Source: an uncultured Leptospiraceae bacterium
Lineage (GTDB): Bacteria > Spirochaetota > Leptospiria > Leptospirales > Leptonemataceae
Direction: 5' to 3'
Length of the DNA stretch: 64,000 nucleotides
NCBI GenBank assembly: GCA_964585735.1
Contig: CAZPFB010000012.1
Coordinates: 1,937 to 65,936 of the forward strand
Part shown: positions 1-64,000 of the stretch, piece by piece
How positions within the stretch are numbered: position 1 is the stretch's first letter
Layout: each line of letters opens with the position of its first letter
The notes under the pieces: model-generated
Seen by the model: only the letters and a program-made list of their open reading frames with translations
Database searches by the model: none
What the model was told of the DNA's origin: nothing
Program-made: the position numbers and the translations under genes

Positions 1-507
1 TACCTGACCTCCGAAGCCCCCGCCGTGGTCCAAGCCCGCTTTTCTTCGGAGGTGGTCCCAAATCCGCGGGGGAGCGAGTTTGAGGACCGGGCGGGAACTG
101 TCTTTGTCACAACGGCTACTGGCAAGCGATTCGTGCTGGAGGCGGGATCCGACCAGGGACACGGGGTCCAAGTTCTCTATGGGTGCCGGTACGGGCAGGT
201 CCACGTCAACGAACTGACCGGCTCCATGACTTGGGAGGCACGGCAGACCGAGCACCGGGCATTGCCCACGACCCGTTACGGTTGTCCCGCGGACCGGGGG
301 ACGACCCAGATTGCGCCCGCGGACGTCCTGATGCCGTCACGGAGCGTTCTCGAGGCATTGGTTGGCGGCAGGGGCTATCCGGATGGACGGGACGGGCGGC
401 TGGCCGTCGCCGCTCTGGTGGCGGCATACACCTCGGATGAACGCGGTCATGGTCCGGTTTCGGTGGATTCGCAACTCCCGGCCGGGCGCAGGTTTCCATG
501 GGCTTGA
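1..507 (+). CDS. hypothetical protein, 5' end outside window
   Basis: The frame of listed ORF 25..507 stays open back to position 1, so the gene probably starts upstream of the window. It is on the same strand as the next gene and 12 nt from it. No family recognised by eye. Confidence 0.4.
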   Translation, partial: YLTSEAPAVVQARFSSEVVPNPRGSEFEDRAGTVFVTTATGKRFVLEAGSDQGHGVQVLYGCRYGQVHVNELTGSMTWEARQTEHRALPTTRYGCPADRGTTQIAPADVLMPSRSVLEALVGGRGYPDGRDGRLAVAALVAAYTSDERGHGPVSVDSQLPAGRRFPWA

Positions 508-519
508 AGGGATAGACAG

Positions 520-1245
520 TTGCGCGTTCTGGGACTGATTACGGCACGCGGTGGATCTCGCGGAATCCCCGGCAAGAACCTCAAACCGCTTGCCGGGCGG
601 CCGCTGATTGCACATACGATCGAGGCCGCGCGCGCCAGCCTCCTCGAATGCCTGCTTGTTTCGACGGATCATGACGGGATCGCCAGGACGAGCCTCGAAC
701 TTGGGGCGGAGGTTCCTTTTCGCAGACCTGCGGATCTGGCCCGAGACGATTCCTCGCCTTTGGACGCCGTCATTCATGCCATCCAATGGATGCAGGACCA
801 CGAAGGCCGGAGCTTTGACTATGTGATGCTGCTACAGCCGACGTCTCCTTTTCGCACTTCCCGGGATATCGACTCGGTCATCGACCTCGCCCGTCACCAC
901 CCCGTCGACGCAGTCGTGTCGGTTTGCCCCACACCGCATCATCCCTATTTGGCTCGTCGGATCAATGATGACGGAATCCTTGAGCCTTTTTTCGATTCGG
1001 CCCGTGCGAACATGAGGCGGCAGGAAATGGGACCCGCCTACGTTCTCAACGGCGCCATCTATCTTAACAGCACAGATTCGTTGCTCAACGAGCGGACCTT
1101 CTTTCCCGAACGGACCTTGGCCTACGTGATGCCTCCGGAGCGGTCGTTGGACATTGATACACCCTGGGATTTCTTTCTGGCCGAGCTCATCGGGTCTGCT
1201 CAGGCCCGCGGAGAAGGATTCGACGACTTGGAGGATATTTCATGA
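520..1245 (+). CDS. neuA: acylneuraminate cytidylyltransferase family protein (CMP-nonulosonate synthetase), copy 1
   Basis: The N-terminus MRVLGLITARGGSRGIPGKNLKPLAGRPLI is the classic NeuA/PseF/LegF nucleotide-binding signature. TTG start. The stop overlaps the next start (ATGA). Confidence 0.85.
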   Translation: MRVLGLITARGGSRGIPGKNLKPLAGRPLIAHTIEAARASLLECLLVSTDHDGIARTSLELGAEVPFRRPADLARDDSSPLDAVIHAIQWMQDHEGRSFDYVMLLQPTSPFRTSRDIDSVIDLARHHPVDAVVSVCPTPHHPYLARRINDDGILEPFFDSARANMRRQEMGPAYVLNGAIYLNSTDSLLNERTFFPERTLAYVMPPERSLDIDTPWDFFLAELIGSAQARGEGFDDLEDIS

Positions 1246-2177
1246 AAGTTGCGCTGATCGGGGCGGGCAAGATGGCGCGCGAACACGCGAGGGCCTTCCA
1301 GGCCATCGAAGGCGTGACGATCATCGGAGTGCACAGCCGCACTCCGGCAAGCACCGAAGCGTTCGCGCGCGAAATGGCGATCCCGCTGGTGGCGCGGAGC
1401 ATCGAGGAACTCTACGCGAAGACTACCGCAGACGCGGTTGTGGTGGCCGTTCCCGAGCTGGCCGCACGGGCGGTTTCATTCGAATCGTTCCAGTACCCGT
1501 GGTCGGTGCTGCTCGAGAAGCCTCCGGGCTACGATCTCGCAGATGCGCGCGCCATCGAAGCCGAGGCAAACCGCACCGGCCGCACCGTGTACGTAGCTCT
1601 GAATCGACGTTTTCTTTCCTCCACTCGAGCGGCTTTGGAGGGTCTGCAACAGGATCCCGGACCGCGACTGATTCAGGTGGCCGATCAGGAGAACCGTGCC
1701 GAGGCGCGCTTTCACAACCATCCGGAAACGGTGATCGACAACTGGATGTACGCCAACTCGATCCATCTGGTGGACTATCTTCGCGTGTTCGGTCGAGGTC
1801 GAGTCACGGGCGTGAGGTCGATCATGCCGTGGGAGGGCCCGGAGACCAGGTATGTTGCTGCCTTCTTGGAGTTTGAGAGCGGTGACCGCGCAGGCTACAC
1901 GTGCATCTGGCGGGGACCCGGGCCATGGGCGGTCTCGGTGACGACCGAGAACACGCGATGGGAGATGCGGCCGCTGGAGCAAGCCTCCTATCAACTGGCC
2001 GGAGATCGCACTCTGCACCCGGTCGCGGTCTCCGAATCCGATCGTGCTTTCAAGCCGGGTTTCCTGCTGCAGGCACGGTCCTTGATTCGTGCAATCCGCG
2101 GTGAGGCGTCTGATATTCCTACGATCAAAGAGGCCATGGAAACCATGAGCTTGATTGGTCAGATATACGGGACGTAA
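1242..2177 (+). CDS. Gfo/Idh/MocA-family NAD(P)-dependent oxidoreductase
   Basis: Rossmann N-terminus MKVALIGAGKMAREHARAF and an EKP motif (LLEKPPG), both typical of the family. Embedded among nonulosonate genes. Confidence 0.8.
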   Translation: MKVALIGAGKMAREHARAFQAIEGVTIIGVHSRTPASTEAFAREMAIPLVARSIEELYAKTTADAVVVAVPELAARAVSFESFQYPWSVLLEKPPGYDLADARAIEAEANRTGRTVYVALNRRFLSSTRAALEGLQQDPGPRLIQVADQENRAEARFHNHPETVIDNWMYANSIHLVDYLRVFGRGRVTGVRSIMPWEGPETRYVAAFLEFESGDRAGYTCIWRGPGPWAVSVTTENTRWEMRPLEQASYQLAGDRTLHPVAVSESDRAFKPGFLLQARSLIRAIRGEASDIPTIKEAMETMSLIGQIYGT

Positions 2178-2190
2178 TGAGGAATTGGAC

Positions 2191-2766
2191 TTGAAATCCT
2201 TGGTACTGCTCGGGGGAGGCGGGCACTGTCGCGCGTGCATCGACGTGATAGAGGCCACCGGCCTGTATCGAGTTGCGGGTTACCTGGATCGCGATTCCGG
2301 GCGGGAGGCCATTTTCGGGTACCCCCGAATTGGCACGGATGACGCGATCCCCCTAGCAGTGAGCGAGGGCTGTGTTTTCCTCGTGGCCGTCGGACAAATT
2401 GGAGACGCAGCAGTCCGCATCGACCTCTTTGCGCGGCTACGCAATCTCGGAGCCGAAATGGCCACAGTCGTTTCGCCTCGCGCCCACGTATCCCGGCACG
2501 CCCGCCTTGGGGCCGGAACCATCGTGATGCACGGGGCTTTGGTTGGCCCGGGGGCGGTTGTGGGCCAGAATTGCATCGTCAACAGTGCTGCAATTGTGGA
2601 ACATGATGCCGTGGTCGGGGACCACTGCCACATCTCAACCGGCGCCATCATCAATGGCGGAGTGGTGGTTGGCGCCGGGTCCTTCGTGGGAAGCGGAGCT
2701 GTGTCAAAGCAGGGCGCTGAACTGCCCGGTGACTCCTTCGTAAGAGCGCTGAGCCTGATCCGATGA
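2191..2766 (+). CDS. neuD: NeuD/PglD-type hexapeptide-repeat sugar acetyltransferase
   Basis: LVLLGGGGHCRACIDVIE N-domain followed by left-handed beta-helix repeats (GAGTIVMHGALVGPGAVVGQNCIVNSAAIVEHDAVVGDHCHISTGAIINGGVVVG). Start placed at TTG 2191, behind GAGGAA. The listed start 2155 would overlap the upstream gene. Confidence 0.8.
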   Translation: MKSLVLLGGGGHCRACIDVIEATGLYRVAGYLDRDSGREAIFGYPRIGTDDAIPLAVSEGCVFLVAVGQIGDAAVRIDLFARLRNLGAEMATVVSPRAHVSRHARLGAGTIVMHGALVGPGAVVGQNCIVNSAAIVEHDAVVGDHCHISTGAIINGGVVVGAGSFVGSGAVSKQGAELPGDSFVRALSLIR

Positions 2767-3773
2767 AGAGTGTTCTTATCATCGCTGAGGCCGGGGTGAA
2801 CCACAACGGGGACCTGGCCACGGCCTTGGGGCTGGTCGAGTCGGCCGCTGAGTGCGGAGCCGACGCCGTGAAATTCCAGTCCTTCATACCCGATCAGGTC
2901 GCGTCGGCTGGCGCTCAGCTGGCGCAATACCAGAAAGAGGGTATGCCAGTCGAGCCGGCATCACAGCTCGAGATGCTGCGGAGTCTGGCACTTTCGGAAG
3001 AAGACCATGAGCGCCTCGTGGCTCGCTGTCGAGCCTGCGGGTTGCAGTTCATGTCCACCCCCTTTGACATCCCCAGTGTCGACCTGCTGGACCGTCTCGA
3101 CGTTTCCATTTTCAAAGTGGCATCAGGGGAGATAACAAACCTATTCTTGTTGCGCAGGATTGCACGCCTGCGGAAGCCCTTGCTGGTCTCGACGGGGATG
3201 TCGAGCCTGCGGGATGTCGAGGCGGCGCTGGACGTCCTCTTCGAGGCGGGTGTAGCCCGCGGCCACGTGACGCTCATGCATGCGACGACGCAGTATCCAA
3301 CTGCATACCCTGACGTCAACCTGAGAGCCATGCAGACCCTCCGTAATGCTTTCCATGTCGAGGTGGGCTATTCCGACCATACGCTTGGGATAGAAGTCGC
3401 GCTGGCGGCCGTGGCCATGGGCGCCACCGTAATCGAGAAGCACTTTACTCTGGACCGTGATCAACCTGGCCCCGATCACCGGGCTTCCCTGGACCCGGGC
3501 GGCATGAGGGCACTCGTGACCGGCATTCGCAATGTTGAGTCTGCTCTGGGGGACGGCATCAAGCGTCCTGCGCCAAGCGAACTTCCGAATCGTGCCGTTG
3601 CTCGCAGGAGTCTGGTCGCGCGGCGTGCCATAGCGACGGGCGAGGCCTTCTCGGAGGAGAACGTGACGGCAAAGCGTCCAGGGACCGGCATGTCTCCCAT
3701 GCGCTGGGATGAAGTCCTGGGGCGGTTGGCCCACCGGTCGTTCGAGCAGGACGAGCTGATTTCGGACCGCTGA
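2763..3773 (+). CDS. neuB: NeuB-family nonulosonic acid (N-acetylneuraminate/legionaminate/pseudaminate) synthase
   Basis: IIAEAGVNHNGDL...ADAVKFQSF TIM-barrel signature plus a C-terminal SAF-like domain (RRSLVARRAIATGEAFSEENV). ATGA overlap with the upstream gene. Confidence 0.9.
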   Translation: MKSVLIIAEAGVNHNGDLATALGLVESAAECGADAVKFQSFIPDQVASAGAQLAQYQKEGMPVEPASQLEMLRSLALSEEDHERLVARCRACGLQFMSTPFDIPSVDLLDRLDVSIFKVASGEITNLFLLRRIARLRKPLLVSTGMSSLRDVEAALDVLFEAGVARGHVTLMHATTQYPTAYPDVNLRAMQTLRNAFHVEVGYSDHTLGIEVALAAVAMGATVIEKHFTLDRDQPGPDHRASLDPGGMRALVTGIRNVESALGDGIKRPAPSELPNRAVARRSLVARRAIATGEAFSEENVTAKRPGTGMSPMRWDEVLGRLAHRSFEQDELISDR

Positions 3774-3815
3774 TTGCAAGCGTGCTCTACGGATGGTGAG
3801 CTTGCCCGCCGGATC

Positions 3816-5009
3816 ATGAGTCATCACAAAGTAGTAGTTGCCACCGGTACACGCGCGGAATACGGGCTGCTGAAGCGTCTGATTCAGCTGCTGCAGGCCG
3901 AGCCGAACTTCACTGCGGAGATCCTCGTCACCGGTACGCACCTTTCGCCGGAGTTCGGAATGACTCGCAACGAGATCTTGCGGGACGGGTTGCCGGTTGG
4001 CGCGACCGTCGAAATGCTCCTCTCCAGCGACTCACCGCTGGGTGTCGCCAAGTCGACGGGGTTGGGGCTCATCGGATTTGCCGATGCCCTGGACCGCCTG
4101 CAACCGGATCTCCTGATTGTTCTCGGAGACCGCTTTGAAATGCTGGCGGCCGCTACAGCCGCCATGCTCATGAGAGTCCCGATCGGCCACATTCACGGGG
4201 GCGAACTCACCGAGGGCGCGCTGGATGACGCCATTCGACACAGCATTACAAAAATGTCGATCCTGCACTTCACGGCCGCGGAGGAGTATCGTCGTCGTGT
4301 CATTCAGCTCGGTGAATCTCCTTCAACTGTCTTCACTGTCGGCGGGTTGGGCGTGGACAGTGTCGTGCACGGAGACCTGCTGGACGCATCGACCCTCGCC
4401 TCGGTCTTGGGCGTGACCATGGGCAAGAGAAACCTATTGGTGACCTTTCACCCGGCCACCCTGGAGTCGACCGCACCCGGGGAGCAAATGGGCGAAATGC
4501 TCCGCGCCTTAGGCCGACTTGTCTCCGGTGACGAGCATCTTCACGTCTTCTTTACGCATCCGAATGCGGACTCAGGGGGTCGCCTGATCAGCCAGCGAAT
4601 CCGCGAATTCTGCGCCGAGCGACCGGGCCGCTGTTGGGAGTTCGTTTCATTGGGCACTCAGCGCTACCTGTCCCTCCTGCGCCACGCCGATGTTGTTGTT
4701 GGCAACTCCTCCAGCGGCCTGCTCGAGGCGCCGAGCTTGGGGACCGCAACCGTCAACATCGGCAGCCGACAGGCCGGCCGCCTTCGGGCGGAGAGTGTCA
4801 TCGACTGTGAGCCCGAGGCCGAGGCTATCCTGGGCGCCGTGCGGGAGGCCTACAGTGACGCGTTCCGGCGACGCGTCGTGGACGCAAGAAACCCTTACGG
4901 CGACGGCGGGGCCAGCCAGAGAATTGTGGCGCTCCTCAAGGAGCGGCTGCCGATCCGGAATCTGCGGAAGCGCTTCCTGGACCTGCCGCTGACCGTCCCC
5001 GCCGGATAG
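3816..5009 (+). CDS. neuC: UDP-N-acetylglucosamine 2-epimerase, hydrolysing type (NeuC/LegG-like)
   Basis: VVVATGTRAEYGLLKRLI, GTHLSPEFG, LGDRFE and HIHGGE motifs. Start placed at ATG 3816 (MSHHK) rather than the listed 3774. Confidence 0.9.
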   Translation: MSHHKVVVATGTRAEYGLLKRLIQLLQAEPNFTAEILVTGTHLSPEFGMTRNEILRDGLPVGATVEMLLSSDSPLGVAKSTGLGLIGFADALDRLQPDLLIVLGDRFEMLAAATAAMLMRVPIGHIHGGELTEGALDDAIRHSITKMSILHFTAAEEYRRRVIQLGESPSTVFTVGGLGVDSVVHGDLLDASTLASVLGVTMGKRNLLVTFHPATLESTAPGEQMGEMLRALGRLVSGDEHLHVFFTHPNADSGGRLISQRIREFCAERPGRCWEFVSLGTQRYLSLLRHADVVVGNSSSGLLEAPSLGTATVNIGSRQAGRLRAESVIDCEPEAEAILGAVREAYSDAFRRRVVDARNPYGDGGASQRIVALLKERLPIRNLRKRFLDLPLTVPAG

Positions 5010-5011
5010 AG

Positions 5012-5977
5012 ATGGTGGACTGGCGCGACATGAGGATCCTCGTGGTTGGTCTGGGGTCCATAGGCCGGAGGCACATTGCCAACCTGCGCCGTCTCGGATG
5101 CCGTCGGCTCGCGGTACTTCGGCGTCCGGAGTCGCCGCCTCCGTCTGAACCGATAGATAACGATGTGACCTGTCTCATAACTTCGGCCGAGGGGGAATCG
5201 TGGGAGCCGCAGGCTGTCATTGTGGCCAGCGTGACCTCGGCGCACTCAGCTACGGTTCGTTGGGCCTTGCAGCTGCATGCGCATGTGTTCGTGGAAAAGC
5301 CCGCGGCGGTCCGGCCGAGCGAGCTGGCGGGACTGTCCGAACAAGCGCGAAAGCGCGGGTTAGTCGTGGGGGTCGGATACAACCTCCGGTTCCATCCGGC
5401 ACTCGAGATGATACGGGACGCAGTCCTGTCGGGTCGCTACGGCAGACCTCTTTACATGAGGAGCGAAGTCGGCTCGTACCTTCCCGATTGGCATCCGTGG
5501 ACTGACTACCGTAGCGCCTACTCCGGTCGCTTGGACCTGGGCGGCGGGGCCGCCCTGACACTCATCCACGAGATCGACTACACGCTGTGGATTTTGGGAG
5601 CCGTTCGGGTGACGGCTGGCCGAATTGCGCAGCTTCCTGCACTCGAGATGGCCGCGGACAATCTCTGCGAGCTGACCTGCGAGCATGAATCTGGTGTTCT
5701 TTCATCTATTCACATGGACTTTCTTGATCGCGGCCACCTCCGTCGGTGCCGCTGCGTTCTGGCAGATGGAACACTGGAGTGGACCCATGGCCAGTCTCTG
5801 AAGCTGGAGACAGGCTCCTCGACGACGGTTCTCTGGAACGGGCAAGGCTTCGACATGAACGCAACATATTTAGACGAATTGGCCGACTTTTTCATGGCCG
5901 TTCAAGATGGCCGGGAAAGCCGTGCCACGCTCGGCGACGCCAAGGCTGCGTTAGAGGTCATCAATGCGGTTCGGTAA
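5012..5977 (+). CDS. Gfo/Idh/MocA-family oxidoreductase (PtmF-like context)
   Basis: MRILVVGLGSIGRRHIANL Rossmann N-terminus and a VFVEKPAA motif. Sits between neuC and the second cytidylyltransferase. Confidence 0.75.
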   Translation: MVDWRDMRILVVGLGSIGRRHIANLRRLGCRRLAVLRRPESPPPSEPIDNDVTCLITSAEGESWEPQAVIVASVTSAHSATVRWALQLHAHVFVEKPAAVRPSELAGLSEQARKRGLVVGVGYNLRFHPALEMIRDAVLSGRYGRPLYMRSEVGSYLPDWHPWTDYRSAYSGRLDLGGGAALTLIHEIDYTLWILGAVRVTAGRIAQLPALEMAADNLCELTCEHESGVLSSIHMDFLDRGHLRRCRCVLADGTLEWTHGQSLKLETGSSTTVLWNGQGFDMNATYLDELADFFMAVQDGRESRATLGDAKAALEVINAVR

Positions 5978-6698
5978 AACCTTGGCCTTGATTCCGGCCA
6001 GGAGCGGCTCCAAAGGGCTGCCGGGAAAGAACATTCGCCCTTTGCGTGGCCTTCCGTTGATTGCGCACTCCATTCTTCTGGCCAAGATGTGTTCCTCCAT
6101 TGCGCGAGTTGTCGTTTCGACGGACGGCCCGGAGATCGCGGAGGTGGCCGGCCGCTACGGCGCCGAGGTACCGTTCATACGACCTCCCGAACTTGCCGCC
6201 GACGACACTCCAATGTGGGCCGTGGTACGCCACGCGATGGAAACGCTGGATCCGAACGGAGAGTATGCGCAATTGCTTCTATTGGATCCAACGACGCCCG
6301 GGCGGCTCCCCTCTGACGTGGAGGGGGGGTTGGCGCAACTGAGCCGGACGAAGGAAGCGGACGGTGTCATCGGCGTTTCTGTTCCGGACTTCAACCCGAT
6401 TTGGCACTGTGTCACGTCCAGTGACGGGTGGATGGAGGACTTTTCCGAGAGTGCCGCGAGCTTCTCGCGTCGGCAGGACCTGCCAACCGTCTACCGAATA
6501 AACGCATCTCTGTACGTTTGGAGAAGGGAGTTCATTGTAGCGAATGCAGAGACTTGGAGGAAGGGGCGCCTCCTGCTCCAGGTGGTTCCCGAAGTCCGCT
6601 CCATTCACGTGGACACCCTCGACGAGTTTCGCATGCTGGAAGCGTGCCTGTCGTCTGGTCTCATAGAATTTCCTTGGTTGCAGGGCGTTGAGGACTGA
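5964..6698 (+). CDS. acylneuraminate cytidylyltransferase family protein, copy 2
   Basis: ALIPARSGSKGLPGKNIRPLRGLPLIAHSI carries the same signature as copy 1. Overlaps the upstream gene by 14 nt. Confidence 0.85.
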   Translation: MRFGKTLALIPARSGSKGLPGKNIRPLRGLPLIAHSILLAKMCSSIARVVVSTDGPEIAEVAGRYGAEVPFIRPPELAADDTPMWAVVRHAMETLDPNGEYAQLLLLDPTTPGRLPSDVEGGLAQLSRTKEADGVIGVSVPDFNPIWHCVTSSDGWMEDFSESAASFSRRQDLPTVYRINASLYVWRREFIVANAETWRKGRLLLQVVPEVRSIHVDTLDEFRMLEACLSSGLIEFPWLQGVED

Positions 6699-6700
6699 TT

Positions 6701-7507
6701 GTGCGCGACGTGAGGGATTTGATGGACTTGGCGGGTCGCAAGGCCCTCATCTCGGGAGGGGCAGGGCATATTGGGCGTGCGACCGCCGAGACCCTGGTTG
6801 AGCTGGGAGCGGAGGTGCTTCTCTTAGACCGAAACCACAGTCAGGCTCAGGAGACCGTCGACGCTCTTCACCTGCGCCGAAGCGGGTGCGCCCAACTCGT
6901 GGACTGCGACTTCTTAGCCCCAGAGGCACAGGTGCGTGCCGACATCCGTCGGGCGGTCGCACTCATCGGAGGTGTTGATATCCTGATCCACGCAGCGGCC
7001 TTTGTGGCCACCACGGATCGATCGGGCTGGAGTGTGTCTTTTGAGCACCAGTCCGTGGGGGCTTTGGAGGCGGCGCTGCGCACGAACGTGACCGCGGCCT
7101 TCGTGCTCGTTCAGGAATGTGCCCCCTTCCTTGCCAGATCGGGGCACGGGTCGGTCCTCTTGATTTCGTCCATCTATGGCCTCGTGGGGCCGCAGATGGG
7201 CCTCTATGAAGGCACCAAGATGGCCAATCCCGTGGGATACGGGGCCACGAAAGGCGGACTCAACCAACTGGGCCGCTATCTCGCCACGATCTTGGCCCCT
7301 GCGATAAGGGTTAATGTACTATCTCCGGGCGGCGTATGGCGCAATCAACCGGAGGTCTTTCATGACCGCTACGTTTCGCGCACGCCGCTCGGCCGGATGG
7401 CGACCGAAGAAGACCTGAAAGGGGCTATTGCGTATCTGTCGTCAGACCTTTCGGCCTACGTGACCGGACACAACTTGGTCGTCGATGGCGGCTGGACGAC
7501 TTGGTAG
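6701..7507 (+). CDS. short-chain dehydrogenase/reductase (SDR; PtmA-like context)
   Basis: ALISGGAGHIGRATAETL glycine-rich NAD site and a YGATKGGL (YxxxK) catalytic motif. Confidence 0.85.
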   Translation: MRDVRDLMDLAGRKALISGGAGHIGRATAETLVELGAEVLLLDRNHSQAQETVDALHLRRSGCAQLVDCDFLAPEAQVRADIRRAVALIGGVDILIHAAAFVATTDRSGWSVSFEHQSVGALEAALRTNVTAAFVLVQECAPFLARSGHGSVLLISSIYGLVGPQMGLYEGTKMANPVGYGATKGGLNQLGRYLATILAPAIRVNVLSPGGVWRNQPEVFHDRYVSRTPLGRMATEEDLKGAIAYLSSDLSAYVTGHNLVVDGGWTTW

Positions 7508-7522
7508 GCAGGGAGCTCGGAA

Positions 7523-8368
7523 TTGTATCGTCGAATCATTGCGCGCTTGGACATCAAGGGACCGAATCTGGTGAAGGGGATTCACCTTGAGGGCCTGCGT
7601 GTGCTCGGCGCGCCCGAAGCGTTCGCGAAGTACTACTATGAAAACGGTATCGACGAGTTGATCTACCAGGATGTTGTGGCCAGCCTCTACCAGAGAAACA
7701 GCCTGCGCGAGATCATCAGCAGGACCGCAAAAAGCATCTTTGTTCCCCTTGCGGTTGGCGGGGGCATACGTACTCTCAACGATATCAACGACGTCCTTCG
7801 CGCCGGTGCTGATAAAGTCTGCATAAACACCGCGGCAATACAGAATCCCGATTTCATTCGCCTTGCTGCGCGGCGGTTTGGCTCCTCTACGATTCAGGTG
7901 GCCATTGAGGCACACAAAGAGAGGGAGGGTCGGTTTCTTGCGTACACGGATAACGGAAGGGAATGGACAGGTGTGGAAGTGGGCGAGTGGGCTGAACGGG
8001 CCGCCGAGCTGGGAGCGGGTGAGATCTGCATCACCTCGATCGATCGGGAGGGGACCGGCGAGGGCTTTGATCTGGAGCTCTGTCAATTGGTGGCCAGTAG
8101 GGTGTCCATTCCGGTCATTGCACACGGCGGCTGCGGCAGTGCGGAGCATGCGGTTTCCGCGTTTGAGCGCACCGGGGTTTCTGCGATCGCGATCGCATCG
8201 GTCCTGCACTATGAGTCCATGGAGCGCAATGCCGCTGGTTTTGTTGCCCCGGAGGAGGGCAACACGCGCTTTCTGGAGAGCGGTGTTCGATTCGACAAGG
8301 TTCGCCCCTTGACGATTCAGTCCATCAAGAAGGCTTTGGCGGGCAGCAACATCGCTTGTCGGTTGTGA
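7523..8368 (+). CDS. hisF: HisF-like imidazole glycerol phosphate synthase cyclase-subunit paralog (WbuZ-type)
   Basis: RIIARLDIKGPNLVKG, DELIYQDV, AVGGGIRT and ADKVCINTAA motifs of the HisF (beta/alpha)8 barrel. It sits in a glycan cluster, not a his operon. Confidence 0.85.
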   Translation: MYRRIIARLDIKGPNLVKGIHLEGLRVLGAPEAFAKYYYENGIDELIYQDVVASLYQRNSLREIISRTAKSIFVPLAVGGGIRTLNDINDVLRAGADKVCINTAAIQNPDFIRLAARRFGSSTIQVAIEAHKEREGRFLAYTDNGREWTGVEVGEWAERAAELGAGEICITSIDREGTGEGFDLELCQLVASRVSIPVIAHGGCGSAEHAVSAFERTGVSAIAIASVLHYESMERNAAGFVAPEEGNTRFLESGVRFDKVRPLTIQSIKKALAGSNIACRL

Positions 8369-9033
8369 TGGACTTTGACACAGCAATCGTAGATTGCCAG
8401 CTGGGCAATCTTTTCAGCGTGAGTCACGCCTGTCGTGCAGTTGGCCTGAGGCCGCTCGTCACGTCCGACGCTGGTCACATCATGCGGGCGAAAGCCGTGA
8501 TCCTGCCGGGCGTAGGCGCATTCGGGGACGCTATGACGAGCATCTCTTCTCTGGGTTTGGGGTCGGTGTTGGTTGACTACGCGGCCACTGGTCGGCCCCT
8601 AATAGGGATTTGCCTCGGGATGCAATTGCTTATGGATGAGAGCGAAGAGTTCGGGACTCACAAAGGTCTTGGTTTGATTGCAGGAGTGGTCAAGCGCCTC
8701 CCGGCATCCCACGCTGGAATGCAGTTGCGGGTTCCAAACATGGGGTGGAGCCCGATCCATGCCGCCCGCGGTGACTGGACCGGGACTCCGTTGGAGGACA
8801 ACTTGGACAATGATTTCATGTATTTCGTTCATTCCTACTACGTGCAGCCGAGCAATGGGCCCGATGTTTGTGCCGTTTCGGAGTTCGGAGGCTTTTCATT
8901 CTGCTCCGCCCTTTCGAAGGGAAATGTGTTTGCCGCGCAGTTTCACCCCGAGAAGAGCGGGCACGCGGGACTGAAGTTGTATCGGTGCCTGGCCCGGCTG
9001 GTTTCCGGGGATCCGGAAAGGGGCGTGCTGTGA
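8368..9033 (+). CDS. hisH: HisH-like class I glutamine amidotransferase paralog (WbuY-type)
   Basis: ILPGVGAFG, GICLGMQLL (nucleophile Cys), FVHSYY and QFHPEKS motifs. ATG 8368 overlaps the hisF-like stop (TGATG). Confidence 0.85.
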   Translation: MDFDTAIVDCQLGNLFSVSHACRAVGLRPLVTSDAGHIMRAKAVILPGVGAFGDAMTSISSLGLGSVLVDYAATGRPLIGICLGMQLLMDESEEFGTHKGLGLIAGVVKRLPASHAGMQLRVPNMGWSPIHAARGDWTGTPLEDNLDNDFMYFVHSYYVQPSNGPDVCAVSEFGGFSFCSALSKGNVFAAQFHPEKSGHAGLKLYRCLARLVSGDPERGVL

Positions 9034-10787
9034 GGGTACTCGGAGTCTCTTTGGGCCACGACAGCAGCTTCGCCCTGGTCGAGGACGGCGTTCTTGTGGC
9101 CCTTGTGGAGGCCGAGCGCTTCTTCCGGCAAAAGCGCTACAAGCTCCATTGCCACAGGATGGAATCGGGCCAGTTCCCGAGTGGCTATCAGTATGCTGAT
9201 ACCCAGGACTTGAGAAATTTCCTCCAAGTAGTCGGGAAGCTTTGGGGGTTCGAGTACGATCATGTGGCGGTTCAAAACCAAGGCCGGCAGGAAGAGCACG
9301 CGAACCTAACCGCGGTTCTCCGCGAAGAGGGCTTTCGTTTCGGTGTGGCCCACAACGTCAGCCACCACCTGAGTCACGCGTCGCTCGCCTACTTCACTTC
9401 GCCCTACAACCAGAGTTTAGTATTCAGCTATGATGGGCAGGGGAACGATGGTCAGACTGTTTTCTTTCATGCGCGCGGGAACCGGATCGAGTATCTGGCC
9501 AACTATGAGACGCAGTTTGGTGGTTCGTACAACAACCTCGGGTTTATTATCGGGGTCTCCCCCGATATTTCCGGGACTGGATCCGGCAAGACAATGGGAC
9601 TGGCCGCGTACGGGAGCTTGCGAGAGGAGTGGTTGCCGCACGCTCGAAGGTATGTGCGCGACTATCGAAAGGCGCCAATGCGTCGAATCGAGGGGCTCAA
9701 CGCATACGGGCGCGCCCACGTTGTGAACTCCGTCGGTCTACGCGATATTCCAGAGCTGAGATCGTTCTTGGTGCCAACGCCGAACGGCGCGACCACGGGC
9801 CTCCGGCGGTTCTTCTCCCGTACCCCAAAGGAACTCGCTTTGCCGGGAGTGGAAGATACCATCAGCCACGACTTGGCTCGATGTGTCCAGCACGCTTGGA
9901 CCGAAGAGGCGATCTCCCTCATCTCGAACCATCGGCGGACCAGTTCAAATTTGTGCGTAGTCGGGGGATGTGCTCTGAACGGCGTCACGAACTACGAGAT
10001 CCAGCAGAGGGGGCTCTTTGAGGGAGTGCACTTCGTGCCGAATCCCACCGACTGCGGTCTTGCGGGGGGAGCAGCTCTCTACGTTTCCCATCAGATTGCG
10101 GGCTTGGGCTTTGAGGGTGCCCGCACCTATTTAAGCCCTTACTTGGGTTCCGAGGCATTTGACCTGGTCGACCTTCCGTCGTTTCGCCAGCAGTATCCGC
10201 ACTTGGACCTCGCGAAGGAACGGACACCCGAGGTGGTGGCGTCTTTGGTGGCAGCGAACCGGATTGTCGGGGTCATTCGGGGGCGCTATGAAGTAGGCCC
10301 GCGTGCCTTGGGGAATCGTTCGATTCTGGCCAATCCCCTGACCAAGAATATGCGGGATATTCTCAACGAAAAGGTCAAGCATCGAGAGTGGTATAGACCC
10401 TTTGCCCCTGTGGCACATGCAGAGTCGGCCTCGACCTTCTTCACGAACTCGGACGAGATACCTTACATGTCGGTGATCTGCTTCACCAAGAAGCAGTATG
10501 CTACGGACCTGCCTTCTGTCACTCATGTGGACGGTAGCGCTCGGCTGCAGACAGTGCGCAGGGAGCACAACTCATTCTTGCATGCTGCAATCGGGGAGTT
10601 TGAGCGCAGGACAGGCTTCCCGATTCTCTTGAATACTTCGTTCAATCCGGGCGGCGAGCCAATCGTGAATTATTGCTCCGTTGGGCTCGACATGCTGAAA
10701 AAAACGGAACTGGATTGCGTTCTTATCGAGGATACCCTCTTCGTACGCCCGGGCCGGGAAGAAATACTGCGGGGTGTCGGGCAATGA
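9030..10787 (+). CDS. NodU/CmcH/TobZ-family carbamoyltransferase
   Basis: VLGVSLGHDSSFALVEDG N-terminal ASKHA/Kae1-like start, and C-terminal VTHVDGSARLQTV...ILLNTSFN motifs. GTG 9030 overlaps the hisH-like stop (GTGA). The listed start 8868 lies inside hisH. Confidence 0.85.
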   Translation: MRVLGVSLGHDSSFALVEDGVLVALVEAERFFRQKRYKLHCHRMESGQFPSGYQYADTQDLRNFLQVVGKLWGFEYDHVAVQNQGRQEEHANLTAVLREEGFRFGVAHNVSHHLSHASLAYFTSPYNQSLVFSYDGQGNDGQTVFFHARGNRIEYLANYETQFGGSYNNLGFIIGVSPDISGTGSGKTMGLAAYGSLREEWLPHARRYVRDYRKAPMRRIEGLNAYGRAHVVNSVGLRDIPELRSFLVPTPNGATTGLRRFFSRTPKELALPGVEDTISHDLARCVQHAWTEEAISLISNHRRTSSNLCVVGGCALNGVTNYEIQQRGLFEGVHFVPNPTDCGLAGGAALYVSHQIAGLGFEGARTYLSPYLGSEAFDLVDLPSFRQQYPHLDLAKERTPEVVASLVAANRIVGVIRGRYEVGPRALGNRSILANPLTKNMRDILNEKVKHREWYRPFAPVAHAESASTFFTNSDEIPYMSVICFTKKQYATDLPSVTHVDGSARLQTVRREHNSFLHAAIGEFERRTGFPILLNTSFNPGGEPIVNYCSVGLDMLKKTELDCVLIEDTLFVRPGREEILRGVGQ

Positions 10788-11548
10788 AGACAATACTCCG
10801 GTACGCGGTGGCCCTGCGCTCGCGGGCGGATCAGATGATGACTCGGCTGCGCTATCGAGTGGTCAGGTTATGGCATTCAAGACGATTGGCCCGGGCCCTA
10901 TCAGATTGCGACAGGGAGTTTCTGTCGTATGCCCAACACCAAGTTGATCGGTCCCTTCCCAAGTTCGGAACATCGCATCGAGATCCCCAAGAGAATGGTC
11001 GGAAAACAATCCATGCCGCAGCGATTGCCGATAGTTTGGACTGCAGGAACCTGACAAAGGCCCTGGTGATCGGTTGTCGGAACTCTGTCGAGCTGGACCT
11101 TCTTGAGGAATTGGGTGTGAAAAGCGTGCGCGGAATCGACCTGTTTTCCCGCGATTCACGGGTCTCTGTGATGGCCATGGAAAACCTTCAGTTTGCCGAT
11201 GGGGAGTTCGACCTAGTCTATAGCTCACATTCTCTGGAGCACAGCTACGATGTCGAATCATCCATCCGCGAGTTCTGTCGCGTTCTGGGCCGGCCGGGTT
11301 ACGTCTTCGTAGAGGTCCCAATCGCGTATCCGACAGACCACGTGGACCGCGTTGACTTCAAGTCAGCGGCCGCTCTAGTGAACCGCTTCCGGGCAGCCTC
11401 GGGTTCCGTTGCTGTGATCTTTGCCCGCGATATACCGCCGATGACGGAGGATAACCCATGTGGGACGTCAGTGGCGCGCATCCTCCTGCGCCTGGAGCCC
11501 AAGGACCAAGGGATCACGAGGGAAGGAATCGGAACATCTCCTGGATAA
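10784..11548 (+). CDS. class I SAM-dependent methyltransferase
   Basis: FDLVYSSHSLEHSYD and LGRPGYVFVEVP (Methyltransf_11-like). ATG 10784 overlaps the carbamoyltransferase stop (ATGA). Confidence 0.65.
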   Translation: MKTILRYAVALRSRADQMMTRLRYRVVRLWHSRRLARALSDCDREFLSYAQHQVDRSLPKFGTSHRDPQENGRKTIHAAAIADSLDCRNLTKALVIGCRNSVELDLLEELGVKSVRGIDLFSRDSRVSVMAMENLQFADGEFDLVYSSHSLEHSYDVESSIREFCRVLGRPGYVFVEVPIAYPTDHVDRVDFKSAAALVNRFRAASGSVAVIFARDIPPMTEDNPCGTSVARILLRLEPKDQGITREGIGTSPG

Positions 11549-12188
11549 CCGACCTTTTGTTGGGCTTGAAGGTCAACGCTGGCGAAGAGCCGAAGGCAGT
11601 ACTGTCGGGCGGCACATCCTGTTGGACAACCTTAGTCCCGAGCGACAGAAAAGCATTGTCTCCGACAGCGCAGGCTCCCGTTACCGCCGAACCTCCGAAC
11701 AGGCACACACCCCTACCCAAGGTCGGATAGACACCGTCAAGGTTCGAGCCCACGGTCACTCCGTGATAAACAAAAAGAAAATCGTCAAATCGACCGCGAC
11801 CGATCACCGTACCCACTGGGTGCTGCCAGCAGAAGATGCGTGGGAGCTCAACCTCATAAAAAACATCCAAGCCGTGGAGAGCTTTGTTCAGTGCGTACAA
11901 CTTGGCCGCAACTGACAGATCCCCATTTGCCCGGTAGATGCAATTGCCCACGAAATACAGAAGCTTGGCGTAGTGATCCGTGTTGAGGTGATTGAAAATC
12001 GGCCCCTTGGCGTCTTGGTAGTTTTTCCAGCGGATGTGCTGAAAGCAGAACTCGACACGCTCCAGGGCGTTGACCAGGGCGCCCCTGATTGCATCCCGCG
12101 TCGGAGAGCCATCGGGGAAGAGGGTAGAGAGTTGCTGCGAGAGATAGTCGAGCAGGGCGTCCGTGGTCAGACTGGTCCGAAGAGCCAT
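11514..12188 (-). CDS. hexapeptide-repeat acetyltransferase, serine O-acetyltransferase (CysE)-like
   Basis: Helical N-domain followed by LbH repeats (IGRGRFDDFLFVYHGVTVGSN...GRGVCLFGGSAVTGACAVGDNAFLSLGTKVV). One of only two minus-strand genes inside the island (the other is 31172..31657). Its 3' end overlaps the methyltransferase by 35 nt. Confidence 0.65.
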   Translation of the reverse strand: MALRTSLTTDALLDYLSQQLSTLFPDGSPTRDAIRGALVNALERVEFCFQHIRWKNYQDAKGPIFNHLNTDHYAKLLYFVGNCIYRANGDLSVAAKLYALNKALHGLDVFYEVELPRIFCWQHPVGTVIGRGRFDDFLFVYHGVTVGSNLDGVYPTLGRGVCLFGGSAVTGACAVGDNAFLSLGTKVVQQDVPPDSTAFGSSPALTFKPNKRSVIQEMFRFLPS

Positions 12189-12262
12189 CGTGGGCCCATC
12201 TTGTGACGCGTTCTATCTGGTGCAAGCGGAGTTCGAGCTGTGTGTGACCGGATGATATAAGT

Positions 12263-13333
12263 ATGGATGCTAAACGGATTTCGGAACGCTTGGACAATGA
12301 CGGCTTCGCGTTGGTCCCCGGGTTTTTTGAACGCGAGTTGGCCGAGCGTGGTCGAGCGGAAGTCGAGCGGCTGATGGGCGAGGATTCGCCTGACAACCTG
12401 CGGTATGGTTACCAGACACTCCATGTGGCCATTCCCGGCAAAAGCCGCGTGTTGGACGACATGCTGGAGGCTGTCCTGGCCCACCCGGAGACCCGAGAGG
12501 CAATCCAGCGCATCGCTGGCCGGAATTTCAAGATAAGGGACATTAACGTAAGGCGCATGACGGGCATCGTTGATGCGGGCGACCTCTTCAATCCACCTTT
12601 GGAATGGCACAGGGATGCACCCTTGGAAGCGGGTCTCGGCATTCTCCTGACCGACGTGGAGGAAGGTGATGGTCCCACGGGATTCGTCAAAGGATCCCAC
12701 AAGTTCGCGGCAGACCCAAGATGGGACGTGATATTGGGGATGCCTTTCTATCTTTGGAAAACGGACGGGGGCCCCTGGCCTCAAGGGCTGAGGTGGCTGT
12801 CGCGTTTGAATCCGTTGGCTCGTCTCCTTTGGCGCACAGAGCTCGCAGCAAGGGTTGCGAGTGCAACCGGATCGGCTGGCGACATCTACCTGTTCATGAA
12901 TCAGACCTGGCACAGTCGAATGCCCAACATCAAGGGCCGCAATACCGTCGTGATCCTTGCCGGGCTCTTCCCAAGTGAGTCTCCATTTCCGTTCGGGGTG
13001 CGCGAATGGCCGGAGGAGATTCTTCAGAATCTACCGCCAAATCTGGCGGATGCGCTACGCGGCGGGGGGCCACCGAACGAGCCTTCGGATACGCTGTTGG
13101 CCATCATGCATCGGGAGCGAACGAGAGCGCGGCCTTTCAGTCTGTTCTGGTTGGCTGCGCTGGAGAAGAGCGTCATCTCGGCACTTTCGTTTGCGCTCCA
13201 ATCCACAATTGCACACCCCCGCGTGCTCGGGTGGACCAGAAGGATCTATGCAAGAATGCTGAGGATTCCCGTGATTGGCCTTCTGTCTCGGATGGTGCTC
13301 GGCCTGTTGCGAAAGTGGATGAGCGTTGTGTGA
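12263..13333 (+). CDS. phytanoyl-CoA dioxygenase (PhyH)-family Fe(II)/2-oxoglutarate oxygenase
   Basis: LDNDGFALVPGFF N-terminus, an HxD-like WHRDAP and a distal TWHSR. This spacing pattern fits the PhyH family. Confidence 0.65.
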   Translation: MDAKRISERLDNDGFALVPGFFERELAERGRAEVERLMGEDSPDNLRYGYQTLHVAIPGKSRVLDDMLEAVLAHPETREAIQRIAGRNFKIRDINVRRMTGIVDAGDLFNPPLEWHRDAPLEAGLGILLTDVEEGDGPTGFVKGSHKFAADPRWDVILGMPFYLWKTDGGPWPQGLRWLSRLNPLARLLWRTELAARVASATGSAGDIYLFMNQTWHSRMPNIKGRNTVVILAGLFPSESPFPFGVREWPEEILQNLPPNLADALRGGGPPNEPSDTLLAIMHRERTRARPFSLFWLAALEKSVISALSFALQSTIAHPRVLGWTRRIYARMLRIPVIGLLSRMVLGLLRKWMSVV

Positions 13334-13403
13334 GCCGGTGGCGAGGTTTGGCACGAACGAGACGGGCCTCTTTCAGGGATGCTGCGAGCGGTCAACCTGG
13401 TGG

Positions 13404-14165
13404 ATGGCAGGACCGCTGTATGGCTGTTTGCTCTCGTTGGCGGCGTGCCAACAACCTACTGCAAGGTCGCCATTGGAGGCAGTCGATTTCAGAAAAAGTT
13501 CGCTGATGTGGCGACTGGCAGGTCAAGAGGCATACGGCAGATGGGCCGTTGATGCTGCAGTCCGGGACCTGCAGGTCACTGTTCCAGAGCAGGGCGCGCG
13601 GACCCTGGCCATCCTGCCCGTACGGGTCTTGGCAGGGCACGTCTATGGAACCGGGAAACTCATACAGGAGCCCGTTTTCTTCTATCAGCCCATTTTCGGC
13701 GAAGATCGGTTCTGGATTCAGAGAGGTTCTGCTCCAGGGAGGCAACGAGGTGACACGGCCGGCAGAACGCACGAGCTTTTCGGCGAGGTTCAAACGCATC
13801 TTGCCAGCACGCCGGCGGAGCATTTGACGACGCCTCAGCAGGTTGTTGAAGCCACTCTCGCGGGGGCCTACTTGGTGGCCCGGGTTGCCCCGGATGAGGC
13901 AGTCCCGCACCGCGTCCTGGAGTTTCCGATCAAGCACATCAACGTGCAGGCGAAGTTGAATCTGTTTCAAGCCGAGACAGGCCCCATCCTTTTGACTCAT
14001 TCTACGTCAGCGACTCCGCGCATTGGCCACGTGGCTTTCAGTTCCTTCCATGAATGGACGACGGCCACTGAGGACCTCGTTCCGTTCGTTGGCGGAACCT
14101 ACCGCTTCCCCGGCGAGGTAACGAGGTCGAAGGCTCGCATTTGGGTGTTCGCGATTCGCGAGTAG
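13404..14165 (+). CDS. hypothetical protein (possible lipoprotein)
   Basis: Plus-frame ORF with ordinary amino-acid composition. MAGPLYGCLLSLAAC resembles a short lipobox signal but lacks a basic n-region. The competing antisense ORF 13392..14000 is Arg-rich and shadow-like. Confidence 0.4.
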   Translation: MAGPLYGCLLSLAACQQPTARSPLEAVDFRKSSLMWRLAGQEAYGRWAVDAAVRDLQVTVPEQGARTLAILPVRVLAGHVYGTGKLIQEPVFFYQPIFGEDRFWIQRGSAPGRQRGDTAGRTHELFGEVQTHLASTPAEHLTTPQQVVEATLAGAYLVARVAPDEAVPHRVLEFPIKHINVQAKLNLFQAETGPILLTHSTSATPRIGHVAFSSFHEWTTATEDLVPFVGGTYRFPGEVTRSKARIWVFAIRE

Positions 14166-14179
14166 TCGGCCCATGGCAA

Positions 14180-14974
14180 ATGGACAGCTCGATTGAAGTG
14201 GCGATTCCTTGCGGACCGAACGCCGCGGGATATGTGCGTGCGCTCGTGGGCAGTTTGCTTGGTCTGGCAGCCAGGCCGGAACGAATTCACGTAGTCTACT
14301 ACGCGGACGGCACCAAAAAGAGGCACTTGTGGACGGGGAAGAATGCCGCCTATCGCGTGGCCAAGGCCTCCGGCAGCAGTTTTAGCGGGCGCCATTCCTC
14401 TATCATCAACCAAATAGTCGCGGAAAGCCGGGCTGATTACACGATGGTTATGGACGCGGACACCTTCATGGTCATGAAGGACTGGGATTGCCGTCTCGCG
14501 GATATGCTCGATGGCTCGGTCGTCATTGTCGGTTCCGCGTATGAAACCTCCCTGAAGAAATACCAGAAGTTTCCGAATGTGGTCGGGTGCATGTTCCGGA
14601 CACAGACTATTCGGTCCTTGGGGATCAACTTCGAGCACGCCGATCTTGCTCGAAGCGTCGTGGACAGCCAACGTGATGCTGAGATCTTTGGCCTTCCCGT
14701 GGGAAGCGAGTTCCACAAGGACACAGGATGGCAACTTCCGCTCAAGGTACGAGCGGCGGGCTATGATGGTATTGGATTCCGCCAAGCGCGTGAAGTCGTT
14801 ACCACCGGGGGCGAGGAGTTCTGGTTTGGCAACGAGGTCGTTTTTGCACATCGGGCGAAATCAGTGAGTCGCGGTCTTGACAAAGCTTGGATCCGGCTGT
14901 GGCGCGAATACGTATGGCGGACGCACGGAGTGTGGGTTTTGGAGTTGGGGCGTTGGAGGCGCTTCCTGTGGTGA
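14180..14974 (+). CDS. putative GT-A-fold glycosyltransferase-like protein, family unassigned
   Basis: IEVAIPCG N-terminus and a DxD-like MDAD motif about 100 aa in. No confident family match by eye. Confidence 0.4.
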   Translation: MDSSIEVAIPCGPNAAGYVRALVGSLLGLAARPERIHVVYYADGTKKRHLWTGKNAAYRVAKASGSSFSGRHSSIINQIVAESRADYTMVMDADTFMVMKDWDCRLADMLDGSVVIVGSAYETSLKKYQKFPNVVGCMFRTQTIRSLGINFEHADLARSVVDSQRDAEIFGLPVGSEFHKDTGWQLPLKVRAAGYDGIGFRQAREVVTTGGEEFWFGNEVVFAHRAKSVSRGLDKAWIRLWREYVWRTHGVWVLELGRWRRFLW

Positions 14975-16023
14975 CACTGGCAAAAGAGCATACGCGCGTT
15001 CTCGTGATTGGTGGGACGGGTTCGTTGGGGAGAAAGCTCATATCGAGGTTCTTGGGTCACGTGGAGGCTCTGGGTATCTATTCACGTGACGAGGCCAAGC
15101 ACTGGACGATCCGGAACGAGATATCGGGAGGCGCGGACAGGGGACTCAAGTTCTGGGTGGGAGACATACGGGACAAGCAGCGGATCCGGGCGGTCGTGAG
15201 ACAGTTTCGGCCTACCACTATTATTATCGCCGCGGCACTGAAGCAGGTGGACACCTGCGAGATCAGTCCCGAAGAAAGCATTCAGACAAACTTGGCCGGG
15301 ACCTCCAACGTGGTTGAGGTCGTAAGCGAGGAACCGGATTTCTCGCGCCACGTTCACAGCGTTCTCTTCGTGAGCACTGACAAGGCCTGTTCCCCAATCA
15401 ACGTCTACGGTATGTGCAAAGCGCTTTCCGAGCGCATTGTCACCAGTCAGGTCGCGCGTGGTAGTTCCGGAATCCGTTTCCTATGTGTTCGGTACGGTAA
15501 CGTGCTCGAGTCGCGCGGTAGCATCATCCCCCTGTTCAAGTACCAGGCAGAAAGCGGCGACTATCTTACAGTCACCGACCCATCAATGACCCGGTTCGTC
15601 ATGACTCTGGACGATTCCGTGGACCTCATTGCCACGGCTCTGAACAAGGCGGGCAGCGGTGAGACTTGGGTGCCCCGGCTGCCAGCGATGCGCATCGGCG
15701 ACCTGGCCGGGCTTTTTGCCCGTCGATACGGGAAGCAAATCAAGATCATAGGAGCGCGTCCAGGTGAAAAGTTGCATGAGGACCTAATCAATGAAGCAGA
15801 ATCATCGCGTTCTCGACGTTTCGAGCAGTACTACGTGATCGAGCCAGTGTTCAGCACCGAGCCACCGAGGGAGCGATTCACCTATTCGAGCTGCGGTGAC
15901 GTGATGAGTGCTTCCGAGTTGGAGGGTCACCTGTCGGCGCTGGGAGTCTTGGACCTGAAGCTTCCAGAATTCACCGGCCTGAGAATCGAAGAGATCCGGA
16001 CGACCGCGAGGGAGGACGTGTGA
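14971..16023 (+). CDS. pseB: UDP-N-acetylglucosamine 4,6-dehydratase, PseB/FlaA1/CapD short-form type
   Basis: VLVIGGTGSLGRKL, YSRDEAKH, VGDIRD and VSTDKACSPINVYGMCKA (YxxxK) motifs. GTG 14971 overlaps the upstream stop (GTGA). Confidence 0.85.
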   Translation: MTLAKEHTRVLVIGGTGSLGRKLISRFLGHVEALGIYSRDEAKHWTIRNEISGGADRGLKFWVGDIRDKQRIRAVVRQFRPTTIIIAAALKQVDTCEISPEESIQTNLAGTSNVVEVVSEEPDFSRHVHSVLFVSTDKACSPINVYGMCKALSERIVTSQVARGSSGIRFLCVRYGNVLESRGSIIPLFKYQAESGDYLTVTDPSMTRFVMTLDDSVDLIATALNKAGSGETWVPRLPAMRIGDLAGLFARRYGKQIKIIGARPGEKLHEDLINEAESSRSRRFEQYYVIEPVFSTEPPRERFTYSSCGDVMSASELEGHLSALGVLDLKLPEFTGLRIEEIRTTAREDV

Positions 16024-17159
16024 GACATTACCCCCTGTTCAAGGTGCATATCCCGACAGAAGAGGCTCTGAGGGAAATCGAGCGCGTCTTTCGGTCCGGT
16101 TTTGTCAACGAAGGGACTGAGGTGGTGGAGCTGACTGAGCGCCTCAAGAAAACCCTCCGGGCGGGCCAACTGGTGCTCACAAACTCCTGCACATCGGCGA
16201 TCACTATGGCCCTGCACCTCGCCGGGGTTAGGCATGGAGATGAAGTGGTCACCACTCCTATGACCTGTGTTGCCACAAACACGCCCATTGTAACGATGGG
16301 CGCTGTCCCGGTATGGGCTGACGTGGACCCTCGGAACGGAATGGTGACCGCCGACCGAATCGAAGCGCGTATCACTCCACGCACGCGCGCCGTGGTCGTT
16401 GTCGCGTGGGCAGGCACACCGCCAGAGTTGAAGCCGATATATGACCTCTGCAAGCAGAAGAAAGTGAAGCTCATTCTGGACGCGGCCCACGCGTTTGGCT
16501 CTTCCTATCACGCTCGTCCGGTTAGCGACTGGGCAGACTACACCTGCTACAGCTTCCAGGCCATCAAACACTTCACAACCGGCGACGGCGGGGCCCTTGT
16601 GTGCGCCGACCCCGGGGATCACGCACGGTCGAAATCGCTCAAGTGGTTTGGGCTCGACCGGGACGCGATCAAAGACAAACAGGGCAACTGGCGCGGGCAG
16701 CAGTGGGACACGGATATCGTTGAGGCGGGCTACAAGTTCAACATGAACAACGTTGCCGCAGCCATCGGGCTGGCCCAGCTTCCACACATCGGGAAGCTGC
16801 TTGAGGCGCATCGTGCCAATGCAGCGCTCTATGACGAGGAGTTCGCAGGCTTCGCCCTCGCTATGGCTGCAAGTCGCCCCGAAGGTTCGGACTCGGCATT
16901 CTGGGTCTACACAATGGTTTTGGAGCCGGACGCACGCATATCTCGCAACGCGCTCCTGGCCAACCTGAACGAGCGGGGGATCCTCGCAGGGGTCGTTCAT
17001 GTGCCGAACGATTCGTACACGGCATTCCGTCACTACCGCAAACAACTTCCGGGCGTGGGTCAGTTTGCGGAGCGCCAGTTTTCCCTTCCTTGCGGTTGGT
17101 GGCTGGGCGAAGAGGATGTCCGTTTCATCGCGGCGCAAGTCAGGCAGGCCGTTTCGTGA
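16020..17159 (+). CDS. pseC: DegT/DnrJ/EryC1/StrS-family PLP-dependent sugar aminotransferase (PseC-like)
   Basis: NSCTSAITMALH, LDAAHAFGS and SFQAIKHFTTGDGG (PLP lysine). GTGA overlap with pseB. Confidence 0.9.
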   Translation: MRHYPLFKVHIPTEEALREIERVFRSGFVNEGTEVVELTERLKKTLRAGQLVLTNSCTSAITMALHLAGVRHGDEVVTTPMTCVATNTPIVTMGAVPVWADVDPRNGMVTADRIEARITPRTRAVVVVAWAGTPPELKPIYDLCKQKKVKLILDAAHAFGSSYHARPVSDWADYTCYSFQAIKHFTTGDGGALVCADPGDHARSKSLKWFGLDRDAIKDKQGNWRGQQWDTDIVEAGYKFNMNNVAAAIGLAQLPHIGKLLEAHRANAALYDEEFAGFALAMAASRPEGSDSAFWVYTMVLEPDARISRNALLANLNERGILAGVVHVPNDSYTAFRHYRKQLPGVGQFAERQFSLPCGWWLGEEDVRFIAAQVRQAVS

Positions 17160-17683
17160 GATATGCCCTACGGGAAGTTAAGGACGATGACCACCCATGG
17201 CTGGTGGAGTTGCACAACGACCCGGTTGTTTTGCACAACCTGACAGACCCGAGACCGATCACTCTGGAGAGCCATCTTTCTTGGTGGACCGGGATCAACA
17301 AGGACGCCAAGCAGCAGAGGGCCCTTTTCTGTGCCGACGATCTTCGGATAGGCTTTGCCAAGATCTACGATATCGACTTGGTCAACAGCAATTGCATTCT
17401 TGGGGGCGACATCCACAGAGACTTCCGCGGGCGTGGATTGGCCAAGGTCATGTGGAATCTAGTGCTGGAGCGGTGTTTCAATGGATTATCCCTGCATCGC
17501 GCGGGCTTGAGTACGGCTTCATACAACGAGATTGCCCAAAGGTTGTACAAAGGGCTGGGATTCCGTGAGGAGGGTCGGAAGGTTGAGTCTCTGCGCCGTG
17601 ACGGCGTTTACTATGACCAAGTTTGTATGTACATCACCCGGGCCATGTGGCAAGAGGTGGCGTCTCGGCCAGTCATCGAGTAG
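17156..17683 (+). CDS. pseH: GNAT-family N-acetyltransferase (PseH-like)
   Basis: Size and position directly after the aminotransferase, plus an RGRGLAKVMWNLVLERCF acetyl-CoA site. GTG 17156 overlaps the upstream stop. Confidence 0.7.
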   Translation: MRYALREVKDDDHPWLVELHNDPVVLHNLTDPRPITLESHLSWWTGINKDAKQQRALFCADDLRIGFAKIYDIDLVNSNCILGGDIHRDFRGRGLAKVMWNLVLERCFNGLSLHRAGLSTASYNEIAQRLYKGLGFREEGRKVESLRRDGVYYDQVCMYITRAMWQEVASRPVIE

Positions 17684-17689
17684 TGCACG

Positions 17690-18679
17690 ATGGAACTTCC
17701 CCTTGTAACAGTTGGTATCGTCAGCTACAATCGCCTGCACTACTTGAGGTCCCTGATCGTTTCCCTCAGAGCGTGCTTGGACTACCCCTCGGTACAGTGG
17801 ATCTTGGTAGACGGGAACTCGGAAGAACCGGGGCTTCGGGAGTATGTCGAGTCCCTGGACTTCTTTGAGCACCGCATCTTCAAGACCTGTACGCACGCAG
17901 AGGCCATGAACATAATTGTTGAACGGTCGAAAGCGCGCTATGTGATGATCTTGCCTGAGGATGTACAGTTCATTTTGAAGGGCCGCTGGATGGAGGACCT
18001 GGTCGAGCTTGTGGAGCGACACGCCGAGATCGGGCATGTCGTTTTCAATGTGCAGCGGCAGTGCACGATACGGGAGGCCTTCGGCCCGCGCCGGGTTCAG
18101 TTTCGTGGTCGGGAGGTGCGACTTCCCTTCGTCAGGCGCCTTTATCGCGTCTACAGAACCGCGAGCGGGCGCGAGTTTCTCGGGTTCGGGGGTACCCGCG
18201 ATGGAATCGCCGGTGCGGGAATACTTTCTTTCGGGCGGACATCCATCTGGACCCGCCTCGGGCCGTGGAGAGCGAGGCAGCCCCAGGCTTCCGCTGAGAA
18301 TGACTCAAGCCTCGGCGCAGAGGCCGACATGCTGGATCGCTTTCGGAGGGCGGGCCTTGGCCTGGAAAGCGTGATGATGAGGTATCCCGTGGCGGCTGAC
18401 ATCCTGACGGACCCGCGGGGTACGAAAGCGCGCGTGCGGGCCGGAAACCGGCGATACGGCCGTTACGTTCCCGCCGGCCCAGGCGACCTCTACTATGAAA
18501 TTCACGAAGAAGCAGATCTGCTCAAGTTTGTCGACATGAAGCCCGCGCCCGGATTTGAGACATACGTGATTCCGCGTGGATTTGAGCTTCCCCTGGATTC
18601 CAATGGAGACCTTCTGAAGGTCGACGTCATCAATGATGCGGAGCCATTCGATCTGATTGGTGCAGACCATGCCCATTGA
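17690..18679 (+). CDS. family 2 glycosyltransferase
   Basis: VTVGIVSYNRLHYLRSLIVSL...WILVDGNSEEPG N-terminal GT2 signature. Confidence 0.8.
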   Translation: MELPLVTVGIVSYNRLHYLRSLIVSLRACLDYPSVQWILVDGNSEEPGLREYVESLDFFEHRIFKTCTHAEAMNIIVERSKARYVMILPEDVQFILKGRWMEDLVELVERHAEIGHVVFNVQRQCTIREAFGPRRVQFRGREVRLPFVRRLYRVYRTASGREFLGFGGTRDGIAGAGILSFGRTSIWTRLGPWRARQPQASAENDSSLGAEADMLDRFRRAGLGLESVMMRYPVAADILTDPRGTKARVRAGNRRYGRYVPAGPGDLYYEIHEEADLLKFVDMKPAPGFETYVIPRGFELPLDSNGDLLKVDVINDAEPFDLIGADHAH

Positions 18680-19397
18680 GGCCGGCAAGAAACGCCTTCT
18701 TCGTGATCTTGGCTACTCAGTGAGGCGCTACTATGTTGATGAGTTCCACATCAGACAGGTCGCATCTACCTTTCGCCCCGACGAAGCCATTCTGGATATG
18801 GGGGGGAGAAAGGTAAGAAAGAGCGGCCGCTTCAATATCGAGGAATTCTGTACCAACGTCCGGTACGCCAATATTGAACCAAGCTGTGAACCTGATTTCT
18901 TGTGTGACATAGCCTCGGTCCCGGCAGCGGATGAGTCGTTTGACGGGATCATTCTTTCGGAGACGCTGGAGCATGTCGAGGATCCGGTGGCCGTGCTAAA
19001 GGAAGCGGGCCGCCTGTTGCGACCGGGTGGGCGCCTCCTGATTTGCACTCCGTTCCTTTACCATGTGCATGGCGATCCGAAGGACTACGGTCGCTACACG
19101 GCGCATTTCTACAGGACCGTCTTATCCCGAATCGGTTTGCGTGAGGTGCATCTGGAGTCGCAGGGGGGCTTCTTCGCTACCGTTTTCGGGATGCTTCGCT
19201 CTTTCTTGTATGAGATACGAGAGCGTACGCCGCTCGGCACGCACCTCTGGGCTCGAATACTGATCGGTGCGTGCAACCGGATCTTGGTCCGTGCCGCCTT
19301 CTGGCTGGACCGGAGGACTTGGGTAGAGGAGAACTGGATGTGCCGCGGAACGACGACCGGCTACGGCATCATCTGCGCCAAAACCGGATGGCTCTGA
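18657..19397 (+). CDS. class I SAM-dependent methyltransferase
   Basis: ILDMGGRK, FDGIILSETLEHVEDP and LLRPGGRLLICTP. The start could instead be ATG 18669. Confidence 0.75.
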   Translation: MVQTMPIEAGKKRLLRDLGYSVRRYYVDEFHIRQVASTFRPDEAILDMGGRKVRKSGRFNIEEFCTNVRYANIEPSCEPDFLCDIASVPAADESFDGIILSETLEHVEDPVAVLKEAGRLLRPGGRLLICTPFLYHVHGDPKDYGRYTAHFYRTVLSRIGLREVHLESQGGFFATVFGMLRSFLYEIRERTPLGTHLWARILIGACNRILVRAAFWLDRRTWVEENWMCRGTTTGYGIICAKTGWL

Positions 19398-19416
19398 CGC
19401 GGATCCGGCTCTTGGC

Positions 19417-20523
19417 TTGAGGAGTAGCACAGTGGGTTTCATCGCACGAGCAGCCGCGAGTTTCGCACGGCGCTTGGCCCGCTGGGGGCTTTCGGCCGTG
19501 GCGCCGGTCGTTCCGTTTCGCGAGCGGAATCTCACGATCGTCAATGACGGTGCGGGTTGGATCTTGGACGAACTGGCTGCGAACATGCAGCAGTCAATGT
19601 TGGAGTGCGGCTGGAAGGCTGCGGTTTCGTCTCCAACATGGGCCTTTCGGGAGCACGTCTTTCTGTGCGACCAGTTCGCGCTTCGGCAGATGGCGGGTAT
19701 GCATCCTTCGGTCCGCCTGTCTTTTGCGTACTTCCACGGGGACCCCGGCCAGGGGCAGGAGTTTGCCTCACTCTTTGAACTCGTTCGACGGAACTGTGGC
19801 CGCTTCTTTCGCGTCCAAGTCACCCACGACCAAATGCAACAAGTTTGCCTGGAGGCAGGGTTGAGTTCCTCTCAGGTGCGGAAGATCCCGATAGGCGTCG
19901 ATTGTGCAACGTTCCGTCCCACAAGCGTCGACGCCAGATCGTATTCGCGCAGGCGACTGGGCCTCCCGGAATCGGCATTCGTGATCGGATCTTTTCAGAA
20001 GGACGGCATCGGATGGGCTGATGGTTTTGAGCCGAAGCTCATCAAGGGACCTGACGTCTTCGTTGCGGTTCTTGCCAGGCTTCGTGAAGAAGGCGTTGAG
20101 CCGCATGTTCTTCTGACCGGCCCCGCGCGTGGCTATGTCAAGCGCGGACTCAGCGAACTGAGCGTGCCTTTTGTGCATGTAATGGCCGAAGACAGCAGGC
20201 GAATCGCGGAGCTATACAGTGCGCTCGACTGCTACCTCATAACGGCTCGCGTCGAGGGGGGGCCGAAGGGCGCTCTGGACGCGATGGCCTCAGGGATTCC
20301 CGTTGTTTCGACTCGGGTTGGTCAAGCGCAGGAAATCATTCAGCACCGCGTGAACGGCTATCTGGCTCCGGTGGGTGATGTGGAATCGCTCACGGCGTGC
20401 GTTCTGGATGTGATGGCCAAACGCGATGGCGACATTCCCCAGAAGGGGATCGCATCGGCACGGGTCCATGACTACCGAGCGCAGGGAGCCCTCTGGAGGG
20501 AATTCTTTGAGTCTCCCGCCTGA
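19417..20523 (+). CDS. GT-B glycosyltransferase, family 1/4 type
   Basis: C-terminal EX7E-type region RVEGGPKGALDAMASGIPVVSTRVGQAQEIIQHRVNGYL. Confidence 0.8.
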   Translation: MRSSTVGFIARAAASFARRLARWGLSAVAPVVPFRERNLTIVNDGAGWILDELAANMQQSMLECGWKAAVSSPTWAFREHVFLCDQFALRQMAGMHPSVRLSFAYFHGDPGQGQEFASLFELVRRNCGRFFRVQVTHDQMQQVCLEAGLSSSQVRKIPIGVDCATFRPTSVDARSYSRRRLGLPESAFVIGSFQKDGIGWADGFEPKLIKGPDVFVAVLARLREEGVEPHVLLTGPARGYVKRGLSELSVPFVHVMAEDSRRIAELYSALDCYLITARVEGGPKGALDAMASGIPVVSTRVGQAQEIIQHRVNGYLAPVGDVESLTACVLDVMAKRDGDIPQKGIASARVHDYRAQGALWREFFESPA

Positions 20524-20554
20524 AATCTCCAGAGAATTCCGGCGCGTTTCGGCG

Positions 20555-21505
20555 GTGAGCCGACTCGTCGGCGGTGACCCTCTTGTAATCGTGCACGACT
20601 TCGTGTCCCCCCCGTACGGCGGGGGGAATCAGTTCTTGTTGGGTCTGAGGAGGTACCTGCTTGCGCAGGGCATTGGTGTGGGCACGAACAGAATCGGCTC
20701 GAGGGCAAAGGCGATCCTGTTCAACTCATTCAACTTCGACTTTGCCCCCTTGAGACGAGCACCGCGGAAGCGTTTGCGGATGATCCACCGCGTTGACGGA
20801 CCCATCGCTGGCTATCGAGGATATGACGATGGCACGGACCAGCGGATCAGCGACATAAACCGGGAGCTCGCCGACGTCACGATTTTCCAGAGCGAGTACA
20901 GCCTGATGGCGCACGAGGAGCGCGGGCTGGAACTGCGCAGGCCCGTCGTCATCCCGAATGCGGCCGATCCGGAGATCTTCCACGCCCGGGGCAGACGCTC
21001 ATTCGACCCCAGTCAAAAGGTTCGCGTCGTTGCCGCGGCATGGTCCGACAATGTCAGGAAAGGAGCTGACGCGTTACAGTGGCTGGATGGGCACTTAGAC
21101 TTTGATCGATACTCGGTTACGTTCGTTGGACGGATTGGCAGCTTTCGATTTCGCAATATCGAGGTTCTCGCCCCCGTAACCTCCCGGCAATTGGCCGAGA
21201 TCCTTCGGGATCACGACGTGTACTTGGCTCCGAGCATGAACGATCCCTGCTCTAACGCTCTCATTGAAGCCATGGCGTGTGGTCTCCCGGTTGTGTTCCT
21301 GCGCTCGGGCGGTCACCCGGAGCTCGTTGCGCAGGGTGGTTGCGGTTTCGATGCCGTAGAGGAAATCCCTGCTGCGCTGGCTCGGTTGGTTGCTGGCTAT
21401 CGGCGTTTTCAGGGCTCCTTAAGCCCACCGAGAATGACCCACGTTGCCCGCCTCTACTTAGAAGCTGCGGCAGGCCGACTGGGCGAAGCAAGAGATCGCG
21501 GTTAA
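20555..21505 (+). CDS. GT-B glycosyltransferase, family 1/4 type
   Basis: NDPCSNALIEAMACGLPVVFLRSGGHPELV. Start tentatively placed at GTG 20555. The listed start 20426 overlaps the upstream gene by about 100 nt. Confidence 0.75.
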   Translation: MSRLVGGDPLVIVHDFVSPPYGGGNQFLLGLRRYLLAQGIGVGTNRIGSRAKAILFNSFNFDFAPLRRAPRKRLRMIHRVDGPIAGYRGYDDGTDQRISDINRELADVTIFQSEYSLMAHEERGLELRRPVVIPNAADPEIFHARGRRSFDPSQKVRVVAAAWSDNVRKGADALQWLDGHLDFDRYSVTFVGRIGSFRFRNIEVLAPVTSRQLAEILRDHDVYLAPSMNDPCSNALIEAMACGLPVVFLRSGGHPELVAQGGCGFDAVEEIPAALARLVAGYRRFQGSLSPPRMTHVARLYLEAAAGRLGEARDRG

Positions 21506-21514
21506 GGGGCATCA

Positions 21515-22537
21515 ATGAGTGTGAACAAACATCGATTCCTCGTGAGCGGGGCTGCCGGGTTCATCGGCTATCACCTTGCCGCGCGGTTGCTGTCGGAAGG
21601 TAGCTTGGTTTTCGGCGTCGACAACATTAGTGACTACTACGACGTGAGGCTGAAGGAGGCTCGCCTGGACCGCCTGATACAGAGGCCGGGATTCACGTTC
21701 CGCAGGCTCGACATCGGTGATGTATCAGCTCTGCACAGCGCGTTTGAGGACGCACAGGCCGATATGATTATCCACCTCGCAGCCCAAGTGGGCGTACGTT
21801 ATTCAGTCGTCAATCCGCTTGCCTACGCAGAAACGAACCTGGTCGGATTCACAAACGTTCTCGAAGCCGCGAGGCAGTTCAAAGCCCAGCATCTCATTTA
21901 CGCCTCGTCGAGTTCAGTCTACGGGGCCAGCCGCAAGATACCCTTCCGCGCCGCGGATGGGGCCGACCATCCCCTCAGCCTGTACGGCGCGACGAAGCGG
22001 GCGAACGAACTGATGGCCCATGCGTACAGCCACCTCTACGGGCTGCCCACCACGGGGCTGCGGTTCTTCACCGTCTACGGGCCATGGGGTCGTCCGGACA
22101 TGGCGCTCTTCATGTTCACGGATGCAATAGTTCGGGGCAAACCCATATCCGTGTTCAACAACGGACACATGAGTCGCGACCTTACCTACGTTGACGACGT
22201 AGTGGAGTCCATGGTCAGACTAACTGATCGGGTTGCCAGCCCGGATCCAAACTGGGACGCGTCAGCTCCCCGGCCGGACACCAGTGCCGCTCCCTACCGC
22301 GTGTTCAATATCGGGAACCGGACCTCCGTTCCGCTTCTTGAGCTGATCTCAGCGGTGGAACAGGCGGTCGGGAGCCCGGCCAAGCTGATTCTTTCACCAG
22401 CGCAGCCCGGGGACGTGCTGGACACTCTTGCGGATGTGAGGGATCTGGAAGAGGCCATCGACTTCCAGCCCGATACTCCTCTTTCGGTGGGTGTGCGCCG
22501 CTTCGTAGACTGGTACCGGATGTTCTATAAGATATGA
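21515..22537 (+). CDS. NAD-dependent nucleotide-sugar epimerase (UDP-glucuronate 4-epimerase-like)
   Basis: FLVSGAAGFIGYHLAARLL, YGATKRANE (YxxxK) and the overall extended-SDR layout. Confidence 0.85.
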   Translation: MSVNKHRFLVSGAAGFIGYHLAARLLSEGSLVFGVDNISDYYDVRLKEARLDRLIQRPGFTFRRLDIGDVSALHSAFEDAQADMIIHLAAQVGVRYSVVNPLAYAETNLVGFTNVLEAARQFKAQHLIYASSSSVYGASRKIPFRAADGADHPLSLYGATKRANELMAHAYSHLYGLPTTGLRFFTVYGPWGRPDMALFMFTDAIVRGKPISVFNNGHMSRDLTYVDDVVESMVRLTDRVASPDPNWDASAPRPDTSAAPYRVFNIGNRTSVPLLELISAVEQAVGSPAKLILSPAQPGDVLDTLADVRDLEEAIDFQPDTPLSVGVRRFVDWYRMFYKI

Positions 22538-22557
22538 CTCGTGGATCGTGACGAGAC

Positions 22558-23652
22558 TTGCGCCACCTAATTCGCAGATTCCGACAACTGGTCGATCGTT
22601 TTCACCTCCGCTGGCGCCTCGCGCGCCTCGCGGGCTCGAGGTCGCGCGGTGTACGTGTTTGCTATGGTGGCGTCCTCGACTCCTTCCGAGAAAGGACGAT
22701 CTCCGGTGGAGCCGTCAAGCTGCTCTCACTCATGGAGCAGTATCCCGATTCTCCGGACGCCTACAGCATCCTCTATCTAGTTTCGAGTGCCCTGCCTTCG
22801 CACTGGCAGGAGTGGGTCCGACACGCAAAGCGGATTGGTGCCCGAGTGGTTTTGAACCAAAACGGAGTGGCCTATCCCGGCTGGGCGGGGAAGCAGACCC
22901 GCCGGATCAACGACGAGCTCCGTGGGGCACTCGAGGCTGCCGATTTCATTCTCTATCAGAGTCGCTTCAGTCGCGATAGCTGCGATCGCTTCCTGTCAGT
23001 TGCCAAATGCCCCCACGAGGTGCTCACAAACTGTGTGAATACCGCGGAGTTCCATCCGGGGCCTGATCGCGATGCTGATGTGTGGCGACTGGTGTCCACC
23101 GGCTCACATCACGAGCCCTACCGATTGCTGAGTGCGCTTGCATCCGTAGCTATTCTCAAACGGCGGGGTCGGCCTGTCACGTTCCGCATAGCTGGTCGCA
23201 TCGCCTGGCCCGGCGGCGAGCACCATGTTCGCGAAGTGGCCGCCGAACTGAACGTCGACGGGCACATTGAGATCACCGGACCGTACTCGCAGTCAGAGGC
23301 TCCCTCCATCTACCGTTCGGTACATATCCTGCTTCATCCTAAGTATAAGGATCCATGTCCGACAGTCGTACTCGAGGCCATGGCCTGCGGTGTCCCGGTA
23401 GTTGGTTCGGCGAGCGGGGGCATGCCGGAACTCGTGGGAAACGATGGGGGGCTTCTGCTGCCCGTCCCGGATGACTGGAATGCACTGCACGCCCCCGAGG
23501 CCGAGGCTGTGGCCGACGCCGTTGAAGCCGTCATGGATGATTGGCCATCCTGGAGCGTCGGCGCGAGGGCGCGGGCAGCGAATCTGTTCAGCCTGCCGCA
23601 TTGGCTGAACACGCATACGCGGGTCTTCACTGCGTTGACCGGGGTCAGTTAG
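22558..23652 (+). CDS. GT-B glycosyltransferase, family 1/4 type
   Basis: HPKYKDPCPTVVLEAMACGVPVVGSASGGMPELV. Confidence 0.8.
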   Translation: MRHLIRRFRQLVDRFHLRWRLARLAGSRSRGVRVCYGGVLDSFRERTISGGAVKLLSLMEQYPDSPDAYSILYLVSSALPSHWQEWVRHAKRIGARVVLNQNGVAYPGWAGKQTRRINDELRGALEAADFILYQSRFSRDSCDRFLSVAKCPHEVLTNCVNTAEFHPGPDRDADVWRLVSTGSHHEPYRLLSALASVAILKRRGRPVTFRIAGRIAWPGGEHHVREVAAELNVDGHIEITGPYSQSEAPSIYRSVHILLHPKYKDPCPTVVLEAMACGVPVVGSASGGMPELVGNDGGLLLPVPDDWNALHAPEAEAVADAVEAVMDDWPSWSVGARARAANLFSLPHWLNTHTRVFTALTGVS

Positions 23653-23662
23653 TATTTGTCCC

Positions 23663-24667
23663 ATGAGGGATCCTCGGGTTTCCATCATTCTGCCGGTCTT
23701 CAATGCCGCGGAGTTTGTCGAAGGCGCCATCAGGAGCATCTTGGAGCAGTCCTTTTCTGATCTCGAGTTGATCGTGATCGATGACGGATCGCAAGACGAT
23801 AGCGCCGGAATCATCGACAGCGTTTCCGATGACCGAATCGTTGTCCTCCGCAATCCCCGCAACCTTGGCCTCACGGACACACTCAACCGCGGGCTGGACG
23901 CGGCCCGCGGGGACTACATCGCCCGCATGGATGCTGATGATGTGTCACTTCCAAACCGACTCCGAGTACAGGTTGCATTTCTGGACCATCGTCCTGATCT
24001 GGCTGCTGCGGGCTCCTTCGCGTCGGCCCGCGATGGATCCGGCCGCGAATCCGTTTGGAGGATGCCGCAAGGGCCCGATGAAATCCGCGTGGCTCTGCGA
24101 TTCGAGAACGCGCTACTGCATCCCACGGTCATGCTCCGTGGTGCCGTCGTTCGCAAATGGGGGCTGCGATATGCTCATTTCCCAAACGCCGAGGACTGGG
24201 AAATGTGGCTGCGGATCAGCCGACTGGCGCCGATGGCGAACATCCCGGAAACGCTCGTCATCTATAGGCTTCATGATGGCAGCGTGTCGATGCGAAACCG
24301 CGCCTCAACGCGGCAGACCGCAGAGAAGATTCTGAGGTCATGTGTGCGCGAGTTCGGGCTGGAGAACCACGCGCTACGTGAAACGCACAAGGACCTGTCC
24401 CGGGCTTTCGAACCGTTCAGCGGCCGAGGTGCGGATGCTCTACGCCGCAACGCCGCGTGGGTCCATGTCCTCCTCGAAGCCAACCGAGCCAAACGCCTGT
24501 TGACGCCGGACGTGCTGGGCGGCTTTCTGGTGAATCGCCTATATGAGGTCATGCGCGCCAACCTCGGTGCGGTGAGTACCAAGAGCCTGTTCACACAGGC
24601 AGAGTACTTGGTGCTGCCCTTCCTCGCCCGTGCCAAACTCATCGCCTCCAGGGCTTTTCGAGCATGA
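23663..24667 (+). CDS. family 2 glycosyltransferase
   Basis: VSIILPVFNAAEFVEGAIRSILEQSFSDLELIVIDDGSQDDS and ARMDADD (DxD). Confidence 0.85.
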   Translation: MRDPRVSIILPVFNAAEFVEGAIRSILEQSFSDLELIVIDDGSQDDSAGIIDSVSDDRIVVLRNPRNLGLTDTLNRGLDAARGDYIARMDADDVSLPNRLRVQVAFLDHRPDLAAAGSFASARDGSGRESVWRMPQGPDEIRVALRFENALLHPTVMLRGAVVRKWGLRYAHFPNAEDWEMWLRISRLAPMANIPETLVIYRLHDGSVSMRNRASTRQTAEKILRSCVREFGLENHALRETHKDLSRAFEPFSGRGADALRRNAAWVHVLLEANRAKRLLTPDVLGGFLVNRLYEVMRANLGAVSTKSLFTQAEYLVLPFLARAKLIASRAFRA

Positions 24668-25569
24668 CCGGCGCACCGGAGATCAGCGTGGTTGTTTGCA
24701 CGTTCAACCGGGCACGCTTGCTTCGGGGTTGCCTCGATTCGCTCGACGAGCAGACCGCACCGAACACGACCTTTGAAGTGATCGTCGTGGACAATAACTC
24801 CACGGACGAAACACTTGGCGTCTGTTCCGAACGCGCGAAGCGGAGGCCGAACCTGCGCACGGTGCTGGAGCCGTTGCAGGGACTCAGTCACGCGCGGAAT
24901 CGAGGGATACGAGAGGCCCGGGGGCAGTACGTGGCCTACATCGACGATGACGCGCGCGCATTCCCCGACTGGGTGGAGCACATGTTGTCCTTCGCCCGTC
25001 GGCGACCCGACGTAGGCGCCTACGGGGGTCCGTACTCCGCCTTCTCCGAAGTGCCGCCGCCCAAGTGGTTTCCGAGGGATTACGGCATCCTCGATCTCGG
25101 CACCGAGGAGCGAGAACTCGATATCGGGCGCGAATGGATCACCGGCAGCAACATGGTTTTTCGCAAGGCGCTCCTGCTCGATATGGGTGGATTCAACGTT
25201 GAACTCGGCATGAAGGGCAACGAAGTGGCCTACGGGGAGGAAGCGCAGCTCCTGCTTGGCATGAAAGCGCGCGGGATCCCGGTGTATGCTGTTCCGGCCA
25301 TGCGGGTGGAGCACTTGATTGCCGACTACAAGATGAGCCTGCGCTGGCTGCTCATGTCCCGCTACCGAGCGGGTAGGGGCTACGTGTTGCAGCAGGGCGG
25401 CCCGCGGAGCCTCTGGTCGCATCTGCGCTGGTCAGTCTGGGCGGCCGGAAGGGCTGTTGTTCGACTGCTGGCCGGACCCGGCCCTGCCAGGGGCCGGTTA
25501 TACGACGCGCTCGCCCCCCTAGCCTACGAAACGGGCGCGGTGGTCGATTACTTCACCCATCGGAAGTAG
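24664..25569 (+). CDS. family 2 glycosyltransferase
   Basis: ISVVVCTFNRARLLRGCLDSLDEQT...VIVVDNNSTDET and YIDDDA. ATGA overlap with the upstream gene. Confidence 0.85.
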   Translation: MTGAPEISVVVCTFNRARLLRGCLDSLDEQTAPNTTFEVIVVDNNSTDETLGVCSERAKRRPNLRTVLEPLQGLSHARNRGIREARGQYVAYIDDDARAFPDWVEHMLSFARRRPDVGAYGGPYSAFSEVPPPKWFPRDYGILDLGTEERELDIGREWITGSNMVFRKALLLDMGGFNVELGMKGNEVAYGEEAQLLLGMKARGIPVYAVPAMRVEHLIADYKMSLRWLLMSRYRAGRGYVLQQGGPRSLWSHLRWSVWAAGRAVVRLLAGPGPARGRLYDALAPLAYETGAVVDYFTHRK

Positions 25570-25669
25570 CACAATGTTTTCGGACCACCGTTTCCTCTTG
25601 CGAGGCCCTGTGAAGGCTGTCCGGACGCGACTCACGCCCAGAGTGTGACCTTTTCGGGGAGTAGTCCAG

Positions 25670-26587
25670 GTGTCATTTGACGTACCTGTAGCGATCATCT
25701 TCTTCAACCGGCCGGATCTGCTGGAGCTTTGTTTCGCGCGCGTCCGTGATGCTCGCCCCCGCCGGTTGTTCCTGATCAGCGACGGGCCGCGCGAACATGT
25801 TGCGGGGGAGAGCGCCCTGGTGCGCCGGTGTCGAGAGATTGTCTCCAAGGTCGATTGGCAATGTGACGTCACGCGCAACTATGCCGACCAGAACCGGGGC
25901 TGCAGGGAGGGTCCGATAGCCGGGTTTAACAACGTCCTTGCGGACGCGGACCGCGGGATCTTCTTGGAGGATGACTGCATTCCTCATCCTGATTTCTTCC
26001 GATTCTGCAAGGAGATGCTGGACCGCTACGAATCCGACGAGCGCATCATGTCCGTTTCGGGAGTCAACTTCGGCCCACTGGCGGGTGATGCCAGTAGCTA
26101 CTACTTCTCCCGGTATTTTCGCGGATGGGGCTGGGCAACCTGGCGCCGTGCATGGAAACACTTTGACTCCTTACTGGCGGCGTGGGATGCCTCCGCCGCG
26201 GCCAGCCTTCGTGATCTTCTCGACGATAAACGGGTGGCGGACTTTTGGTCTGGGGCATTCGACCGAGTTAAGCATGATGGCTTGGACGCTTGGGACTACC
26301 AATGGACCTTCGCACACCTCATGAACAACGGCCTCAGCATCATTCCATCGGTGAACTTGGTTACGAACCGTGGTTTTCGTGCCGATGGTACGCATACGCG
26401 CCACCGCAGTCGGCTCGGCGGGCAACTCGCGACGGCCTTGCCCGAATCGCTGGTCCATCCGCGTTTTGTCTTCCGGAACGCGCGGTTGGACCGGCTCACG
26501 GAGTACCGGCAGTTCGGTGTCGTGCGCTGGCGTGCTGCTCTGCTGGGCCAGATCGGCCGCCTCTTGTCACCGCTGCGCCGCGGATGA
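25670..26587 (+). CDS. GT-A-like putative glycosyltransferase with EDD motif, paralog A
   Basis: VAIIFFNRPD N-terminus, FLEDDCIP, and WGWATWRRAW / WDYQWTF blocks. Roughly half of its residues are identical to 29280..30194 by eye. Confidence 0.55.
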   Translation: MSFDVPVAIIFFNRPDLLELCFARVRDARPRRLFLISDGPREHVAGESALVRRCREIVSKVDWQCDVTRNYADQNRGCREGPIAGFNNVLADADRGIFLEDDCIPHPDFFRFCKEMLDRYESDERIMSVSGVNFGPLAGDASSYYFSRYFRGWGWATWRRAWKHFDSLLAAWDASAAASLRDLLDDKRVADFWSGAFDRVKHDGLDAWDYQWTFAHLMNNGLSIIPSVNLVTNRGFRADGTHTRHRSRLGGQLATALPESLVHPRFVFRNARLDRLTEYRQFGVVRWRAALLGQIGRLLSPLRRG

Positions 26588-26630
26588 ACAAGTGCGCCAG
26601 TATGTGTGCATGGGGCTTCCCCGGTCATTG

Positions 26631-27809
26631 ATGAGCCTCCGACGAGTTACCCACCTGTTCGCCCTTTTGGTGAAACGGCTGCTTCTTTTCCTGCACGATG
26701 CGCTGTTTCATCGTCGACCCAGAAGGCCCCCTGATGACTTGGTCCTCTTTGTCCGGATGGACGCCATCGGGGACTTTGTTTTGTGGGCGGACGCCGCGCG
26801 GGGATTCGCAGCAGCCCTTCCAGGCCGCCGGTTGGCGCTCGTCTGCAACTCCGTTTTTGCCGAGCTGGCCAGTGCAACGGGGTGGTTTCAAACCGTGGTC
26901 GCAGTGGACCGACAGCGCTTCTGCTCGCTGTTGTCAGGGTATCGGCGGTCTGTCCTTCGGAGGATTGCCGACCTGTCTGCGGGCACGGTCTTCAATCCAG
27001 TATACTCGAGGGATTTTGAGGCGGGTGACTGCCTGGTGCGCGCCAGCGGCGCGCAGGTGCGCGTTGGATGGAATGGTGACCGGGCGAACCTCCCGTGGAT
27101 CCTCCAGGTGATTAGCAATCGATGGTACACTTGCCTGCTTGAAGGGGAGCCGGGACCGATGCATGAAATCGACCGGAACGCGGAGTTTCTTCGGAATACG
27201 GTTGCTCCAGGTTTTCTGCCACGTCTTCCCAGCATTTCGCCGTTGGTCAGCACCGCGGTGCGTTTCCCTGGTCAGTACATTGTTGTTGTGCCGGGGGCGG
27301 GGAGCCCGGGCAGGACGTGGCCCGCGGAGCGTATGGGGGCCGTTGCCAGCCATATCGTACGGCAAACCGGGATGGCATGCCTGCTCTTGGGAACCAGCGC
27401 CGAAGCGGACCTGTGCGAGCGGGTCTCCTCCATGGTCACCGGACACGTTGAGAACTGGGCAGGTAAAACAGGCCCGTTAGAATTCGCTCGTCTCATAAAG
27501 GGCGCCAGTCTCGTCTTGGGGAATGATTCCGGTGCGGTGCATCTTGCGGCCGCCCAGGGTACTCCCTCGGTTTCCGTGCTTGGGGGCGGGCAGTTTGGTC
27601 GTTTCCAGCCTTGGCCCTTCCATCAGGGCGGTCCTGCACCGGAATCAGTGTGGAAGGAAATGTCCTGTTTCGGCTGCGATTGGAGGTGTATCTACCAACG
27701 GGCTGATCGCGCGCCTTTCCGTTGTGTCGAAGAGATTGCGGTGGAGGATGTCCTGAGGCGAGTGGATTCGATCCTTGCGAAACTCGCCCGCAAGCATTCT
27801 CGTCGCTGA
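26631..27809 (+). CDS. family 9 glycosyltransferase (heptosyltransferase-like), copy 1
   Basis: VRMDAIGDFVLW, VVVPGAGSPGRTWP and LVLGNDSGAVHLAAAQGTPSVSVLGG motifs. Start placed at ATG 26631. Confidence 0.8.
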   Translation: MSLRRVTHLFALLVKRLLLFLHDALFHRRPRRPPDDLVLFVRMDAIGDFVLWADAARGFAAALPGRRLALVCNSVFAELASATGWFQTVVAVDRQRFCSLLSGYRRSVLRRIADLSAGTVFNPVYSRDFEAGDCLVRASGAQVRVGWNGDRANLPWILQVISNRWYTCLLEGEPGPMHEIDRNAEFLRNTVAPGFLPRLPSISPLVSTAVRFPGQYIVVVPGAGSPGRTWPAERMGAVASHIVRQTGMACLLLGTSAEADLCERVSSMVTGHVENWAGKTGPLEFARLIKGASLVLGNDSGAVHLAAAQGTPSVSVLGGGQFGRFQPWPFHQGGPAPESVWKEMSCFGCDWRCIYQRADRAPFRCVEEIAVEDVLRRVDSILAKLARKHSRR

Positions 27810-27946
27810 TCAGCGGGGTAGGCCATGGCCTGAATTCGGCGCACCCATCGCCTTGGGATAGGCCTCCTCGTTCCGAGGCCACTCCATTTGGTGTGGCAGC
27901 GACTATGGGCAAGCACCTTCTCGACGTTGCGGGGGTCGAATAGGTA

Positions 27947-29242
27947 ATGCTATTGCCGGATGAGGCTGAATCATGCTTGGCAGCGGACGGTATGAGCGCA
28001 TCCCGCGAACCACAAAGGCGAATCATTGCACTCGTTGACCCGATTGCCGGGGGGCACCACGAGCAGTACCTTTCTCTCCTTGAAAAGGCGTTCACGCGCT
28101 TGGGTTATGAAGTGTGGGTGTTTCAGCCGGCCGGGGCGCTCCCGGGTCCGAACCGGTTCGCCATGTCCTTCCCAACTGGCAAGGTCTCGTCGTGGTTGGG
28201 GAGGTTGTTTCCCCTGGCCCACTGGTTTGCCCTGCGCAGTCGGATGCGAAGCGTCGTTCGACAGAAGCGACGTCACGTTGACTTGGTCTTTCTTGCGTGG
28301 CTCGATAGCTACCTTTTCCGGTTCCCAGCGCGCCTTGTTCTGGAACGCGTGTTCCCCAATTCTTGGACAGGCCTCTACTTCCACACACCTTTTCGAGTGA
28401 GGGCTTCGATGCGGGGTTGGCGTCGCATCGCGCATCCATTGTTCGCGTTGAGGGCTCGGAACTGTTCGGCCGTTGGCGTGCTCGACGAAGGCATTGCCGA
28501 CGTTCTGTCAGAGGCTGCCTTCCGCAAGCCGGTAGTCGTCCTTCCTGATGTCGCAGGACCCGCAACGCCTGATTCCGAGGCTGCACTGATGGCGGAGCAG
28601 GTACGCAAGCGAGCTCGAGGTCGCAGCATCGTGGCACTCTTGGGGGGTCTGGCGCGTCGAAAAGGGACAGTCCTCTTTGCGGAGCTTGTCCAAGCCGCAG
28701 ACCCCGACCAATGGTTCTTCGTACTTGCTGGGCGTTTGGAGCCCCAAACCTACTCCAGGCGGGAGCGCCAGTACCTGGGCGCGCTTCTGGAGGAAAACCG
28801 GGAAAATCTGTGGTCCTATATGGCCCGCGTTCCGTCGGACGGTGCCTTTGACGCACTGGTTTCGGTTGCCGACATCCTCTTCGCCGCTTATGAGGACTTT
28901 GGTGGTTCCAGCAATCTGCTCACAAAAGCCGCCCACTTTTCCAAACCTGTCTTAGTGAGTGACGGCTATTGCATGGCTGACAGGGTTCGACGGTTCGGTC
29001 TCGGAAGGGTTCTGGCGAAGCGCACGGTTGGGGAGTGTCTGGCGGCTCTTTCTTCCATCAAGGATGCGTCAGAGTTTGCCCAAGGCTTTCGCCTCTACCG
29101 GGAAGAGCATTCCCTCGCATCCTTGGACGCCCGTTTGAGGGTTCTGCTGGAGGCCTGCGGCCTTCAGCGAGTCGACGATCCCTCAATAACGCTGACTGAA
29201 GAGGATGGTCTGCCGACGGCACACGTCCCCGAGTCGCAATAG
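27947..29242 (+). CDS. putative GT-B-fold glycosyltransferase-like protein
   Basis: The C-terminal half (IVALLGGLARRKG...VLAGRLE...SSNLLTKAAHFSKPVLVSDG) has a GT1-like layout. The N-terminal half is not recognised. The start could be ATG 27992. Confidence 0.45.
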   Translation: MLLPDEAESCLAADGMSASREPQRRIIALVDPIAGGHHEQYLSLLEKAFTRLGYEVWVFQPAGALPGPNRFAMSFPTGKVSSWLGRLFPLAHWFALRSRMRSVVRQKRRHVDLVFLAWLDSYLFRFPARLVLERVFPNSWTGLYFHTPFRVRASMRGWRRIAHPLFALRARNCSAVGVLDEGIADVLSEAAFRKPVVVLPDVAGPATPDSEAALMAEQVRKRARGRSIVALLGGLARRKGTVLFAELVQAADPDQWFFVLAGRLEPQTYSRRERQYLGALLEENRENLWSYMARVPSDGAFDALVSVADILFAAYEDFGGSSNLLTKAAHFSKPVLVSDGYCMADRVRRFGLGRVLAKRTVGECLAALSSIKDASEFAQGFRLYREEHSLASLDARLRVLLEACGLQRVDDPSITLTEEDGLPTAHVPESQ

Positions 29243-29279
29243 TCTGACCCCTTGGTTCCAAGAACTGGCTGGTTCGCGC

Positions 29280-30194
29280 ATGAATACCGCTCCCGTCGCA
29301 ATCATCATCTTCAATCGACCTGACAAGACAACGCGCTTGCTGGATGCTCTCCGCGTTGCCCGCCCGCCGCGGCTCCTCGTAGTAGGTGACGGGCCGCGCG
29401 CTCACGTTGCTGAAGATGCGCCGCGCGTGCTGGCATGCAGAGACCTCATCTCGACCATCGACTGGCCCTGCCGGGTCGAGGCTCACTTTGCCCAAGAGAA
29501 TATGGGATGCCGCGCGCGTGTGGCGAGCGGACTGGACTGGGTCTTTGAGCGCGCGGAGCGTGCAATCATTCTCGAAGATGACTGCATTCCGGATGCGTCC
29601 TTTTTTCCCTTTTGCGGCGAGTTGCTGGACCGGTACGACCGGGATCCCCGCGTCATGTCGATTTCCGGAGGACATTTGCGAGACGGGCGTCTCTTCCGCG
29701 AGAGCTACTCGTTCTCCCGCTACGTGCGCATTTGGGGATGGGCCACCTGGCGTCGCGCCTGGAGACTGTACGACGTCTCTCTCTCGAAATGGCGGGACGA
29801 GCCGGACCGGCCAGGGCTGGCGACATCGCTCTTCTCTGACCCTCGGGTGGGGCGCGCGTGGTCGCGCAACTTTGATCGCATTCTGGCGGGCTTCGATACC
29901 TGGGACTACCAGTGGACCTTCGCGCACCTCGTCCACGGCGGGCTGTCCATCGTGCCGACGGTGAATCTGACGACAAACATCGGCTTTGACAGTAGCGCCA
30001 CGCACACGCGAAGACCAAGTTTGCTGGAAAACGTGCAGACTGCGAGGATGGATTCTCCTTTGATTCACCCGCAGCAGGTTGTCGAGAACCGCACGCTGGA
30101 TGCGCTCCTCGAGCGAACGCAGATCGTGCCCTCGTTCCCCAGACGACTGTTCAACCTTGTCCGGGCGGGTGTGCGTCGCGCATTGCGGCCATAG
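29280..30194 (+). CDS. GT-A-like putative glycosyltransferase with EDD motif, paralog B
   Basis: VAIIIFNRPD, ILEDDCIP, WGWATWRRAW and WDYQWTFAHL, collinear with 25670..26587. Confidence 0.55.
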   Translation: MNTAPVAIIIFNRPDKTTRLLDALRVARPPRLLVVGDGPRAHVAEDAPRVLACRDLISTIDWPCRVEAHFAQENMGCRARVASGLDWVFERAERAIILEDDCIPDASFFPFCGELLDRYDRDPRVMSISGGHLRDGRLFRESYSFSRYVRIWGWATWRRAWRLYDVSLSKWRDEPDRPGLATSLFSDPRVGRAWSRNFDRILAGFDTWDYQWTFAHLVHGGLSIVPTVNLTTNIGFDSSATHTRRPSLLENVQTARMDSPLIHPQQVVENRTLDALLERTQIVPSFPRRLFNLVRAGVRRALRP

Positions 30195-30253
30195 CGGAAC
30201 GACGTTGCGCCCGAGCAATTGCGGCCCGACTATCGGGCACACTGGCCAGCGCC

Positions 30254-31033
30254 GTGCAAAGGAATGGTGGAAGATTGGAGGCAGGGCCCAAGATCAGCAT
30301 CATCACGGCCGTGTTCAATAACGCGGGGGTCGTGGATGAAGCGATCGACTCTGTCCTCGGACAGAGCTACCCGAACCTCGAGTACATCGTGGTGGACGGG
30401 GGATCGACGGATGGTACCGCCGAGAAAATCCAGGCGCACTCAGGAATCCACCAGTTCGTTTCGGAACCCGACCGTGGCCTGTACGACGCCATCAACAAAG
30501 GCATCTCCCTTTCGACGGGTGACTATGTCGGACTCGTGCATTCCGACGATCGACTGGCTGGTCCACGCGTCCTGGCCAGCGTGGCAGCCGCCCTGCAGGA
30601 GCGTGCGACGGACACGCTGTTCGGAGATGTGGTCTTTGTGGACAAAAAGGACCGCGTGGTCCGGATCTACCGGGGGCGCAATTTTCGGACCTCGGATTTT
30701 GCCCGGGGGATGATGCCGCCGCACCCCACGTTCTACGCGAAGCGGGAACTGTTCTCGCGTTTCGGTGGCTACGACCTGCGGTGGCGCATCGCGTCGGATT
30801 TCGAGCTGACGATGCGATTCCTTTTAGTTCATGGGGTTTCCAGCCAGTATCTTCCGCTCGAGATGGTTCGAATGCGCATGGGCGGCGCCAGCACCCGGGG
30901 ACTTCGTAGCAATATCACCATCAATCGGGAGATCCTGGAAGCCTGTCGGTTTCACGGGGTTCCGACAAACTATATGAAGATATACAGCAAATACTTGTCA
31001 AAGATCTGGCAATTTCTCCCGCGCGGTCGATAG
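30254..31033 (+). CDS. family 2 glycosyltransferase (WcaA-like)
   Basis: ISIITAVFNNAGVVDEAIDSVLGQSYPNLEYIVVDGGSTDGT. Confidence 0.85.
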   Translation: MQRNGGRLEAGPKISIITAVFNNAGVVDEAIDSVLGQSYPNLEYIVVDGGSTDGTAEKIQAHSGIHQFVSEPDRGLYDAINKGISLSTGDYVGLVHSDDRLAGPRVLASVAAALQERATDTLFGDVVFVDKKDRVVRIYRGRNFRTSDFARGMMPPHPTFYAKRELFSRFGGYDLRWRIASDFELTMRFLLVHGVSSQYLPLEMVRMRMGGASTRGLRSNITINREILEACRFHGVPTNYMKIYSKYLSKIWQFLPRGR

Positions 31034-31171
31034 TCGCAGACCCTCCACAATCCCATGGTTGATCGCCATGGCCCTCCAGGCGGAGGCCGACCGAATGCTT
31101 CCGCGCCCTGGCTCTTCCGTGGCCAGCCCGCCCCCAAGAATGACCCACCCCTGTCCCGTGCCGGAATATGC

Positions 31172-31657
31172 TCATTCCCTGCCCGGGACGAACGACAACT
31201 CCAGTTCCACCACGTCCCTTCCCGTTTCCTCGTCGCGAAATTCGCGGACGGTCGCATGCATATCCCAGAGAATCTTGGACAGCGCGGGGCTCGTCTGAGG
31301 CCGCATCAGGATAGAACCCTCGTGATCCAAATTGGCTGACAGGTGCAGGACGAGGCCTGTTGGGCCCAGATGTGTGCCCACTTCGATTCCCGTTTCCGGT
31401 ACGGCACTGCGGGCCGTTTGCAGCAGCAGTTCGCGCACGAGAATATAGACTCCCTGGCGATTCCCCTGAACGAAAACCTCAGCGCCTTCACCGCCAAGCT
31501 GAAGCCGAATGCAGCGGGCCTCGAGTTCAGCCTGAATTTCCGGGTCCCCGCAAATGGCGCTCAAAGTGTGCCACAGTGCCGCCGAATGAAGGCGTTCGGG
31601 TTCGTAGCTCGTGGCGAGCACCTTGTGCGTCAATTGGCGAAGCGGCTCTCGGAGCAT
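31172..31657 (-). CDS. hypothetical protein, possibly a degenerate histidine-kinase-like ATPase domain
   Basis: The layout VRELLLQTARSAV...GLVLHLSANLDHEG...ILWDMHATVREFRDEETGRDVVELELSFVP resembles an HATPase_c domain, but the DxGxG and GxGxG motifs are absent. Start chosen at ATG 31657. Confidence 0.3.
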   Translation of the reverse strand: MLREPLRQLTHKVLATSYEPERLHSAALWHTLSAICGDPEIQAELEARCIRLQLGGEGAEVFVQGNRQGVYILVRELLLQTARSAVPETGIEVGTHLGPTGLVLHLSANLDHEGSILMRPQTSPALSKILWDMHATVREFRDEETGRDVVELELSFVPGRE

Positions 31658-31739
31658 TGTCTGGTCGGTTCGCCGGGCGGCCCCTGCCGGTCCAGGCATT
31701 TTTCCCGGTGAGAATACCGGGTGGCCTTCCGCCTTGACG

Positions 31740-33056
31740 GTGCGCCCGCGGCATGCCACACCGGCCTCCTTGGCATCCCCCCACAAGCGCAAGAATCCCC
31801 TCTACATCGCGACGTCCATCGTGCTCATCGTACTTCTGGCCGTCGTAACCGGCAGCCTCGCGATTTTGCTCGCGGCGGTTCTCGTTCTGCTGGTCCTTTT
31901 CTACCCGTTCTTCTTTGCGGTCTGGGAACGGATCTATGGCGTCGAGGACATTGCCGACCAGGTCTTCCACGCTCACACGGACGATGGTTGGAACATCGCC
32001 ATGCATTTTCACCGGCCAGCCTATCCCAAGCCCGGCGCGTACCCGGTCATTTTCTCGCACGGCATTGCGGTCAACAAATACGGCGTGGACCTCGACCGCG
32101 GGCACAGTCTGGCCTACTTCCTCAAGCAGAACGGCTATCCGGTGTTCGTTCTGTCTCTGCGCGGGACCGGCAAGTCTTACCACTCCTCGCGTGGCGGGTA
32201 TCGGGACTTCTGCTTCGACGACATCGTCCTCTACGACGTCCCGGCCGTCATCCGGAAGGTGCGCGAACTGACGGGTGCTCCGCGCGTCAATTGGATCGGT
32301 CACAGCATGGGGGCGATGATCGCCTACGGTGTCCTGGGTCGCAAACTGCCAGGTCACGAGTCCATCGCCTCTCTGGTTTCCATTGGCGGCCCGGGCAAGC
32401 TGGATCACGCGCGCGCCACCATCTGGGGAGCGGTTTCTCGTCATCCCTGGATCTCGCAGATGCTGGACGTCAAGTTTGGTTCTCAGGTGATCTCGCCACT
32501 GTCAGGCCGCGTTTCCTCGCCGATTGAAGATCTCGTGCTGAATCGCGAGATTGTGTCGGGCCTGACGGTTCGCAAGCTCATGAAGAACGCCATCGAAAAC
32601 GTGGCGCCGGGTTTGCTCTCGCAATTCGTCGACTGGATGAACAGCGGGCGCATGTACACGCGGGACGGCACGTTCGACTACCGCAAGGGATACTCAAACA
32701 TTGGCGTTCCGGCGCTGTTCTTGGCTGGCGCCCGCGATCACATCGCGCCGGTGGATGCTGTCCGCTACGCGTTCGATCATTGCGGCTCCAAGCAGAAGGA
32801 GTTTCATGTCATCGGCCGCGAAAACAACGTCCCCTACGACTACTGCCACACAGGGCTCGTGCTCTCGGACCGCGGCATCCTGGACGTATTCCCGCTGGTG
32901 CTCGACTGGCTGAATCAGCATGGGAACGAACGCCGGCGTAGGCGGCTGCTCGGTCGCCTGTTCAATCGAATTCGCACACGCAGCGCGCGCCGGCGCGCGC
33001 GCGGTCGACGCGTTTGGCGGGAGGAGCAGGCGGGTGCCGATGTCATTTCCGCCTGA
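31740..33056 (+). CDS. membrane-anchored alpha/beta-hydrolase
   Basis: Hydrophobic N-terminus (IATSIVLIVLLAVVTGSLAILLAAVLVLLVLF), an FSHGIAVN oxyanion region and a GHSMGA nucleophile elbow. The start is uncertain; GTG 31740 was chosen to avoid overlap with the divergent gene. Confidence 0.7.
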   Translation: MRPRHATPASLASPHKRKNPLYIATSIVLIVLLAVVTGSLAILLAAVLVLLVLFYPFFFAVWERIYGVEDIADQVFHAHTDDGWNIAMHFHRPAYPKPGAYPVIFSHGIAVNKYGVDLDRGHSLAYFLKQNGYPVFVLSLRGTGKSYHSSRGGYRDFCFDDIVLYDVPAVIRKVRELTGAPRVNWIGHSMGAMIAYGVLGRKLPGHESIASLVSIGGPGKLDHARATIWGAVSRHPWISQMLDVKFGSQVISPLSGRVSSPIEDLVLNREIVSGLTVRKLMKNAIENVAPGLLSQFVDWMNSGRMYTRDGTFDYRKGYSNIGVPALFLAGARDHIAPVDAVRYAFDHCGSKQKEFHVIGRENNVPYDYCHTGLVLSDRGILDVFPLVLDWLNQHGNERRRRRLLGRLFNRIRTRSARRRARGRRVWREEQAGADVISA

Positions 33057-33063
33057 GGCGATC

Positions 33064-33903
33064 ATGCCCGTCGCGCGGGGAGGGGGCGTGTGCTTTGCGA
33101 CCCCAAGCGAGAGTTGCCTGCAACGGAGGCGACGGAGCGTCGTGCCGATTCTGGCGGCGCTGATCTTCGGGGCAGCCCTGTTCGCCGGCGGCTGTCAGCA
33201 GCAACGTCGCGGCTCTTCTTTTGGCGCGGACTATTTCTTGGAGGACTTTCGCTGTTCGACGAAGCCACTCGTCCAGGAGACCCATCCCCACTACGACCTG
33301 CTCTACCGCGAATTTCGCAGGCGCTTCGCGGACGATACGGCGGCGCGAAAGAAGGCCGAGGTCGTGCTCGTGGGGGATTCCACGGCCATGTTCTTTTCAC
33401 CGGAACTTCTTCAGACGCACCTGCCGGGCGTGGACATCGTCAACCGGGGAATCGGTGGAGAGACGACGCAGCTGTTGCTCGGGAGGCTCGATGACGTCAG
33501 CGCTCTCGCGCCGCGTGTGATTCTCGTCGTCATCGGGGGAAACGATTTGTTGGGCGGTCGCTGTATTCCGGAGATACTGGAGAACACGCGCCGGATCGTC
33601 TCGGGTCTGCAGAGTTCAGGATCGCGGCCGCGCGTGATTCTGGTGAGCGTACCGCCCGTTCTCACGTGGAAGGCGAATTCGATTTCGCCCTATTTCAACT
33701 GGCACCTCAGGCGGCTGGCAGAAAGTCTGGGAGCCGGATACATGGACCTCTGGACGGAACTCGCCCGACCTGATCTGCCGGAGCTCAAGGCCGAATACGT
33801 GCGCTTCGTTCCCGGGAAAAAGAAGCCGGACTCCGTTCACTTCAACGAGGCGGGCTACGGAGCCTGGGCGCGGCTCATCCGCAGTGCCCTTTCCTCCAAG
33901 TAA
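33064..33903 (+). CDS. SGNH/GDSL-family hydrolase, predicted lipoprotein
   Basis: Signal peptide with lipobox (ILAALIFGAALFAGGC). SGNH blocks are VLVGDST, NRGIGGE, VIGGNDL and DSVHFN. Confidence 0.8.
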   Translation: MPVARGGGVCFATPSESCLQRRRRSVVPILAALIFGAALFAGGCQQQRRGSSFGADYFLEDFRCSTKPLVQETHPHYDLLYREFRRRFADDTAARKKAEVVLVGDSTAMFFSPELLQTHLPGVDIVNRGIGGETTQLLLGRLDDVSALAPRVILVVIGGNDLLGGRCIPEILENTRRIVSGLQSSGSRPRVILVSVPPVLTWKANSISPYFNWHLRRLAESLGAGYMDLWTELARPDLPELKAEYVRFVPGKKKPDSVHFNEAGYGAWARLIRSALSSK

Positions 33904-33942
33904 ACCGGGCCAACCCCGCTCTTCCGCCCACAGGCTTCCCTC

Positions 33943-35043
33943 ATGAAATACTTCCCCCGCAAAGGCCGTCTGCTGGCGCGCCTGTCCAACCTGCTGTGGC
34001 GCCCCCGACGCGAGCCTGATTTCAGTCGCATCGTCGTCTTCGACTTCCATATGATCGGCGACATGGTCATGCTCATTCCGTTTTTGAGAGAGCTGCGCGC
34101 ACGCTTTCCTGGTTCGGCAATCACGCTCGTAGCGCCGCCGTGGGCACATCCCGTGCATGAGGGACAGGACCTTTACGACAGGCACGTCGAGTTCTTGGCC
34201 CCGTGGGTGAAAAGGCGGGCTTTTCGCGTCATGCTGCGCGAAACGCTCGCCCTGATCCGCCTGCTGCGTCGCGCGTCCTTCACGACGGGGATTGAGATTC
34301 GCGGGGATGTCCGACAGATCCTGCTCATGGCCTTGTGCAGGGTACCCGCGATTGTCGGTTACAGCTTCACCGGTGGGCGCAGGCTGCTTGCTCTGGAGGT
34401 TCCCGACGACGGTCAACACCGATCCATTCTGGATCACCACCGGCAGATCCTGGAGGCTATCGCTCGGAAGCGAAATCAGCCGCTGCCGCGGGCTACTTCC
34501 TTTCTGCCCGCCATCGTACTGACGGATGAAGAGAAAGCGCGCGTTCGAGCCCAGCATCGCGCGGACCGTCCCCACTTGGGGATCCAGCCTTTCGCGAGCC
34601 TGCCCCTCAAAGAATGGGGCGGTCCTTGGCCCGCGCTGACACAGGTGCTCAAGGTCTCCTATGAGATCACGGTCTTTGCTTCGGAAGCGGAAGCGTCGCG
34701 TGCGCGCCAGCTGTTCCCAGGTTTGCCCGTTCGTTCGCTCCCCCTGCGGGAATTCATCGTTGAGCTGTCCGCCCTGGACATCTTCCTGGGCATGGACAGC
34801 GGGCCTGCCCACCTCGCGGCTGCAGCCGGCACGCCGACGGTGGTGCTCTTTGGTCCCGTAGTGCCGGAATTCAGTCGGCCGATCTCCCGAACTCCTGTTC
34901 GCGTGGTCTCGCTTGCGGACGTACCCTGTCGTCCCTGCGATCAACGCCGTTGCGTCCATCGGACGCATCAATTCTGCATGAGCTACGGACACATGGACGT
35001 GCTGCGAGCCATCGAGGAGATCTCCCGGCAGGCGAAGCGGTGA
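33943..35043 (+). CDS. family 9 glycosyltransferase (heptosyltransferase-like), copy 2
   Basis: VVFDFHMIGDMVMLIPFLRELR and LGMDSGPAHLAAAAGTPTVVLFGP. Confidence 0.8.
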   Translation: MKYFPRKGRLLARLSNLLWRPRREPDFSRIVVFDFHMIGDMVMLIPFLRELRARFPGSAITLVAPPWAHPVHEGQDLYDRHVEFLAPWVKRRAFRVMLRETLALIRLLRRASFTTGIEIRGDVRQILLMALCRVPAIVGYSFTGGRRLLALEVPDDGQHRSILDHHRQILEAIARKRNQPLPRATSFLPAIVLTDEEKARVRAQHRADRPHLGIQPFASLPLKEWGGPWPALTQVLKVSYEITVFASEAEASRARQLFPGLPVRSLPLREFIVELSALDIFLGMDSGPAHLAAAAGTPTVVLFGPVVPEFSRPISRTPVRVVSLADVPCRPCDQRRCVHRTHQFCMSYGHMDVLRAIEEISRQAKR

Positions 35044-35079
35044 GTGCGGGAAAGTCACCGCCAATCGAGAAGCCCAAGC

Positions 35080-36195
35080 TTACAGCTCGACGCGGATGCC
35101 GATGTTGGCACCGTACGAGCGCTTCGTGGCCGTGGCCTCGACACCGATCTGGAGTGCCCACAGGTTCAGCTCGACTCCGAGCTTTCCATAGGCCAGGCGC
35201 GCGGGGACGCGGCCATTGCCCATGATGTCCATGTGGAGGGCGGCCGTCGGCAGGTCGTACCCCAAGCTCTGTGCCAGATCGCTTTTGGCGTAGACCGGGC
35301 CCGACTGGCTGATGAGAAAGTCGGTGCCACCTTTGGACATGGCCACGCCGGCGCCGGCCGTGAGGCGCAGCACGTACAGAATCTGCAAACCCGTGCGCAC
35401 TTCGACCGGGTACGTGTCGATTTTTGTCTGCCAGTCCACCGAGGCCTTGGGTTCCCAGACCAGGTCCACACCTTCCACCGTCATCTTCATCGTCTGCTCG
35501 TTGAGTTCGAAGAAGATGGCCTGCCGCGTATTGAACGCACCTACCCCCACCGAGACGCCCAAGAAGCGCAAAAGAAACCCACCCAACTCCGTTCCTTCGA
35601 CCAGGTGGTAACGCACTTCAACTCCCTTGAAGTACGCCGAACCGTCCACTTTGCCGCCGGTTGTTCCCTGCGTCTGGTAGGTATCCTTCACGTCCATGAA
35701 GCTTGCATAGACGTCGAACCGACTCGGGGAAATGAAGGAAGGCGACGACTTGCGCGTGAACGGGTCGTAGTCCAGGCCGATGATTTGGCCAAGGTTGGCA
35801 CCGACGAAAACGCGCGGACTCACAGCACCCCCCGCGCTCGGCACGTCCTTCATTTCGGCCAGGCCAGGGATGTTGACGGTGACGTCGTGCGGCTTCACCA
35901 CACCCAGACTGAAGTTGGCTCCCAGCGTGAACCCGGCCAGGTTGACCGAGCCGATCGGCGGACCCGAAAGGCCCGCGACGACGGCGGCCTCCGCCATGTC
36001 GTCAAACAGGGTATTGGTGTATTGCGTCTGGAATTCTTTGAGCATTCGGTCCAGAGTGCTGGCGGAGAGCGGCAGGAAAGCGCAGCCATCCCCCGTGCAG
36101 ACGAAGCGGCTCTGTGCTCCTAAACTGCCCCACGACACGAAGGCCGCGGAGACGAGTGCAGCGAGCATAAATAGACGGGTAGCTTTACGTGACAT
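35080..36195 (-). CDS. predicted outer-membrane beta-barrel protein
   Basis: Signal peptide MSRKATRLFMLAALVSAAFVSWGSLGAQS. The rest is Gly/Ser/Thr-rich with alternating-hydrophobic segments up to the C-terminus (YGANIGIRVEL). Start placed at ATG 36195. Confidence 0.6.
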   Translation of the reverse strand: MSRKATRLFMLAALVSAAFVSWGSLGAQSRFVCTGDGCAFLPLSASTLDRMLKEFQTQYTNTLFDDMAEAAVVAGLSGPPIGSVNLAGFTLGANFSLGVVKPHDVTVNIPGLAEMKDVPSAGGAVSPRVFVGANLGQIIGLDYDPFTRKSSPSFISPSRFDVYASFMDVKDTYQTQGTTGGKVDGSAYFKGVEVRYHLVEGTELGGFLLRFLGVSVGVGAFNTRQAIFFELNEQTMKMTVEGVDLVWEPKASVDWQTKIDTYPVEVRTGLQILYVLRLTAGAGVAMSKGGTDFLISQSGPVYAKSDLAQSLGYDLPTAALHMDIMGNGRVPARLAYGKLGVELNLWALQIGVEATATKRSYGANIGIRVEL

Positions 36196-36347
36196 GCTGG
36201 TACCGGCCACGGGACGATGGCCTTCTTCCCCCAACAACAGTTCATTGGACGGTTTTTTGCGCCCTTTGGCGACCGTTTCCGGACTGCTCCGGCGGTTTTC
36301 TTCCAAAATTTGTTGTTGCCCGTCCCACCCCTGACACCCTGACCTCG

Positions 36348-36662
36348 ATGCGCCTTCGCAGGGTTCTCTTCACCGTCGTTTTCACCCTGTTCCTCCTCAC
36401 CTTCTACGCCCTTTCCCAAGCGCTCTTCGTGCGCTGGTCTCCGGAGTGGGCGCAGGCGCCCGCCGACATCACGACCGGCTACCTCGTTCTTTTGGTGCTG
36501 CTTTTCGGGGGCATCGTGCTCTTGGCCTTCGTGGGCGCTTCGAGCGTCGTCTACGGCAACCTTTCCGGTTCGGAGCCGGGCGCGCCCGAGAGGCCATCCC
36601 GCTTTCGCAGGCAGGTCCTGCGTCCCGAAGCGGAAGGCGATGAGCGGGACTCCCGGTCATGA
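36348..36662 (+). CDS. small membrane protein, function unknown
   Basis: Two hydrophobic helices ([17 protein letters not shown]; [20 protein letters not shown]). The stop overlaps the tsaE start (ATGA). Confidence 0.45.
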
Positions 36663-37213
36663 CCCTCCTGGGCAGGTTGCCCGTGAACGAACCATCCGAC
36701 TCGGAAGAGGCGACCGAACGCCTGGCCGAGCGCCTGGCCCTGGAACTCGTCGGGCTGGCCTCGCGCGCCATGGTACTGCTCGAAGGGGACCTTGGCGCCG
36801 GCAAGACGGCCTTTGCGCGCGGGCTCGGTCGGGGGCTCGGCGTCTCAGACATCGTGAACAGTCCCACCTTCAACCTCGTGAACCACTACTCGGGCCGCCT
36901 CGGTGACCTGTTTCACTACGACCTGTATCGCCTGGCTTCGGAGGCGGATGTGGAGTCGGCCGGTCTCGTGGATCTCTGGTGCGAGCAGCCGAGTCGCCCC
37001 ACGATCCACGCCATCGAGTGGTGGCGACGTGCCGGCAGCCTTCTGCCGGCGTACACGCCCGCCGTGATCGTGCGGCTTTCGGCTCCGATGCCGGACCCGA
37101 TCGGAAAGCCGGCGCGCGGGCACGGCGCGAACTCTTCGACTGCCGACACGCCCGCGGAATCGGAAACGCGCGCCATCATCCTGGAAAATGCCACGCAACT
37201 GTCTCGTCATTGA
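36659..37213 (+). CDS. tsaE: tRNA threonylcarbamoyladenosine (t6A) biosynthesis ATPase TsaE
   Basis: P-loop [18 protein letters not shown] and FHYDLYRL. Confidence 0.85.
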
Positions 37214-37892
37214 TTCGACCGGCCGCTGGTTGTCAGTGGGTGTGTTTGGAGAGCGAAGTCACCAGATCGTTCTCGATGCGCGCCGGGAAGCATCCACGCG
37301 TCTCGTGGCCGTCATCGACGAGACCCTGCATGCTGCCCTGGTCCGACGTCCGGATTGGATCGTGTGCCTGCGCGGCCCGGGCTCCTTTACGGGCATTCGA
37401 ATCGGCGTCTCCACGGCGCGGACCCTCGCGCAACTCTGGGACATTCCCGTGATCGGCATCGATTCCACGGCCGCCTACGCCTACTCCTGCCTGCTGGCGG
37501 AAGGACAGTTGTCCGAGGTTTGCGTGCAGATCGACGGCAAACAGAATCGCGTCTACGCTCGGCGGTTGGAACGCACGCGCGCGCTGAATCAAATCCAGGA
37601 AGAAGGCCCGCTCGATCTTCCGGCGCCGGAGGTTTTTGCGAGATATCCCCACGCCACGCATTTTGTGGATGACGTGGACGCCGTTGCTCGTTATCTAGGC
37701 GGCAGCGGGCTGAGTCCCGCGTACCGGCCCCTTCCGGAGTTGCGGCCCGAGTACTTCTTCACCCTCGCTTTGGAACTCGGTGGGGAAACACGAGCGGACT
37801 CGTACGAGTCCCTGACCCCCCTCTACCTGCGCCAGGATTCGGCGCACGCGAAGTTCCCGGAAGGGTTCACCGTCAGACAAACAGAAACATGA
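37188..37892 (+). CDS. tsaB: tRNA t6A biosynthesis protein TsaB
   Basis: LVIDSTG...[19 protein letters not shown] signature. Confidence 0.85.
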
Positions 37893-40207
37893 AACAAAAC
37901 AAACACAAACAAAAAGCAAAAAAAGAAAGAAAATCCAACAACAAACTCAAATCGAAATTCGGAAACACCCGCCCCCGCAGGGGTGAGGTCGCCTCCGCCT
38001 CAACTCCCAAACGACCCACGGGCGATCGTTCGCCGCTGTCCGCGTTCCTCGCGCTTCTCGAAACGCGCGCCGGAGAGCGCCTCAAACGAAAGAAGCTGAT
38101 TGCGGATTTGCAGTCGCGAGTACACGCGGGTGGGCGTGGCCGTATCGGCCGCGAGGCCCCCGACCCCACCGTCGTGGTGGCGGAGCTCGAACTGCTCGGA
38201 CTCCTGCGTGAAGAGGGAGCCGACCTCATCGTGGCCGACCCGTTCGTTCTGAAAGGGCGCGTTTCCATCTCTCCGCGGGGTGCGGCGTTCGTGGCCATTC
38301 GTGGCGCGGACCCGCTGGTTCGGGACGTCTTCGTCGCTCCGGACGACGTGCGGGGCGCTCTTCCGGGGGACGCCGTGGAGCTGCGCCTGCGGGATCGCAG
38401 GCGCGATCGATTCAGCGGGACTGTCGTTCGCGTTCTGGAACGCGCGCGCAGTGAATACCGACTCCAGCTTCTGGCGGACCCCCGACGGGGTTTTGCGGAG
38501 GCGCGCATCTTGGACATGCCCGTGCCGCTTTCGGCCACGTTGTCCGTGGAGCGCCTGCCGGCTGACATGCGCAGCCGCCTGCGGGCGGACGCCGTTGTCA
38601 TTGCGCGGCTTTCCGGCCGGAGATTGAACCATCTCGGGGTCTATGGTCTGGAAGCGGACTTTCTCCGCTTCGAAGACGATACGGACCTGGACCGGGACTA
38701 CGCCCGTATCCTCATGAAGTACAATCTCGATCCGGTCTACCCTCCCGAGATCGAACTGCCCGATCCCGCCGAACCGCCCGCCGAGCGGGAAGGGGAAGCC
38801 TGGTCGCGCCGTAGGGACCTGCGCGAACTCGAGACCATCACCATCGACGGGGCCGACTCCAAGGACTTCGATGACGCGCTCAGCCTCGAACATCTGGACG
38901 GCGACAACTGGAAACTATATGTACACATAGCAGATGTGGCTTTGTACGTAGAGCCGGGAAGCCCCCTGGATCAGGAAGCCCTGCGACGGGCCACTTCGGT
39001 CTACCTCACCGATCGGGTCGTGCCGATGCTTCCGCCCGTACTCTCTGAAAACCTCTGCTCGCTGGTGGCGGGCGTGGACCGTCCCGCCTTCACGGCCGAG
39101 ATGATTGTCTCCGGAAAGAACGGCCGCATATCAAGCCCGCGTTTCTACCGCTCGATCATTCGCGTGGACCGACGCTGGACCTACGACCAGGCCGAAGAGG
39201 AAATTGATCGGCAGAAAGATGTGGCGCCCGGTTCGCGCTCGCTGATCGGCCGGCTCTGGCCCATCGCTCAGAGGCAGCGGGCCCGGCGCATGAACGAGGG
39301 CCGGGTCGACCTGGATCTACCGGAGCCGGTCCTGGAGACGGACGGCAACTCGAACCCTGTCGGCTACCGCATCCGCGCTCGGCTGCGCTCGTCGATGCTG
39401 ATCGAGGAGTGCATGCTTTCGGCAAACATCGTGGTCGCGGAATTCCTCCGGAAATCAAAGATGCCGGTTCTGCATCGCGTGCACGAGCCAATGGAAGAAG
39501 AGAAGCTGGAGCGCCTGAACTTCTTCTTCGAGATCTACAACATCGATTGCGAACTCAAGGACCCTTCGTACGCCGAAATCCAGAAGGCCCAGGCGGCTGT
39601 GGCGCGCCACCCCGAGCGTGAGCGGGTGGAGCGGATCTTCAACATGCTGCTCCTGCGTTCCTTCATGCAGGCCAAATACCAGGGCGACCCGGTGGGGCAC
39701 TGGGGGCTTGGTTTCGAAGACTACACGCACTTCACGTCCCCGATTCGACGCTACCCGGACCTTATCGTGCATCGCGTGCTGGCCCGCGCACTGGCCCGCA
39801 AGAGGCCGATCTACAGCGCAGCCGAGATCGAGGAACTCGGCCGCCACACCAGCGAACGGGAGCGGCACGCCATGGAGGCCGAGCGCGATATGTCGCGCTT
39901 GAAGCTGATTCGGCTGGTGGAGCGACAGGGGCGTACTTCGTTTCGCGGATTTCTCACCGGTTTTCGACCGGACCGTGTGTTCGTGCAGTTGGAGGATCCG
40001 CCGGTGGAGGGCATCATCACCAAAGACCACCTCACGAATGACTTCGAGCTCATCCTCCCGAACGATTTCTCGGTGTACGTGAAGCGTCTGAGCCGACCTG
40101 CTTTCCTTGGCGAAAGCTGGGGCCTCGAACTGGACCGCGCCGACGCGGAGGGGATGACGCTCTACTTCCGACCGGATTGGTCCCGCGTGGACAAACCGTT
40201 CGGCTGA
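37889..40207 (+). CDS. rnr: ribonuclease R
   Basis: RNB motifs [28 protein letters not shown] and [18 protein letters not shown], plus a C-terminal S1-like region. ATGA overlap with tsaB. The N-terminus is lysine-rich. Confidence 0.9.
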
Positions 40208-41352
40208 CGAGCGTACCGAAGCCACCAGGCGGGATTCTGTGCGCGCTGTCTCAGATACGCGTCCACCAGGACGAGGTTGACGACGGCTTCGACGATCGGC
40301 ACGGCGCGCGGAAGAACGCAGGGGTCGTGGCGACCGCCGGCTTTCAGGACGACCGCTTCGCCGGAGTCGTTCACGGTGTCCTGGTCCTGGTGGATCGTGG
40401 CCGTCGGCTTGAAAGCCAGCCGAAGCGTGATCGGCATCCCGTTGGAGATGCCACCCTGGATTCCGCCGGATCGATTGGAGCCGGTGAGAGGCTGGGGCAC
40501 ATCCCGCGCATCGCGGCCGAGACCCTGCGGACGTCCTTTCCGATCCGGGACGAAGGAGTCGTTGTGGTTGCTGCCGCGCTGCCTCGTTCCCTCGAAGCCG
40601 CTGCCTGATTCGAAGCCCTTGCACGCCGGGATGGAGAGGCACGCCTTGGCGAGTTCAGCTTCCAGCTTGTCGAAGACGGGATCTCCGAGACCCGGAGGAA
40701 CGTTGTGTACCGTCACGCCGATCGTGCCGCCGACCGAGTCCCCCGCCTTGCGCACCGCTTCGATTTCGGCCACCATTGCCTCAGACGCCTGCGGATCGGG
40801 ACAGCGCACGAGCGAAGCATCGACCATTTCTCGGTTGGACGGGGGAGAGATGTGCGCTTTCGAGGTCACCTGGCCAATGGTGTCCACGTACGCAACGGTC
40901 AGGACTCCCAGATCCTCGTAGAGGATTTGGGCGGCAACGGCGCCTGCAGCGACGCGACCGATGGTCTCGCGCACGGAAGCGCGTCCGCCTCCGAGTGGCG
41001 TGCGCAGGCCGTATTTGGCGTCGTAGGTGAAGTCCGCGTGTGAAGGCCGGTACGTGTCGGCCCAGCGAAGATAGTCACCGGGCTTGTTGTCCGTGTTGCG
41101 GACCAGGAGGGCAATGGCCGTCCCGAGTGTGCGCCCCTCGTAGAGTCCGGAGAGGACTTCGACTTCGTCGGCTTCTTTGCGTTGCGTGGTGAGGCGGCTC
41201 TGCCCGGGGCGCCTGCGGGCGAGCTCCTTCTGCACGCTGTCCAGGTCCAACATGAGGCCGGGCGGACAGCCGTCGATCACCACGCCGACGCCCGGCCCGT
41301 GTGACTCACCGAACGTACTGATGCGGAAGAGGGTTCCCCAAATGGAGGACAC
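40162..41352 (-). CDS. aroC: chorismate synthase
   Basis: [44 protein letters not shown] and GRHDPCV. Confidence 0.95.
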
Positions 41353-41391
41353 AGCTACACACGCCCTTTGATTGGCACTCGCGTCAAGCCA

Positions 41392-42012
41392 TCAGCGGGG
41401 TTCGGGGACCTTTTCGGCCTCGGAATCCATCATGAGAGTCGTGACCACGGCCGCCCGCTCCCGGGGAAGCTTGGTGATGAGGAACGGTACGATGGACTGG
41501 CGACCTTCGCGACGCGCAGCCTGCTCCATCTGCCGGAAGACGTCGACCAGATCCGGGTTGCTCCATCCCGCCACGATCGCTACGGCGTCGTTGGGCGGCA
41601 TGTTGCCCAGACGCTCGGCCATTTTCGAGACGAGCTCCTTGCGTTCTATCTCTGCCTTGCGAGCCTCCGCCAGGCGCTTGCGCTCTTCCTCGACACCTTT
41701 GCGCAGCTCTTTGAGTTCATCCTCGCTCTTCTTCACGCCTGCGAGTTTTTCCTGCAGCGCAAGTTCCTTCTCTTTCAGTTTCGTCTCCAAATCGTCAAGT
41801 CGCTCCTTCTCTTTCTTGAGGCGCTCGATCTCGAGCAGTGTGGGGCTGTCCTTGTCCTTCGAGACGACCGGCGGTTCCTGTTTGAGGAAGGGGAACCGTT
41901 CTTCCAGGCGGATGACCCCCCAGGTGTCGAGCAGGTAAGTCAGGACACCCAACGAGAAGAGGATGACCAGCAGAAGGTATACGATCTTTACTTTATCCGA
42001 AAAGCGTCCCAT
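41392..42012 (-). CDS. FlbB/YlxF/MotE-type flagellar protein (N-terminal anchor, coiled coil, MgtE_N-like C-domain)
   Basis: TM anchor IVYLLLVILFSLGVLTYLL, a long KE-rich coiled coil, and a C-terminal MPPNDAVAIVAGW...ITKLPRERAAVVTTLM. Its position after fliJ matches the Bacillus and spirochaete operon order. Confidence 0.65.
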   Translation of the reverse strand: MGRFSDKVKIVYLLLVILFSLGVLTYLLDTWGVIRLEERFPFLKQEPPVVSKDKDSPTLLEIERLKKEKERLDDLETKLKEKELALQEKLAGVKKSEDELKELRKGVEEERKRLAEARKAEIERKELVSKMAERLGNMPPNDAVAIVAGWSNPDLVDVFRQMEQAARREGRQSIVPFLITKLPRERAAVVTTLMMDSEAEKVPEPR

Positions 42013-42104
42013 AGACGTCAGCCGGCCCCCCGGCTTCTCCTTTGTTATGTCGCCTCATTGAAGCGGAAATGAAGTCTTTTTCCCGGTGTTCTCCCCGCCT
42101 TCTG

Positions 42105-42368
42105 TCAGGAGCGCAGGTCCAAAAGGGAGCCGCGCTCCAACCATTTGGTCTTGATTTGCTCGAGGCGCTCGATCTTGCGATTGAGGTCCTGGATGCTCAC
42201 ACCCAGACGGCCGAGCTCCCTCCTGGCAACGAAGATGGCTTCGACATCCGTTGCTTCCACGCTGGGAGTTCGGAACCGTTCGAAGAATCGACCGATCCAG
42301 CCGGACCGGTCCGCCACCTGTTCGTTCACGACCACCTTCTGAATGAAGGCGGGCGTCACGCTGCTCAC
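42105..42368 (-). CDS. small hypothetical protein in flagellar operon
   Basis: Only the 3' third of listed ORF 42105..42902 lies outside fliJ, and that part has protein-like composition (WIGRFFERF...LNRKIERLEQIKTKWLERG). GTG 42368 is a tentative start with no clear SD. Confidence 0.3.
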   Translation of the reverse strand: MSSVTPAFIQKVVVNEQVADRSGWIGRFFERFRTPSVEATDVEAIFVARRELGRLGVSIQDLNRKIERLEQIKTKWLERGSLLDLRS

Positions 42369-42405
42369 GGCCGCCGGGGCAACCGCGGGCGATGGGGCTC
42401 CGCTC

Positions 42406-42993
42406 TCATTGTTTGCGCGGATCGGGGAGGCCGAGGTTTCGGTAGTACTGCCCGATGAGGTCGTCTTCGACCTGCTCTCGTTCCCGATCGTGGATATCGG
42501 TTCCCTCGTCTCCTTCGTCCGGTGGTGCCACAGTTGTCTCGGGTCCAGGTTCTGTGCGGAAAGTCTCATAAAGCGTTTGCGTGAGCGGTTGCTCCGACCG
42601 CAGCAGGTTGTACTGCTCCAGTTCCTTTCGTTCTGCTCGACGCATGTCCTCCGTGTACCTTTCCTTCTGGCGGGCCTTGAGTTGCTCGACGACCTTCTTT
42701 CGTCGGGACGCCTCCAGCACCTTTCCGCGCGCGGCTTCCAGTTCCGGGCGGATCTCTTCGAGTTTCTCCGAAGCGTTTCGATCTTCCATCTGCAATCGTT
42801 CCAGATAGCGATCGTACATTTTGAAAAAGTCGATGCTGAAGTCGTCTCTGTGTTTTTTTTCGAAGTACTCCATTTCGTCGGCCAGCAGCCGCGCCGACTC
42901 ATCTCGAACGGCCTGCTGGGCGTTGACGCGCACGAGCACCTTCGAGAGCTGCTCGAGTGCTCGGTCTTCTTCCATCTTGCGGACGCGCAGCAA
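42406..42993 (-). CDS. fliJ: flagellar export chaperone FliJ
   Basis: Lies directly after fliI. Coiled-coil protein whose N-terminus matches the typical FliJ opening (...LEALLRVRKMEEDRALEQL). It has an acidic C-terminal extension. The start is uncertain (see finding). Confidence 0.65.
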   Translation of the reverse strand: MLRVRKMEEDRALEQLSKVLVRVNAQQAVRDESARLLADEMEYFEKKHRDDFSIDFFKMYDRYLERLQMEDRNASEKLEEIRPELEAARGKVLEASRRKKVVEQLKARQKERYTEDMRRAERKELEQYNLLRSEQPLTQTLYETFRTEPGPETTVAPPDEGDEGTDIHDREREQVEDDLIGQYYRNLGLPDPRKQ

Positions 42994-43018
42994 CGCCTCC
43001 AGTGCGAATCGAAAACGC

Positions 43019-44377
43019 TTAATAGTATTCCTCCTCCTCTGCTGAGACGAGTTGGTGGAGTTGCTGGACGGTCATCGGGAAGGCCGAGCGCTCTTCGATA
43101 CCCTGCCTTAGAAAAGCGTTGATGCGGGGCAGCTTTTCGAGCGCTTCGTCCACGTCGGCATTCGCGCCGCGCGCGTAGGCGCCCAGATTGATGAGTTCTT
43201 CGTTTTCACGGTAGGCGGCAAGCACGCTTCGCAGGCGATTGGCATCCTTGAGGTGACCGCTCTCCACGACCCGGTCCATGACGCGCGAGACTGAATTGTT
43301 CACATCGATGGCCGGATAGTGATTCGCCTGTGCCAGGCGACGCGTAAGCATGATGTGACCATCGAGCGTTCCCCGGGCGTTGTCCGCCACGGGGTCGTTG
43401 ATATCGTCGGCCTCCATCAGGACGGTGAAGAATCCGGTGATGCTCCCTCCTGGTACGGCGCCGCACCGTTCCACAAGGCGCGAAAGCCGATACCATACAC
43501 CGGGTGGGTATCCGCCGGGTCCCAATTGGTCCCCCGACGCAATGCCCACTTCGCGCAGGGCCATACAATAGCGTGTGAGCGAATCCATCATCAGGTTCAC
43601 GTGGAAACCGCGGTCTCGGAAGTATTCTGCGGCCCCGACCGCGAGGCCCGCGCAGTTGACTTTTTCCATGGCCGGGCGGTCGCTCGTGGCTGCAAAGACG
43701 ACGGAACGCTCCAATCCGGACTTGCCCAGGTCATGCGCAAGGAACTCCCCCACCTCTCGCCCGCGCTCGCCCACGAGGCAGATGACGTTGACATCGGCCT
43801 TGGTATAACGAGCGATCATACCCAGCATCGTCGACTTGCCAACACCAGTGCCCGCAAAAATGCCGAGGCGCTGGCCCTGACCGACCGTGAGCATCCCGTC
43901 AATCGCCCGCACTCCGGTTTCTACGAGGTGGGTAATGGCCTCGCGGCGGGTAGGGGAGGGCGGGTCGTTGTCCACCGTGATGCGGTGCGGCCCGTGAAGC
44001 GGTGGCCTGCCGTCCAGCGGCCGCCCGTTCCCATCCACGACCCGGCCGAGCATGTCTTCGGTAACCGGCATCGTCATGGGCCGGTCCAGGGCGAGCACGT
44101 TGGCATTGGGTGACACGCCGGTCAGCGCCCCGAGGGGCATGAGTACCAGGCGGTGTGCCTGAAAGCCGACGATTTCACACAGGATGTGCTCGCCGTGCTC
44201 CTTGAGTTCGACCCTGCAGAGGTCTCCGATTTTCACCTCGGGGGGCCCGTCGCTGATGATCGACATGCCGGTCACCTGAACGACCTTACCCATGGGCCGC
44301 AACGGGTCCTGTTCTTCCAGGGCCTGGAAGTACTTGCGGAGCACATCGTGTTCTTCGTGCAGCTTCCGTTCGATCAT
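43019..44377 (-). CDS. fliI: flagellum-specific ATPase FliI
   Basis: Walker A GTGVGKSTMLGMI, the F1-beta-like core, and a LAQANHYPAIDV C-terminal motif. Start placed at ATG 44377 (MIERK). Confidence 0.95.
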   Translation of the reverse strand: MIERKLHEEHDVLRKYFQALEEQDPLRPMGKVVQVTGMSIISDGPPEVKIGDLCRVELKEHGEHILCEIVGFQAHRLVLMPLGALTGVSPNANVLALDRPMTMPVTEDMLGRVVDGNGRPLDGRPPLHGPHRITVDNDPPSPTRREAITHLVETGVRAIDGMLTVGQGQRLGIFAGTGVGKSTMLGMIARYTKADVNVICLVGERGREVGEFLAHDLGKSGLERSVVFAATSDRPAMEKVNCAGLAVGAAEYFRDRGFHVNLMMDSLTRYCMALREVGIASGDQLGPGGYPPGVWYRLSRLVERCGAVPGGSITGFFTVLMEADDINDPVADNARGTLDGHIMLTRRLAQANHYPAIDVNNSVSRVMDRVVESGHLKDANRLRSVLAAYRENEELINLGAYARGANADVDEALEKLPRINAFLRQGIEERSAFPMTVQQLHQLVSAEEEEYY

Positions 44378-44473
44378 GGGACGCGCCCGTCGGCCAAGAC
44401 TCCTGTACCTCTGCCGCTCCGGGGTACAAGAAAAAAATTGACCGCCCGAAGAAAAGCTCACCCAATACTTGCA

Positions 44474-45337
44474 ATGACGATTGGTGAATTGCTCGGCCTG
44501 CTGGTGCGGGGCCAACTCCTGCCCGCAGAAGAGGCCGGGCGGCTCTCGGGCCTTCCGGCCACGGAGGTCTACGCGGCCCTTCAGGCCCGGGGCCGGTCCT
44601 TCCACCGGGAGCTGGAGCGCTTCCTCGCTGATCGGATTCCCTCACGCCCCCAGCAAACCACAGAGTGGACCTACGAGATTGCGCTCGGGCGCGTGGCCGG
44701 GTCGCGGGGGGCGGACGCCTTTCTCTTCGAGCCCATCGACAAAGACATCACCGCTTTCTTCCTTTGGGAAACGAGGGGCACCGAACTGGACGCGGTCCTC
44801 GGGTCGCTTGTGATCCTGGGCGCCGTGAAGCTCCTGCACGAACCGATCCCCCCTGGCCCGTCCGGCGTTGCGAGGCAGGTGAATCGCGTGTTGGCCGAGC
44901 TCGAACCGGGGGGCGCGTACACCTCGCTTTGCGTGGCGCTCCTCGATGTGCACCGGGGCGTGGTCGAATACTGCTGCGCCGGTACACCTGCGCCGCTCCT
45001 GTACCGCGCGACCGAGCGCGATGTCAGCGAATGCACGGAGGGTTGGGGGATCCCGGCCGGAATTGAACGGGACAGTCAGTTCTCGACCGGCTACCTGCTC
45101 CTGCGTCGGGGGGACATACTCCTTCTATCCACGGACGGAATGTGGAAAGCGCAGGGCGCGCGGGGGAGTGTGATAACTTCCGCTCAGTGGAAACGCAGGC
45201 TGCGTCAGTTCGCGGACAGGCAGGCCGACGGAATCCGCAAAGGCCTCCAGAGAGAATTGCGCCTGCACCTCATGCATCGGCGGGCCAGGGATGGCGCCAC
45301 GGTCGCTGTCATCAAACGTCGGGGGCACGTCCGTTGA
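44474..45337 (+). CDS. PP2C/SpoIIE-family serine phosphatase
   Basis: C-terminal domain with GADAFLFEPI, LLLSTDGMW and DGATVAVIKR acidic metal-ligand blocks. Start placed at ATG 44474. Confidence 0.7.
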   Translation: MTIGELLGLLVRGQLLPAEEAGRLSGLPATEVYAALQARGRSFHRELERFLADRIPSRPQQTTEWTYEIALGRVAGSRGADAFLFEPIDKDITAFFLWETRGTELDAVLGSLVILGAVKLLHEPIPPGPSGVARQVNRVLAELEPGGAYTSLCVALLDVHRGVVEYCCAGTPAPLLYRATERDVSECTEGWGIPAGIERDSQFSTGYLLLRRGDILLLSTDGMWKAQGARGSVITSAQWKRRLRQFADRQADGIRKGLQRELRLHLMHRRARDGATVAVIKRRGHVR

Positions 45338-47061
45338 CCGAAGAAATCACACTGCACGGCCACAGCGCTTCGAGCGGGATTGGACTCGGGGAGGCCGTGC
45401 TGCTGCCGCCCCTTTCGGGGTTTGTGCCTCACCACTCGGTTTCCGCGCCCGACCGGGCCGAAGAGCGGAGGCGATTGGAAAGGGCCCTCAAGAAAAGTAT
45501 CGAGCAGCTCTCGAGCATCATGGAGCGCGAGGAGCTGGCCGACGAGTACCGTCAGATCTTCGAAGCGCAACTGCTCTTTTATCAGGATCCCCTCATCCTG
45601 GAGGAGGTCCGCACGCGGATCGACTCGGGCGCCAACGCGGAGGCGGCCCTCGTGGACACGTTCGATTCCTTCAAAAAGAAAATGGCTGTGATTGACAATC
45701 AGATCATCCGCGAGCGGGCTTCGGACCTGGACGACGTCGAGAATCGTATCCTTTCGAACCTCATGGAAGTGCCGGAAGGAGACATCCGCATCCCACTGCT
45801 CCGTGGACTTTCGGAAAAATCCATCCTCATCGCCGACGACATCAGCCCGTCGCTCATGCTGCACGTACGCCACGTCGCGGGCATAGCCATCGAGCGCGGT
45901 GGTGTTACCGGGCACATGGCCATTCTTGCTCGGAGTCGGGGCATTCCCGCTGTCGTTGGCGTCGAGGGACTATTGGCTTCGGCCCAAGACGGTCAGTCGG
46001 TGCTGGTGGACGCGGAGAGCGGTCGGATTGTCGTTTGTCCCGGTCGGGATCAGCGACGTCTGCACGAGACCTTTGCGGAGCAGCTTGTACGCAGCGTCCA
46101 GCAGGGTGTCGTGGGGCTGCATACGCTTGCCGACGGGACGACGGCCGAGCTGTGGGTCAACCTGAACGAACCGGACGATTTTGCGGACGCCCGCGTCCAC
46201 GCCGCGGCGGGAATCGGTTTGTTCCGCACGGAGTTCATCTACCTGAACCAACCGGGCCTCTTCTTCATGCCCGAAGAGCAGCAGGCGGTTTACGAAGACA
46301 TCCTCCGCCGTGCCCGCGGGCGAACCGTGACGCTGCGCGTCCTGGACATCGGGGACGACAAGCTGGTCGGCTCTTCGTTCTACAACGTGGTCAATCTCCA
46401 CCGCGAATCGTTGCGCAACCTGCGCGGAATCCAGTTCCTTCTGGCCAACCCCAGGCTACTGCGCTCCCAGCTTCGCGCTATCCTTGGTGCCGTGAAAGCC
46501 GTGGGCGGCGGTCCCTGTCGTCTGTTGCTCCCGATGATCACGGGCGTGGAGCAGGTGGAGGACTTCCGCGCGCACCTCGTGGCTGCCGCAAACGAATCGG
46601 ACTGCACCGCCTCGGGCCTTCCCTTGGGCGTGATGCTCGAAACGCCGGCCGCGTGCCTCATGGCCGATACCCTGGCCGCGCACTGCGACTTCTTCAGCGT
46701 GGGCACCAACGATCTGGCTGCGAGCCTCTATGCAGTCGATCGGGTCGAGTCGCTCGGCCGGGAGAACTCGCTCTACCAGCCGGCCCTCTACCGAATGATT
46801 GCCGCAGTGCGTCGCGCGTCCGCGCGTCCGCTCGCGGTCTGCGGTGAAGTGGCCGCGGTGCCCGGCCTTCTGGTCGTGCTCGTCGGGCTGGGGCTGCGTC
46901 AGTTCAGCATCGCCCGAACGGCGCTGCCGGGCGCTTCGGCGGTGCTGGCCAATGTGAATCCAAACACCGCGGAGGAGTTGGCGCAAAGGGCGCTCGCGGC
47001 TTCCGGAGAAGCGGCACTGCGGCGAATTGCGAGGGAGGCGGAGCGTGCGACTGTTCCGTGA
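45334..47061 (+). CDS. ptsI: phosphoenolpyruvate-protein phosphotransferase (PTS enzyme I)
   Basis: SSGIGLGEA, active-site GGVTGHMAILARSRGIPAVVG, GLFRTEFIY and SVGTNDL. TTG 45334 overlaps the phosphatase stop (TTGA). Confidence 0.9.
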   Translation: MTEEITLHGHSASSGIGLGEAVLLPPLSGFVPHHSVSAPDRAEERRRLERALKKSIEQLSSIMEREELADEYRQIFEAQLLFYQDPLILEEVRTRIDSGANAEAALVDTFDSFKKKMAVIDNQIIRERASDLDDVENRILSNLMEVPEGDIRIPLLRGLSEKSILIADDISPSLMLHVRHVAGIAIERGGVTGHMAILARSRGIPAVVGVEGLLASAQDGQSVLVDAESGRIVVCPGRDQRRLHETFAEQLVRSVQQGVVGLHTLADGTTAELWVNLNEPDDFADARVHAAAGIGLFRTEFIYLNQPGLFFMPEEQQAVYEDILRRARGRTVTLRVLDIGDDKLVGSSFYNVVNLHRESLRNLRGIQFLLANPRLLRSQLRAILGAVKAVGGGPCRLLLPMITGVEQVEDFRAHLVAAANESDCTASGLPLGVMLETPAACLMADTLAAHCDFFSVGTNDLAASLYAVDRVESLGRENSLYQPALYRMIAAVRRASARPLAVCGEVAAVPGLLVVLVGLGLRQFSIARTALPGASAVLANVNPNTAEELAQRALAASGEAALRRIAREAERATVP

Positions 47062-47758
47062 GCTGGCCGGCCGCTACTTCTCCCTCGAACGAAGCATGAC
47101 CGGCCTCGGTCAGGACGTCCATGCGTTGTCCGCTCTTCTGCGGGAGCGCGGCGTGAAGCGGCTTCTGGACGCGGGCTGCGGCAGTGGCGAGCATGCCTGG
47201 CTGTTCGGTCGACGCGGCTTCGATGTGGTCGGTTTGGATCGATCGGAGTCCATGATTCGTGCAGCCAAAGAGCGCTTTCACGGGGGGTGCTTCGTGCATT
47301 CTGATTGGGACCGCTACGCTCCTGAAACGCCCTTCGACGGGATCGTGTGTCTGTTCGGCTCGCTCGGTTACCGCTTGGCCGACCATCGCGTGCGGCGCAG
47401 TCTGCGTGCTTTTCGGAAGCTTCTGCGGACGGGTGGGACGGCCGTTTTGGAACTGTGGCATTCGGAGCCCTTTGCGCGGCTGCCCGCCGGGGCCCGGCAG
47501 CGCAGTCCAAACAGCCGTCACGCCTGGCGGGTCGTGCGGGGGAGACCTACAGTCGTCCGTATGGATACCACGTATCTCACGGAGCACGGTCCGATTCGGG
47601 ATCGTCACTTTCTGCGTACGTTTCGCGCCGAAGAGATTGCCCAGCTTGCGCGTGAGTGCGGCTTTCTGGTGGAGGACATCTCCGAGTCGCTGATCGTGCG
47701 CGGCCGGACTCCGGGTCCCGACCGCGTCCGCCTGATTGTCCTGTTACGTGCCTGCTGA
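47045..47758 (+). CDS. class I SAM-dependent methyltransferase
   Basis: LLDAGCGSGEHAWLFGRRGFDVVGLDRSESMI. Start GTG 47045 overlaps the ptsI 3' end. Confidence 0.75.
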   Translation: MRLFRELAGRYFSLERSMTGLGQDVHALSALLRERGVKRLLDAGCGSGEHAWLFGRRGFDVVGLDRSESMIRAAKERFHGGCFVHSDWDRYAPETPFDGIVCLFGSLGYRLADHRVRRSLRAFRKLLRTGGTAVLELWHSEPFARLPAGARQRSPNSRHAWRVVRGRPTVVRMDTTYLTEHGPIRDRHFLRTFRAEEIAQLARECGFLVEDISESLIVRGRTPGPDRVRLIVLLRAC

Positions 47759-48787
47759 AGCGGCGCCCGCAGAGTCGAAGCGTTCATCAGGGAATAGGAG
47801 CCGGCGCATGTCTTCGGGGAGCGGTGAACGCAGCCGTAGCGGGCGACCTGTCGTCGGATGCGGCAGCACGAGATGCCGGCAATGCAGAGCGGTGCGCCCG
47901 ATCCTGAGTCGCTCGAGGTCTTCCGGAGTCTGGCTGTCCGAAAGCAGTCTCAGGTAGATGGTTTCGTCCACGCCGTAGATGCGATCCCCCACCATCGGGT
48001 AGCCGAGCGAGCAGAGGCTCGCGCGGATCTGGTGCAGGCGCCCCGTGTGGAGTCGGGCGTAGACGAGCGTGACCGGTCCGGTTTCATCCGGCATCTCCCG
48101 GGTCCGGAGAACACGGAATTCCGTCCGACAGGACGAGAATCGTTCCGACGAATCGGCGGGCCGGTCTGTCTGGAAATGACGTTTGCGAAAGATCCGGCTG
48201 CCGGTGGCGCGCCCCAGGAAACCGCGCGCGTCCAGGTAGCGGGGAGGTCGACCTTGGACTACAGCGAGGTACTCCTTGCGCACTTCGTTTCTTCGGAAGG
48301 CGAGAGCAAGCGCGCGTGCGGCCGCGGGATGGCGACCGAGCACGATGAGGCCCGAGGTCTCCCGATCGAGTCGGTGGGCAAAGTGCGCCACGAATTCCTC
48401 TCCCCGGTCCCGTCGCAGAAGTCCGAGGAGTGTGTTCTGGCGGTAGTTGCCGGAAGGATGGACCGGGAGGTTGCCGGGTTTGTCGATCACGAGCACGTCG
48501 TCGTCTTCGTACACGACCAGGTAGTCTTCATCCACGGCCGGCTCGGGTTTCGCCTGGTAGCGAAACACTACCTCTTCTCCCGCACGCATCCGGCGACCGG
48601 CCCGGGCCGGCCGCGAACCGATGCTCACCTGCCCGTCGCGGATTCGCCGGAGCCAGGAGGCTCGGGTGAAGCGTGGGTAGCGCCCTGCCAGGAGCACATC
48701 CAGTCGCCGACCCTGCTCCTGTGGCGTTACCGTGAGTTTTTGTTCTACCTGCTCCACAAAAAACGCAACCAATGGCCCCTCGCGCAC
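47744..48787 (-). CDS. rluD: RluA-family pseudouridine synthase (RluD-like, with S4 domain)
   Basis: RLDVLLA...SWLRRIRDG S4-like N-terminus, VIDKPGNLPVHPSG and HRLDRETSGLIVL. Confidence 0.85.
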   Translation of the reverse strand: MREGPLVAFFVEQVEQKLTVTPQEQGRRLDVLLAGRYPRFTRASWLRRIRDGQVSIGSRPARAGRRMRAGEEVVFRYQAKPEPAVDEDYLVVYEDDDVLVIDKPGNLPVHPSGNYRQNTLLGLLRRDRGEEFVAHFAHRLDRETSGLIVLGRHPAAARALALAFRRNEVRKEYLAVVQGRPPRYLDARGFLGRATGSRIFRKRHFQTDRPADSSERFSSCRTEFRVLRTREMPDETGPVTLVYARLHTGRLHQIRASLCSLGYPMVGDRIYGVDETIYLRLLSDSQTPEDLERLRIGRTALHCRHLVLPHPTTGRPLRLRSPLPEDMRRLLFPDERFDSAGAASAGT

Positions 48788-48814
48788 CCATCCCCCGAAA
48801 GCAAGGAGGATTCT

Positions 48815-49291
48815 ATGAAGATAAAGAGAACTTCGCGCCCGGCGTGGCGCGAGCTATTGGGGCGCAAGGACGACTTTCAGGCAATCGTGCGGTTGCTGAC
48901 CGAATTCGACGAGCGCACCGGAAGGTTTCGCAGGTTCAGCGACCCCGAAACTCACTACATGCGCCGGGCGCTGGCTGTTTGTGACAGCGAATGCCTGCGC
49001 GTCTTCGTACGCTCGCTCGGAGGCTTCGTCTATCAGGTGGCGGTCGAATTGCGTGGCCGCGCCGGTTCGGTGGCCACCGGTTGGGTTCACGAAGACGGCA
49101 TTCGCGCCGAGCGCGAAACGTTCAGCGGGGAAGCGCGACATCCGGTGCACTCGATCACCTGTTTGACCGACCTCTACGAGAGTGACTGCGTGGATTCCGA
49201 TGAAGAAGGCCTTTCGGCTCGCGGTCGGATCTCCGAGGCTCTCGAAGAGGTCATGAACGAACGACCCGAAGGTGAACAGGAGGTGGGCTGA
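48815..49291 (+). CDS. hypothetical protein
   Basis: AGGAGG lies 5 nt upstream of ATG 48815. Acidic C-terminus. No family recognised. Confidence 0.5.
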   Translation: MKIKRTSRPAWRELLGRKDDFQAIVRLLTEFDERTGRFRRFSDPETHYMRRALAVCDSECLRVFVRSLGGFVYQVAVELRGRAGSVATGWVHEDGIRAERETFSGEARHPVHSITCLTDLYESDCVDSDEEGLSARGRISEALEEVMNERPEGEQEVG

Positions 49292-49391
49292 CGAAGGCGC
49301 GGAGCAACATGGTGAGAGGAGCGAACCTGGGAGGGGCGTTCCTGGCGTGTCGGTTTGAGAGCCTTCCACACTCCGGCGCTCCCGCATGGGC

Positions 49392-49419
49392 AAAAAAAAC
49401 CCCGGCAGTTCTGCCGGGG
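49392..49419 (-). terminator. rho-independent terminator of the outer-membrane protein gene
   Basis: GC stem CCCCGGC (49400-49406) pairs with GCCGGGG (49413-49419) around a 6-nt loop. It is flanked by A8 (49392-49399), which is a T8 tract on the minus strand. It lies 25 nt downstream of the stop at 49444, between convergent genes. Confidence 0.65.
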
Positions 49420-49443
49420 TTCTGCTTCGAGACGGAACGAGTC

Positions 49444-50436
49444 TCACATACCGATCTTGTAACCGAAGCGATAGGTCGTTCCGGCCAAGACAATCGGCTT
49501 GTTGGCAACGCGTGCCAGGTGGGTCTGAGCTCCAATACCCTGGACGGAGGCTGCTTCGGTGTCCCCCGCAATCAGCGTGTCCATTTCGAAGAAGACTTTG
49601 TTCGGTCCCGAACCGCCTTCCACGCCGATCAGCACGTTGAAACCCATGCCCTCGGTTACGAACTTGGCGCCTTCCCCGAGAATCGGGCCCGAGGCGACGT
49701 TCCCGGACGAGTTGATGCTGGTTACGGCGCCGATCGGAACGCCGATGATGGAGGGGATATCCCCGATGCTGGTCACAGTCACGCTCCAACCGCCGCGGTG
49801 GTAGTTGATCCCGGCGCCGCCGTAGACGGCAGCCGTCTCACCGACTTTGGCTTTGATGCCGAAGTAGGCAGGCACGACTAAGGCACGGTAGTCCCACTTG
49901 TCCTTGTACCACTCGATTCCCGCAAACGTGGAAGACGATTGGCCGCCCATGATACGGGTGTTGTAGCTGATGTCCACGCGCAGGAAGGACCAGTTACTCA
50001 AAGACAGCTCGTAGAAGACGTTCAGTACGAGGCCCGTCATGGAGCCACCGATTTCGGATTCCAAGAGCGGGACGTTGGCGTCGTAGTCCTTCAACGTGCG
50101 GTTGGGGATGATCCCATCCTGCTCCGTACCGGCTCGTGCGAGGAGGCAGGCCTGCCGCGAGGTGGTTTCGTCCCCGCTGTTGGCCACACCGTCCGCGCCG
50201 GTGTTGAGCGGACTGAAACAGCCTTTGCCCGCGCCGGTAACCCCGCCTGCGGTGTTGTACTCCGGCTTCTCCTTTGTGGACTTGAGGCCGTCATTGGTGA
50301 TGGTCCCACCCAATTGGCCCAGATTGAACATGAGGCCAGCGCCGAAGCCCAAATAGCTCTGCGCGCTCACGCTCGTTGCGAAAAGTGTAAGGCCTGACAC
50401 AATGGCTGCCAGTGTTCCTTGCTTGATGGCTTTCAT
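49444..50436 (-). CDS. predicted outer-membrane beta-barrel protein
   Basis: GGAGGA SD. Signal peptide MKAIKQGTLAAIVSGLTLFATSVSAQS. Gly-rich with alternating beta-strand-like pattern. Followed by its own terminator. Confidence 0.6.
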   Translation of the reverse strand: MKAIKQGTLAAIVSGLTLFATSVSAQSYLGFGAGLMFNLGQLGGTITNDGLKSTKEKPEYNTAGGVTGAGKGCFSPLNTGADGVANSGDETTSRQACLLARAGTEQDGIIPNRTLKDYDANVPLLESEIGGSMTGLVLNVFYELSLSNWSFLRVDISYNTRIMGGQSSSTFAGIEWYKDKWDYRALVVPAYFGIKAKVGETAAVYGGAGINYHRGGWSVTVTSIGDIPSIIGVPIGAVTSINSSGNVASGPILGEGAKFVTEGMGFNVLIGVEGGSGPNKVFFEMDTLIAGDTEAASVQGIGAQTHLARVANKPIVLAGTTYRFGYKIGM

Positions 50437-50669
50437 AAAAACCCTATCCTCCATCACATGAACTGTGTTGTTGTACTTGATTGAATTTGAAAAACAGGCT
50501 TCCAACCCACGGTTGGCCGCAGACTACGAGCGCTGATCCCACTTTTCGTACCGGGCACCGTCAATTAAAAAAGTGCGAACAAAACTGAAAATTAGTCGTC
50601 CCGGGATCCTCGGTCGACTGGAGCATTGCCCCATCATCGACCCTGTCGAAAAAAAACCTTGACCCTGTT

Positions 50670-51071
50670 TCAGGCGTCGAGGGCTGCGTTGGCCAGGGCG
50701 TCGGCCTCGGTATTCTGCTCCCTTGGGATGTGTTCGATTGCCCAAGATGGGAAGGAAGTCAGGAGGGAGCGAACTTCGGTGTGCAACGGCTTGAGTCCGG
50801 CATTCTTGACCTTGTAGCGACCGAGAACCTGGAACACGGCCAGTTGCGAGTCCATCCGGACCCGGACCCTTTGACATCCCTGACCCTTGGCCGCGCGCAG
50901 ACCCGCGATCAGGGCCCGGTATTCCGCCACGTTGTTCGTGGCCCTGCCGATCCTCTCGGAGATCTCCGCCAGCTTTTCTTTCCCCTTCCCGTACAGGACC
51001 GCGCCGATGGAAGCCGGGCCCGGATTCCCGCGGCTCGCTCCGTCGCAGTAAAGGATGGCCTCGCTCTCCAT
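50670..51071 (-). CDS. rnhA: ribonuclease HI family protein
   Basis: Catalytic DEDD pattern: YCDGASRGNPGPAS, NNVAEYRAL, MDSQL and EQNTEADALAN. Confidence 0.85.
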   Translation of the reverse strand: MESEAILYCDGASRGNPGPASIGAVLYGKGKEKLAEISERIGRATNNVAEYRALIAGLRAAKGQGCQRVRVRMDSQLAVFQVLGRYKVKNAGLKPLHTEVRSLLTSFPSWAIEHIPREQNTEADALANAALDA

Positions 51072-51190
51072 GCGACCTGCGTGGCGCGGGCCGCCGCGTT
51101 CACAACCGAAAATCCCGCCGAAAGATCAAACCCGGCAAACGGCTCGACGTACATCCGCACTCGCGGGACGCGCACACGAGGGCACAGATC

Positions 51191-52204
51191 GTGGAAGCAT
51201 TCGAGATTGTCCGCTTTGGCCTGGAAGGCCTGCGTCGTGGCAGTCGCCCGGATCCGGTGGCCGGCCCCGGACAGGTGCTGATCCGCCTGCGCGCCGGCTC
51301 CCTCAACTATCGCGATCTGCTGATGCTCGAAGGCAGCTACAACCCCAAGCTGCGCCTTCCGGTGATCCCGCTTTCCGATGGCGCCGGAGAGATCGTGGCC
51401 GTCGGCGAGGGCGTAGGCGATTTCTCGGTGGGCGATCGCGTTGCAGCCTGCTTCGTGCAGGGCTGGTTCGCCGGAGACCCCGACCGGGAAATATTGCGTC
51501 GAACGTTGGGCGGCCCACTCGACGGAACACTTTGTTCGCACATGGTTCTGCCGGCCTGGGGCGTCGTCAGCATACCTCAGCACCTCTCGTTCGAAGAGGC
51601 GGCCACGCTGCCGTGCGCGGCGCTCACCGCCTGGAGCGCGCTCGTCACGCTCGGACCCGTGCACGCCGGGGACACGGTCGTCGTCCTGGGCACCGGCGGC
51701 GTTTCGATTTTTGCCATCCAGTTTGCGAGGTTGTTGGGCGCGCGCGTGATCGCCACTTCCTCGAGCGACGAAAAGCTGGCGCGCGCCTTCGAGGCGGGAG
51801 CGCACGAAGGCATCAACTACAGCAAGGTGACCTCCTGGGAACGAGAAGTGTTCCGACTGACCGAGAAGCGCGGCGCGGATCTGGTGATCGAGGTCGGCGG
51901 CGCAGGCACGCTCGAGAGGTCCGTGCGGGCGGTGAGGCCTGGCGGAACCATCAGCCTGATCGGAGTTCTGGCGGGCGGCACGGGGGACTTCAACCTGTTG
52001 CCCGTGCTCATGCAGAACATTCGCGTGCAGGGCGTCATCGTCGGGCATCGCGCCTCGTTCCAGGACATGAACCGGGCCATTGCGCAGCACCAGCTCAGAC
52101 CGGTCGTGGATCGGGTCTTCGAGTTCGACGAGGCACCGGACGCCTATCGCTTCCTCAAGAGTCAGAAGCACGTGGGCAAAGTGGTCGTTCGCCTGCAGCC
52201 GTGA
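51191..52204 (+). CDS. zinc-type/MDR-family NAD(P)-dependent alcohol dehydrogenase or quinone oxidoreductase
   Basis: PLSDGAGEIVAVGEGV and VLGTGGVSIFAIQFARLLGA Rossmann site. GTG start. Confidence 0.85.
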   Translation: MEAFEIVRFGLEGLRRGSRPDPVAGPGQVLIRLRAGSLNYRDLLMLEGSYNPKLRLPVIPLSDGAGEIVAVGEGVGDFSVGDRVAACFVQGWFAGDPDREILRRTLGGPLDGTLCSHMVLPAWGVVSIPQHLSFEEAATLPCAALTAWSALVTLGPVHAGDTVVVLGTGGVSIFAIQFARLLGARVIATSSSDEKLARAFEAGAHEGINYSKVTSWEREVFRLTEKRGADLVIEVGGAGTLERSVRAVRPGGTISLIGVLAGGTGDFNLLPVLMQNIRVQGVIVGHRASFQDMNRAIAQHQLRPVVDRVFEFDEAPDAYRFLKSQKHVGKVVVRLQP

Positions 52205-52244
52205 TGGTGTGGCGCGCAGGCCGCGGTCGAATTCGTGAGTTGCC

Positions 52245-52901
52245 GTGCGCCACCTATTTGCGTTCTTGTGTTCCATGTCCGAAACTCTCTGGAAGCGGGC
52301 TGCCCGGCCCGCCTGGTTTGTCGTCCTGTCGCTGGCAGTCGTGCTGCCGGTCTGTGGTTCGCCGGAGTACTTCAACCGAACCGCCGCCGAAAAGGAGAGT
52401 CGCCCCGACGAGGTACTCGCCCTGCTTGCGTTGCGGCCCGGCATGGCCGTTGCCGACCTCGGAACAGGAGGCGGCTACTTTGCTATGCGATTCGCGCGGG
52501 CGGTCGGGCGGGAGGGCACCGTGTTCGCCATCGACGTGAACCCGAAGTCGATTGCCTACGTAGAGGCCGCGGCGCGAAAGGAAGGTCTGCCTCAGCTGCG
52601 GACATTGCTCGTGAAGCCGGGGGAAAGCGGCCTGGGTGAGGGCTCGGTCGACCTCATCTTCATTCGCAACGTGTTCCACCACCTCGAAGATCGTGTTGCG
52701 TACTTCACGAAGCTGCGGTCGCGTCTGAAAGCGGGCGGGAGAATCGTCATCATCGAGCATGCCGCGGGGTCAGCGCGTTTTGCCGGGCACGGCACGGATC
52801 CGGTGGTCATCAAGGACGAGATGCGACGGGCTGGTTTTCGCCCTCTGGCTGAAGAGGGATTGCTCCTGCCCAAACAGAGTTTTCTGGTTTTCGGACTCTG
52901 A
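52245..52901 (+). CDS. class I SAM-dependent methyltransferase with N-terminal hydrophobic signal/anchor
   Basis: ADLGTGGGYFAMRFA motif I and IFIRNVFHHLED, preceded by WFVVLSLAVVLPVCG. Confidence 0.7.
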   Translation: MRHLFAFLCSMSETLWKRAARPAWFVVLSLAVVLPVCGSPEYFNRTAAEKESRPDEVLALLALRPGMAVADLGTGGGYFAMRFARAVGREGTVFAIDVNPKSIAYVEAAARKEGLPQLRTLLVKPGESGLGEGSVDLIFIRNVFHHLEDRVAYFTKLRSRLKAGGRIVIIEHAAGSARFAGHGTDPVVIKDEMRRAGFRPLAEEGLLLPKQSFLVFGL

Positions 52902-52922
52902 GGGTACCCTTCGGGTGTCCTC

Positions 52923-53522
52923 ATGCAGTTTTCGCTGCCAACCACGCCCGCTGAATGGCTGTTTCCCCTGCTCATCTACTGTGCGCGCATCTGCGACGTG
53001 AGCATGGGAACGCTGCGGATCATTGCCGTGGCCCGGGGACACCGACTTCAGGCCGTAATCCTCGGGTTCGTCGAGATTCTGATTTGGCTGGGCGCCATCG
53101 GGCACATCGTTACGCACCTCAACCAAATCGCCAACATCATAGCCTACGCGCTGGGTTTTGCCACCGGCATTTACATCGGAATGTGGTTGGAGCAGCGTCT
53201 GCCGATCGGGACGCAGTTGGTTCGCGTGGTGGTTGCCCCTGAAGCGGCTCTGCGCATTCGCGAACAACTCGTGCGCGCCGGTTTCGGGATGACGCACGTG
53301 AATGCAGAAGGCGGCTTCGGACCGGTCAGCATTCTCTTCACGGTTGTCGAGCGTTCGCGCGCGCGAGAAGTCGTGGACGTCGTCCGACGAGAAGAAGGTC
53401 AGGCGTTCTTCACCATCGAGGACCTGCGCGCCGTCAGCGGGACCGGGGAGCACCTGTACTACGGCACCGAACCGTCTCGCCGGCCACCGTTTTCCTTTCT
53501 CGGTTGGCGCAAGTCCAAGTGA
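52923..53522 (+). CDS. UPF0316/DUF2179-type membrane protein
   Basis: Three N-terminal TM helices, including CDVSMGTLRII, plus a C-terminal soluble alpha/beta domain (THVNAEGGFGPVSILFTVV). Recognised from memory only. Confidence 0.55.
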   Translation: MQFSLPTTPAEWLFPLLIYCARICDVSMGTLRIIAVARGHRLQAVILGFVEILIWLGAIGHIVTHLNQIANIIAYALGFATGIYIGMWLEQRLPIGTQLVRVVVAPEAALRIREQLVRAGFGMTHVNAEGGFGPVSILFTVVERSRAREVVDVVRREEGQAFFTIEDLRAVSGTGEHLYYGTEPSRRPPFSFLGWRKSK

Positions 53523-53544
53523 CCGGTTGGAGACGGCAGACTTA

Positions 53545-54261
53545 TCAGAACAGTGGCCCTTCGGGTCCGGGATCGAGGAAACGCCGCAGAGCTTCCGGGC
53601 GTCGGAGTCGCAGCGTCAGGTAAGCGCCTCCCATGACAAACAGCAGGCCCGCGGGCAGGAGCAGGGCAAGAAAACCGAGCGCCGAGAAACCGAGGACACC
53701 GGCCACTCCACCTGTGATGAATCCGGTGAGAATGCTGCCGTGGAGGAGCAACCGGTCGCCGCGGACCACCGCACCTCTCAGAATCGCACCGAGCTTCATG
53801 CCCAAATCCGTGACAATGCCCGTCATATGAGTCGTGCGCACGACCAATTCGTTCACTTTGCTCATCATGCCGTTCTGGAGACCCATGGCGAGCGCGGCCA
53901 CCAGTTCCCCGTAGAGCAGAACACCGCGCACGAAGAACAGGGTCGCAGCGACGAGCAGCGTGGCCTCCACCAACATGAGGATTCCGTAGCGGCGGCCGGC
54001 TTTGAATCGCTCGTTACGGGTCACCATCCCCGAAAAAACCGTCCCGGCAAAAAAGGAAGCAAGCGGCAGTCCGGCCTGAGAAAGAAGCGGCCCATCCAAC
54101 CGTACGGCGCCCAGCGCTACGCGCGTGAGGTTTCCGGTTGCGTGGGTGAGCAGCGCCTGTGCCAACCCGAGCAGGCCGACAGCGTTGACCAATCCTGCCA
54201 CGAGCGCAAGAAATGCTCCCCCGAAAATCAGCCAGAAAGGCGCTCTCGATCGGGTAGGCAT
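53545..54261 (-). CDS. DUF1275 (YoaK-like) membrane protein
   Basis: Polytopic membrane protein with the THATGNLT and THMTGIVTDLG motifs I associate with DUF1275. Confidence 0.55.
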   Translation of the reverse strand: MPTRSRAPFWLIFGGAFLALVAGLVNAVGLLGLAQALLTHATGNLTRVALGAVRLDGPLLSQAGLPLASFFAGTVFSGMVTRNERFKAGRRYGILMLVEATLLVAATLFFVRGVLLYGELVAALAMGLQNGMMSKVNELVVRTTHMTGIVTDLGMKLGAILRGAVVRGDRLLLHGSILTGFITGGVAGVLGFSALGFLALLLPAGLLFVMGGAYLTLRLRRPEALRRFLDPGPEGPLF

Positions 54262-54321
54262 CCGGCTACCGTCGGCTCCGAAGTCTGCCGGTTCGGCAGG
54301 CCAGGAACGCCGGCTCCTGTT

Positions 54322-55104
54322 TCACTTGGGCGACCACCGGCTCTCGTCGAGGTGGCCGAGCAGGCGGAGCAGGCCGTCGAGGATGGTCAGGGGGTGCGGC
54401 GGGCAACCCGGTATGTAGAGGTCCACGGGCAGCGTTCCGCCGACACCGCCGAGTTGCTCGGGACTGGCAAAGTACGGGCCACCTGATATGGCGCAGGCGC
54501 CCACGGCGATAACGATCTTGGGAGCGGGAACCGCCGCGTACGTTTTCTGGACCGCGAGGAGCATGTTTCGGGTGATGCAGCCTGTTACCAGGAGGCCGTC
54601 CGCGTGACGCGGTGAGGCGACGAACTGGATGCCGAAACGACCCAGATCCCAGCCGATGGTTCCAAGCACGTTCACGTCGGCTTCGCACGCATTGCAGCCT
54701 CCCGCGCTCACCTGCCGCAGACGCAGCGAGCGCCCGAAGAGACGCCGCAATCGGTCATCCAACTGTGCGGCGAGCTCCATCTCCCCTGCGCCTTCGACGA
54801 CCAGGTGTTCGCGTTTGCGTGTTGCGAGTCGGTACTCCGTGTCAAAACCGATGGCTCCCTGCGGGCAGGCGTCCATGCACTCCGTACAGAACAGGCACCG
54901 GCCGAGGTCGACGGAGAGTTTCGATTCGGCGCTGATGGCCCCCGTGGGACAGGCGCGGGCACACTCCCGGCAACCGTCCGGGCATTTGGTTTCGTCCAGA
55001 CGTGGTCTCCCGCGGAAGTGGTGCGGCATCTCCGGCCCGGGAGCATCGGGGAATGCCATCGTTCGTTTCCCCTGTCGGATGCGTGCGCGCAGTGCTTTGA
55101 TCAT
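54322..55104 (-). CDS. fused 2x[4Fe-4S] ferredoxin (HyfH/HycF-like) and NuoB/HycG-like small subunit
   Basis: N-terminal half has CPDGCRECARACP and CLFCTECMDACP. C-terminal half has GGCNACE, GACAISGG and IPGCPPHP, which are the four Cys of the proximal cluster. Confidence 0.85.
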   Translation of the reverse strand: MIKALRARIRQGKRTMAFPDAPGPEMPHHFRGRPRLDETKCPDGCRECARACPTGAISAESKLSVDLGRCLFCTECMDACPQGAIGFDTEYRLATRKREHLVVEGAGEMELAAQLDDRLRRLFGRSLRLRQVSAGGCNACEADVNVLGTIGWDLGRFGIQFVASPRHADGLLVTGCITRNMLLAVQKTYAAVPAPKIVIAVGACAISGGPYFASPEQLGGVGGTLPVDLYIPGCPPHPLTILDGLLRLLGHLDESRWSPK

Positions 55105-55165
55105 GGAAGGTTGCCTGAAGGGAGCCCGGAGTCATTGCTTAATCTAGGCATAGTGTTGTATGCAT

Positions 55166-56689
55166 TCATAGATCGAATCCGCAGTAGGAGAGGTTGAAAC
55201 TCTTGTTGCACAGGGGGAAATCCGAAATCTCTTCGTTGCGCATTGCCAGGGCCAGGCCCATCCAGTTGTGAAAGGATGGATCGACGATCTTGTAACGGGC
55301 GAATCGCCCCTTTTCATCCGTGAGGGCGACATGGCAGACTTCTCCCCGCCAGCCTTCCACGAGCGAAACGACCATAGACTGTGGCCGCAGGGCGGGGCGA
55401 CCTCCACCGACCTGTGGGGCGCCGGCGGGCAGCGAGCCCAGCCGTTCCCGAACGAACTGGATGGAACGCCTGATTTCCAGCCAGCGGACGAAGGCCCGTG
55501 AATGAACGTCGCCGTTCGGAGCAGTCGTGACGGGAATGCTCGCAAAGCGATACATGCCGAACGGATGGTCCATGCGCACGTCCCGCTCGAGGCCGGAAGC
55601 ACGCGCCGCGGGTCCGACGATCCCCGCCTCCATGCAGAGCTCGGCCGAAAGGACGCCCTTGTTTTCGAAGCGGGCCAGGATGGAAGGGGTGTTCCACAAG
55701 AGGGAAACGGCCTCGGTCACGTCCCGCTCCGCGGCGTCCAGGGAGGAAAGCACAGCCCGTACCTCCGACGCCGTCGGAAGGAAGCGTACGCCACCCGGCA
55801 CGATCAGGTCCCGACCGAAACGGCTGCCGCACAAAGCGGCCGTCATGTTGAGGAAGTCGCCGCGCAGGCGCCCGCAGAAAGAGAGTGTCGGAAGGTAGCC
55901 CACATCTCCGGCAAGCGCGCCCAGGTCGCCGGTGTGATTGGCCAACCGCTCCAGTTCCAGGGCAACCGCGCGGATGATCTGAGCGGCCGCCGATGGCTCC
56001 AGTCCGCTCTGGGCCTCTATGTTCTGGCAGTACGCAAGCGTGTGCGCCACGGTGGAATCGCCTGCGGCAGTTTCGATTTGCTTGCGCGTGATCGGGTGCG
56101 GACCTTCGAGGAGAGACGCTTCCACGCCGCGATACTGATAACCCAGAGATATTTCGAGGTGGAATACCTTTTCGCCGTGGCATTGAAAGCGAAAGTGTCC
56201 CGGCTCGATGACTCCTGCATGCACGGGCCCGACCGCCACTTCGTGAACCTCCTTGCCTTCCACCCGGTAGAAGTCCATTCGCCCGATGGCGCCCGGGTCC
56301 GAAACTTGGGCCGTTCCAAAGGCCGTAGCGAACCGCACGGGCTTGAGCCAAGGATGCCCGTGTGGTCGGACGCCGAACTGTTCGAACACCTCGCGCTCGA
56401 AGAGATGCAATTGCGGACACTCTGGGGTTAGGGCGGGAAAGGAGTCCCCCTGGATGCGGGTGCGCAGAGGATGGAGTCTGCCCTCGTAGTCGTCGGCAAA
56501 GATCAGGTGGAGGTCCAATCCGCCGGCCTCCGCGGAAGGCAGCGCGAACATGGCGGAAACACGTTTGCCTTCGCCGATGAGGCGCAGGGTCTGAATGCGC
56601 AGGGCTTCGTACGGCATATCCGGAACCAGATCGATCGGAAACGCACGACCGTTGAAAACCGTGGGAATTTCTGGAACGCCCTGATTCAT
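55166..56689 (-). CDS. HyfG/HycE/NuoCD-like large subunit lacking [NiFe] cysteine motifs
   Basis: NuoC-like N-domain plus VGPVHAGVIEPGHFRF and LGYQYRGVE blocks of group-4 large subunits. There is no CxxC anywhere in the protein (see finding). Confidence 0.85.
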   Translation of the reverse strand: MNQGVPEIPTVFNGRAFPIDLVPDMPYEALRIQTLRLIGEGKRVSAMFALPSAEAGGLDLHLIFADDYEGRLHPLRTRIQGDSFPALTPECPQLHLFEREVFEQFGVRPHGHPWLKPVRFATAFGTAQVSDPGAIGRMDFYRVEGKEVHEVAVGPVHAGVIEPGHFRFQCHGEKVFHLEISLGYQYRGVEASLLEGPHPITRKQIETAAGDSTVAHTLAYCQNIEAQSGLEPSAAAQIIRAVALELERLANHTGDLGALAGDVGYLPTLSFCGRLRGDFLNMTAALCGSRFGRDLIVPGGVRFLPTASEVRAVLSSLDAAERDVTEAVSLLWNTPSILARFENKGVLSAELCMEAGIVGPAARASGLERDVRMDHPFGMYRFASIPVTTAPNGDVHSRAFVRWLEIRRSIQFVRERLGSLPAGAPQVGGGRPALRPQSMVVSLVEGWRGEVCHVALTDEKGRFARYKIVDPSFHNWMGLALAMRNEEISDFPLCNKSFNLSYCGFDL

Positions 56690-58128
56690 AAAGGCTTCTC
56701 GAAATACGCGCGCGCCTGCTCCAGGACATCCCGCAGCGGTCCCGGAATGTACAGACCGAGCAAAAGCACGATCACAAGCAAAAGGCCGGCCGGTATCACG
56801 GTGAAGGGCGTGTCCTGGAAGCCTGTCGTTTGCATCGGTCGCTCGGGGGTCCCCTGGACGACGCGCAGTACGGTCTGACCCATCCCGATAAACACGACAA
56901 ACAGCAGCCCCAGGATGGAAGCGGAGAGCGCGTACTGCCCGTCGCCCACGGCGCCGCGCAGTATCGTGAACTCGCTGATGAAGACGCCGAATGGTGGCGA
57001 ACCCGTGATGGCGATGAACCCTCCGAGGAAGAGGGCCGCAGACCAGGGGACCCGGCGCAGGGCTCCGGTCACCTGGTCGGTGTGTTTGCTGCCGAAAGCG
57101 CGGTGGATGTTAGCTGCCGAAAGGAACAGCACGCCTTTGGTGAGCGCGTTGGTGATGACGTGCAGAAATGTCCCGAAGAGGGCGATTCCGCCGATGGCCA
57201 CTCCCAATACCAGCACGCCCATGTGCTCGACGCTCGAGTAGGCAAGCATCCGTTTGAAGTCCTTCTGCTGGGCCATGAAAACAGCCGCAAAAAGCATGGA
57301 CACCAAACCGGAAACGATCAGGACCTCGCGCACAAAATCAGCCTGACCGGCCGCGCGCAGGATCATCGCGAAGCGCAGAAGCGCCACGAAAGCGCAACCC
57401 GTCACGCCGCCCGCAAGCATGGCGCCCACGATCCCGGGGGCTTCGCCGTACGCATCCGGCTTCCAGGTGTGCATGGGTGCAAGCCCCATCTTGGTGCCGT
57501 AGCCCACGAACACCATGGCAAACGCCGCCAGAAGCCACGGCCGCGAAAACCCTGACGCGTGCAGCAGCATATCTTCGAACAGGAGTGAAGTCACGTGCCC
57601 GCCCTGAAGGGAGGCATACGCCATGAAGAATGTGCCCAGAAGCGCCAGGGCGATTCCGACCGAACAGACCAGCAGGTACTTCCATGTGGCCTCGATGGAC
57701 CGGGCGGTCTGGTTGAAGTAGAGCAGGGGGCCGGATGCGAGCGATGTGGCTTCCATGGCCACCCACATGAGTCCCAATTGATGTGAGCAGAGGACGAGCA
57801 GGGCGCTTGCATCCATTAAGAGAAAGCACGCGACGAAGACTCGATTGGGGCGACCGGCGCGCAGAAGCAGGTAGCCCGGCGCGTAAAGCGTGCAGCAGAA
57901 GAACAGACCGCACAGCGCAAGCAGCACCACGCGGGCCACGGGGTCGAGCACGAACCATCCAATGGACGGCGCCGGTTCTGTGAACACCAACCACAGCGAG
58001 AGCGCCATTTCGACCGTCCCCACCACGGGCAGCACAAATGGTCGAACACGGTTCGAGGGGATCAGGAGCGCAACAAGGGCCCCCGCCACGGGTATTGTCG
58101 GCAGAAGGATCAGCAGGTAGTCGTTCAT
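56686..58128 (-). CDS. hyfF: antiporter-like subunit (HyfF/NuoN-M type)
   Basis: About 14 TM helices with conserved WVAMEATSL, GYGTKMGLAPMHTWKPDAY and AYSSVEHMG blocks. ATGA overlaps at both ends. Confidence 0.85.
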   Translation of the reverse strand: MNDYLLILLPTIPVAGALVALLIPSNRVRPFVLPVVGTVEMALSLWLVFTEPAPSIGWFVLDPVARVVLLALCGLFFCCTLYAPGYLLLRAGRPNRVFVACFLLMDASALLVLCSHQLGLMWVAMEATSLASGPLLYFNQTARSIEATWKYLLVCSVGIALALLGTFFMAYASLQGGHVTSLLFEDMLLHASGFSRPWLLAAFAMVFVGYGTKMGLAPMHTWKPDAYGEAPGIVGAMLAGGVTGCAFVALLRFAMILRAAGQADFVREVLIVSGLVSMLFAAVFMAQQKDFKRMLAYSSVEHMGVLVLGVAIGGIALFGTFLHVITNALTKGVLFLSAANIHRAFGSKHTDQVTGALRRVPWSAALFLGGFIAITGSPPFGVFISEFTILRGAVGDGQYALSASILGLLFVVFIGMGQTVLRVVQGTPERPMQTTGFQDTPFTVIPAGLLLVIVLLLGLYIPGPLRDVLEQARAYFEKPL

Positions 58129-58769
58129 TCTTTCAGCGTTGTCAGGTGCTTCGTGTCCAGGGAAGAGAATGCACGTCGAATGTGATTGAGGATGATGCCC
58201 ATTGCGAAGACGGCCACGAAGAGGTCCAGCAGGCCGCCCATCTCCACCAGGAGCGGTAGGGCATCGATGAGCAGCAGGCCGAACAATAGAATCCCGTTCT
58301 CCAGGACCAGGTAGCCCACAACCTGCGTGATGGCCTTCAGCCTGGTCGTCAGGATCAGAAACCCGGTCAGGATCGTAGAGAAAGAGGCCGGCATGATGAA
58401 GCGGCGCGCCGGTTCTCCGGAGTCGCCGAGCGAGGCGGCAAAGAGCACGGCAAGTCCGGTACCGACGCCCCCCAGCAGCAGCGAAGGCACGAATCCTACA
58501 AACGGTTCCACTTCGCGTCGAATCTGGACTTCTTTGATGGCCCGAAAGAGCAGAATGGGAATCCCGAAGCCCTTGATGAGGATCGCAAGCGTGCCGACCA
58601 CGAGGTGGCCCAGGTGTATTTCGCTCGCTCCGATGATGGACAAAGTGCCCAAAAGCGCACCCTGGGCTGCCGCAGCGCGGATGATTGTACCGATCCGGCT
58701 GACGCCAAGCATCAGGAAGTTCAAAAGAACCATGACAACCAGCAGCGTATCGATGAGCCCGTCCACCAT
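58125..58769 (-). CDS. hyfE: HyfE-like small membrane subunit
   Basis: 214-aa polytopic protein at the HyfE position. The C-terminal GYLVLENGILLFGLLL block resembles NuoK. Start at ATG 58769, behind AAGGAA. Confidence 0.7.
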   Translation of the reverse strand: MVDGLIDTLLVVMVLLNFLMLGVSRIGTIIRAAAAQGALLGTLSIIGASEIHLGHLVVGTLAILIKGFGIPILLFRAIKEVQIRREVEPFVGFVPSLLLGGVGTGLAVLFAASLGDSGEPARRFIMPASFSTILTGFLILTTRLKAITQVVGYLVLENGILLFGLLLIDALPLLVEMGGLLDLFVAVFAMGIILNHIRRAFSSLDTKHLTTLKE

Positions 58770-58776
58770 AGGTTCC

Positions 58777-59673
58777 TTACCGGAGCAGCAGCACGAACCC
58801 AAACAATGTCAGGAGCGTAGCCGAGATGATCAGCTTGGGCACGTTGTTGAGTCGCAGTCGGGCGATGCTGGATTCCACAACACCCACCGCCACACCAACA
58901 CAGGCAACACCCCCGAGGAGCACGCCGAATCGCGCGTACCCCCACTCGGGTGGAAAAGGTACGATCACCTGAACGACCAGCGCCGACATCAAGAACAGCT
59001 TGATCGAAGAAGCATACTCGATGAGCCCGAGCAGCGGTCCGCTGTGATCGAGGACCATGACTTCGTGCACCATGGTCAGCTCCAGGTGCGTGTTCGGATC
59101 GTCGAAGGGGATCCTGGAGTTTTCGGCCAGCAGGATGATGAACCAGCTCACGGAAAGCAGAAGGAGCGCCCCCACTGTGCCCTCCGGTGCGGCCGTGCGC
59201 ACGAGCATCTCGGAGAGGCTGAGGGAGCCTGAGATCTTGGCCAGGAGTACTGCCCCGGCAAAGAATGCGGGTTCCACGAGCGCTGCAAACGTCACCTCCC
59301 GCGAAGCCCCCATCCCTTCGAAGGGCGAACCCGTGTCCATGGCCGCTGCGGCCACGAAGAATCTGCCTGCTGCCAGCAGGTAGGCGGCCAGAATGAAGTC
59401 TCCTGTAAAGCGGACGGGCGCGGGGGCGGACAACGGTATCAACAATCCGGCCGCACAAACGGTCGTGAGAGACACCGCCGGACCGGCGTGAAAAACCCAG
59501 GTGGTTGCCGAGCTGATCACCGTGTCCTTCCGGAAGAGCCGCAACAGGTCGTAGTAGAGCTGAAGCAGCGGAGGACCCTGTCTGCCGGCAAATACGGCCT
59601 TGGTCCTGTTGATGATTCCGGTCAGCAGCGGCGGCAGCGCAAGCAGAAGCGCAACGTGCAGGGCGACGTCCAT
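58777..59673 (-). CDS. hyfC: NuoH/HycD/HyfC-like membrane subunit
   Basis: LLTGIINRTKAVFAGRQGPPLLQLYYDLLRLFRK and PFDDPNTHLELTMVHE motifs. ATG 59673 overlaps the upstream stop (TGATG). The listed ORF 58777..60834 is an alternate-frame extension. Confidence 0.85.
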   Translation of the reverse strand: MDVALHVALLLALPPLLTGIINRTKAVFAGRQGPPLLQLYYDLLRLFRKDTVISSATTWVFHAGPAVSLTTVCAAGLLIPLSAPAPVRFTGDFILAAYLLAAGRFFVAAAAMDTGSPFEGMGASREVTFAALVEPAFFAGAVLLAKISGSLSLSEMLVRTAAPEGTVGALLLLSVSWFIILLAENSRIPFDDPNTHLELTMVHEVMVLDHSGPLLGLIEYASSIKLFLMSALVVQVIVPFPPEWGYARFGVLLGGVACVGVAVGVVESSIARLRLNNVPKLIISATLLTLFGFVLLLR

Positions 59674-61649
59674 CAACTCCACCTCCACAGCAGCAGAAGC
59701 AGCATGGCCAGGAAGACGTAGAGAATGTAGAGCTGCACCTGCCCCGCCTGCAGAATGCGCAGGCGCGCAATCCATCGCGAGCCAAACCGAAAGGCAGGCA
59801 ACACTGCTGCGTCCAAAACGATGTCCAGAGCGTGCGACTCGAATGTGCTTTGCTTCGCAAGAAGGCCGCGTGGTTCCGTGACCGCGTCGCGCACCAGAAG
59901 CAGCGGACGGAAGTAGCCCACCAGGCCCGCACCAAATGACGAGGCCGTGTACTGCATGGAGGGACAGGTTTCGACGAAACCGCAGTCCCAGGTGGGCGCC
60001 CGCATCGCTGACCTGCTGCGCAAAGCAAGGTGCAGGACGCCGCCGCCGACGATCACCGCAATCGGGATGCCCACCCAGCTCAGCCACTCCAGTTGAGCAA
60101 GTCGTGCGATTCCCGGGTGGCCCGACGGCCACCACGGGAAGACGGACCCCGCACTTTCGAGAATGGGTGCGCAGAGGATGGGGACCAATCCGATGCAGAC
60201 ACAGAGCGCCCCGAGAAAGAGCATGGAGCCGGTCATGGTGCCCGGGGCTTCGGTCGCCCCCTCGGCGGCAGCCGACCGTGCTGTCCCGAGGAAGACGGTT
60301 CCAAACACCTTCACGAAGCAGGCGAGGGCCAGCGCCCCCATGAAAGCCAGGCCCGCCACCGACAGAAGGCCCAGCACCCCGGCCGGCGGGTGCGGCAGTT
60401 GAGCCATGCGCACCAGCCCCAGGTAGATGAACATTTCGCTCACGAAACCGTTGAGCAGCGGCAGGCCGCAGATTGCGTAGGCGCCGCACAGAAAGGACAA
60501 CGAGGTCAGCGGCATTCGGCGCGCCAGGCCGCCCTGCGTGTCCAGGTCGCGGCTGCCTGTGGCGCGCACGACCGCCCCCGAGGTCAGAAACAGAAGGGAT
60601 TTGAAGAGTCCATGGTTCCAGACGTGGAGGAGCGCGCCTCCCATGCCCAGGACGATGAGAGTCGGTTGTTCGAGGGCGGCCCCGGCAACACCCACGCCAA
60701 TACCGGTGAAGATGATCCCGATGTTTTCGATGCTGTGATAGGCCAACAGGCGCTTGAGATCGTGCTGGCCGATTGCATAGACGACGCCGATGATCCCGGA
60801 TGCGATCCCGAGGATGATGAGCACGGCCGCCCACTCAATTGTCGGTCGGGGGCAGACCGAGAGAACACGCAGAATGCCGTAGACTCCCATCTTGATGAGA
60901 ACGCCGGAGAGCACCGCGGAGACATGCGCGGGCGCGCTGGCGTGGGCGGAGGGCAGCCACATGTGCAGCGGAAAGATTCCGGCCTTGAGTCCGAAGGCCA
61001 CCACGGCGAGCGCGAAGAGGACCGCGGTGTGGCCCGCGTTCTCGTCCAGCATCGAAAAGGCAAAACCGCCGGTTGTGTTGGCGTACAGGGCAAAGAGAGC
61101 AAACAAAGACAGCGTGCAGGCGTGAGCTGCAACGAAATACAGCCAACCGGCGCGGCGCACCTGGGCGTCCTCGTCCTCGGTCGTGACCAGGAAGAAGGCG
61201 GAAAGCGTCATGATCTCCCAACCGATCAGGAACACCAGGGCGTGGCGCGCCAGCACGACGAGCCCCATCCCGGCCACCAGCCAACCATAAACAAACTCAA
61301 GTTTTCCCGCGCCGTGTGGCTGTTCGTCGGCCGGCCGGTAACGCAGTCCGAACAGCGCGCTCGTGGTTGGAACGACGAAGATCGGCACGAGGAAGAACGC
61401 CGAAAGTGCATCCGCCCGAAGATAGTCGGACAGCAAAGGCCCAAAACCGGCCCGACCGGCTCCGGCCGTTGTATGCGTTTCGACCAGCACGCAGACGGCC
61501 CCTGTGGCGCCCAGGACGCCGGCGCACGTCAGGAGCACGAGCGCCGCCCGCTGCCCGGCGCGGCCCGCGTGGGGGACCAGTACCCCGGGCGCCCCAGAAA
61601 GAGCGCTCAGGACCAGAGCAACGAGGAAGAGCAATCCCACCGCCGTCAT
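59673..61649 (-). CDS. hyfB: antiporter-like subunit, HyfB/NuoL type, copy 2
   Basis: About 16 TM helices with GWEIMTLSAFFLV, KAGIFPLHMWLPSAHASAP and LAYHSIENIG blocks. ATG 61649 overlaps the upstream stop (ATGA). Confidence 0.85.
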   Translation of the reverse strand: MTAVGLLFLVALVLSALSGAPGVLVPHAGRAGQRAALVLLTCAGVLGATGAVCVLVETHTTAGAGRAGFGPLLSDYLRADALSAFFLVPIFVVPTTSALFGLRYRPADEQPHGAGKLEFVYGWLVAGMGLVVLARHALVFLIGWEIMTLSAFFLVTTEDEDAQVRRAGWLYFVAAHACTLSLFALFALYANTTGGFAFSMLDENAGHTAVLFALAVVAFGLKAGIFPLHMWLPSAHASAPAHVSAVLSGVLIKMGVYGILRVLSVCPRPTIEWAAVLIILGIASGIIGVVYAIGQHDLKRLLAYHSIENIGIIFTGIGVGVAGAALEQPTLIVLGMGGALLHVWNHGLFKSLLFLTSGAVVRATGSRDLDTQGGLARRMPLTSLSFLCGAYAICGLPLLNGFVSEMFIYLGLVRMAQLPHPPAGVLGLLSVAGLAFMGALALACFVKVFGTVFLGTARSAAAEGATEAPGTMTGSMLFLGALCVCIGLVPILCAPILESAGSVFPWWPSGHPGIARLAQLEWLSWVGIPIAVIVGGGVLHLALRSRSAMRAPTWDCGFVETCPSMQYTASSFGAGLVGYFRPLLLVRDAVTEPRGLLAKQSTFESHALDIVLDAAVLPAFRFGSRWIARLRILQAGQVQLYILYVFLAMLLLLLWRWS

Positions 61650-63649
61650 CGAAGACCCTCGATGCGTGCCATGGCCCACACGGTCGTCAAGAGGAGCGCA
61701 AGCAGGATGTACAGCAGGTAGAACTGTACGACTCCGTGGTGGAGAACGCGGAGTCGGTAGAACCGGTTGGAGAGATTCTGCCAGAAGGGGACCAGAACCC
61801 GATCGAGGAGCGGTTCGCGGGCTTCAAATTGGACGGCCGCGGGTTGAGGAAAAACATCGGTCGTACTCGTGCCGGTGCGTTCCCGGCGGAGCGGGAAACG
61901 GCGCAGCAGTTGTGCGCTCGGGCCGACAAAAGACGAAGCCGTGTACTGCATTCGGGCCGGGGACGAATCGACGTAGCCGCAATCCCAGGTGCCCGCCCTG
62001 GGCGCGCGGGCGGACAGGCGGCGGACCGCCACGATGGACGCAAGCGCCAGAGGTCCAACTACGACGAGGAAGCGGGAAATTTCTCCAAATGAAACCAACG
62101 TGCCCAGCGAGGGGAGAGCGGCCGCAGAACCAGAGGTTCCGGCCAGAGCTCGGACGGCGGCGTCCAGCGCCGGCACAAGGAGGACCGGAACGAAACCGAC
62201 CAGCAAGATCAGGCCCGTGTTGAAGACGAGGGCGCCGTGAAGAAACGGAAAGCGGCCCGCGTGATGGTCCCCGGTCGAGCGCGGCCGACCCAGGAACATC
62301 ACGGCGTAGGCGCGCAGGAAGGAGATAAGGGCGAGTCCACCCGCGAGACACAGGCTCACGATCGCGAGGGTGCCGACCACGGCCGCCCATGGGGACTTTC
62401 CGAGGCCGAGTTCCAGGGCGCCCAGGTACAATGGGACTTCTCCCACAAAACCGTTGGCACCGGGCAGACCCACCAGCGCCCAGACCCCGGCCAGAAAACA
62501 CGCCCCAACGACGGGAAGCGTGCGGACCAGGCCGCCCATCCGATCCATGCTGCGTTCCTTGGTGGCGTGCATGACCGCGCCCGCGCCAAAAAAGAGCAGT
62601 GATTTGAAAACGGAATGGTTCAGCAGGTGGAAGAGGGCCCCGCCACCGCCGAGGGCCGTCAGCGTCGGGTTTTCCACGGCGCGCCCGAAGAGGAAGATCC
62701 CGGCGCCCACGGTAATGAGTCCCGCGTTCTCGATCGTACTGTAAGCAAGCAACCGCTTGATGTCGCTCTGCCAAAGGGACGCCACCACGCCGAAAAGTGC
62801 CGTGACCGAACCCAAACCGAGGAGAAGTCCGGCCCACCACAGTGGCGGGTGGGAAACGAGTGAGAATGTGCGCAGCAGTCCGTAGAAGCCCATCTTGACG
62901 AGTACCCCGGACATCAGAGCCGAAACATGTCCGGGCGCGGATGCATGCGCGCCCGGCAGCCAGAAGTGGAGCGGAAAGAGTCCGGCCTTCATTCCGAAAC
63001 CCACGAGGAGCAAACATAGGAGCAGGACTCCGTCGCTCCCGGAAAGGCCGTCCAGGTTTGTCCAGTTGAACGAGCCGCTGCGTTCGCCCATCCAGAGGAA
63101 TTGGAGGATCAGCGCCGCAGTGCCCGCGTGTGTCGAGACCAGATACACCCACGACGCCGAACGCACTTCCGGCTTTTCGTGTTCCGTGCCCACGAGGAAA
63201 AACGCCGCGACGGCCATCACCTCCCAGAACACCAGGAAGAGCACGCCGTTTCGAGCAACGAGGAGCCCGGCCATCGCGGCCGTCACCAGTCCGTAGAAGA
63301 AGCGCAGCGCACGCCCATTGCCGCGGCGCTCGGATTGCGGCCAGTAGTCCAACCCGTAGAGTGCGCCCACCGCAGAAACAATGTACACCGGGATCAGGAA
63401 GAGCGCCGACAGCGCGTCCAGACCAACGAGGAATCTGGCGTCCGGCACGAACCATACGTCCAATGCAAGGGTGCTCTGGCCGTGCGCGAAGGTGACGGCA
63501 ACTCCAATGAGACCGACCGCGGAGGCGAGCACCGAAAGTGCCGCCGAGAGCCTCTGTCCGTTGTTCGAATCCCGCGAAAAGGCAAGGCCCGGCAGACCGC
63601 TTGCGCCGGCGCAGCCGCACGAAAGTAATACCAGTTCGATCCCGGTCAC
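61646..63649 (-). CDS. hyfB: antiporter-like subunit, HyfB/NuoL type, copy 1
   Basis: FWEVMAVAAFFLV, KAGLFPLHFWLPGAHASAP and LAYSTIENAG. GTG 63649 overlaps the upstream stop (GTGA). Confidence 0.85.
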   Translation of the reverse strand: MTGIELVLLSCGCAGASGLPGLAFSRDSNNGQRLSAALSVLASAVGLIGVAVTFAHGQSTLALDVWFVPDARFLVGLDALSALFLIPVYIVSAVGALYGLDYWPQSERRGNGRALRFFYGLVTAAMAGLLVARNGVLFLVFWEVMAVAAFFLVGTEHEKPEVRSASWVYLVSTHAGTAALILQFLWMGERSGSFNWTNLDGLSGSDGVLLLCLLLVGFGMKAGLFPLHFWLPGAHASAPGHVSALMSGVLVKMGFYGLLRTFSLVSHPPLWWAGLLLGLGSVTALFGVVASLWQSDIKRLLAYSTIENAGLITVGAGIFLFGRAVENPTLTALGGGGALFHLLNHSVFKSLLFFGAGAVMHATKERSMDRMGGLVRTLPVVGACFLAGVWALVGLPGANGFVGEVPLYLGALELGLGKSPWAAVVGTLAIVSLCLAGGLALISFLRAYAVMFLGRPRSTGDHHAGRFPFLHGALVFNTGLILLVGFVPVLLVPALDAAVRALAGTSGSAAALPSLGTLVSFGEISRFLVVVGPLALASIVAVRRLSARAPRAGTWDCGYVDSSPARMQYTASSFVGPSAQLLRRFPLRRERTGTSTTDVFPQPAAVQFEAREPLLDRVLVPFWQNLSNRFYRLRVLHHGVVQFYLLYILLALLLTTVWAMARIEGLR

Positions 63650-64000
63650 GTGGAGGCTCCTCGGCGCAGCGTTCCGCCCGATTCGGACAGGCCGACCAGG
63701 GCCTGGAGCATACGGCTCTGCGGCGCGCGTTCGGAGATCATCTTCCGGAAGGCTTCATCCTGAAGATCGCGCGCGAGGCCGGACAGGAGATACAGATGTT
63801 CGTGGTTGGTCCTTGTCACCAGGAGAAAGAAGGTGTGCACCGGCCGTCCATCGGCGGCCTGGAAGTCCACGGGGCGTTCCGGATGATAGATGAACAGACG
63901 CGCCGGCATTTCCGGCACAAGGAACGGACCGCGAACGTGCGGAATGGCAATTCCGTCTGATGCCGCGCCGCCTGTTTGTTGTTCTCGGGACCGCAGGAGC
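63646..64000 (-). CDS. PTS EIIA type-2 (EIIA-Ntr/Fru-like) domain protein, 5' end outside window
   Basis: The frame is open to the window edge. It reads ...DGIAIPHVRGPFLVPEMPARLFIYHPERPVDF...FFLLV..., with the GIAIPH phospho-histidine motif of PTS_EIIA_2 domains. Confidence 0.7.
   Translation of the reverse strand, partial: LLRSREQQTGGAASDGIAIPHVRGPFLVPEMPARLFIYHPERPVDFQAADGRPVHTFFLLVTRTNHEHLYLLSGLARDLQDEAFRKMISERAPQSRMLQALVGLSESGGTLRRGAST

What the first reader, a model, noticed from the sequence alone, without database searches (positions are those of the whole stretch)
55166..56689. Hydrogenase-like large subunit with no [NiFe] ligand motifs (Ehr-type catalytic subunit)
The 507-aa product is clearly of the HycE/HyfG/NuoCD lineage, with a NuoC-like N-domain and the VGPVHAGVIEPGHFRF and LGYQYRGVE blocks. 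Genuine [NiFe] large subunits carry RxCGxCxxxH at one position; this protein reads ETAAGDSTVAH there. They carry the C-terminal DPCxxCxxH/R at another; this protein simply ends ...DFPLCNKSFNLSYCGFDL-stop. No CxxC exists anywhere in the protein. The two C-terminal Cys are spaced C-x8-C, and in my by-eye alignment one lies one residue off a canonical ligand position. There is no C-terminal extension for endopeptidase processing, and I recognise no hyp or hycI-type maturation gene in the window. The partner small subunit keeps all four Cys of the proximal 4Fe-4S cluster, so the complex looks functional rather than decayed. Complexes of this kind have been described bioinformatically as Ehr (energy-converting hydrogenase related), intermediates between group 4 hydrogenases and complex I. 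As far as I know their substrate and physiological role remain experimentally unknown.
Basis: partly seen in the sequence, partly recalled or inferred. Interest (0 to 1): 0.72.

Follow-up and report, generated by a model that had tools for sequence, protein, structure and literature searches.

The report
Nickel-free hydrogenase-like (Ehr) membrane complex

Summary
The ORF at 55166-56689 lies on the minus strand and encodes a 507-aa HycE/NuoCD-type protein. All four [NiFe] cysteine positions are replaced (A209, S212, S501, G504), and the protein ends ...NLSYCGFDL-stop.

This is not decay. More than 240 relatives at 57-65% identity carry the same replacement motifs. The family occurs in at least 591 species genomes from more than ten phyla, including cultured Geobacteraceae and Geothrix.

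The gene sits in a translationally coupled seven-gene operon: two HyfB-like subunits, NuoH-like, HyfE-like, HyfF-like, the large subunit, and a fused NuoI+NuoB small subunit. The small subunit keeps all 12 Cys for three [4Fe-4S] clusters. This matches the Ehr cluster named in Geobacter sulfurreducens (GSU0739-0745). Papers from 2023 and 2025 still call its function unknown.

It is most likely a ferredoxin-linked, ion-translocating Fe-S oxidoreductase that does not handle H2. Its acceptor is unproven and may be a quinone.

Two corrections apply. The missing C-terminal extension is not diagnostic. The absence of hyp genes is shown only for these 64 kb.

New here are a fixed replacement signature with a near-universal Asp211, and a conserved upstream HTH-PTS-EIIA regulator.

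Verdict: a new member of a known kind, of modest interest.

The parts
63646..64000 (-). 3' part of a regulator gene that runs off the window edge. The visible 117 codons are a PTS EIIA_2 domain with the GIAIPH phospho-His motif. Full-length orthologs are about 235 aa, HTH_17 + PTS_EIIA_2.
   Evidence: Pfam PTS_EIIA_2 3e-9. The frame is open to the window end. The L001 ortholog gives HTH_17 3e-16 + PTS_EIIA_2 2e-28. The gene is present in 38 of 56 loci with at least 8 kb upstream, and is co-directional in 34. Its stop overlaps the ehrA-1 start (GTGA).
61646..63649 (-). EhrA-1: HyfB/NuoL-like antiporter-type membrane subunit, 667 aa
   Evidence: Pfam Proton_antipo_M 9e-54. NCBIfam hydrogenase 4 subunit B 5e-148, below its cut-off. 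Motif residues E143, K221, K298 and E404 are present.
59673..61649 (-). EhrA-2: second HyfB/HyfD-like antiporter-type subunit. The ORF extends to a GTG at 61679, but the likely start is the ATG at 61649, which overlaps the ehrA-1 stop as ATGA.
   Evidence: Pfam Proton_antipo_M 2e-50. The TM5 Glu, TM7 Lys, TM8 Lys and TM12 Glu motifs are present.
58777..59673 (-). EhrB: NuoH/HyfC/HycD-like membrane subunit, about 298 aa. Its ATG overlaps the ehrA-2 stop.
   Evidence: Pfam NADHdh 2e-35. The loop motif AENSRIPFDDPNTHLEL is present. The start context is shown.
58125..58769 (-). EhrC: HyfE-like membrane subunit. The ORF extends to a TTG at 58802; the likely start is the ATG at 58769.
   Evidence: NCBIfam hydrogenase 4 membrane subunit 2e-17. 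Syntenic in 70 of 80 loci.
56686..58128 (-). EhrD: HyfF/MbhH/NuoM-like antiporter-type subunit, 480 aa
   Evidence: Pfam Proton_antipo_M 2e-44. NCBIfam hydrogenase 4 subunit F 1.5e-85. The best PDB match is MbhH 6cfw_H at 3e-24, with the Glu/Lys motifs aligned. E126, K213, K292, K331 and E386 are present.
55166..56689 (-). EhrL: ligand-less large subunit, 507 aa (the finding)
56042..56074 (-). Remnant of the L1 motif, residues 206-216 (ETAAGDSTVAH). The former Cys positions are A209 and S212, with the family-specific D211 between them.
   Evidence: G210 and D211 are invariant, and H216 is at least 90% conserved.
55169..55225 (-). C-terminal signature, residues 489-507 (SDFPLCNKSFNLSYCGFDL). 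The former Cys positions are S501 and G504, and C503 is shifted by one residue.
   Evidence: All 240 listed relatives end in the same block. The stop codon directly follows L507.
56171..56233 (-). Block 153-173, VGPVHAGVIEPGHFRFQCHGE (the beta1-beta2 loop region). It holds E162, the counterpart of the hydrogenase proton-relay Glu, and the family-specific C170/H171.
   Evidence: Invariant or at least 90% conserved except V156 and V160. Aligned to MbhL E21 and to the Nqo4 loop that carries H38. The AF2 model has low confidence at 156-163.
54322..55104 (-). EhrS: fused small subunit, 260 aa. The N-terminal part is a NuoI/HycF-like 2x[4Fe-4S] domain (C41, 45, 48, 52 and C70, 73, 76, 80). The C-terminal part is a NuoB/HycG/MbhJ-like domain carrying the proximal-cluster Cys (C137, C140, C204, C234).
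   Evidence: Pfam Oxidored_q6 plus Fer4 families. PDB matches are MbhJ 4e-31, HycG 2e-28 and HycF 6e-14. The Cys are conserved in 48-53 of 53 orthologs.
53545..54261 (-). DUF1275 membrane protein, 61 nt downstream on the same strand. It may be co-transcribed but is not part of the conserved system.
   Evidence: Pfam DUF1275 2e-31. It has no counterpart in any of the 80 related loci.

Best explanation
The locus encodes an Ehr complex (Ech-/energy-converting-hydrogenase-related). This is a membrane-bound relative of the Hyf-type group 4 [NiFe]-hydrogenase that has no [NiFe] site and therefore does not make or consume H2.

Proposed working model:
1. A low-potential soluble carrier, most likely ferredoxin, docks on the NuoI-like domain of EhrS.
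2. Electrons pass through its two [4Fe-4S] clusters to the proximal [4Fe-4S] cluster in the NuoB-like domain.
3. From there they reach a remodelled pocket at the EhrL/EhrS/EhrB interface. That pocket is lined by D211, S212, S501, Y502 and C503, and by the retained second-sphere residues E162, H216, R448 and D506.
4. The redox and protonation change at this pocket is transmitted through the NuoH-like EhrB and the HyfE-like EhrC to three antiporter-like subunits (EhrA-1, EhrA-2, EhrD), which move H+ or Na+. The same machine could run in reverse.

Shown here: the architecture, the loss of all four Ni/Fe ligands, conservation of the 12 Fe-S cysteines and of the charged residues of the pump modules, and purifying selection on the pocket.

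Inferred: ferredoxin as the partner (by analogy with Ech and MBH, and because the operon has no HycB/HyfA, FDH or NuoEFG gene), ion translocation, and the acceptor. My best guess for the acceptor is a membrane quinone, at about 0.35. Three pump modules imply a large free-energy span, which proton reduction could not supply.

The operon is probably controlled by the adjacent HTH-EIIA regulator, and so by a PTS-type phosphorelay.
For: Ligand loss.

Not decay: the C-terminal block and the GD[ST] motif are identical in 240 relatives at 57-65% identity. There are 104 invariant columns among 120 sequences. At least 591 species genomes carry the family. The genes overlap by 4 nt. All Ehr subunits were detected in G. 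sulfurreducens proteomes.

Fe-S chain.

Pump modules.

Hyf-like gene set without HyfA/HycB.

No conserved FDH, CODH or NuoEFG neighbour in 80 loci.

No hyp or hycI family among about 80 ORFs in the window.

Regulator.

Literature: Ehr lacks [NiFe] ligands and its expression is not induced by H2 in N. moscoviensis. M. tuberculosis has an EHR cluster but lacks the maturation genes.
Against: No member of the family has been characterised biochemically or structurally, and no Ehr chain is in the PDB copy.

The canonical quinone ligands of complex I are absent. Nqo4 Y87 aligns with G210 and H38 with I161/E162.

EhrS carries the hydrogenase-type CxxC motif, not the complex-I CC motif.

Some Ehr-bearing Riflemargulisbacteria are reported to lack quinone biosynthesis.

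The window covers 64 kb, so hyp genes elsewhere in the genome cannot be excluded.
Confidence: 0.8

Rival explanations
1. The same complex works physiologically in reverse. It uses the proton or sodium motive force to push electrons from a quinol (or another mid-potential donor) uphill onto ferredoxin. This would supply low-potential reductant for PFOR/OGOR-type reactions in organisms such as Geobacter and Nitrospira.
For: Three intact antiporter-like modules are present. The family occurs in Nitrospirae and Geobacteraceae. Ehr subunits are more abundant in formate-grown G. sulfurreducens. That these organisms need reduced ferredoxin for carbon assimilation is my own knowledge and was not tested here.
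Against: There is no direct evidence for the direction of electron flow. The quinone-site ligands are absent. No ferredoxin-consuming enzyme is conserved next to the operon.
Confidence: 0.25
2. The rebuilt pocket is a new catalytic site for a non-quinone substrate. One option is MBS-like chemistry, where the substrate is reduced at or near the proximal cluster. Another is a mononuclear metal held by D211, C503, E162 and His residues.
For: The replacement set is fixed and under strong selection: D211, S/T212, S501, Y502 and G504, with C503 at least 90% conserved. Additional family-specific Cys/His are present (C170, H171, C272, C452, H453). The second-sphere residues of the hydrogenase site are retained. 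P. furiosus MBS is a solved relative that also departs from H2 chemistry (match 6u8y_L; its chemistry is cited from my own knowledge).
Against: C503 becomes Ser or Ala in more distant ligand-less subfamilies. C272 and C452 co-occur only partly. No candidate substrate is suggested by gene context. No coordinates were available to test whether these residues cluster in space.
Confidence: 0.2
3. It is a redox-inert relic. The peripheral arm would be only a structural cap, and the complex would act as an Mrp-like cation/proton antiporter.
For: The membrane subunits are Mrp/antiporter-like. No redox partner is encoded nearby.
Against: All 12 Fe-S cysteines are conserved in 48-53 of 53 orthologs. 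The former active-site pocket and the beta1-beta2 loop are the most conserved parts of EhrL, which is not expected for a passive cap.
Confidence: 0.07
4. It is still a real hydrogenase, with a [NiFe] or other metal site held by unconventional ligands. The alternative version is that the reader's frame or register was wrong.
For: Overall it is most similar to HycE and MbhL. One Cys (C503) lies next to a ligand position. Public annotations call it 'hydrogenase'.
Against: The frame and register were verified against both solved and Cys-bearing relatives, and none of the four ligand positions holds Cys. The protein has no CxxC. No hyp or hycI gene is in the window. The literature reports no H2 response in N. 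moscoviensis and no maturation genes in M. tuberculosis.
Confidence: 0.03

Closest known systems
Ehr complex of Geobacter sulfurreducens (GSU0739-0745: EhrA-1, A-2, B, C, D, L, S), and 'Ehr' complexes as later generalised (energy-converting hydrogenase related)
   Same: The gene inventory has the same seven genes, including two NuoL/HyfB-like EhrA copies. The order is syntenic in Geobacteraceae loci L011, L015, L022 and L026. EhrL is 55-58% identical. Geobacteraceae and Nitrospirae proteins carry the identical ...AGD[ST]... and ...NLSYCGFDL-stop signatures. The large subunit lacks [NiFe] ligands.
   Different: The host is different: an uncultured Leptospirales-related spirochaete, judged from RNase R relatives and an OmpL1-type porin. 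A non-conserved DUF1275 gene follows ehrS. I could not align directly to the GSU proteins themselves, because they were not retrieved.
E. coli hydrogenase 4 (Hyf) and formate hydrogenlyase-1 (Hyc, PDB 7Z0S), group 4a [NiFe]-hydrogenases
   Same: HycE is the best solved relative of EhrL (8e-42; TM 0.85). The best NCBIfam hits of the membrane subunits are HyfB, HyfE and HyfF. The small subunit carries the hydrogenase-type CxxC. Y502, D506, R448 and E162 are shared.
   Different: All four Ni/Fe cysteines are absent. There is no HyfA/HycB, FdhF, HycI or hyp gene in the operon or window. HyfH and HyfI are fused into one protein. All NCBIfam scores fall below the curated cut-offs.
Pyrococcus furiosus membrane-bound hydrogenase MBH (PDB 6CFW) and Ech-type hydrogenases
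   Same: They are ferredoxin-dependent, with a NuoI-like subunit and a NuoB-like subunit feeding the large subunit. MbhJ is the best solved match of EhrS (4e-31) and MbhH the best match of EhrD (3e-24). Like many of these enzymes, EhrL has no C-terminal extension.
   Different: MBH has a [NiFe] site and makes H2. It has a single antiporter-like subunit plus Mrp-type small subunits, whereas this Ehr has three antiporter-like subunits.
Respiratory complex I / NDH-1 (NuoCD/Nqo4, NuoB, NuoI, NuoH, NuoL/M/N)
   Same: The L-shaped module set is homologous. The large subunit is a fusion of NuoC-like and NuoD-like parts, as in E. coli NuoCD (TM 0.83). It lacks [NiFe] and has three antiporter-like subunits.
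   Different: The quinone-ligand Tyr and His of Nqo4 are not conserved. The NuoB domain carries CxxC, not CC. There is no NuoEFG and no NuoA/J/K gene in the operon. EhrL is closer to HycE and MbhL than to NuoD by E-value.
Pyrococcus furiosus MBS/Mbx (PDB 6U8Y)
   Same: It is a group-4-derived complex that no longer performs H2 chemistry and has an altered large-subunit site. Some authors count it among Ehr-like complexes.
   Different: It is much more distant (6u8y_L, 6e-17). It is archaeal, has a different membrane-subunit set, and keeps some of the Cys ligands (the last point is my own knowledge).

Membership tests
Ehr (Ech-/energy-converting hydrogenase related) complex | The large subunit is homologous to the group 4 [NiFe] large subunit / NuoD | tested here: met
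   Pfam PF00346 + PF00329; HycE 8e-42, MbhL 3e-34, Nqo4 2e-26; Foldseek TM 0.85 to 7z0s_E
Ehr (Ech-/energy-converting hydrogenase related) complex | The cysteine ligands of the [NiFe] centre are absent | tested here: met
   A209, S212, S501 and G504 occupy the four positions, defined against HycE and against the Cys-bearing P0251/P0260/P0266. The protein has no CxxC.
Ehr (Ech-/energy-converting hydrogenase related) complex | The small subunit keeps the ligands of the proximal [4Fe-4S] cluster | tested here: met
   C137, C140, C204 and C234 align with the MbhJ/HycG ligands and are conserved in 48-49 of 53 orthologs.
Ehr (Ech-/energy-converting hydrogenase related) complex | The membrane module has NuoH-like, HyfE-like and NuoL/M/N-like subunits in the same operon (ehrA-1, A-2, B, C, D, L, S, as in GSU0739-0745) | tested here: met
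   The order is syntenic in 67-76 of 80 loci, including Geobacter, Geomonas and Pelobacter. The subunit names come from PMC7894505. No direct alignment to the GSU0739-0745 sequences was made.
Ehr (Ech-/energy-converting hydrogenase related) complex | The complex-I quinone-binding Tyr and His are also absent (a criterion recalled from Marreiros et al. 2013, which is not held in the library) | tested here: met
   In the HMMER alignment, Nqo4 Y87 pairs with G210 and Nqo4 H38 with I161/E162. The paper itself could not be read.
Functional group 4 [NiFe]-hydrogenase | L1 motif RxCGxCxxxH | tested here: not met
   The motif reads ETAAGDSTVAH. Only the terminal His is kept.
Functional group 4 [NiFe]-hydrogenase | L2 motif DPCxxCxx(H/R) at the C-terminus | tested here: not met
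   The motif reads NLSYCGFDL-stop.
Functional group 4 [NiFe]-hydrogenase | Hyp maturation machinery in the genome | tested here: inconclusive
   About 80 window ORFs gave no HypA-F or HycI Pfam family. The rest of the genome was not available.
Functional group 4 [NiFe]-hydrogenase | Ni content and H2 evolution or uptake activity | not testable with these tools
   Requires purification and assay.
Respiratory complex I (NADH:quinone oxidoreductase) | Quinone head-group ligands in NuoD (Tyr87 and His38 in T. thermophilus numbering) | tested here: not met
   alignment: G210 and I161/E162 occupy those positions.
Respiratory complex I (NuoB) | Tandem-Cys (CC) ligation of cluster N2 | tested here: not met
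   EhrS has GGCNAC, the hydrogenase-type CxxC. It aligns to 'LACCAV' in mitochondrial PSST.
Respiratory complex I | NADH-oxidising NuoEFG module and NuoA/J/K subunits | tested here: not met
   None were found in the operon, in the window, or as conserved neighbours in 80 loci.

The most novel reading that the evidence does not exclude
The former [NiFe] pocket has been rebuilt, not abandoned. Across ligand-less relatives down to about 35% identity, the four Cys are replaced by the same set (A/S/C209, S/T212, S501, G504). A new, near-universal Asp211 lies between them, and in this subfamily a Cys (C503) is shifted by one residue. The proton-relay Glu162, Arg448, His216 and Asp506 of true hydrogenases are kept.

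This pattern would fit a new proton-coupled catalytic or cofactor site. It could hold a mononuclear metal or bind a non-quinone substrate, which would give chemistry not yet described for the complex I / hydrogenase superfamily. Expression would be tied to a PTS-type phosphorelay through the conserved HTH-EIIA regulator.
Probability: 0.2. Interest if true: 0.8.

Novelty: new member of a known kind. Interest (0 to 1): 0.33.

Why it matters
Ehr complexes are one of the largest uncharacterised branches of the complex I / energy-converting hydrogenase superfamily.

- **Distribution.** This survey finds the window's subfamily in at least 591 species genomes from more than ten phyla.
- **Organisms affected.** The literature places Ehr in Geobacter, in about half of Nitrospirales genomes, and in Mycobacterium tuberculosis.
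- **Annotation.** Public records label these proteins 'hydrogenase', 'Ni,Fe-hydrogenase III large subunit' or 'NADH-quinone oxidoreductase subunit C'. These labels inflate predictions of H2 metabolism.
- **What an answer would give.** Knowing what Ehr reduces or oxidises would fill a gap in the energy budgets of many environmental and pathogenic bacteria. It would also bear on how the quinone site of complex I evolved from a [NiFe] site.

This particular locus adds a spirochaete host and a clean example, but it does not make the open question more testable than the cultured hosts already do.

Tried and rejected
1. Look-up of the exact protein in the contig index found nothing on record. The cluster look-up returned no names or accessions.

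2. The founding 2013 Ehr paper (PubMed id 23000657) is not held. Its criteria are therefore cited from memory and from later papers.

3. I searched for a conserved redox partner (FDH, CODH, NuoEFG, HycB) by tblastn of window proteins and by all-vs-all clustering of 4,397 ORFs from 80 loci. None was found. Beyond the operon itself, only the HTH-EIIA gene is conserved.

4. DUF1275 as an eighth subunit is rejected, with 0 of 80 loci.

5. The argument from the missing C-terminal extension is rejected, because the Cys-bearing relatives end at the same residue.

6. I tried to retrieve the 'Ech-hydrogenase-related' name through the Geomonas limicola ortholog. The sources only say 'hydrogenase (large subunit)' or 'NADH-quinone oxidoreductase subunit C'. 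The motif identity with Geobacteraceae was nevertheless confirmed.

7. I considered whether the extra Cys (170, 272, 452, 494, 503) form a new cluster. Presence and absence across the 50%-identity clusters co-vary only partly. The structure tool returns no coordinates, so this is unresolved.

8. The terminator and promoter scan around ehrS/DUF1275 was uninformative.

9. Literature searches for a functional assignment of Ehr, including Rv0082-87, found none.

10. A formal group 4 / complex I phylogeny and a HydDB classification were not run. Placement rests on E-value ranking and on the published trees.
Full report
**Observation**

The ORF at 55166..56689 is real but lies on the minus strand. 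It encodes 507 aa. Its ATG overlaps the stop of the upstream gene as ATGA, and it ends ...F-N-L-S-Y-C-G-F-D-L-TGA.

Pfam finds Complex1_49kDa (3e-36) and a NuoC-type Complex1_30kDa segment (1e-5, above its cut-off). All NCBIfam hits (NuoD, NuoCD, FpoD) fall far below their curated cut-offs. Among solved structures the order is HycE of E. coli formate hydrogenlyase (8e-42), MbhL (3e-34), Nqo4 (2e-26) and, much further off, MbsL (6e-17). An AlphaFold2 model built on 120 relatives has pLDDT 86 and pTM 0.90. It superposes on HycE at TM 0.85 and on fused NuoCD at 0.83.

**Ligand positions**

In the HMMER alignment, HycE's DRVCGICGFAH pairs with ETAAGDSTVAH, and HycE's DPCY(SC) pairs with NLSY(CG).

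An exhaustive search of 1.8 billion cluster representatives brought up true Cys-bearing relatives at 35-37% identity: P0251, P0260 and P0266, which read ER[IV]CG[VA]C...[NE]LCYSC[TC]D[RL]. Aligning them fixes the four ligand positions in the query as A209, S212, S501 and G504.

The protein has nine Cys and no CxxC.

The same Cys-bearing relatives also end right after the L2 motif.

**Not decay**

- The 120 best relatives of the query (57-66% identity) and the 120 best relatives of the Geomonas ortholog all end in ...SDFP[LIMV]xNKSFNLSYCGxDL-stop. They all read ...[AG]GD[ST]... at L1.
- Among 120 sequences, 104 columns are invariant. These include nearly the whole block V153-E173 (the beta1-beta2 loop), R448, C452-H453 and most of S489-D506.
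- The second-sphere residues of a hydrogenase site are kept: E162 (which aligns with MbhL E21), H216, R448 and D506.
- D211 is new and near-universal in ligand-less relatives down to about 35% identity.
- One search also shows two ligand-less subfamilies. One is 'E-C-x / E[TS]x[AC]GD[ST] / NLSYCG', which includes this window, Geobacteraceae and Nitrospirae. The other keeps Arg207 ('ERISGD[ST] / NLSY[SA]G') and scores next to the true [NiFe] forms.

**Locus anatomy**

GC3-guided gene calling and the family scans give a minus-strand operon whose genes overlap by 1-4 nt or are at most about 60 nt apart. In transcription order:

| Gene | Coordinates | Description |
|---|---|---|
| Regulator (partial) | 63646..>64000 | PTS EIIA_2 domain, runs off the window |
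| EhrA-1 | 61646..63649 | HyfB-like |
| EhrA-2 | 59673..61649 | second HyfB/HyfD-like |
| EhrB | 58777..59673 | NuoH/HycD-like |
| EhrC | 58125..58769 | HyfE-like |
| EhrD | 56686..58128 | HyfF/MbhH-like |
| EhrL | 55166..56689 | the finding |
| EhrS | 54322..55104 | fused small subunit |
| DUF1275 | 53545..54261 | non-conserved |

EhrS is a fusion. The N-terminal half is a NuoI/HycF-type ferredoxin domain with two complete Cys motifs. The C-terminal half is a NuoB/HycG/MbhJ-type domain with GGC137NAC140...GAC204...GC234PP. This is the hydrogenase-type CxxC motif, not the complex-I CC motif. All 12 Cys are conserved in 48-53 of 53 orthologs.

The three antiporter-like subunits keep the TM5 Glu, TM7 Lys, TM8 Lys and TM12 Glu motifs.

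**Distribution and context**

The best 80 come from Planctomycetota, Verrucomicrobiota, Geobacterales/Desulfuromonadales, Acidobacteriota, Spirochaetota, Lentisphaerota, Chlamydiota, Actinomycetota, Gemmatimonadota, Omnitrophota, Zixibacteria and Cloacimonadota. They include cultured Geomonas limicola and Geothrix paludis.

The gene order ehrA(1-2 copies)-B-C-D-L-S is conserved in 67-76 of the 80 loci.

De novo clustering of 4,397 flanking ORFs found no conserved FDH, CODH, NuoEFG or HycB-type partner. Beyond the operon itself, the only conserved neighbour is a gene of about 235 aa immediately upstream. Pfam resolves it as HTH_17 + PTS_EIIA_2. It is present in 38 of 56 loci with enough upstream sequence, and it is co-directional in 34. 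The window holds its C-terminal 117 codons, including the GIAIPH motif.

About 80 ORFs covering the window gave no HypA-F or HycI family.

The host appears to be an uncultured Leptospirales-related spirochaete. The named RNase R relatives, at 40-55% identity, are nearly all Leptospirales or Spirochaetia. An OmpL1-type porin is also present.

**Literature**

- 'Ehr' (Ech-hydrogenase-related) is the name used for G. sulfurreducens GSU0739-0745, with subunits EhrA-1, EhrC, EhrL, EhrS and others. All subunits were detected by proteomics and were more abundant with formate (PMC7894505; PMC8691401).
- Ehr complexes are described as related to group 4 hydrogenases but lacking the Ni/Fe ligands, with an FDH-Ehr link only hypothesised (PMC6349859).
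- In comammox Nitrospira they branch near group 4f and 'their function remains unknown' (PMC10284858).
- About half of Nitrospirales genomes encode one. It is not induced by H2, and its function is unknown as of July 2025 (PMC12342949).
- The M. tuberculosis Rv0081-87 cluster is regarded as an EHR that cannot be a hydrogenase, because the maturation genes are lacking (PMC6728331).
- No paper in the held library assigns a substrate, and no Ehr structure is in the PDB copy.

**Mechanism**

*Shown:* a Hyf-like architecture without a [NiFe] site, an intact three-cluster Fe-S wire, intact charged residues in three pump modules, and a pocket under strong selection.

*Inferred:*
- The NuoI-like domain is the entry point for a soluble low-potential carrier, as in Ech and MBH. 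The operon encodes no other electron-input module.
- The proximal cluster delivers electrons to the rebuilt pocket at the EhrL/EhrS/EhrB interface.
- The change at the pocket is coupled to ion translocation through EhrB, EhrC and the antiporter-like subunits.
- Three pump modules imply a large free-energy span. This favours a high-potential acceptor such as menaquinone, or the reverse, pmf-driven reduction of ferredoxin. It argues against proton reduction.

*Against a canonical quinone site:* Nqo4 Y87 and H38 have no counterpart, and some Ehr hosts reportedly lack quinones.

My estimates are about 0.35 for quinone as the acceptor and about 0.2 for a new type of site or substrate. The AF2 model is least confident exactly at 156-163 and 503-507. 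These are the two pocket-forming elements, and I infer that they become ordered only in the assembled complex.

**Comparison and membership**

All Ehr criteria that I could test are met (see the membership table). The defining motifs of functional [NiFe]-hydrogenases and of complex I were tested and are not met. The locus therefore belongs with Ehr. In architecture it works like a Hyf/MBH/complex-I-type redox-driven ion pump.

**Novelty and score**

The family has been recognised since the mid-2000s and is very widespread. A specialist would not be surprised by another member, and this uncultured host does not make the open question easier to test than Geobacter, Geothrix or Nitrospira would.

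The locus is a new member of a known kind, with interest of about 0.33. To my knowledge the literature I could read does not describe two things found here:
- the explicit family signature: GD[ST] with a near-universal Asp211, LSY[CSA]G-x-D-[LR]-stop, and retained second-sphere residues;
- the conserved HTH-EIIA regulator.

**What did not work**

- The exact-protein contig look-up found nothing and the cluster look-up gave no names or accessions.
- The 2013 Ehr paper is not held.
- The terminator scan was uninformative.
- The structure tool gives no coordinates, so I could not test whether the extra conserved Cys (170, 272, 452, 494, 503) cluster in space. Their co-occurrence across distant relatives is only partial.

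Noticed in passing
window 63646..64000 (-), runs off the window; orthologs e.g. L001:2258-2965: A gene for an HTH_17 + PTS EIIA_2 protein (GIAIPH phospho-His motif) abuts the first ehr gene. It is found in 38 of 56 related loci from many phyla that have enough upstream sequence. This suggests the Ehr operon is controlled by a PTS-type phosphorelay.
   Followed up: partly
window 45142..47061 (+); L034 about 6.3 kb upstream of EhrL: A PtsI (PTS enzyme I) gene lies 16.6 kb from the EIIA-type regulator. In locus L034 (Thermoanaerobaculia) a PtsI homolog sits right next to the regulator.
   Followed up: no
L037, L043, L045, L063, L067 (within 10 kb of EhrL; directly after ehrS in L063 and L067): A SulP-family anion transporter lies near the Ehr operon in 5 of 80 loci. 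Two of these (L037, L063) carry a C-terminal PII-like extension. The association may be chance.
   Followed up: no
window 53545..54261 (-): A DUF1275 membrane protein lies 61 nt downstream of ehrS on the same strand. It is absent from all 80 related loci, so it is probably a lineage-specific passenger.
   Followed up: yes
window about 500..35000: A large surface-polysaccharide / nonulosonic-acid cluster. It includes NeuB (2763-3773), UDP-GlcNAc 2-epimerase (3774-5009), two CMP-cytidylyltransferases, a HisF-like gene (7523-8368), a NodU/CmcH-type carbamoyltransferase (8868-10787, not HypF), a DegT aminotransferase, a GNAT, methyltransferases and at least 8 glycosyltransferases.
   Followed up: partly
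window 49444..50505 (-) and 37889..40207 (+): An OmpL1-type porin is present, and the named relatives of the RNase R are nearly all Leptospirales/Spirochaetia at 40-55% identity. The host therefore looks like a deep-branching, GC-rich (61%) uncultured spirochaete. The closest unnamed relatives reach 70-75%.
   Followed up: partly
window 50670..51071 (-): A small stand-alone RNase H / RVT_3 protein (133 aa) lies between the porin gene and a Zn-dependent alcohol dehydrogenase gene.
   Followed up: no
P0002-P0120, P0271-P0390 (relatives of EhrL): Public sources name members of this ligand-less family 'hydrogenase', 'hydrogenase large subunit', 'Ni,Fe-hydrogenase III large subunit' or 'NADH-quinone oxidoreductase subunit C'. 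All of these names are misleading for metabolic inference.
   Followed up: yes
P0122-P0270 (50%-identity cluster representatives): There are two ligand-less subfamilies. Type I ('E-C-x / E[TS]x[AC]GD[ST] / NLSYCG') includes this window. Type II ('ERISGD[ST] / NLSY[SA]G', about 525-540 aa) keeps Arg207 and scores next to the true [NiFe] forms. Some type I members retain the first L1 Cys (xCGD[ST]).
   Followed up: partly
window 42406..44605 (-): Flagellar export genes FliJ (42406-42993) and FliI (43019-44605) lie next to the PtsI gene.
   Followed up: no

What the first reader, a model, noticed from the sequence alone, without database searches (positions are those of the whole stretch)
63646..64000. 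PTS EIIA(Ntr/Fru)-type gene translationally coupled to the head of the Ehr-like operon
The partial ORF at the window edge carries the GIAIPH phospho-histidine motif of type-2 EIIA domains. Its stop codon overlaps the GTG start of the first antiporter-like subunit (GTGA at 63646-63649), which implies co-translation. EIIA-Ntr proteins are established regulators of ion homeostasis in enterobacteria, where PtsN acts on TrkA and KdpD. A PTS phosphorelay domain hard-wired to a complex-I/Mrp-like ion pump is not something I know to be described. A complete EI (ptsI, 45334-47061) sits in the same window.
Basis: partly seen in the sequence, partly recalled or inferred. Interest (0 to 1): 0.6.

Follow-up and report, generated by a model that had tools for sequence, protein, structure and literature searches.

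The report
PtsN-like DNA-binding regulator heading Ehr operon
The partial gene at the window edge is a small protein joining a DNA-binding domain to a PtsN-type phosphorylation sensor; it leads the operon of a complex-I-like membrane complex of unknown function (Ehr) in many bacteria, so it is probably that complex's dedicated switch.

Summary
The minus-strand ORF ending at 63646 carries GIAIPH, and its TGA overlaps the GTG of the first antiporter-like gene. Continued on the contig, it is a 225-aa protein with an excisionase-type HTH_17 domain and a PtsN-like EIIA domain.

The linkage holds in both directions. All 60 informative metagenomic relatives have the HyfB-like gene directly downstream. 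In Spirochaetota, 31 of 37 informative Ehr clusters carry the gene.

About half of the homologous loci carry a direct repeat, TGTCCA-N4-TGTCCA, over the core promoter. Its presence tracks the HTH sequence. The family is therefore most likely a phosphorylation-controlled autoregulator rather than a bare PTS subunit.

This copy is divergent. It sits on a long branch, has an altered recognition helix, and shows no recognisable operator.

The genome has EI, HPr and HprK, and no hit to the one EIIC family searched. Three more EIIA domains are fused to a P-type ATPase, a permease and a KdpD-like sensor. Paralogues elsewhere lead ClC, Na+/H+ exchanger and SulP genes.

I found no description of this in the searchable literature. 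The same pairing has been noted repeatedly in this scan.

The parts
63646..64000 (-). 3' 354 nt (117 codons plus stop) of the HTH_17-EIIA(Ntr-type) gene. The complete gene is 63646 to window-equivalent 64323 (contig C12:65582-66259), 225 aa: HTH_17 at residues 3-48 and PTS_EIIA_2 at residues 75-207.
   Evidence: AF2 model with pLDDT 88
63937..63954 (-). Codons for GIAIPH. His129 of the full protein is the predicted phospho-acceptor. R113, H129 and H176 are invariant in 36 family members.
63646..63649 (-). GTGA: the TGA stop of the HTH-EIIA gene overlaps the GTG start of ehrA1.
   Evidence: the same tight junction is seen in 50 of 57 homologous loci
63657..63662 (-). GAGGAG Shine-Dalgarno sequence for ehrA1, 7 nt before the GTG and inside the end of the HTH-EIIA gene.
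   Evidence: sequence read
61646..63649 (-). ehrA1: HyfB/NuoL-like antiporter subunit, 667 aa.
59673..61679 (-). ehrA2: second HyfB-like antiporter subunit, 668 aa.
58777..59673 (-). ehrB: NuoH/HyfC-like subunit, 298 aa, with a TGATG junction to ehrA2.
58125..58802 (-). ehrC: HyfE-like membrane subunit.
56686..58128 (-). ehrD: HyfF/NuoN-like antiporter subunit.
55166..56689 (-). ehrL: NuoCD/HyfG-like large subunit. I saw no canonical NiFe CxxC motifs in it.
54322..55104 (-). ehrS: fusion of a 2x[4Fe-4S] ferredoxin and a NuoB-like small subunit.
45334..47061 (+). ptsI (Enzyme I, 575 aa, no GAF domain), the likely first step of the phosphorelay to the EIIA domain.

Best explanation
The gene encodes a 225-aa one-component regulator made of an excisionase-type winged helix (HTH_17) and a PtsN-like EIIA domain. 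It is the conserved leader gene of Ehr (energy-converting-hydrogenase-related) operons.

Proposed mechanism:
1. The HTH binds direct repeats over the operon's own sigma-70 promoter and represses it. In canonical members the site is aTGTCCA-N4-TGTCCAa, overlapping the -10 or the -35 element. This step is inferred from cis-element conservation and position.
2. The EIIA domain is phosphorylated on His129 by HPr~P, itself made from PEP by EI. This step is inferred from the invariant Arg/His/His triad and from the presence of EI, HPr and HprK in the genome.
3. The phosphorylation state changes DNA occupancy, so synthesis of the Ehr complex follows the cell's PEP/carbon-nitrogen-ion status. This step is pure inference.

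What is shown here is the domain architecture, the conserved two-way gene linkage, the tight junction, and the conserved operator that co-varies with the HTH. In this particular window the protein is a fast-evolving member (R21E, P29V, W47Y in the HTH) and no canonical operator is present. Its DNA target is therefore unknown here.
For: Architecture:
- HTH_17 scores 35.8 bits and PTS_EIIA_2 56.4 bits, both above their cut-offs. TIGR01764 (excisionase family) scores 33.7 against 28.8.
- The AF2 model (pLDDT 88) has an N-terminal beta-alpha-alpha-beta-beta-alpha domain and an EIIA domain.
- The best structural and sequence matches are PtsN entries 3URR, 1A6J, 2A0J and 4GQX.

Phospho-site: R113, H129 and H176 are invariant in 36 members.

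Linkage:
- All 7 database homologues whose contigs were inspected precede an Ehr-type cluster.
- All 60 informative metagenome loci have EhrA directly downstream, and 50 of 57 junctions are at most 20 nt or overlapping.
- In 301 Spirochaetota genomes 47 have EhrL. Of 37 informative loci, 28 have the gene directly upstream of ehrA and 3 have it in a permuted cluster.

Operator:
- Exact GTCC-N(5-8)-GTCC occurs in 35 of 85 upstream regions (33 sites with N6), against 3.2 regions expected from shuffles.
- The PWM score exceeds every shuffle in 44 of 85 regions, at a fixed distance of about 53 or 63 nt before the ATG. By my own reading of the printed sequences, the site overlaps TTGACA-N17-TAnAAT.
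- Motif presence tracks the HTH signature EKT[IV]YRW...PA[YF], with odds ratio 26 and p = 3e-10, not corrected for phylogeny.

Phosphorelay in this genome: EI lies in the window, and HPr (with His15 and Ser46) and HprK lie next to rpoN on C181. No PTS_EIIC was found.

Phylogeny: the own protein lies inside the main Ehr-linked clade, sister to L023 with 98/92 support.
Against: - No operator is detectable at the own locus. The best PWM score is 5.0, within the shuffle range, and the strict sigma-70 scan finds no promoter.
- The own HTH deviates at nearly invariant positions (R21E, P29V, W47Y), and the protein sits on a branch four times the median length.
- About half of the homologous loci lack the TGTCC repeat.
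- No binding, phosphotransfer or expression data exist. Metatranscriptomes from the same samples gave no coverage.
- The co-variation statistic is not phylogenetically corrected, and the PWM was built from the same loci.
- Translational coupling and retention next to ehrA in permuted clusters fit a protein partner as well as a regulator.
Confidence: 0.55

Rival explanations
1. Dual-function or docking regulator. The protein is made together with the complex, and its EIIA domain binds the antiporter-like EhrA subunit or the whole complex. Ion translocation would then be gated according to PTS phosphorylation, much as PtsN acts on TrkA and KdpD. The HTH either autoregulates or is sequestered at the membrane, as in a 'trigger' regulator.
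For: - Stop/start overlap with ehrA1 plus an internal Shine-Dalgarno sequence. The junction is tight in 50 of 57 homologues.
- The gene stays directly in front of ehrA even when the cluster is permuted or split: L030, L064, L073, L078 and L154-156.
- Paralogues of the same family are coupled to single transporters: ClC+CBS in three relatives of this genome with 4-8 nt overlaps, SulP, and Na_H_Exchanger and CitMHS.
- In this genome EIIA_2 domains are covalently fused to a P-type cation ATPase, an AA_permease+TrkA_C protein and a KdpD-like sensor.
- The EIIA fold also matches the cytoplasmic regulatory domains of SLC4 anion exchangers.
Against: - No interaction was or could be tested here.
- The HTH is the most conserved part of the family and has a matching operator, which a pure subunit would not need.
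- Permuted clusters can be explained historically, by partial deletion of tandem operons such as L029 and L039.
- Several paralogues sit next to non-transport genes, for example rsmA in L168 and L171.
Confidence: 0.25
2. The EIIA-like domain is not a phospho-acceptor here but a ligand- or ion-sensing module on a conventional repressor, with no PTS input. The PTS-like residues would be kept for structural reasons.
For: - The own protein scores far below the PtsN equivalog cut-offs: TIGR01419 gives 49.6 bits against 138.7.
- Homologous EIIA-like folds act without phosphorylation in SLC4 cytoplasmic domains.
- I did not check whether every genome carrying the cassette has EI and HPr.
Against: - Arg113, His129 and His176, the catalytic triad of type-2 EIIA, are invariant across 36 divergent members, including ClC- and SulP-linked paralogues.
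- The genome keeps EI, HPr and HprK and lacks the one EIIC family searched (PF02378). If it truly has no permease, the relay's only outputs are its five EIIA_2 domains.
Confidence: 0.12
3. Ordinary sugar-PTS component, PRD-type regulator, or chance neighbour of the operon.
For: Source databases name homologues 'PTS sugar transporter subunit IIA'.
Against: - The protein has no EIIB, EIIC or PRD domain, and the genome has no PTS_EIIC.
- The adjacency is conserved in 60 of 60 and in 31 of 37 loci across phyla.
Confidence: 0.02

Closest known systems
PtsN / EIIA-Ntr of the nitrogen-related PTS (E. coli 1A6J; Burkholderia 3URR and 4GQX; Neisseria 2A0J)
   Same: The EIIA domain is closest to these by profile (E about 1e-29, against 1e-10 for EIIA-Mtl) and by fold. 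It has the same Arg/His/His triad. It sits in a genome whose PTS looks purely regulatory. From established knowledge, PtsN controls ion homeostasis through TrkA and KdpD.
   Different: It is 225 aa with an N-terminal HTH_17 DNA-binding domain. It is not in the rpoN cluster. It scores far below the PtsN equivalog cut-offs. The genome has a separate 157-aa PtsN on C97. PtsN acts only through protein contacts, whereas this family has a matching DNA operator.
PRD-containing PTS-controlled transcription regulators (MtlR, LicR, LevR types)
   Same: These are DNA-binding regulators that carry an EIIA-like domain phosphorylated by the general PTS proteins (established knowledge).
   Different: No PRD, no EIIB-like domain and no AAA+ or sigma-54 module were found. 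The protein is a minimal two-domain one of about 225 aa. Its target is an ion/redox membrane complex rather than sugar catabolism. Operator geometry suggests a repressor rather than an activator or antiterminator.
Ehr complex of Geobacter sulfurreducens (GSU0739-0745) and Ehr complexes of candidate phyla
   Same: The operon behind the gene has the same composition: EhrA-1, A-2, B, C, D, L and S, with a large subunit lacking NiFe ligands. The function of Ehr is stated to be unknown in PMC7894505, PMC6349859 and PMC10284858.
   Different: Those papers do not mention an associated HTH-EIIA gene. I could not inspect the gene upstream of GSU0739.
hyqRBCEFGI operon of Azorhizobium caulinodans (PMC2650096, PMC3357923)
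   Same: It is a published seven-gene operon with the same order: an 'R' gene, then HyfB-, C-, E-, F-, G- and I-like genes. It has genetic phenotypes in H2 recycling.
   Different: The papers do not say what HyqR is. Their operon is driven by NifA and sigma-54. I could not verify that HyqR is an HTH-EIIA protein. A sample of 301 alphaproteobacterial genomes gave no strong match to the family, although only part of the candidates were scored.
GlnK-AmtB and Mlc-PtsG type pairs (a small signalling protein or regulator tied to a transporter)
   Same: A small signal-transduction gene is invariably paired and co-transcribed with a membrane transport gene. The regulator may be sequestered at the membrane (established knowledge). 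This is an analogy for the rival model.
   Different: There is no sequence or fold relationship, and no interaction was shown here.

Membership tests
PTS EIIA type 2 (PF00359) | Domain match above Pfam's gathering score | tested here: met
   56.4 bits against 27 on the full protein, and 52.7 bits on the window fragment
PTS EIIA type 2 (PF00359) | Phospho-acceptor His in the G-[IV]-A-[IF]-P-H context, plus a conserved Arg and a second His | tested here: met
   R113, H129 and H176 are invariant in alignment A1 of 36 members
PTS EIIA type 2 (PF00359) | Phosphorylation by HPr~P or NPr~P | not testable with these tools
   Only the donors are shown to be encoded: EI in the window, and HPr and HprK on C181
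PtsN (EIIA-Ntr) orthologue | Score above the equivalog cut-off of TIGR01419 or NF008145 | tested here: not met
   49.6 bits against 138.7, and 35.2 against 221
PtsN (EIIA-Ntr) orthologue | Single-domain protein of about 150-160 aa, typically in the rpoN cluster | tested here: not met
   The protein is 225 aa with an HTH and sits at the head of the Ehr operon. The rpoN cluster on C181 holds hprK and ptsH, and a separate 157-aa PtsN is on C97
PtsN (EIIA-Ntr) orthologue | Fold and sequence closest to solved PtsN structures | tested here: met
   4GQX, 3URR, 1A6J and 2A0J are the top hits by profile (about 1e-29) and by Foldseek
HTH_17 / excisionase-family DNA-binding domain | Domain match above cut-off and a winged-helix fold | tested here: met
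   PF12728 scores 35.8 against 27 and TIGR01764 33.7 against 28.8. The AF2 model has beta-alpha-alpha-beta-beta-alpha at residues 2-50 with pLDDT above 90
HTH_17 / excisionase-family DNA-binding domain | Sequence-specific DNA binding | tested here: inconclusive
   Family level: a conserved TGTCC direct repeat over the promoter co-varies with the HTH. Own locus: no site was found
Ehr-operon leader HTH-EIIA family (no published name) | HTH_17 + EIIA_2 architecture, directly upstream of and co-oriented with the first HyfB-like gene | tested here: met
   the same layout is seen in 60 of 60 and 28 of 37 loci
Ehr-operon leader HTH-EIIA family (no published name) | Phylogenetic placement inside the Ehr-linked clade | tested here: met
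   The own protein lies inside the 41-row Ehr clade (98/92) and is sister to L023 (98/92), but on a long branch of 1.44
Ehr-operon leader HTH-EIIA family (no published name) | TGTCC-N6-GTCC direct repeat overlapping its own promoter | tested here: not met
   The best PWM score at the own locus is 5.0, against a shuffle maximum of 9.3. The feature is present in 44 of 85 loci overall
PRD-type PTS-controlled regulators | PRD domain(s) | tested here: not met
   No PRD family appeared in the Pfam scan
Sugar PTS permease (EIIABC) | EIIB or EIIC domains in the protein or the operon | tested here: not met
   The protein has only HTH_17 and EIIA_2. The whole genome has no PF02378 hit, while the control genomes do. 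Other EIIC families were not searched

The most novel reading that the evidence does not exclude
HTH_17-EIIA proteins would be a general device coupling the PTS(Ntr) to ion transport. Each paralogue would partition between an operator on its own promoter and the membrane transporter it is co-translated with (Ehr, ClC, Na+/H+ exchanger or SulP). One phosphorylation event would then set both the synthesis and the activity of the transporter. On this reading Ehr is an ion-homeostasis machine under PTS control rather than a hydrogen or redox enzyme. This divergent Leptospirales-type copy, with an altered HTH and no operator, may have shifted toward the protein-docking role.
Probability: 0.2. Interest if true: 0.8.

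Novelty: new variant of a known kind. Interest (0 to 1): 0.6.

Why it matters
Ehr complexes are widespread relatives of complex I and group-4 hydrogenases. Recent papers still state that their substrate and physiological role are unknown (PMC6349859, PMC10284858, PMC7894505).

A dedicated, conserved regulator with a recognisable operator and a PTS-type input gives a concrete experimental handle. One can ask when the operon is switched on, by which phosphorylation state, and therefore what the complex is for.

The wider pattern places Ehr among ion-homeostasis functions controlled by the regulatory PTS. The same regulator family leads ClC, Na+/H+ exchanger and SulP genes, and EIIA domains are fused to a P-type ATPase, a permease and a KdpD-like sensor in this genome. 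It also extends the PtsN paradigm, known so far as protein-protein regulation, to direct DNA binding.

Tried and rejected
- The search for related loci on genome contigs with the single protein found only two PtsN-like partial matches and was not informative.
- Sigma-54 promoter at the own locus: the GG/GC spacing in TGGAGAACCATGC does not fit. I checked this by eye and rejected it.
- The strict sigma-70 scan of the own upstream region found nothing. Only TTGACA-N16-TATCTC is visible.
- A direct-repeat search in the own upstream region and those of its nearest relatives (L023, L027, L117) found no shared element.
- Expression: metatranscriptomes from the same samples and studies hold none of the words. 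Laying four of them on 54000-64000 gave only two chimeric 18-21 nt matches, so there is no evidence either way.
- Literature searches for HTH_17/PTS_EIIA_2, for Ehr with PTS, and for IIA-Ntr fusions found no description of the pairing.
- I tried to tie hyqR of Azorhizobium to this family. The papers do not describe HyqR. A sample of 301 alphaproteobacterial genomes had no hit at E <= 1e-40, with only some candidates scored. This remains unresolved.
- The sugar-PTS and PRD-regulator readings were rejected on domain content.
Full report
**1. Observation**

The + strand at 63646-63649 reads tcac. On the coding (minus) strand this is GTGA. TGA ends a frame that is open from the window edge (63999) and translates to ...SDGIAIPHVRG.... 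GTG starts a 667-aa protein with a Proton_antipo_M domain. NCBIfam aligns that protein to hydrogenase-4 subunit B from its third residue. A GAGGAG Shine-Dalgarno sequence lies 7 nt before that GTG, inside the end of the upstream gene (63657-63662, minus strand). The fragment alone passes PF00359 with 52.7 bits against 27.

**2. The complete gene**

The window is C12:1937-65936 of a 74.6-kb contig in a 5.8-Mb, 219-contig assembly. Reading on, the ORF starts at an ATG at window-equivalent 64323, seven codons after an in-frame stop. It encodes 225 aa beginning MQLTV, like every homologue.

- Pfam finds HTH_17 (residues 3-48, 35.8 bits) and PTS_EIIA_2 (residues 75-207, 56.4 bits).
- NCBIfam adds the excisionase-family DNA-binding domain above its cut-off. 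The PtsN and FruA EIIA models score far below their equivalog cut-offs.
- An AlphaFold2 model built on 36 homologues is confident (pLDDT 88, pTM 0.72). It has a beta-alpha-alpha-beta-beta-alpha winged helix, a less confident linker (mean pLDDT 67 over residues 51-60), and an EIIA domain.
- By profile and by fold, the EIIA part is closest to the solved PtsN proteins 4GQX, 3URR, 1A6J and 2A0J. It is clearly closer to these than to sugar EIIA domains. It also resembles the cytoplasmic regulatory domains of SLC4 anion exchangers.
- Arg113, His129 (the His of GIAIPH) and His176 are invariant in the family alignment.

**3. The operon behind it**

The genes run on the minus strand with tight junctions:

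| Gene | Coordinates | Note |
|---|---|---|
| ehrA1 | 61646-63649 | HyfB-like |
| ehrA2 | 59673-61679 | HyfB-like |
| ehrB | 58777-59673 | NuoH/HyfC-like |
| ehrC | 58125-58802 | HyfE-like |
| ehrD | 56686-58128 | HyfF-like |
| ehrL | 55166-56689 | NuoCD/HyfG-like; I saw no canonical NiFe CxxC motifs |
| ehrS | 54322-55104 | ferredoxin + NuoB fusion |
| DUF1275 gene | 53545-54261 | follows the operon |

**4. Is the linkage conserved?**

From the regulator side:
- A search of 5.8 billion proteins gave at least 287 relatives (best 42% identity). All 120 listed have the HTH_17 + EIIA_2 architecture.
- Seven inspected contigs all show the gene directly in front of an Ehr-type cluster. They include Lambdaproteobacteria, Polyangiaceae and Sedimentisphaerales MAGs and four metagenome contigs. 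One contig has two tandem operons, each with its own copy.
- A scan of metagenome contigs returned the 80 best relatives. All 60 with at least 400 nt downstream have a HyfB-like gene immediately downstream. Of 57 scorable junctions, 24 overlap (21 by exactly 4 nt) and 26 have gaps of 0-20 nt.

From the complex side:
- In 301 Spirochaetota genomes (the window's phylum), 47 have an EhrL homologue.
- Of 40 loci fetched, 28 have the HTH-EIIA gene directly upstream of ehrA and 3 have it in a permuted cluster (EhrL-EhrS-R). Four canonical clusters lack it, two have another architecture and three are truncated.

The closest relatives of the own EhrL (57%) and the own HTH-EIIA (54%) are in the same genome, G041. 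None of 24 genomes of the window's own family, and no Leptospira-like genome of the order, has the cassette. It therefore moves as a unit.

**5. Evidence for DNA binding**

I aligned by eye the 85 distinct upstream regions and saw a recurrent direct repeat. I then quantified it.
- Exact GTCC-N(5-8)-GTCC occurs in 35 of 85 regions (33 sites with N6), against 3.2 regions in shuffles (maximum 9).
- A PWM built from these sites (consensus aTGTCCAaannTGTCCAa) exceeds the best of 425 shuffled regions in 44 of 85 loci.
- The site sits at a fixed place, about 53 nt before the ATG in one orientation and about 63 nt in the other.
- In the first class the layout is TTGACA-N17-TAnAAT followed directly by GTCC. 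In the second class the repeat covers the -35 element and the spacer (sequences; this reading is my own). This is the geometry of a repressor site.
- Motif presence follows the HTH sequence. 37 of 45 proteins with the signature [ED]K[TS][IV]YRW...[LIMV]PA[YF] have the site, against 6 of 40 without it. The odds ratio is 26 and p = 3e-10.
- Two caveats apply. The test is not corrected for phylogeny, and the PWM comes from the same loci.
- Other subclades show other phased repeats, for example ACGTAAT-N4-ACGTAAT before the first operon of L029.

Excisionase-type winged helices typically bind direct repeats (established knowledge), which fits.

**6. This copy is atypical**

- No operator is found in its 250 nt upstream. 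The best PWM score is 5.0, and the only repeat is GGGCAG-N3-GGGCAG over the ribosome-binding region.
- The strict promoter scan finds nothing.
- Its HTH departs from nearly invariant residues (R21E, P29V, W47Y).
- In the tree it lies inside the main Ehr-linked clade, sister to a Lambdaproteobacteria MAG copy with 98/92 support. Its terminal branch is 1.44 against a median of 0.36.
- The EIIA triad is intact.

Whether this copy still binds DNA, or binds a new site, is open.

**7. The phosphorelay and the wider pattern**

The relay in this genome:
- EI is in the window (575 aa, no GAF domain).
- HPr, with His15 and Ser46 contexts, and HprK lie next to rpoN on C181.
- No PTS_EIIC (PF02378) was found. 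Other EIIC families were not searched.

The genome has five EIIA_2 domains:
- a 157-aa PtsN;
- this HTH-EIIA protein;
- AA_permease + EIIA + TrkA_C;
- a KdpD-N + Usp + DUF4118 + GAF + EIIA protein without kinase domains;
- EIIA fused to a P-type cation ATPase.

The three fusion proteins each keep the 'LPH' His context.

In relatives and elsewhere:
- In three genomes of the window's own family, which lack Ehr, a 31%-identical HTH-EIIA paralogue overlaps the start of a ClC+CBS channel gene by 4-8 nt.
- In other Spirochaetota, a further clade leads operons made of a second EIIA protein plus a Na+/H+ exchanger, or a CitMHS transporter. A metagenome contig has one in front of SulP.
- Neighbour type is strongly clustered on the protein tree, with 9 changes against 27.3 when shuffled.

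EIIA(Ntr)-type modules in these organisms are thus wired, by fusion or by operon, to membrane ion transport.

**8. Mechanism**

- **Best model (0.55).** A phosphorylation-controlled autorepressor dedicated to the Ehr operon. Architecture, linkage, operator and co-variation are shown. Binding, phosphorylation and its effect are inferred.
- **Main rival (0.25).** The protein also, or instead, docks on EhrA or the complex. This is supported by translational coupling and by retention next to ehrA in permuted or split clusters (L030, L064, L073, L078, L154-156). It is also supported by the transporter-coupled paralogues and the fusions. It is untested, and the permuted clusters can derive from tandem operons.
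- **Third reading (0.12).** The EIIA domain senses a ligand without phosphorylation.
- **Rejected.** An ordinary sugar-PTS or PRD regulator.

**9. Comparison and novelty**

- The protein works like PtsN in its input. It is not a PtsN orthologue: it is below the equivalog cut-offs, has an extra HTH, and sits in another locus, while a separate PtsN is present.
- It resembles PRD regulators only in being a PTS-controlled DNA binder, and it has no PRD.
- The papers on Ehr that I could read do not mention the gene and call Ehr's function unknown.
- The Azorhizobium hyqRBCEFGI operon (PMC2650096) has an uncharacterised first gene 'hyqR' in the same position. I could not establish that it belongs to this family.
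- After I had derived the linkage and the operator, the scan's own notebook showed that other agents reported the same pairing and the GGACA/TGTCC repeats in many other genomes. Those are unchecked AI notes. Here they agree with results obtained independently.

I therefore rate the finding a new variant of a known kind: a PtsN-type sensor turned into a one-component DNA-binding regulator. It is apparently undescribed in the literature library searched. Its value is as a handle on an orphan respiratory-type complex. This particular copy is a divergent example of it.

**10. Source**

Near-identical DNA is present in bioreactor and activated-sludge metagenomes. The kinship table and the two- or three-replicon 4.4-Mb genomes of the sister family suggest a Leptospirales lineage. 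This is an inference, because names are hidden.

Noticed in passing
own genome C47:31946-35461 (+), C121:~2034-4739 (+), C29:45361-47454 (-): Three further EIIA_2 domains are covalently fused to ion-related proteins. One is an N-terminal EIIA on a P-type cation ATPase. One is a KdpD-N/Usp/DUF4118/GAF sensor that ends in EIIA instead of histidine-kinase domains. One is an AA_permease with EIIA and TrkA_C. All keep the His context.
   Followed up: partly
L033:4921-7385, L034:6763-9199, L035:535-3003 (same-family relatives G020, G015, G007): A 31%-identical HTH_17-EIIA paralogue is start/stop-overlapped (4-8 nt) with a ClC chloride channel carrying a CBS domain. This clade is sister to the main Ehr-linked clade.
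   Followed up: partly
L158-L169, L176, L177 (Spirochaetota): Another HTH-EIIA clade leads operons of a second, 270-aa EIIA_2 protein plus a Na_H_Exchanger, or lies directly before a CBS-bearing exchanger or a CitMHS transporter. Treponema-like copies sit next to rsmA instead.
   Followed up: partly
window 63045-63068 (+), inside ehrA1: This is the best match in the whole window to the TGTCC-N6-GTCC operator PWM (score 16.8, AGGCCGTCCAGGTTTGTCCAGTTG). It lies about 600 nt into the ehrA1 coding sequence on the antisense strand. It may be a codon-driven chance match (NWTNLDG).
   Followed up: no
window 53545-54261 (-); L027:1180-2058; L118:8989-9654: A DUF1275 (YoaK-like) membrane protein gene follows the Ehr operon here. 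It recurs next to HTH-EIIA genes in two unrelated loci, but it is absent from most.
   Followed up: no
L029:1376-9809: In a contig with two tandem operons, the first has a large subunit with a NiFeSe_Hases Pfam hit. It is led by an HTH-EIIA of the CPA/SulP clade and is preceded by phased ACGTAAT repeats.
   Followed up: no
L030, L064, L154-L156; L073, L078: These are permuted or split clusters. The order is ehrB-C-D-L-S, then HTH-EIIA, then ehrA, or an isolated HTH-EIIA + ehrA pair with the remaining genes divergent or absent. The regulator stays with ehrA.
   Followed up: partly
own genome C181:2448-5102 (-): An rpoN - hprK - ptsH cluster is followed by a sensor kinase and a response regulator. 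HPr carries both the His15 and Ser46 contexts.
   Followed up: partly
I confirmed only the EI domains.
   Followed up: no
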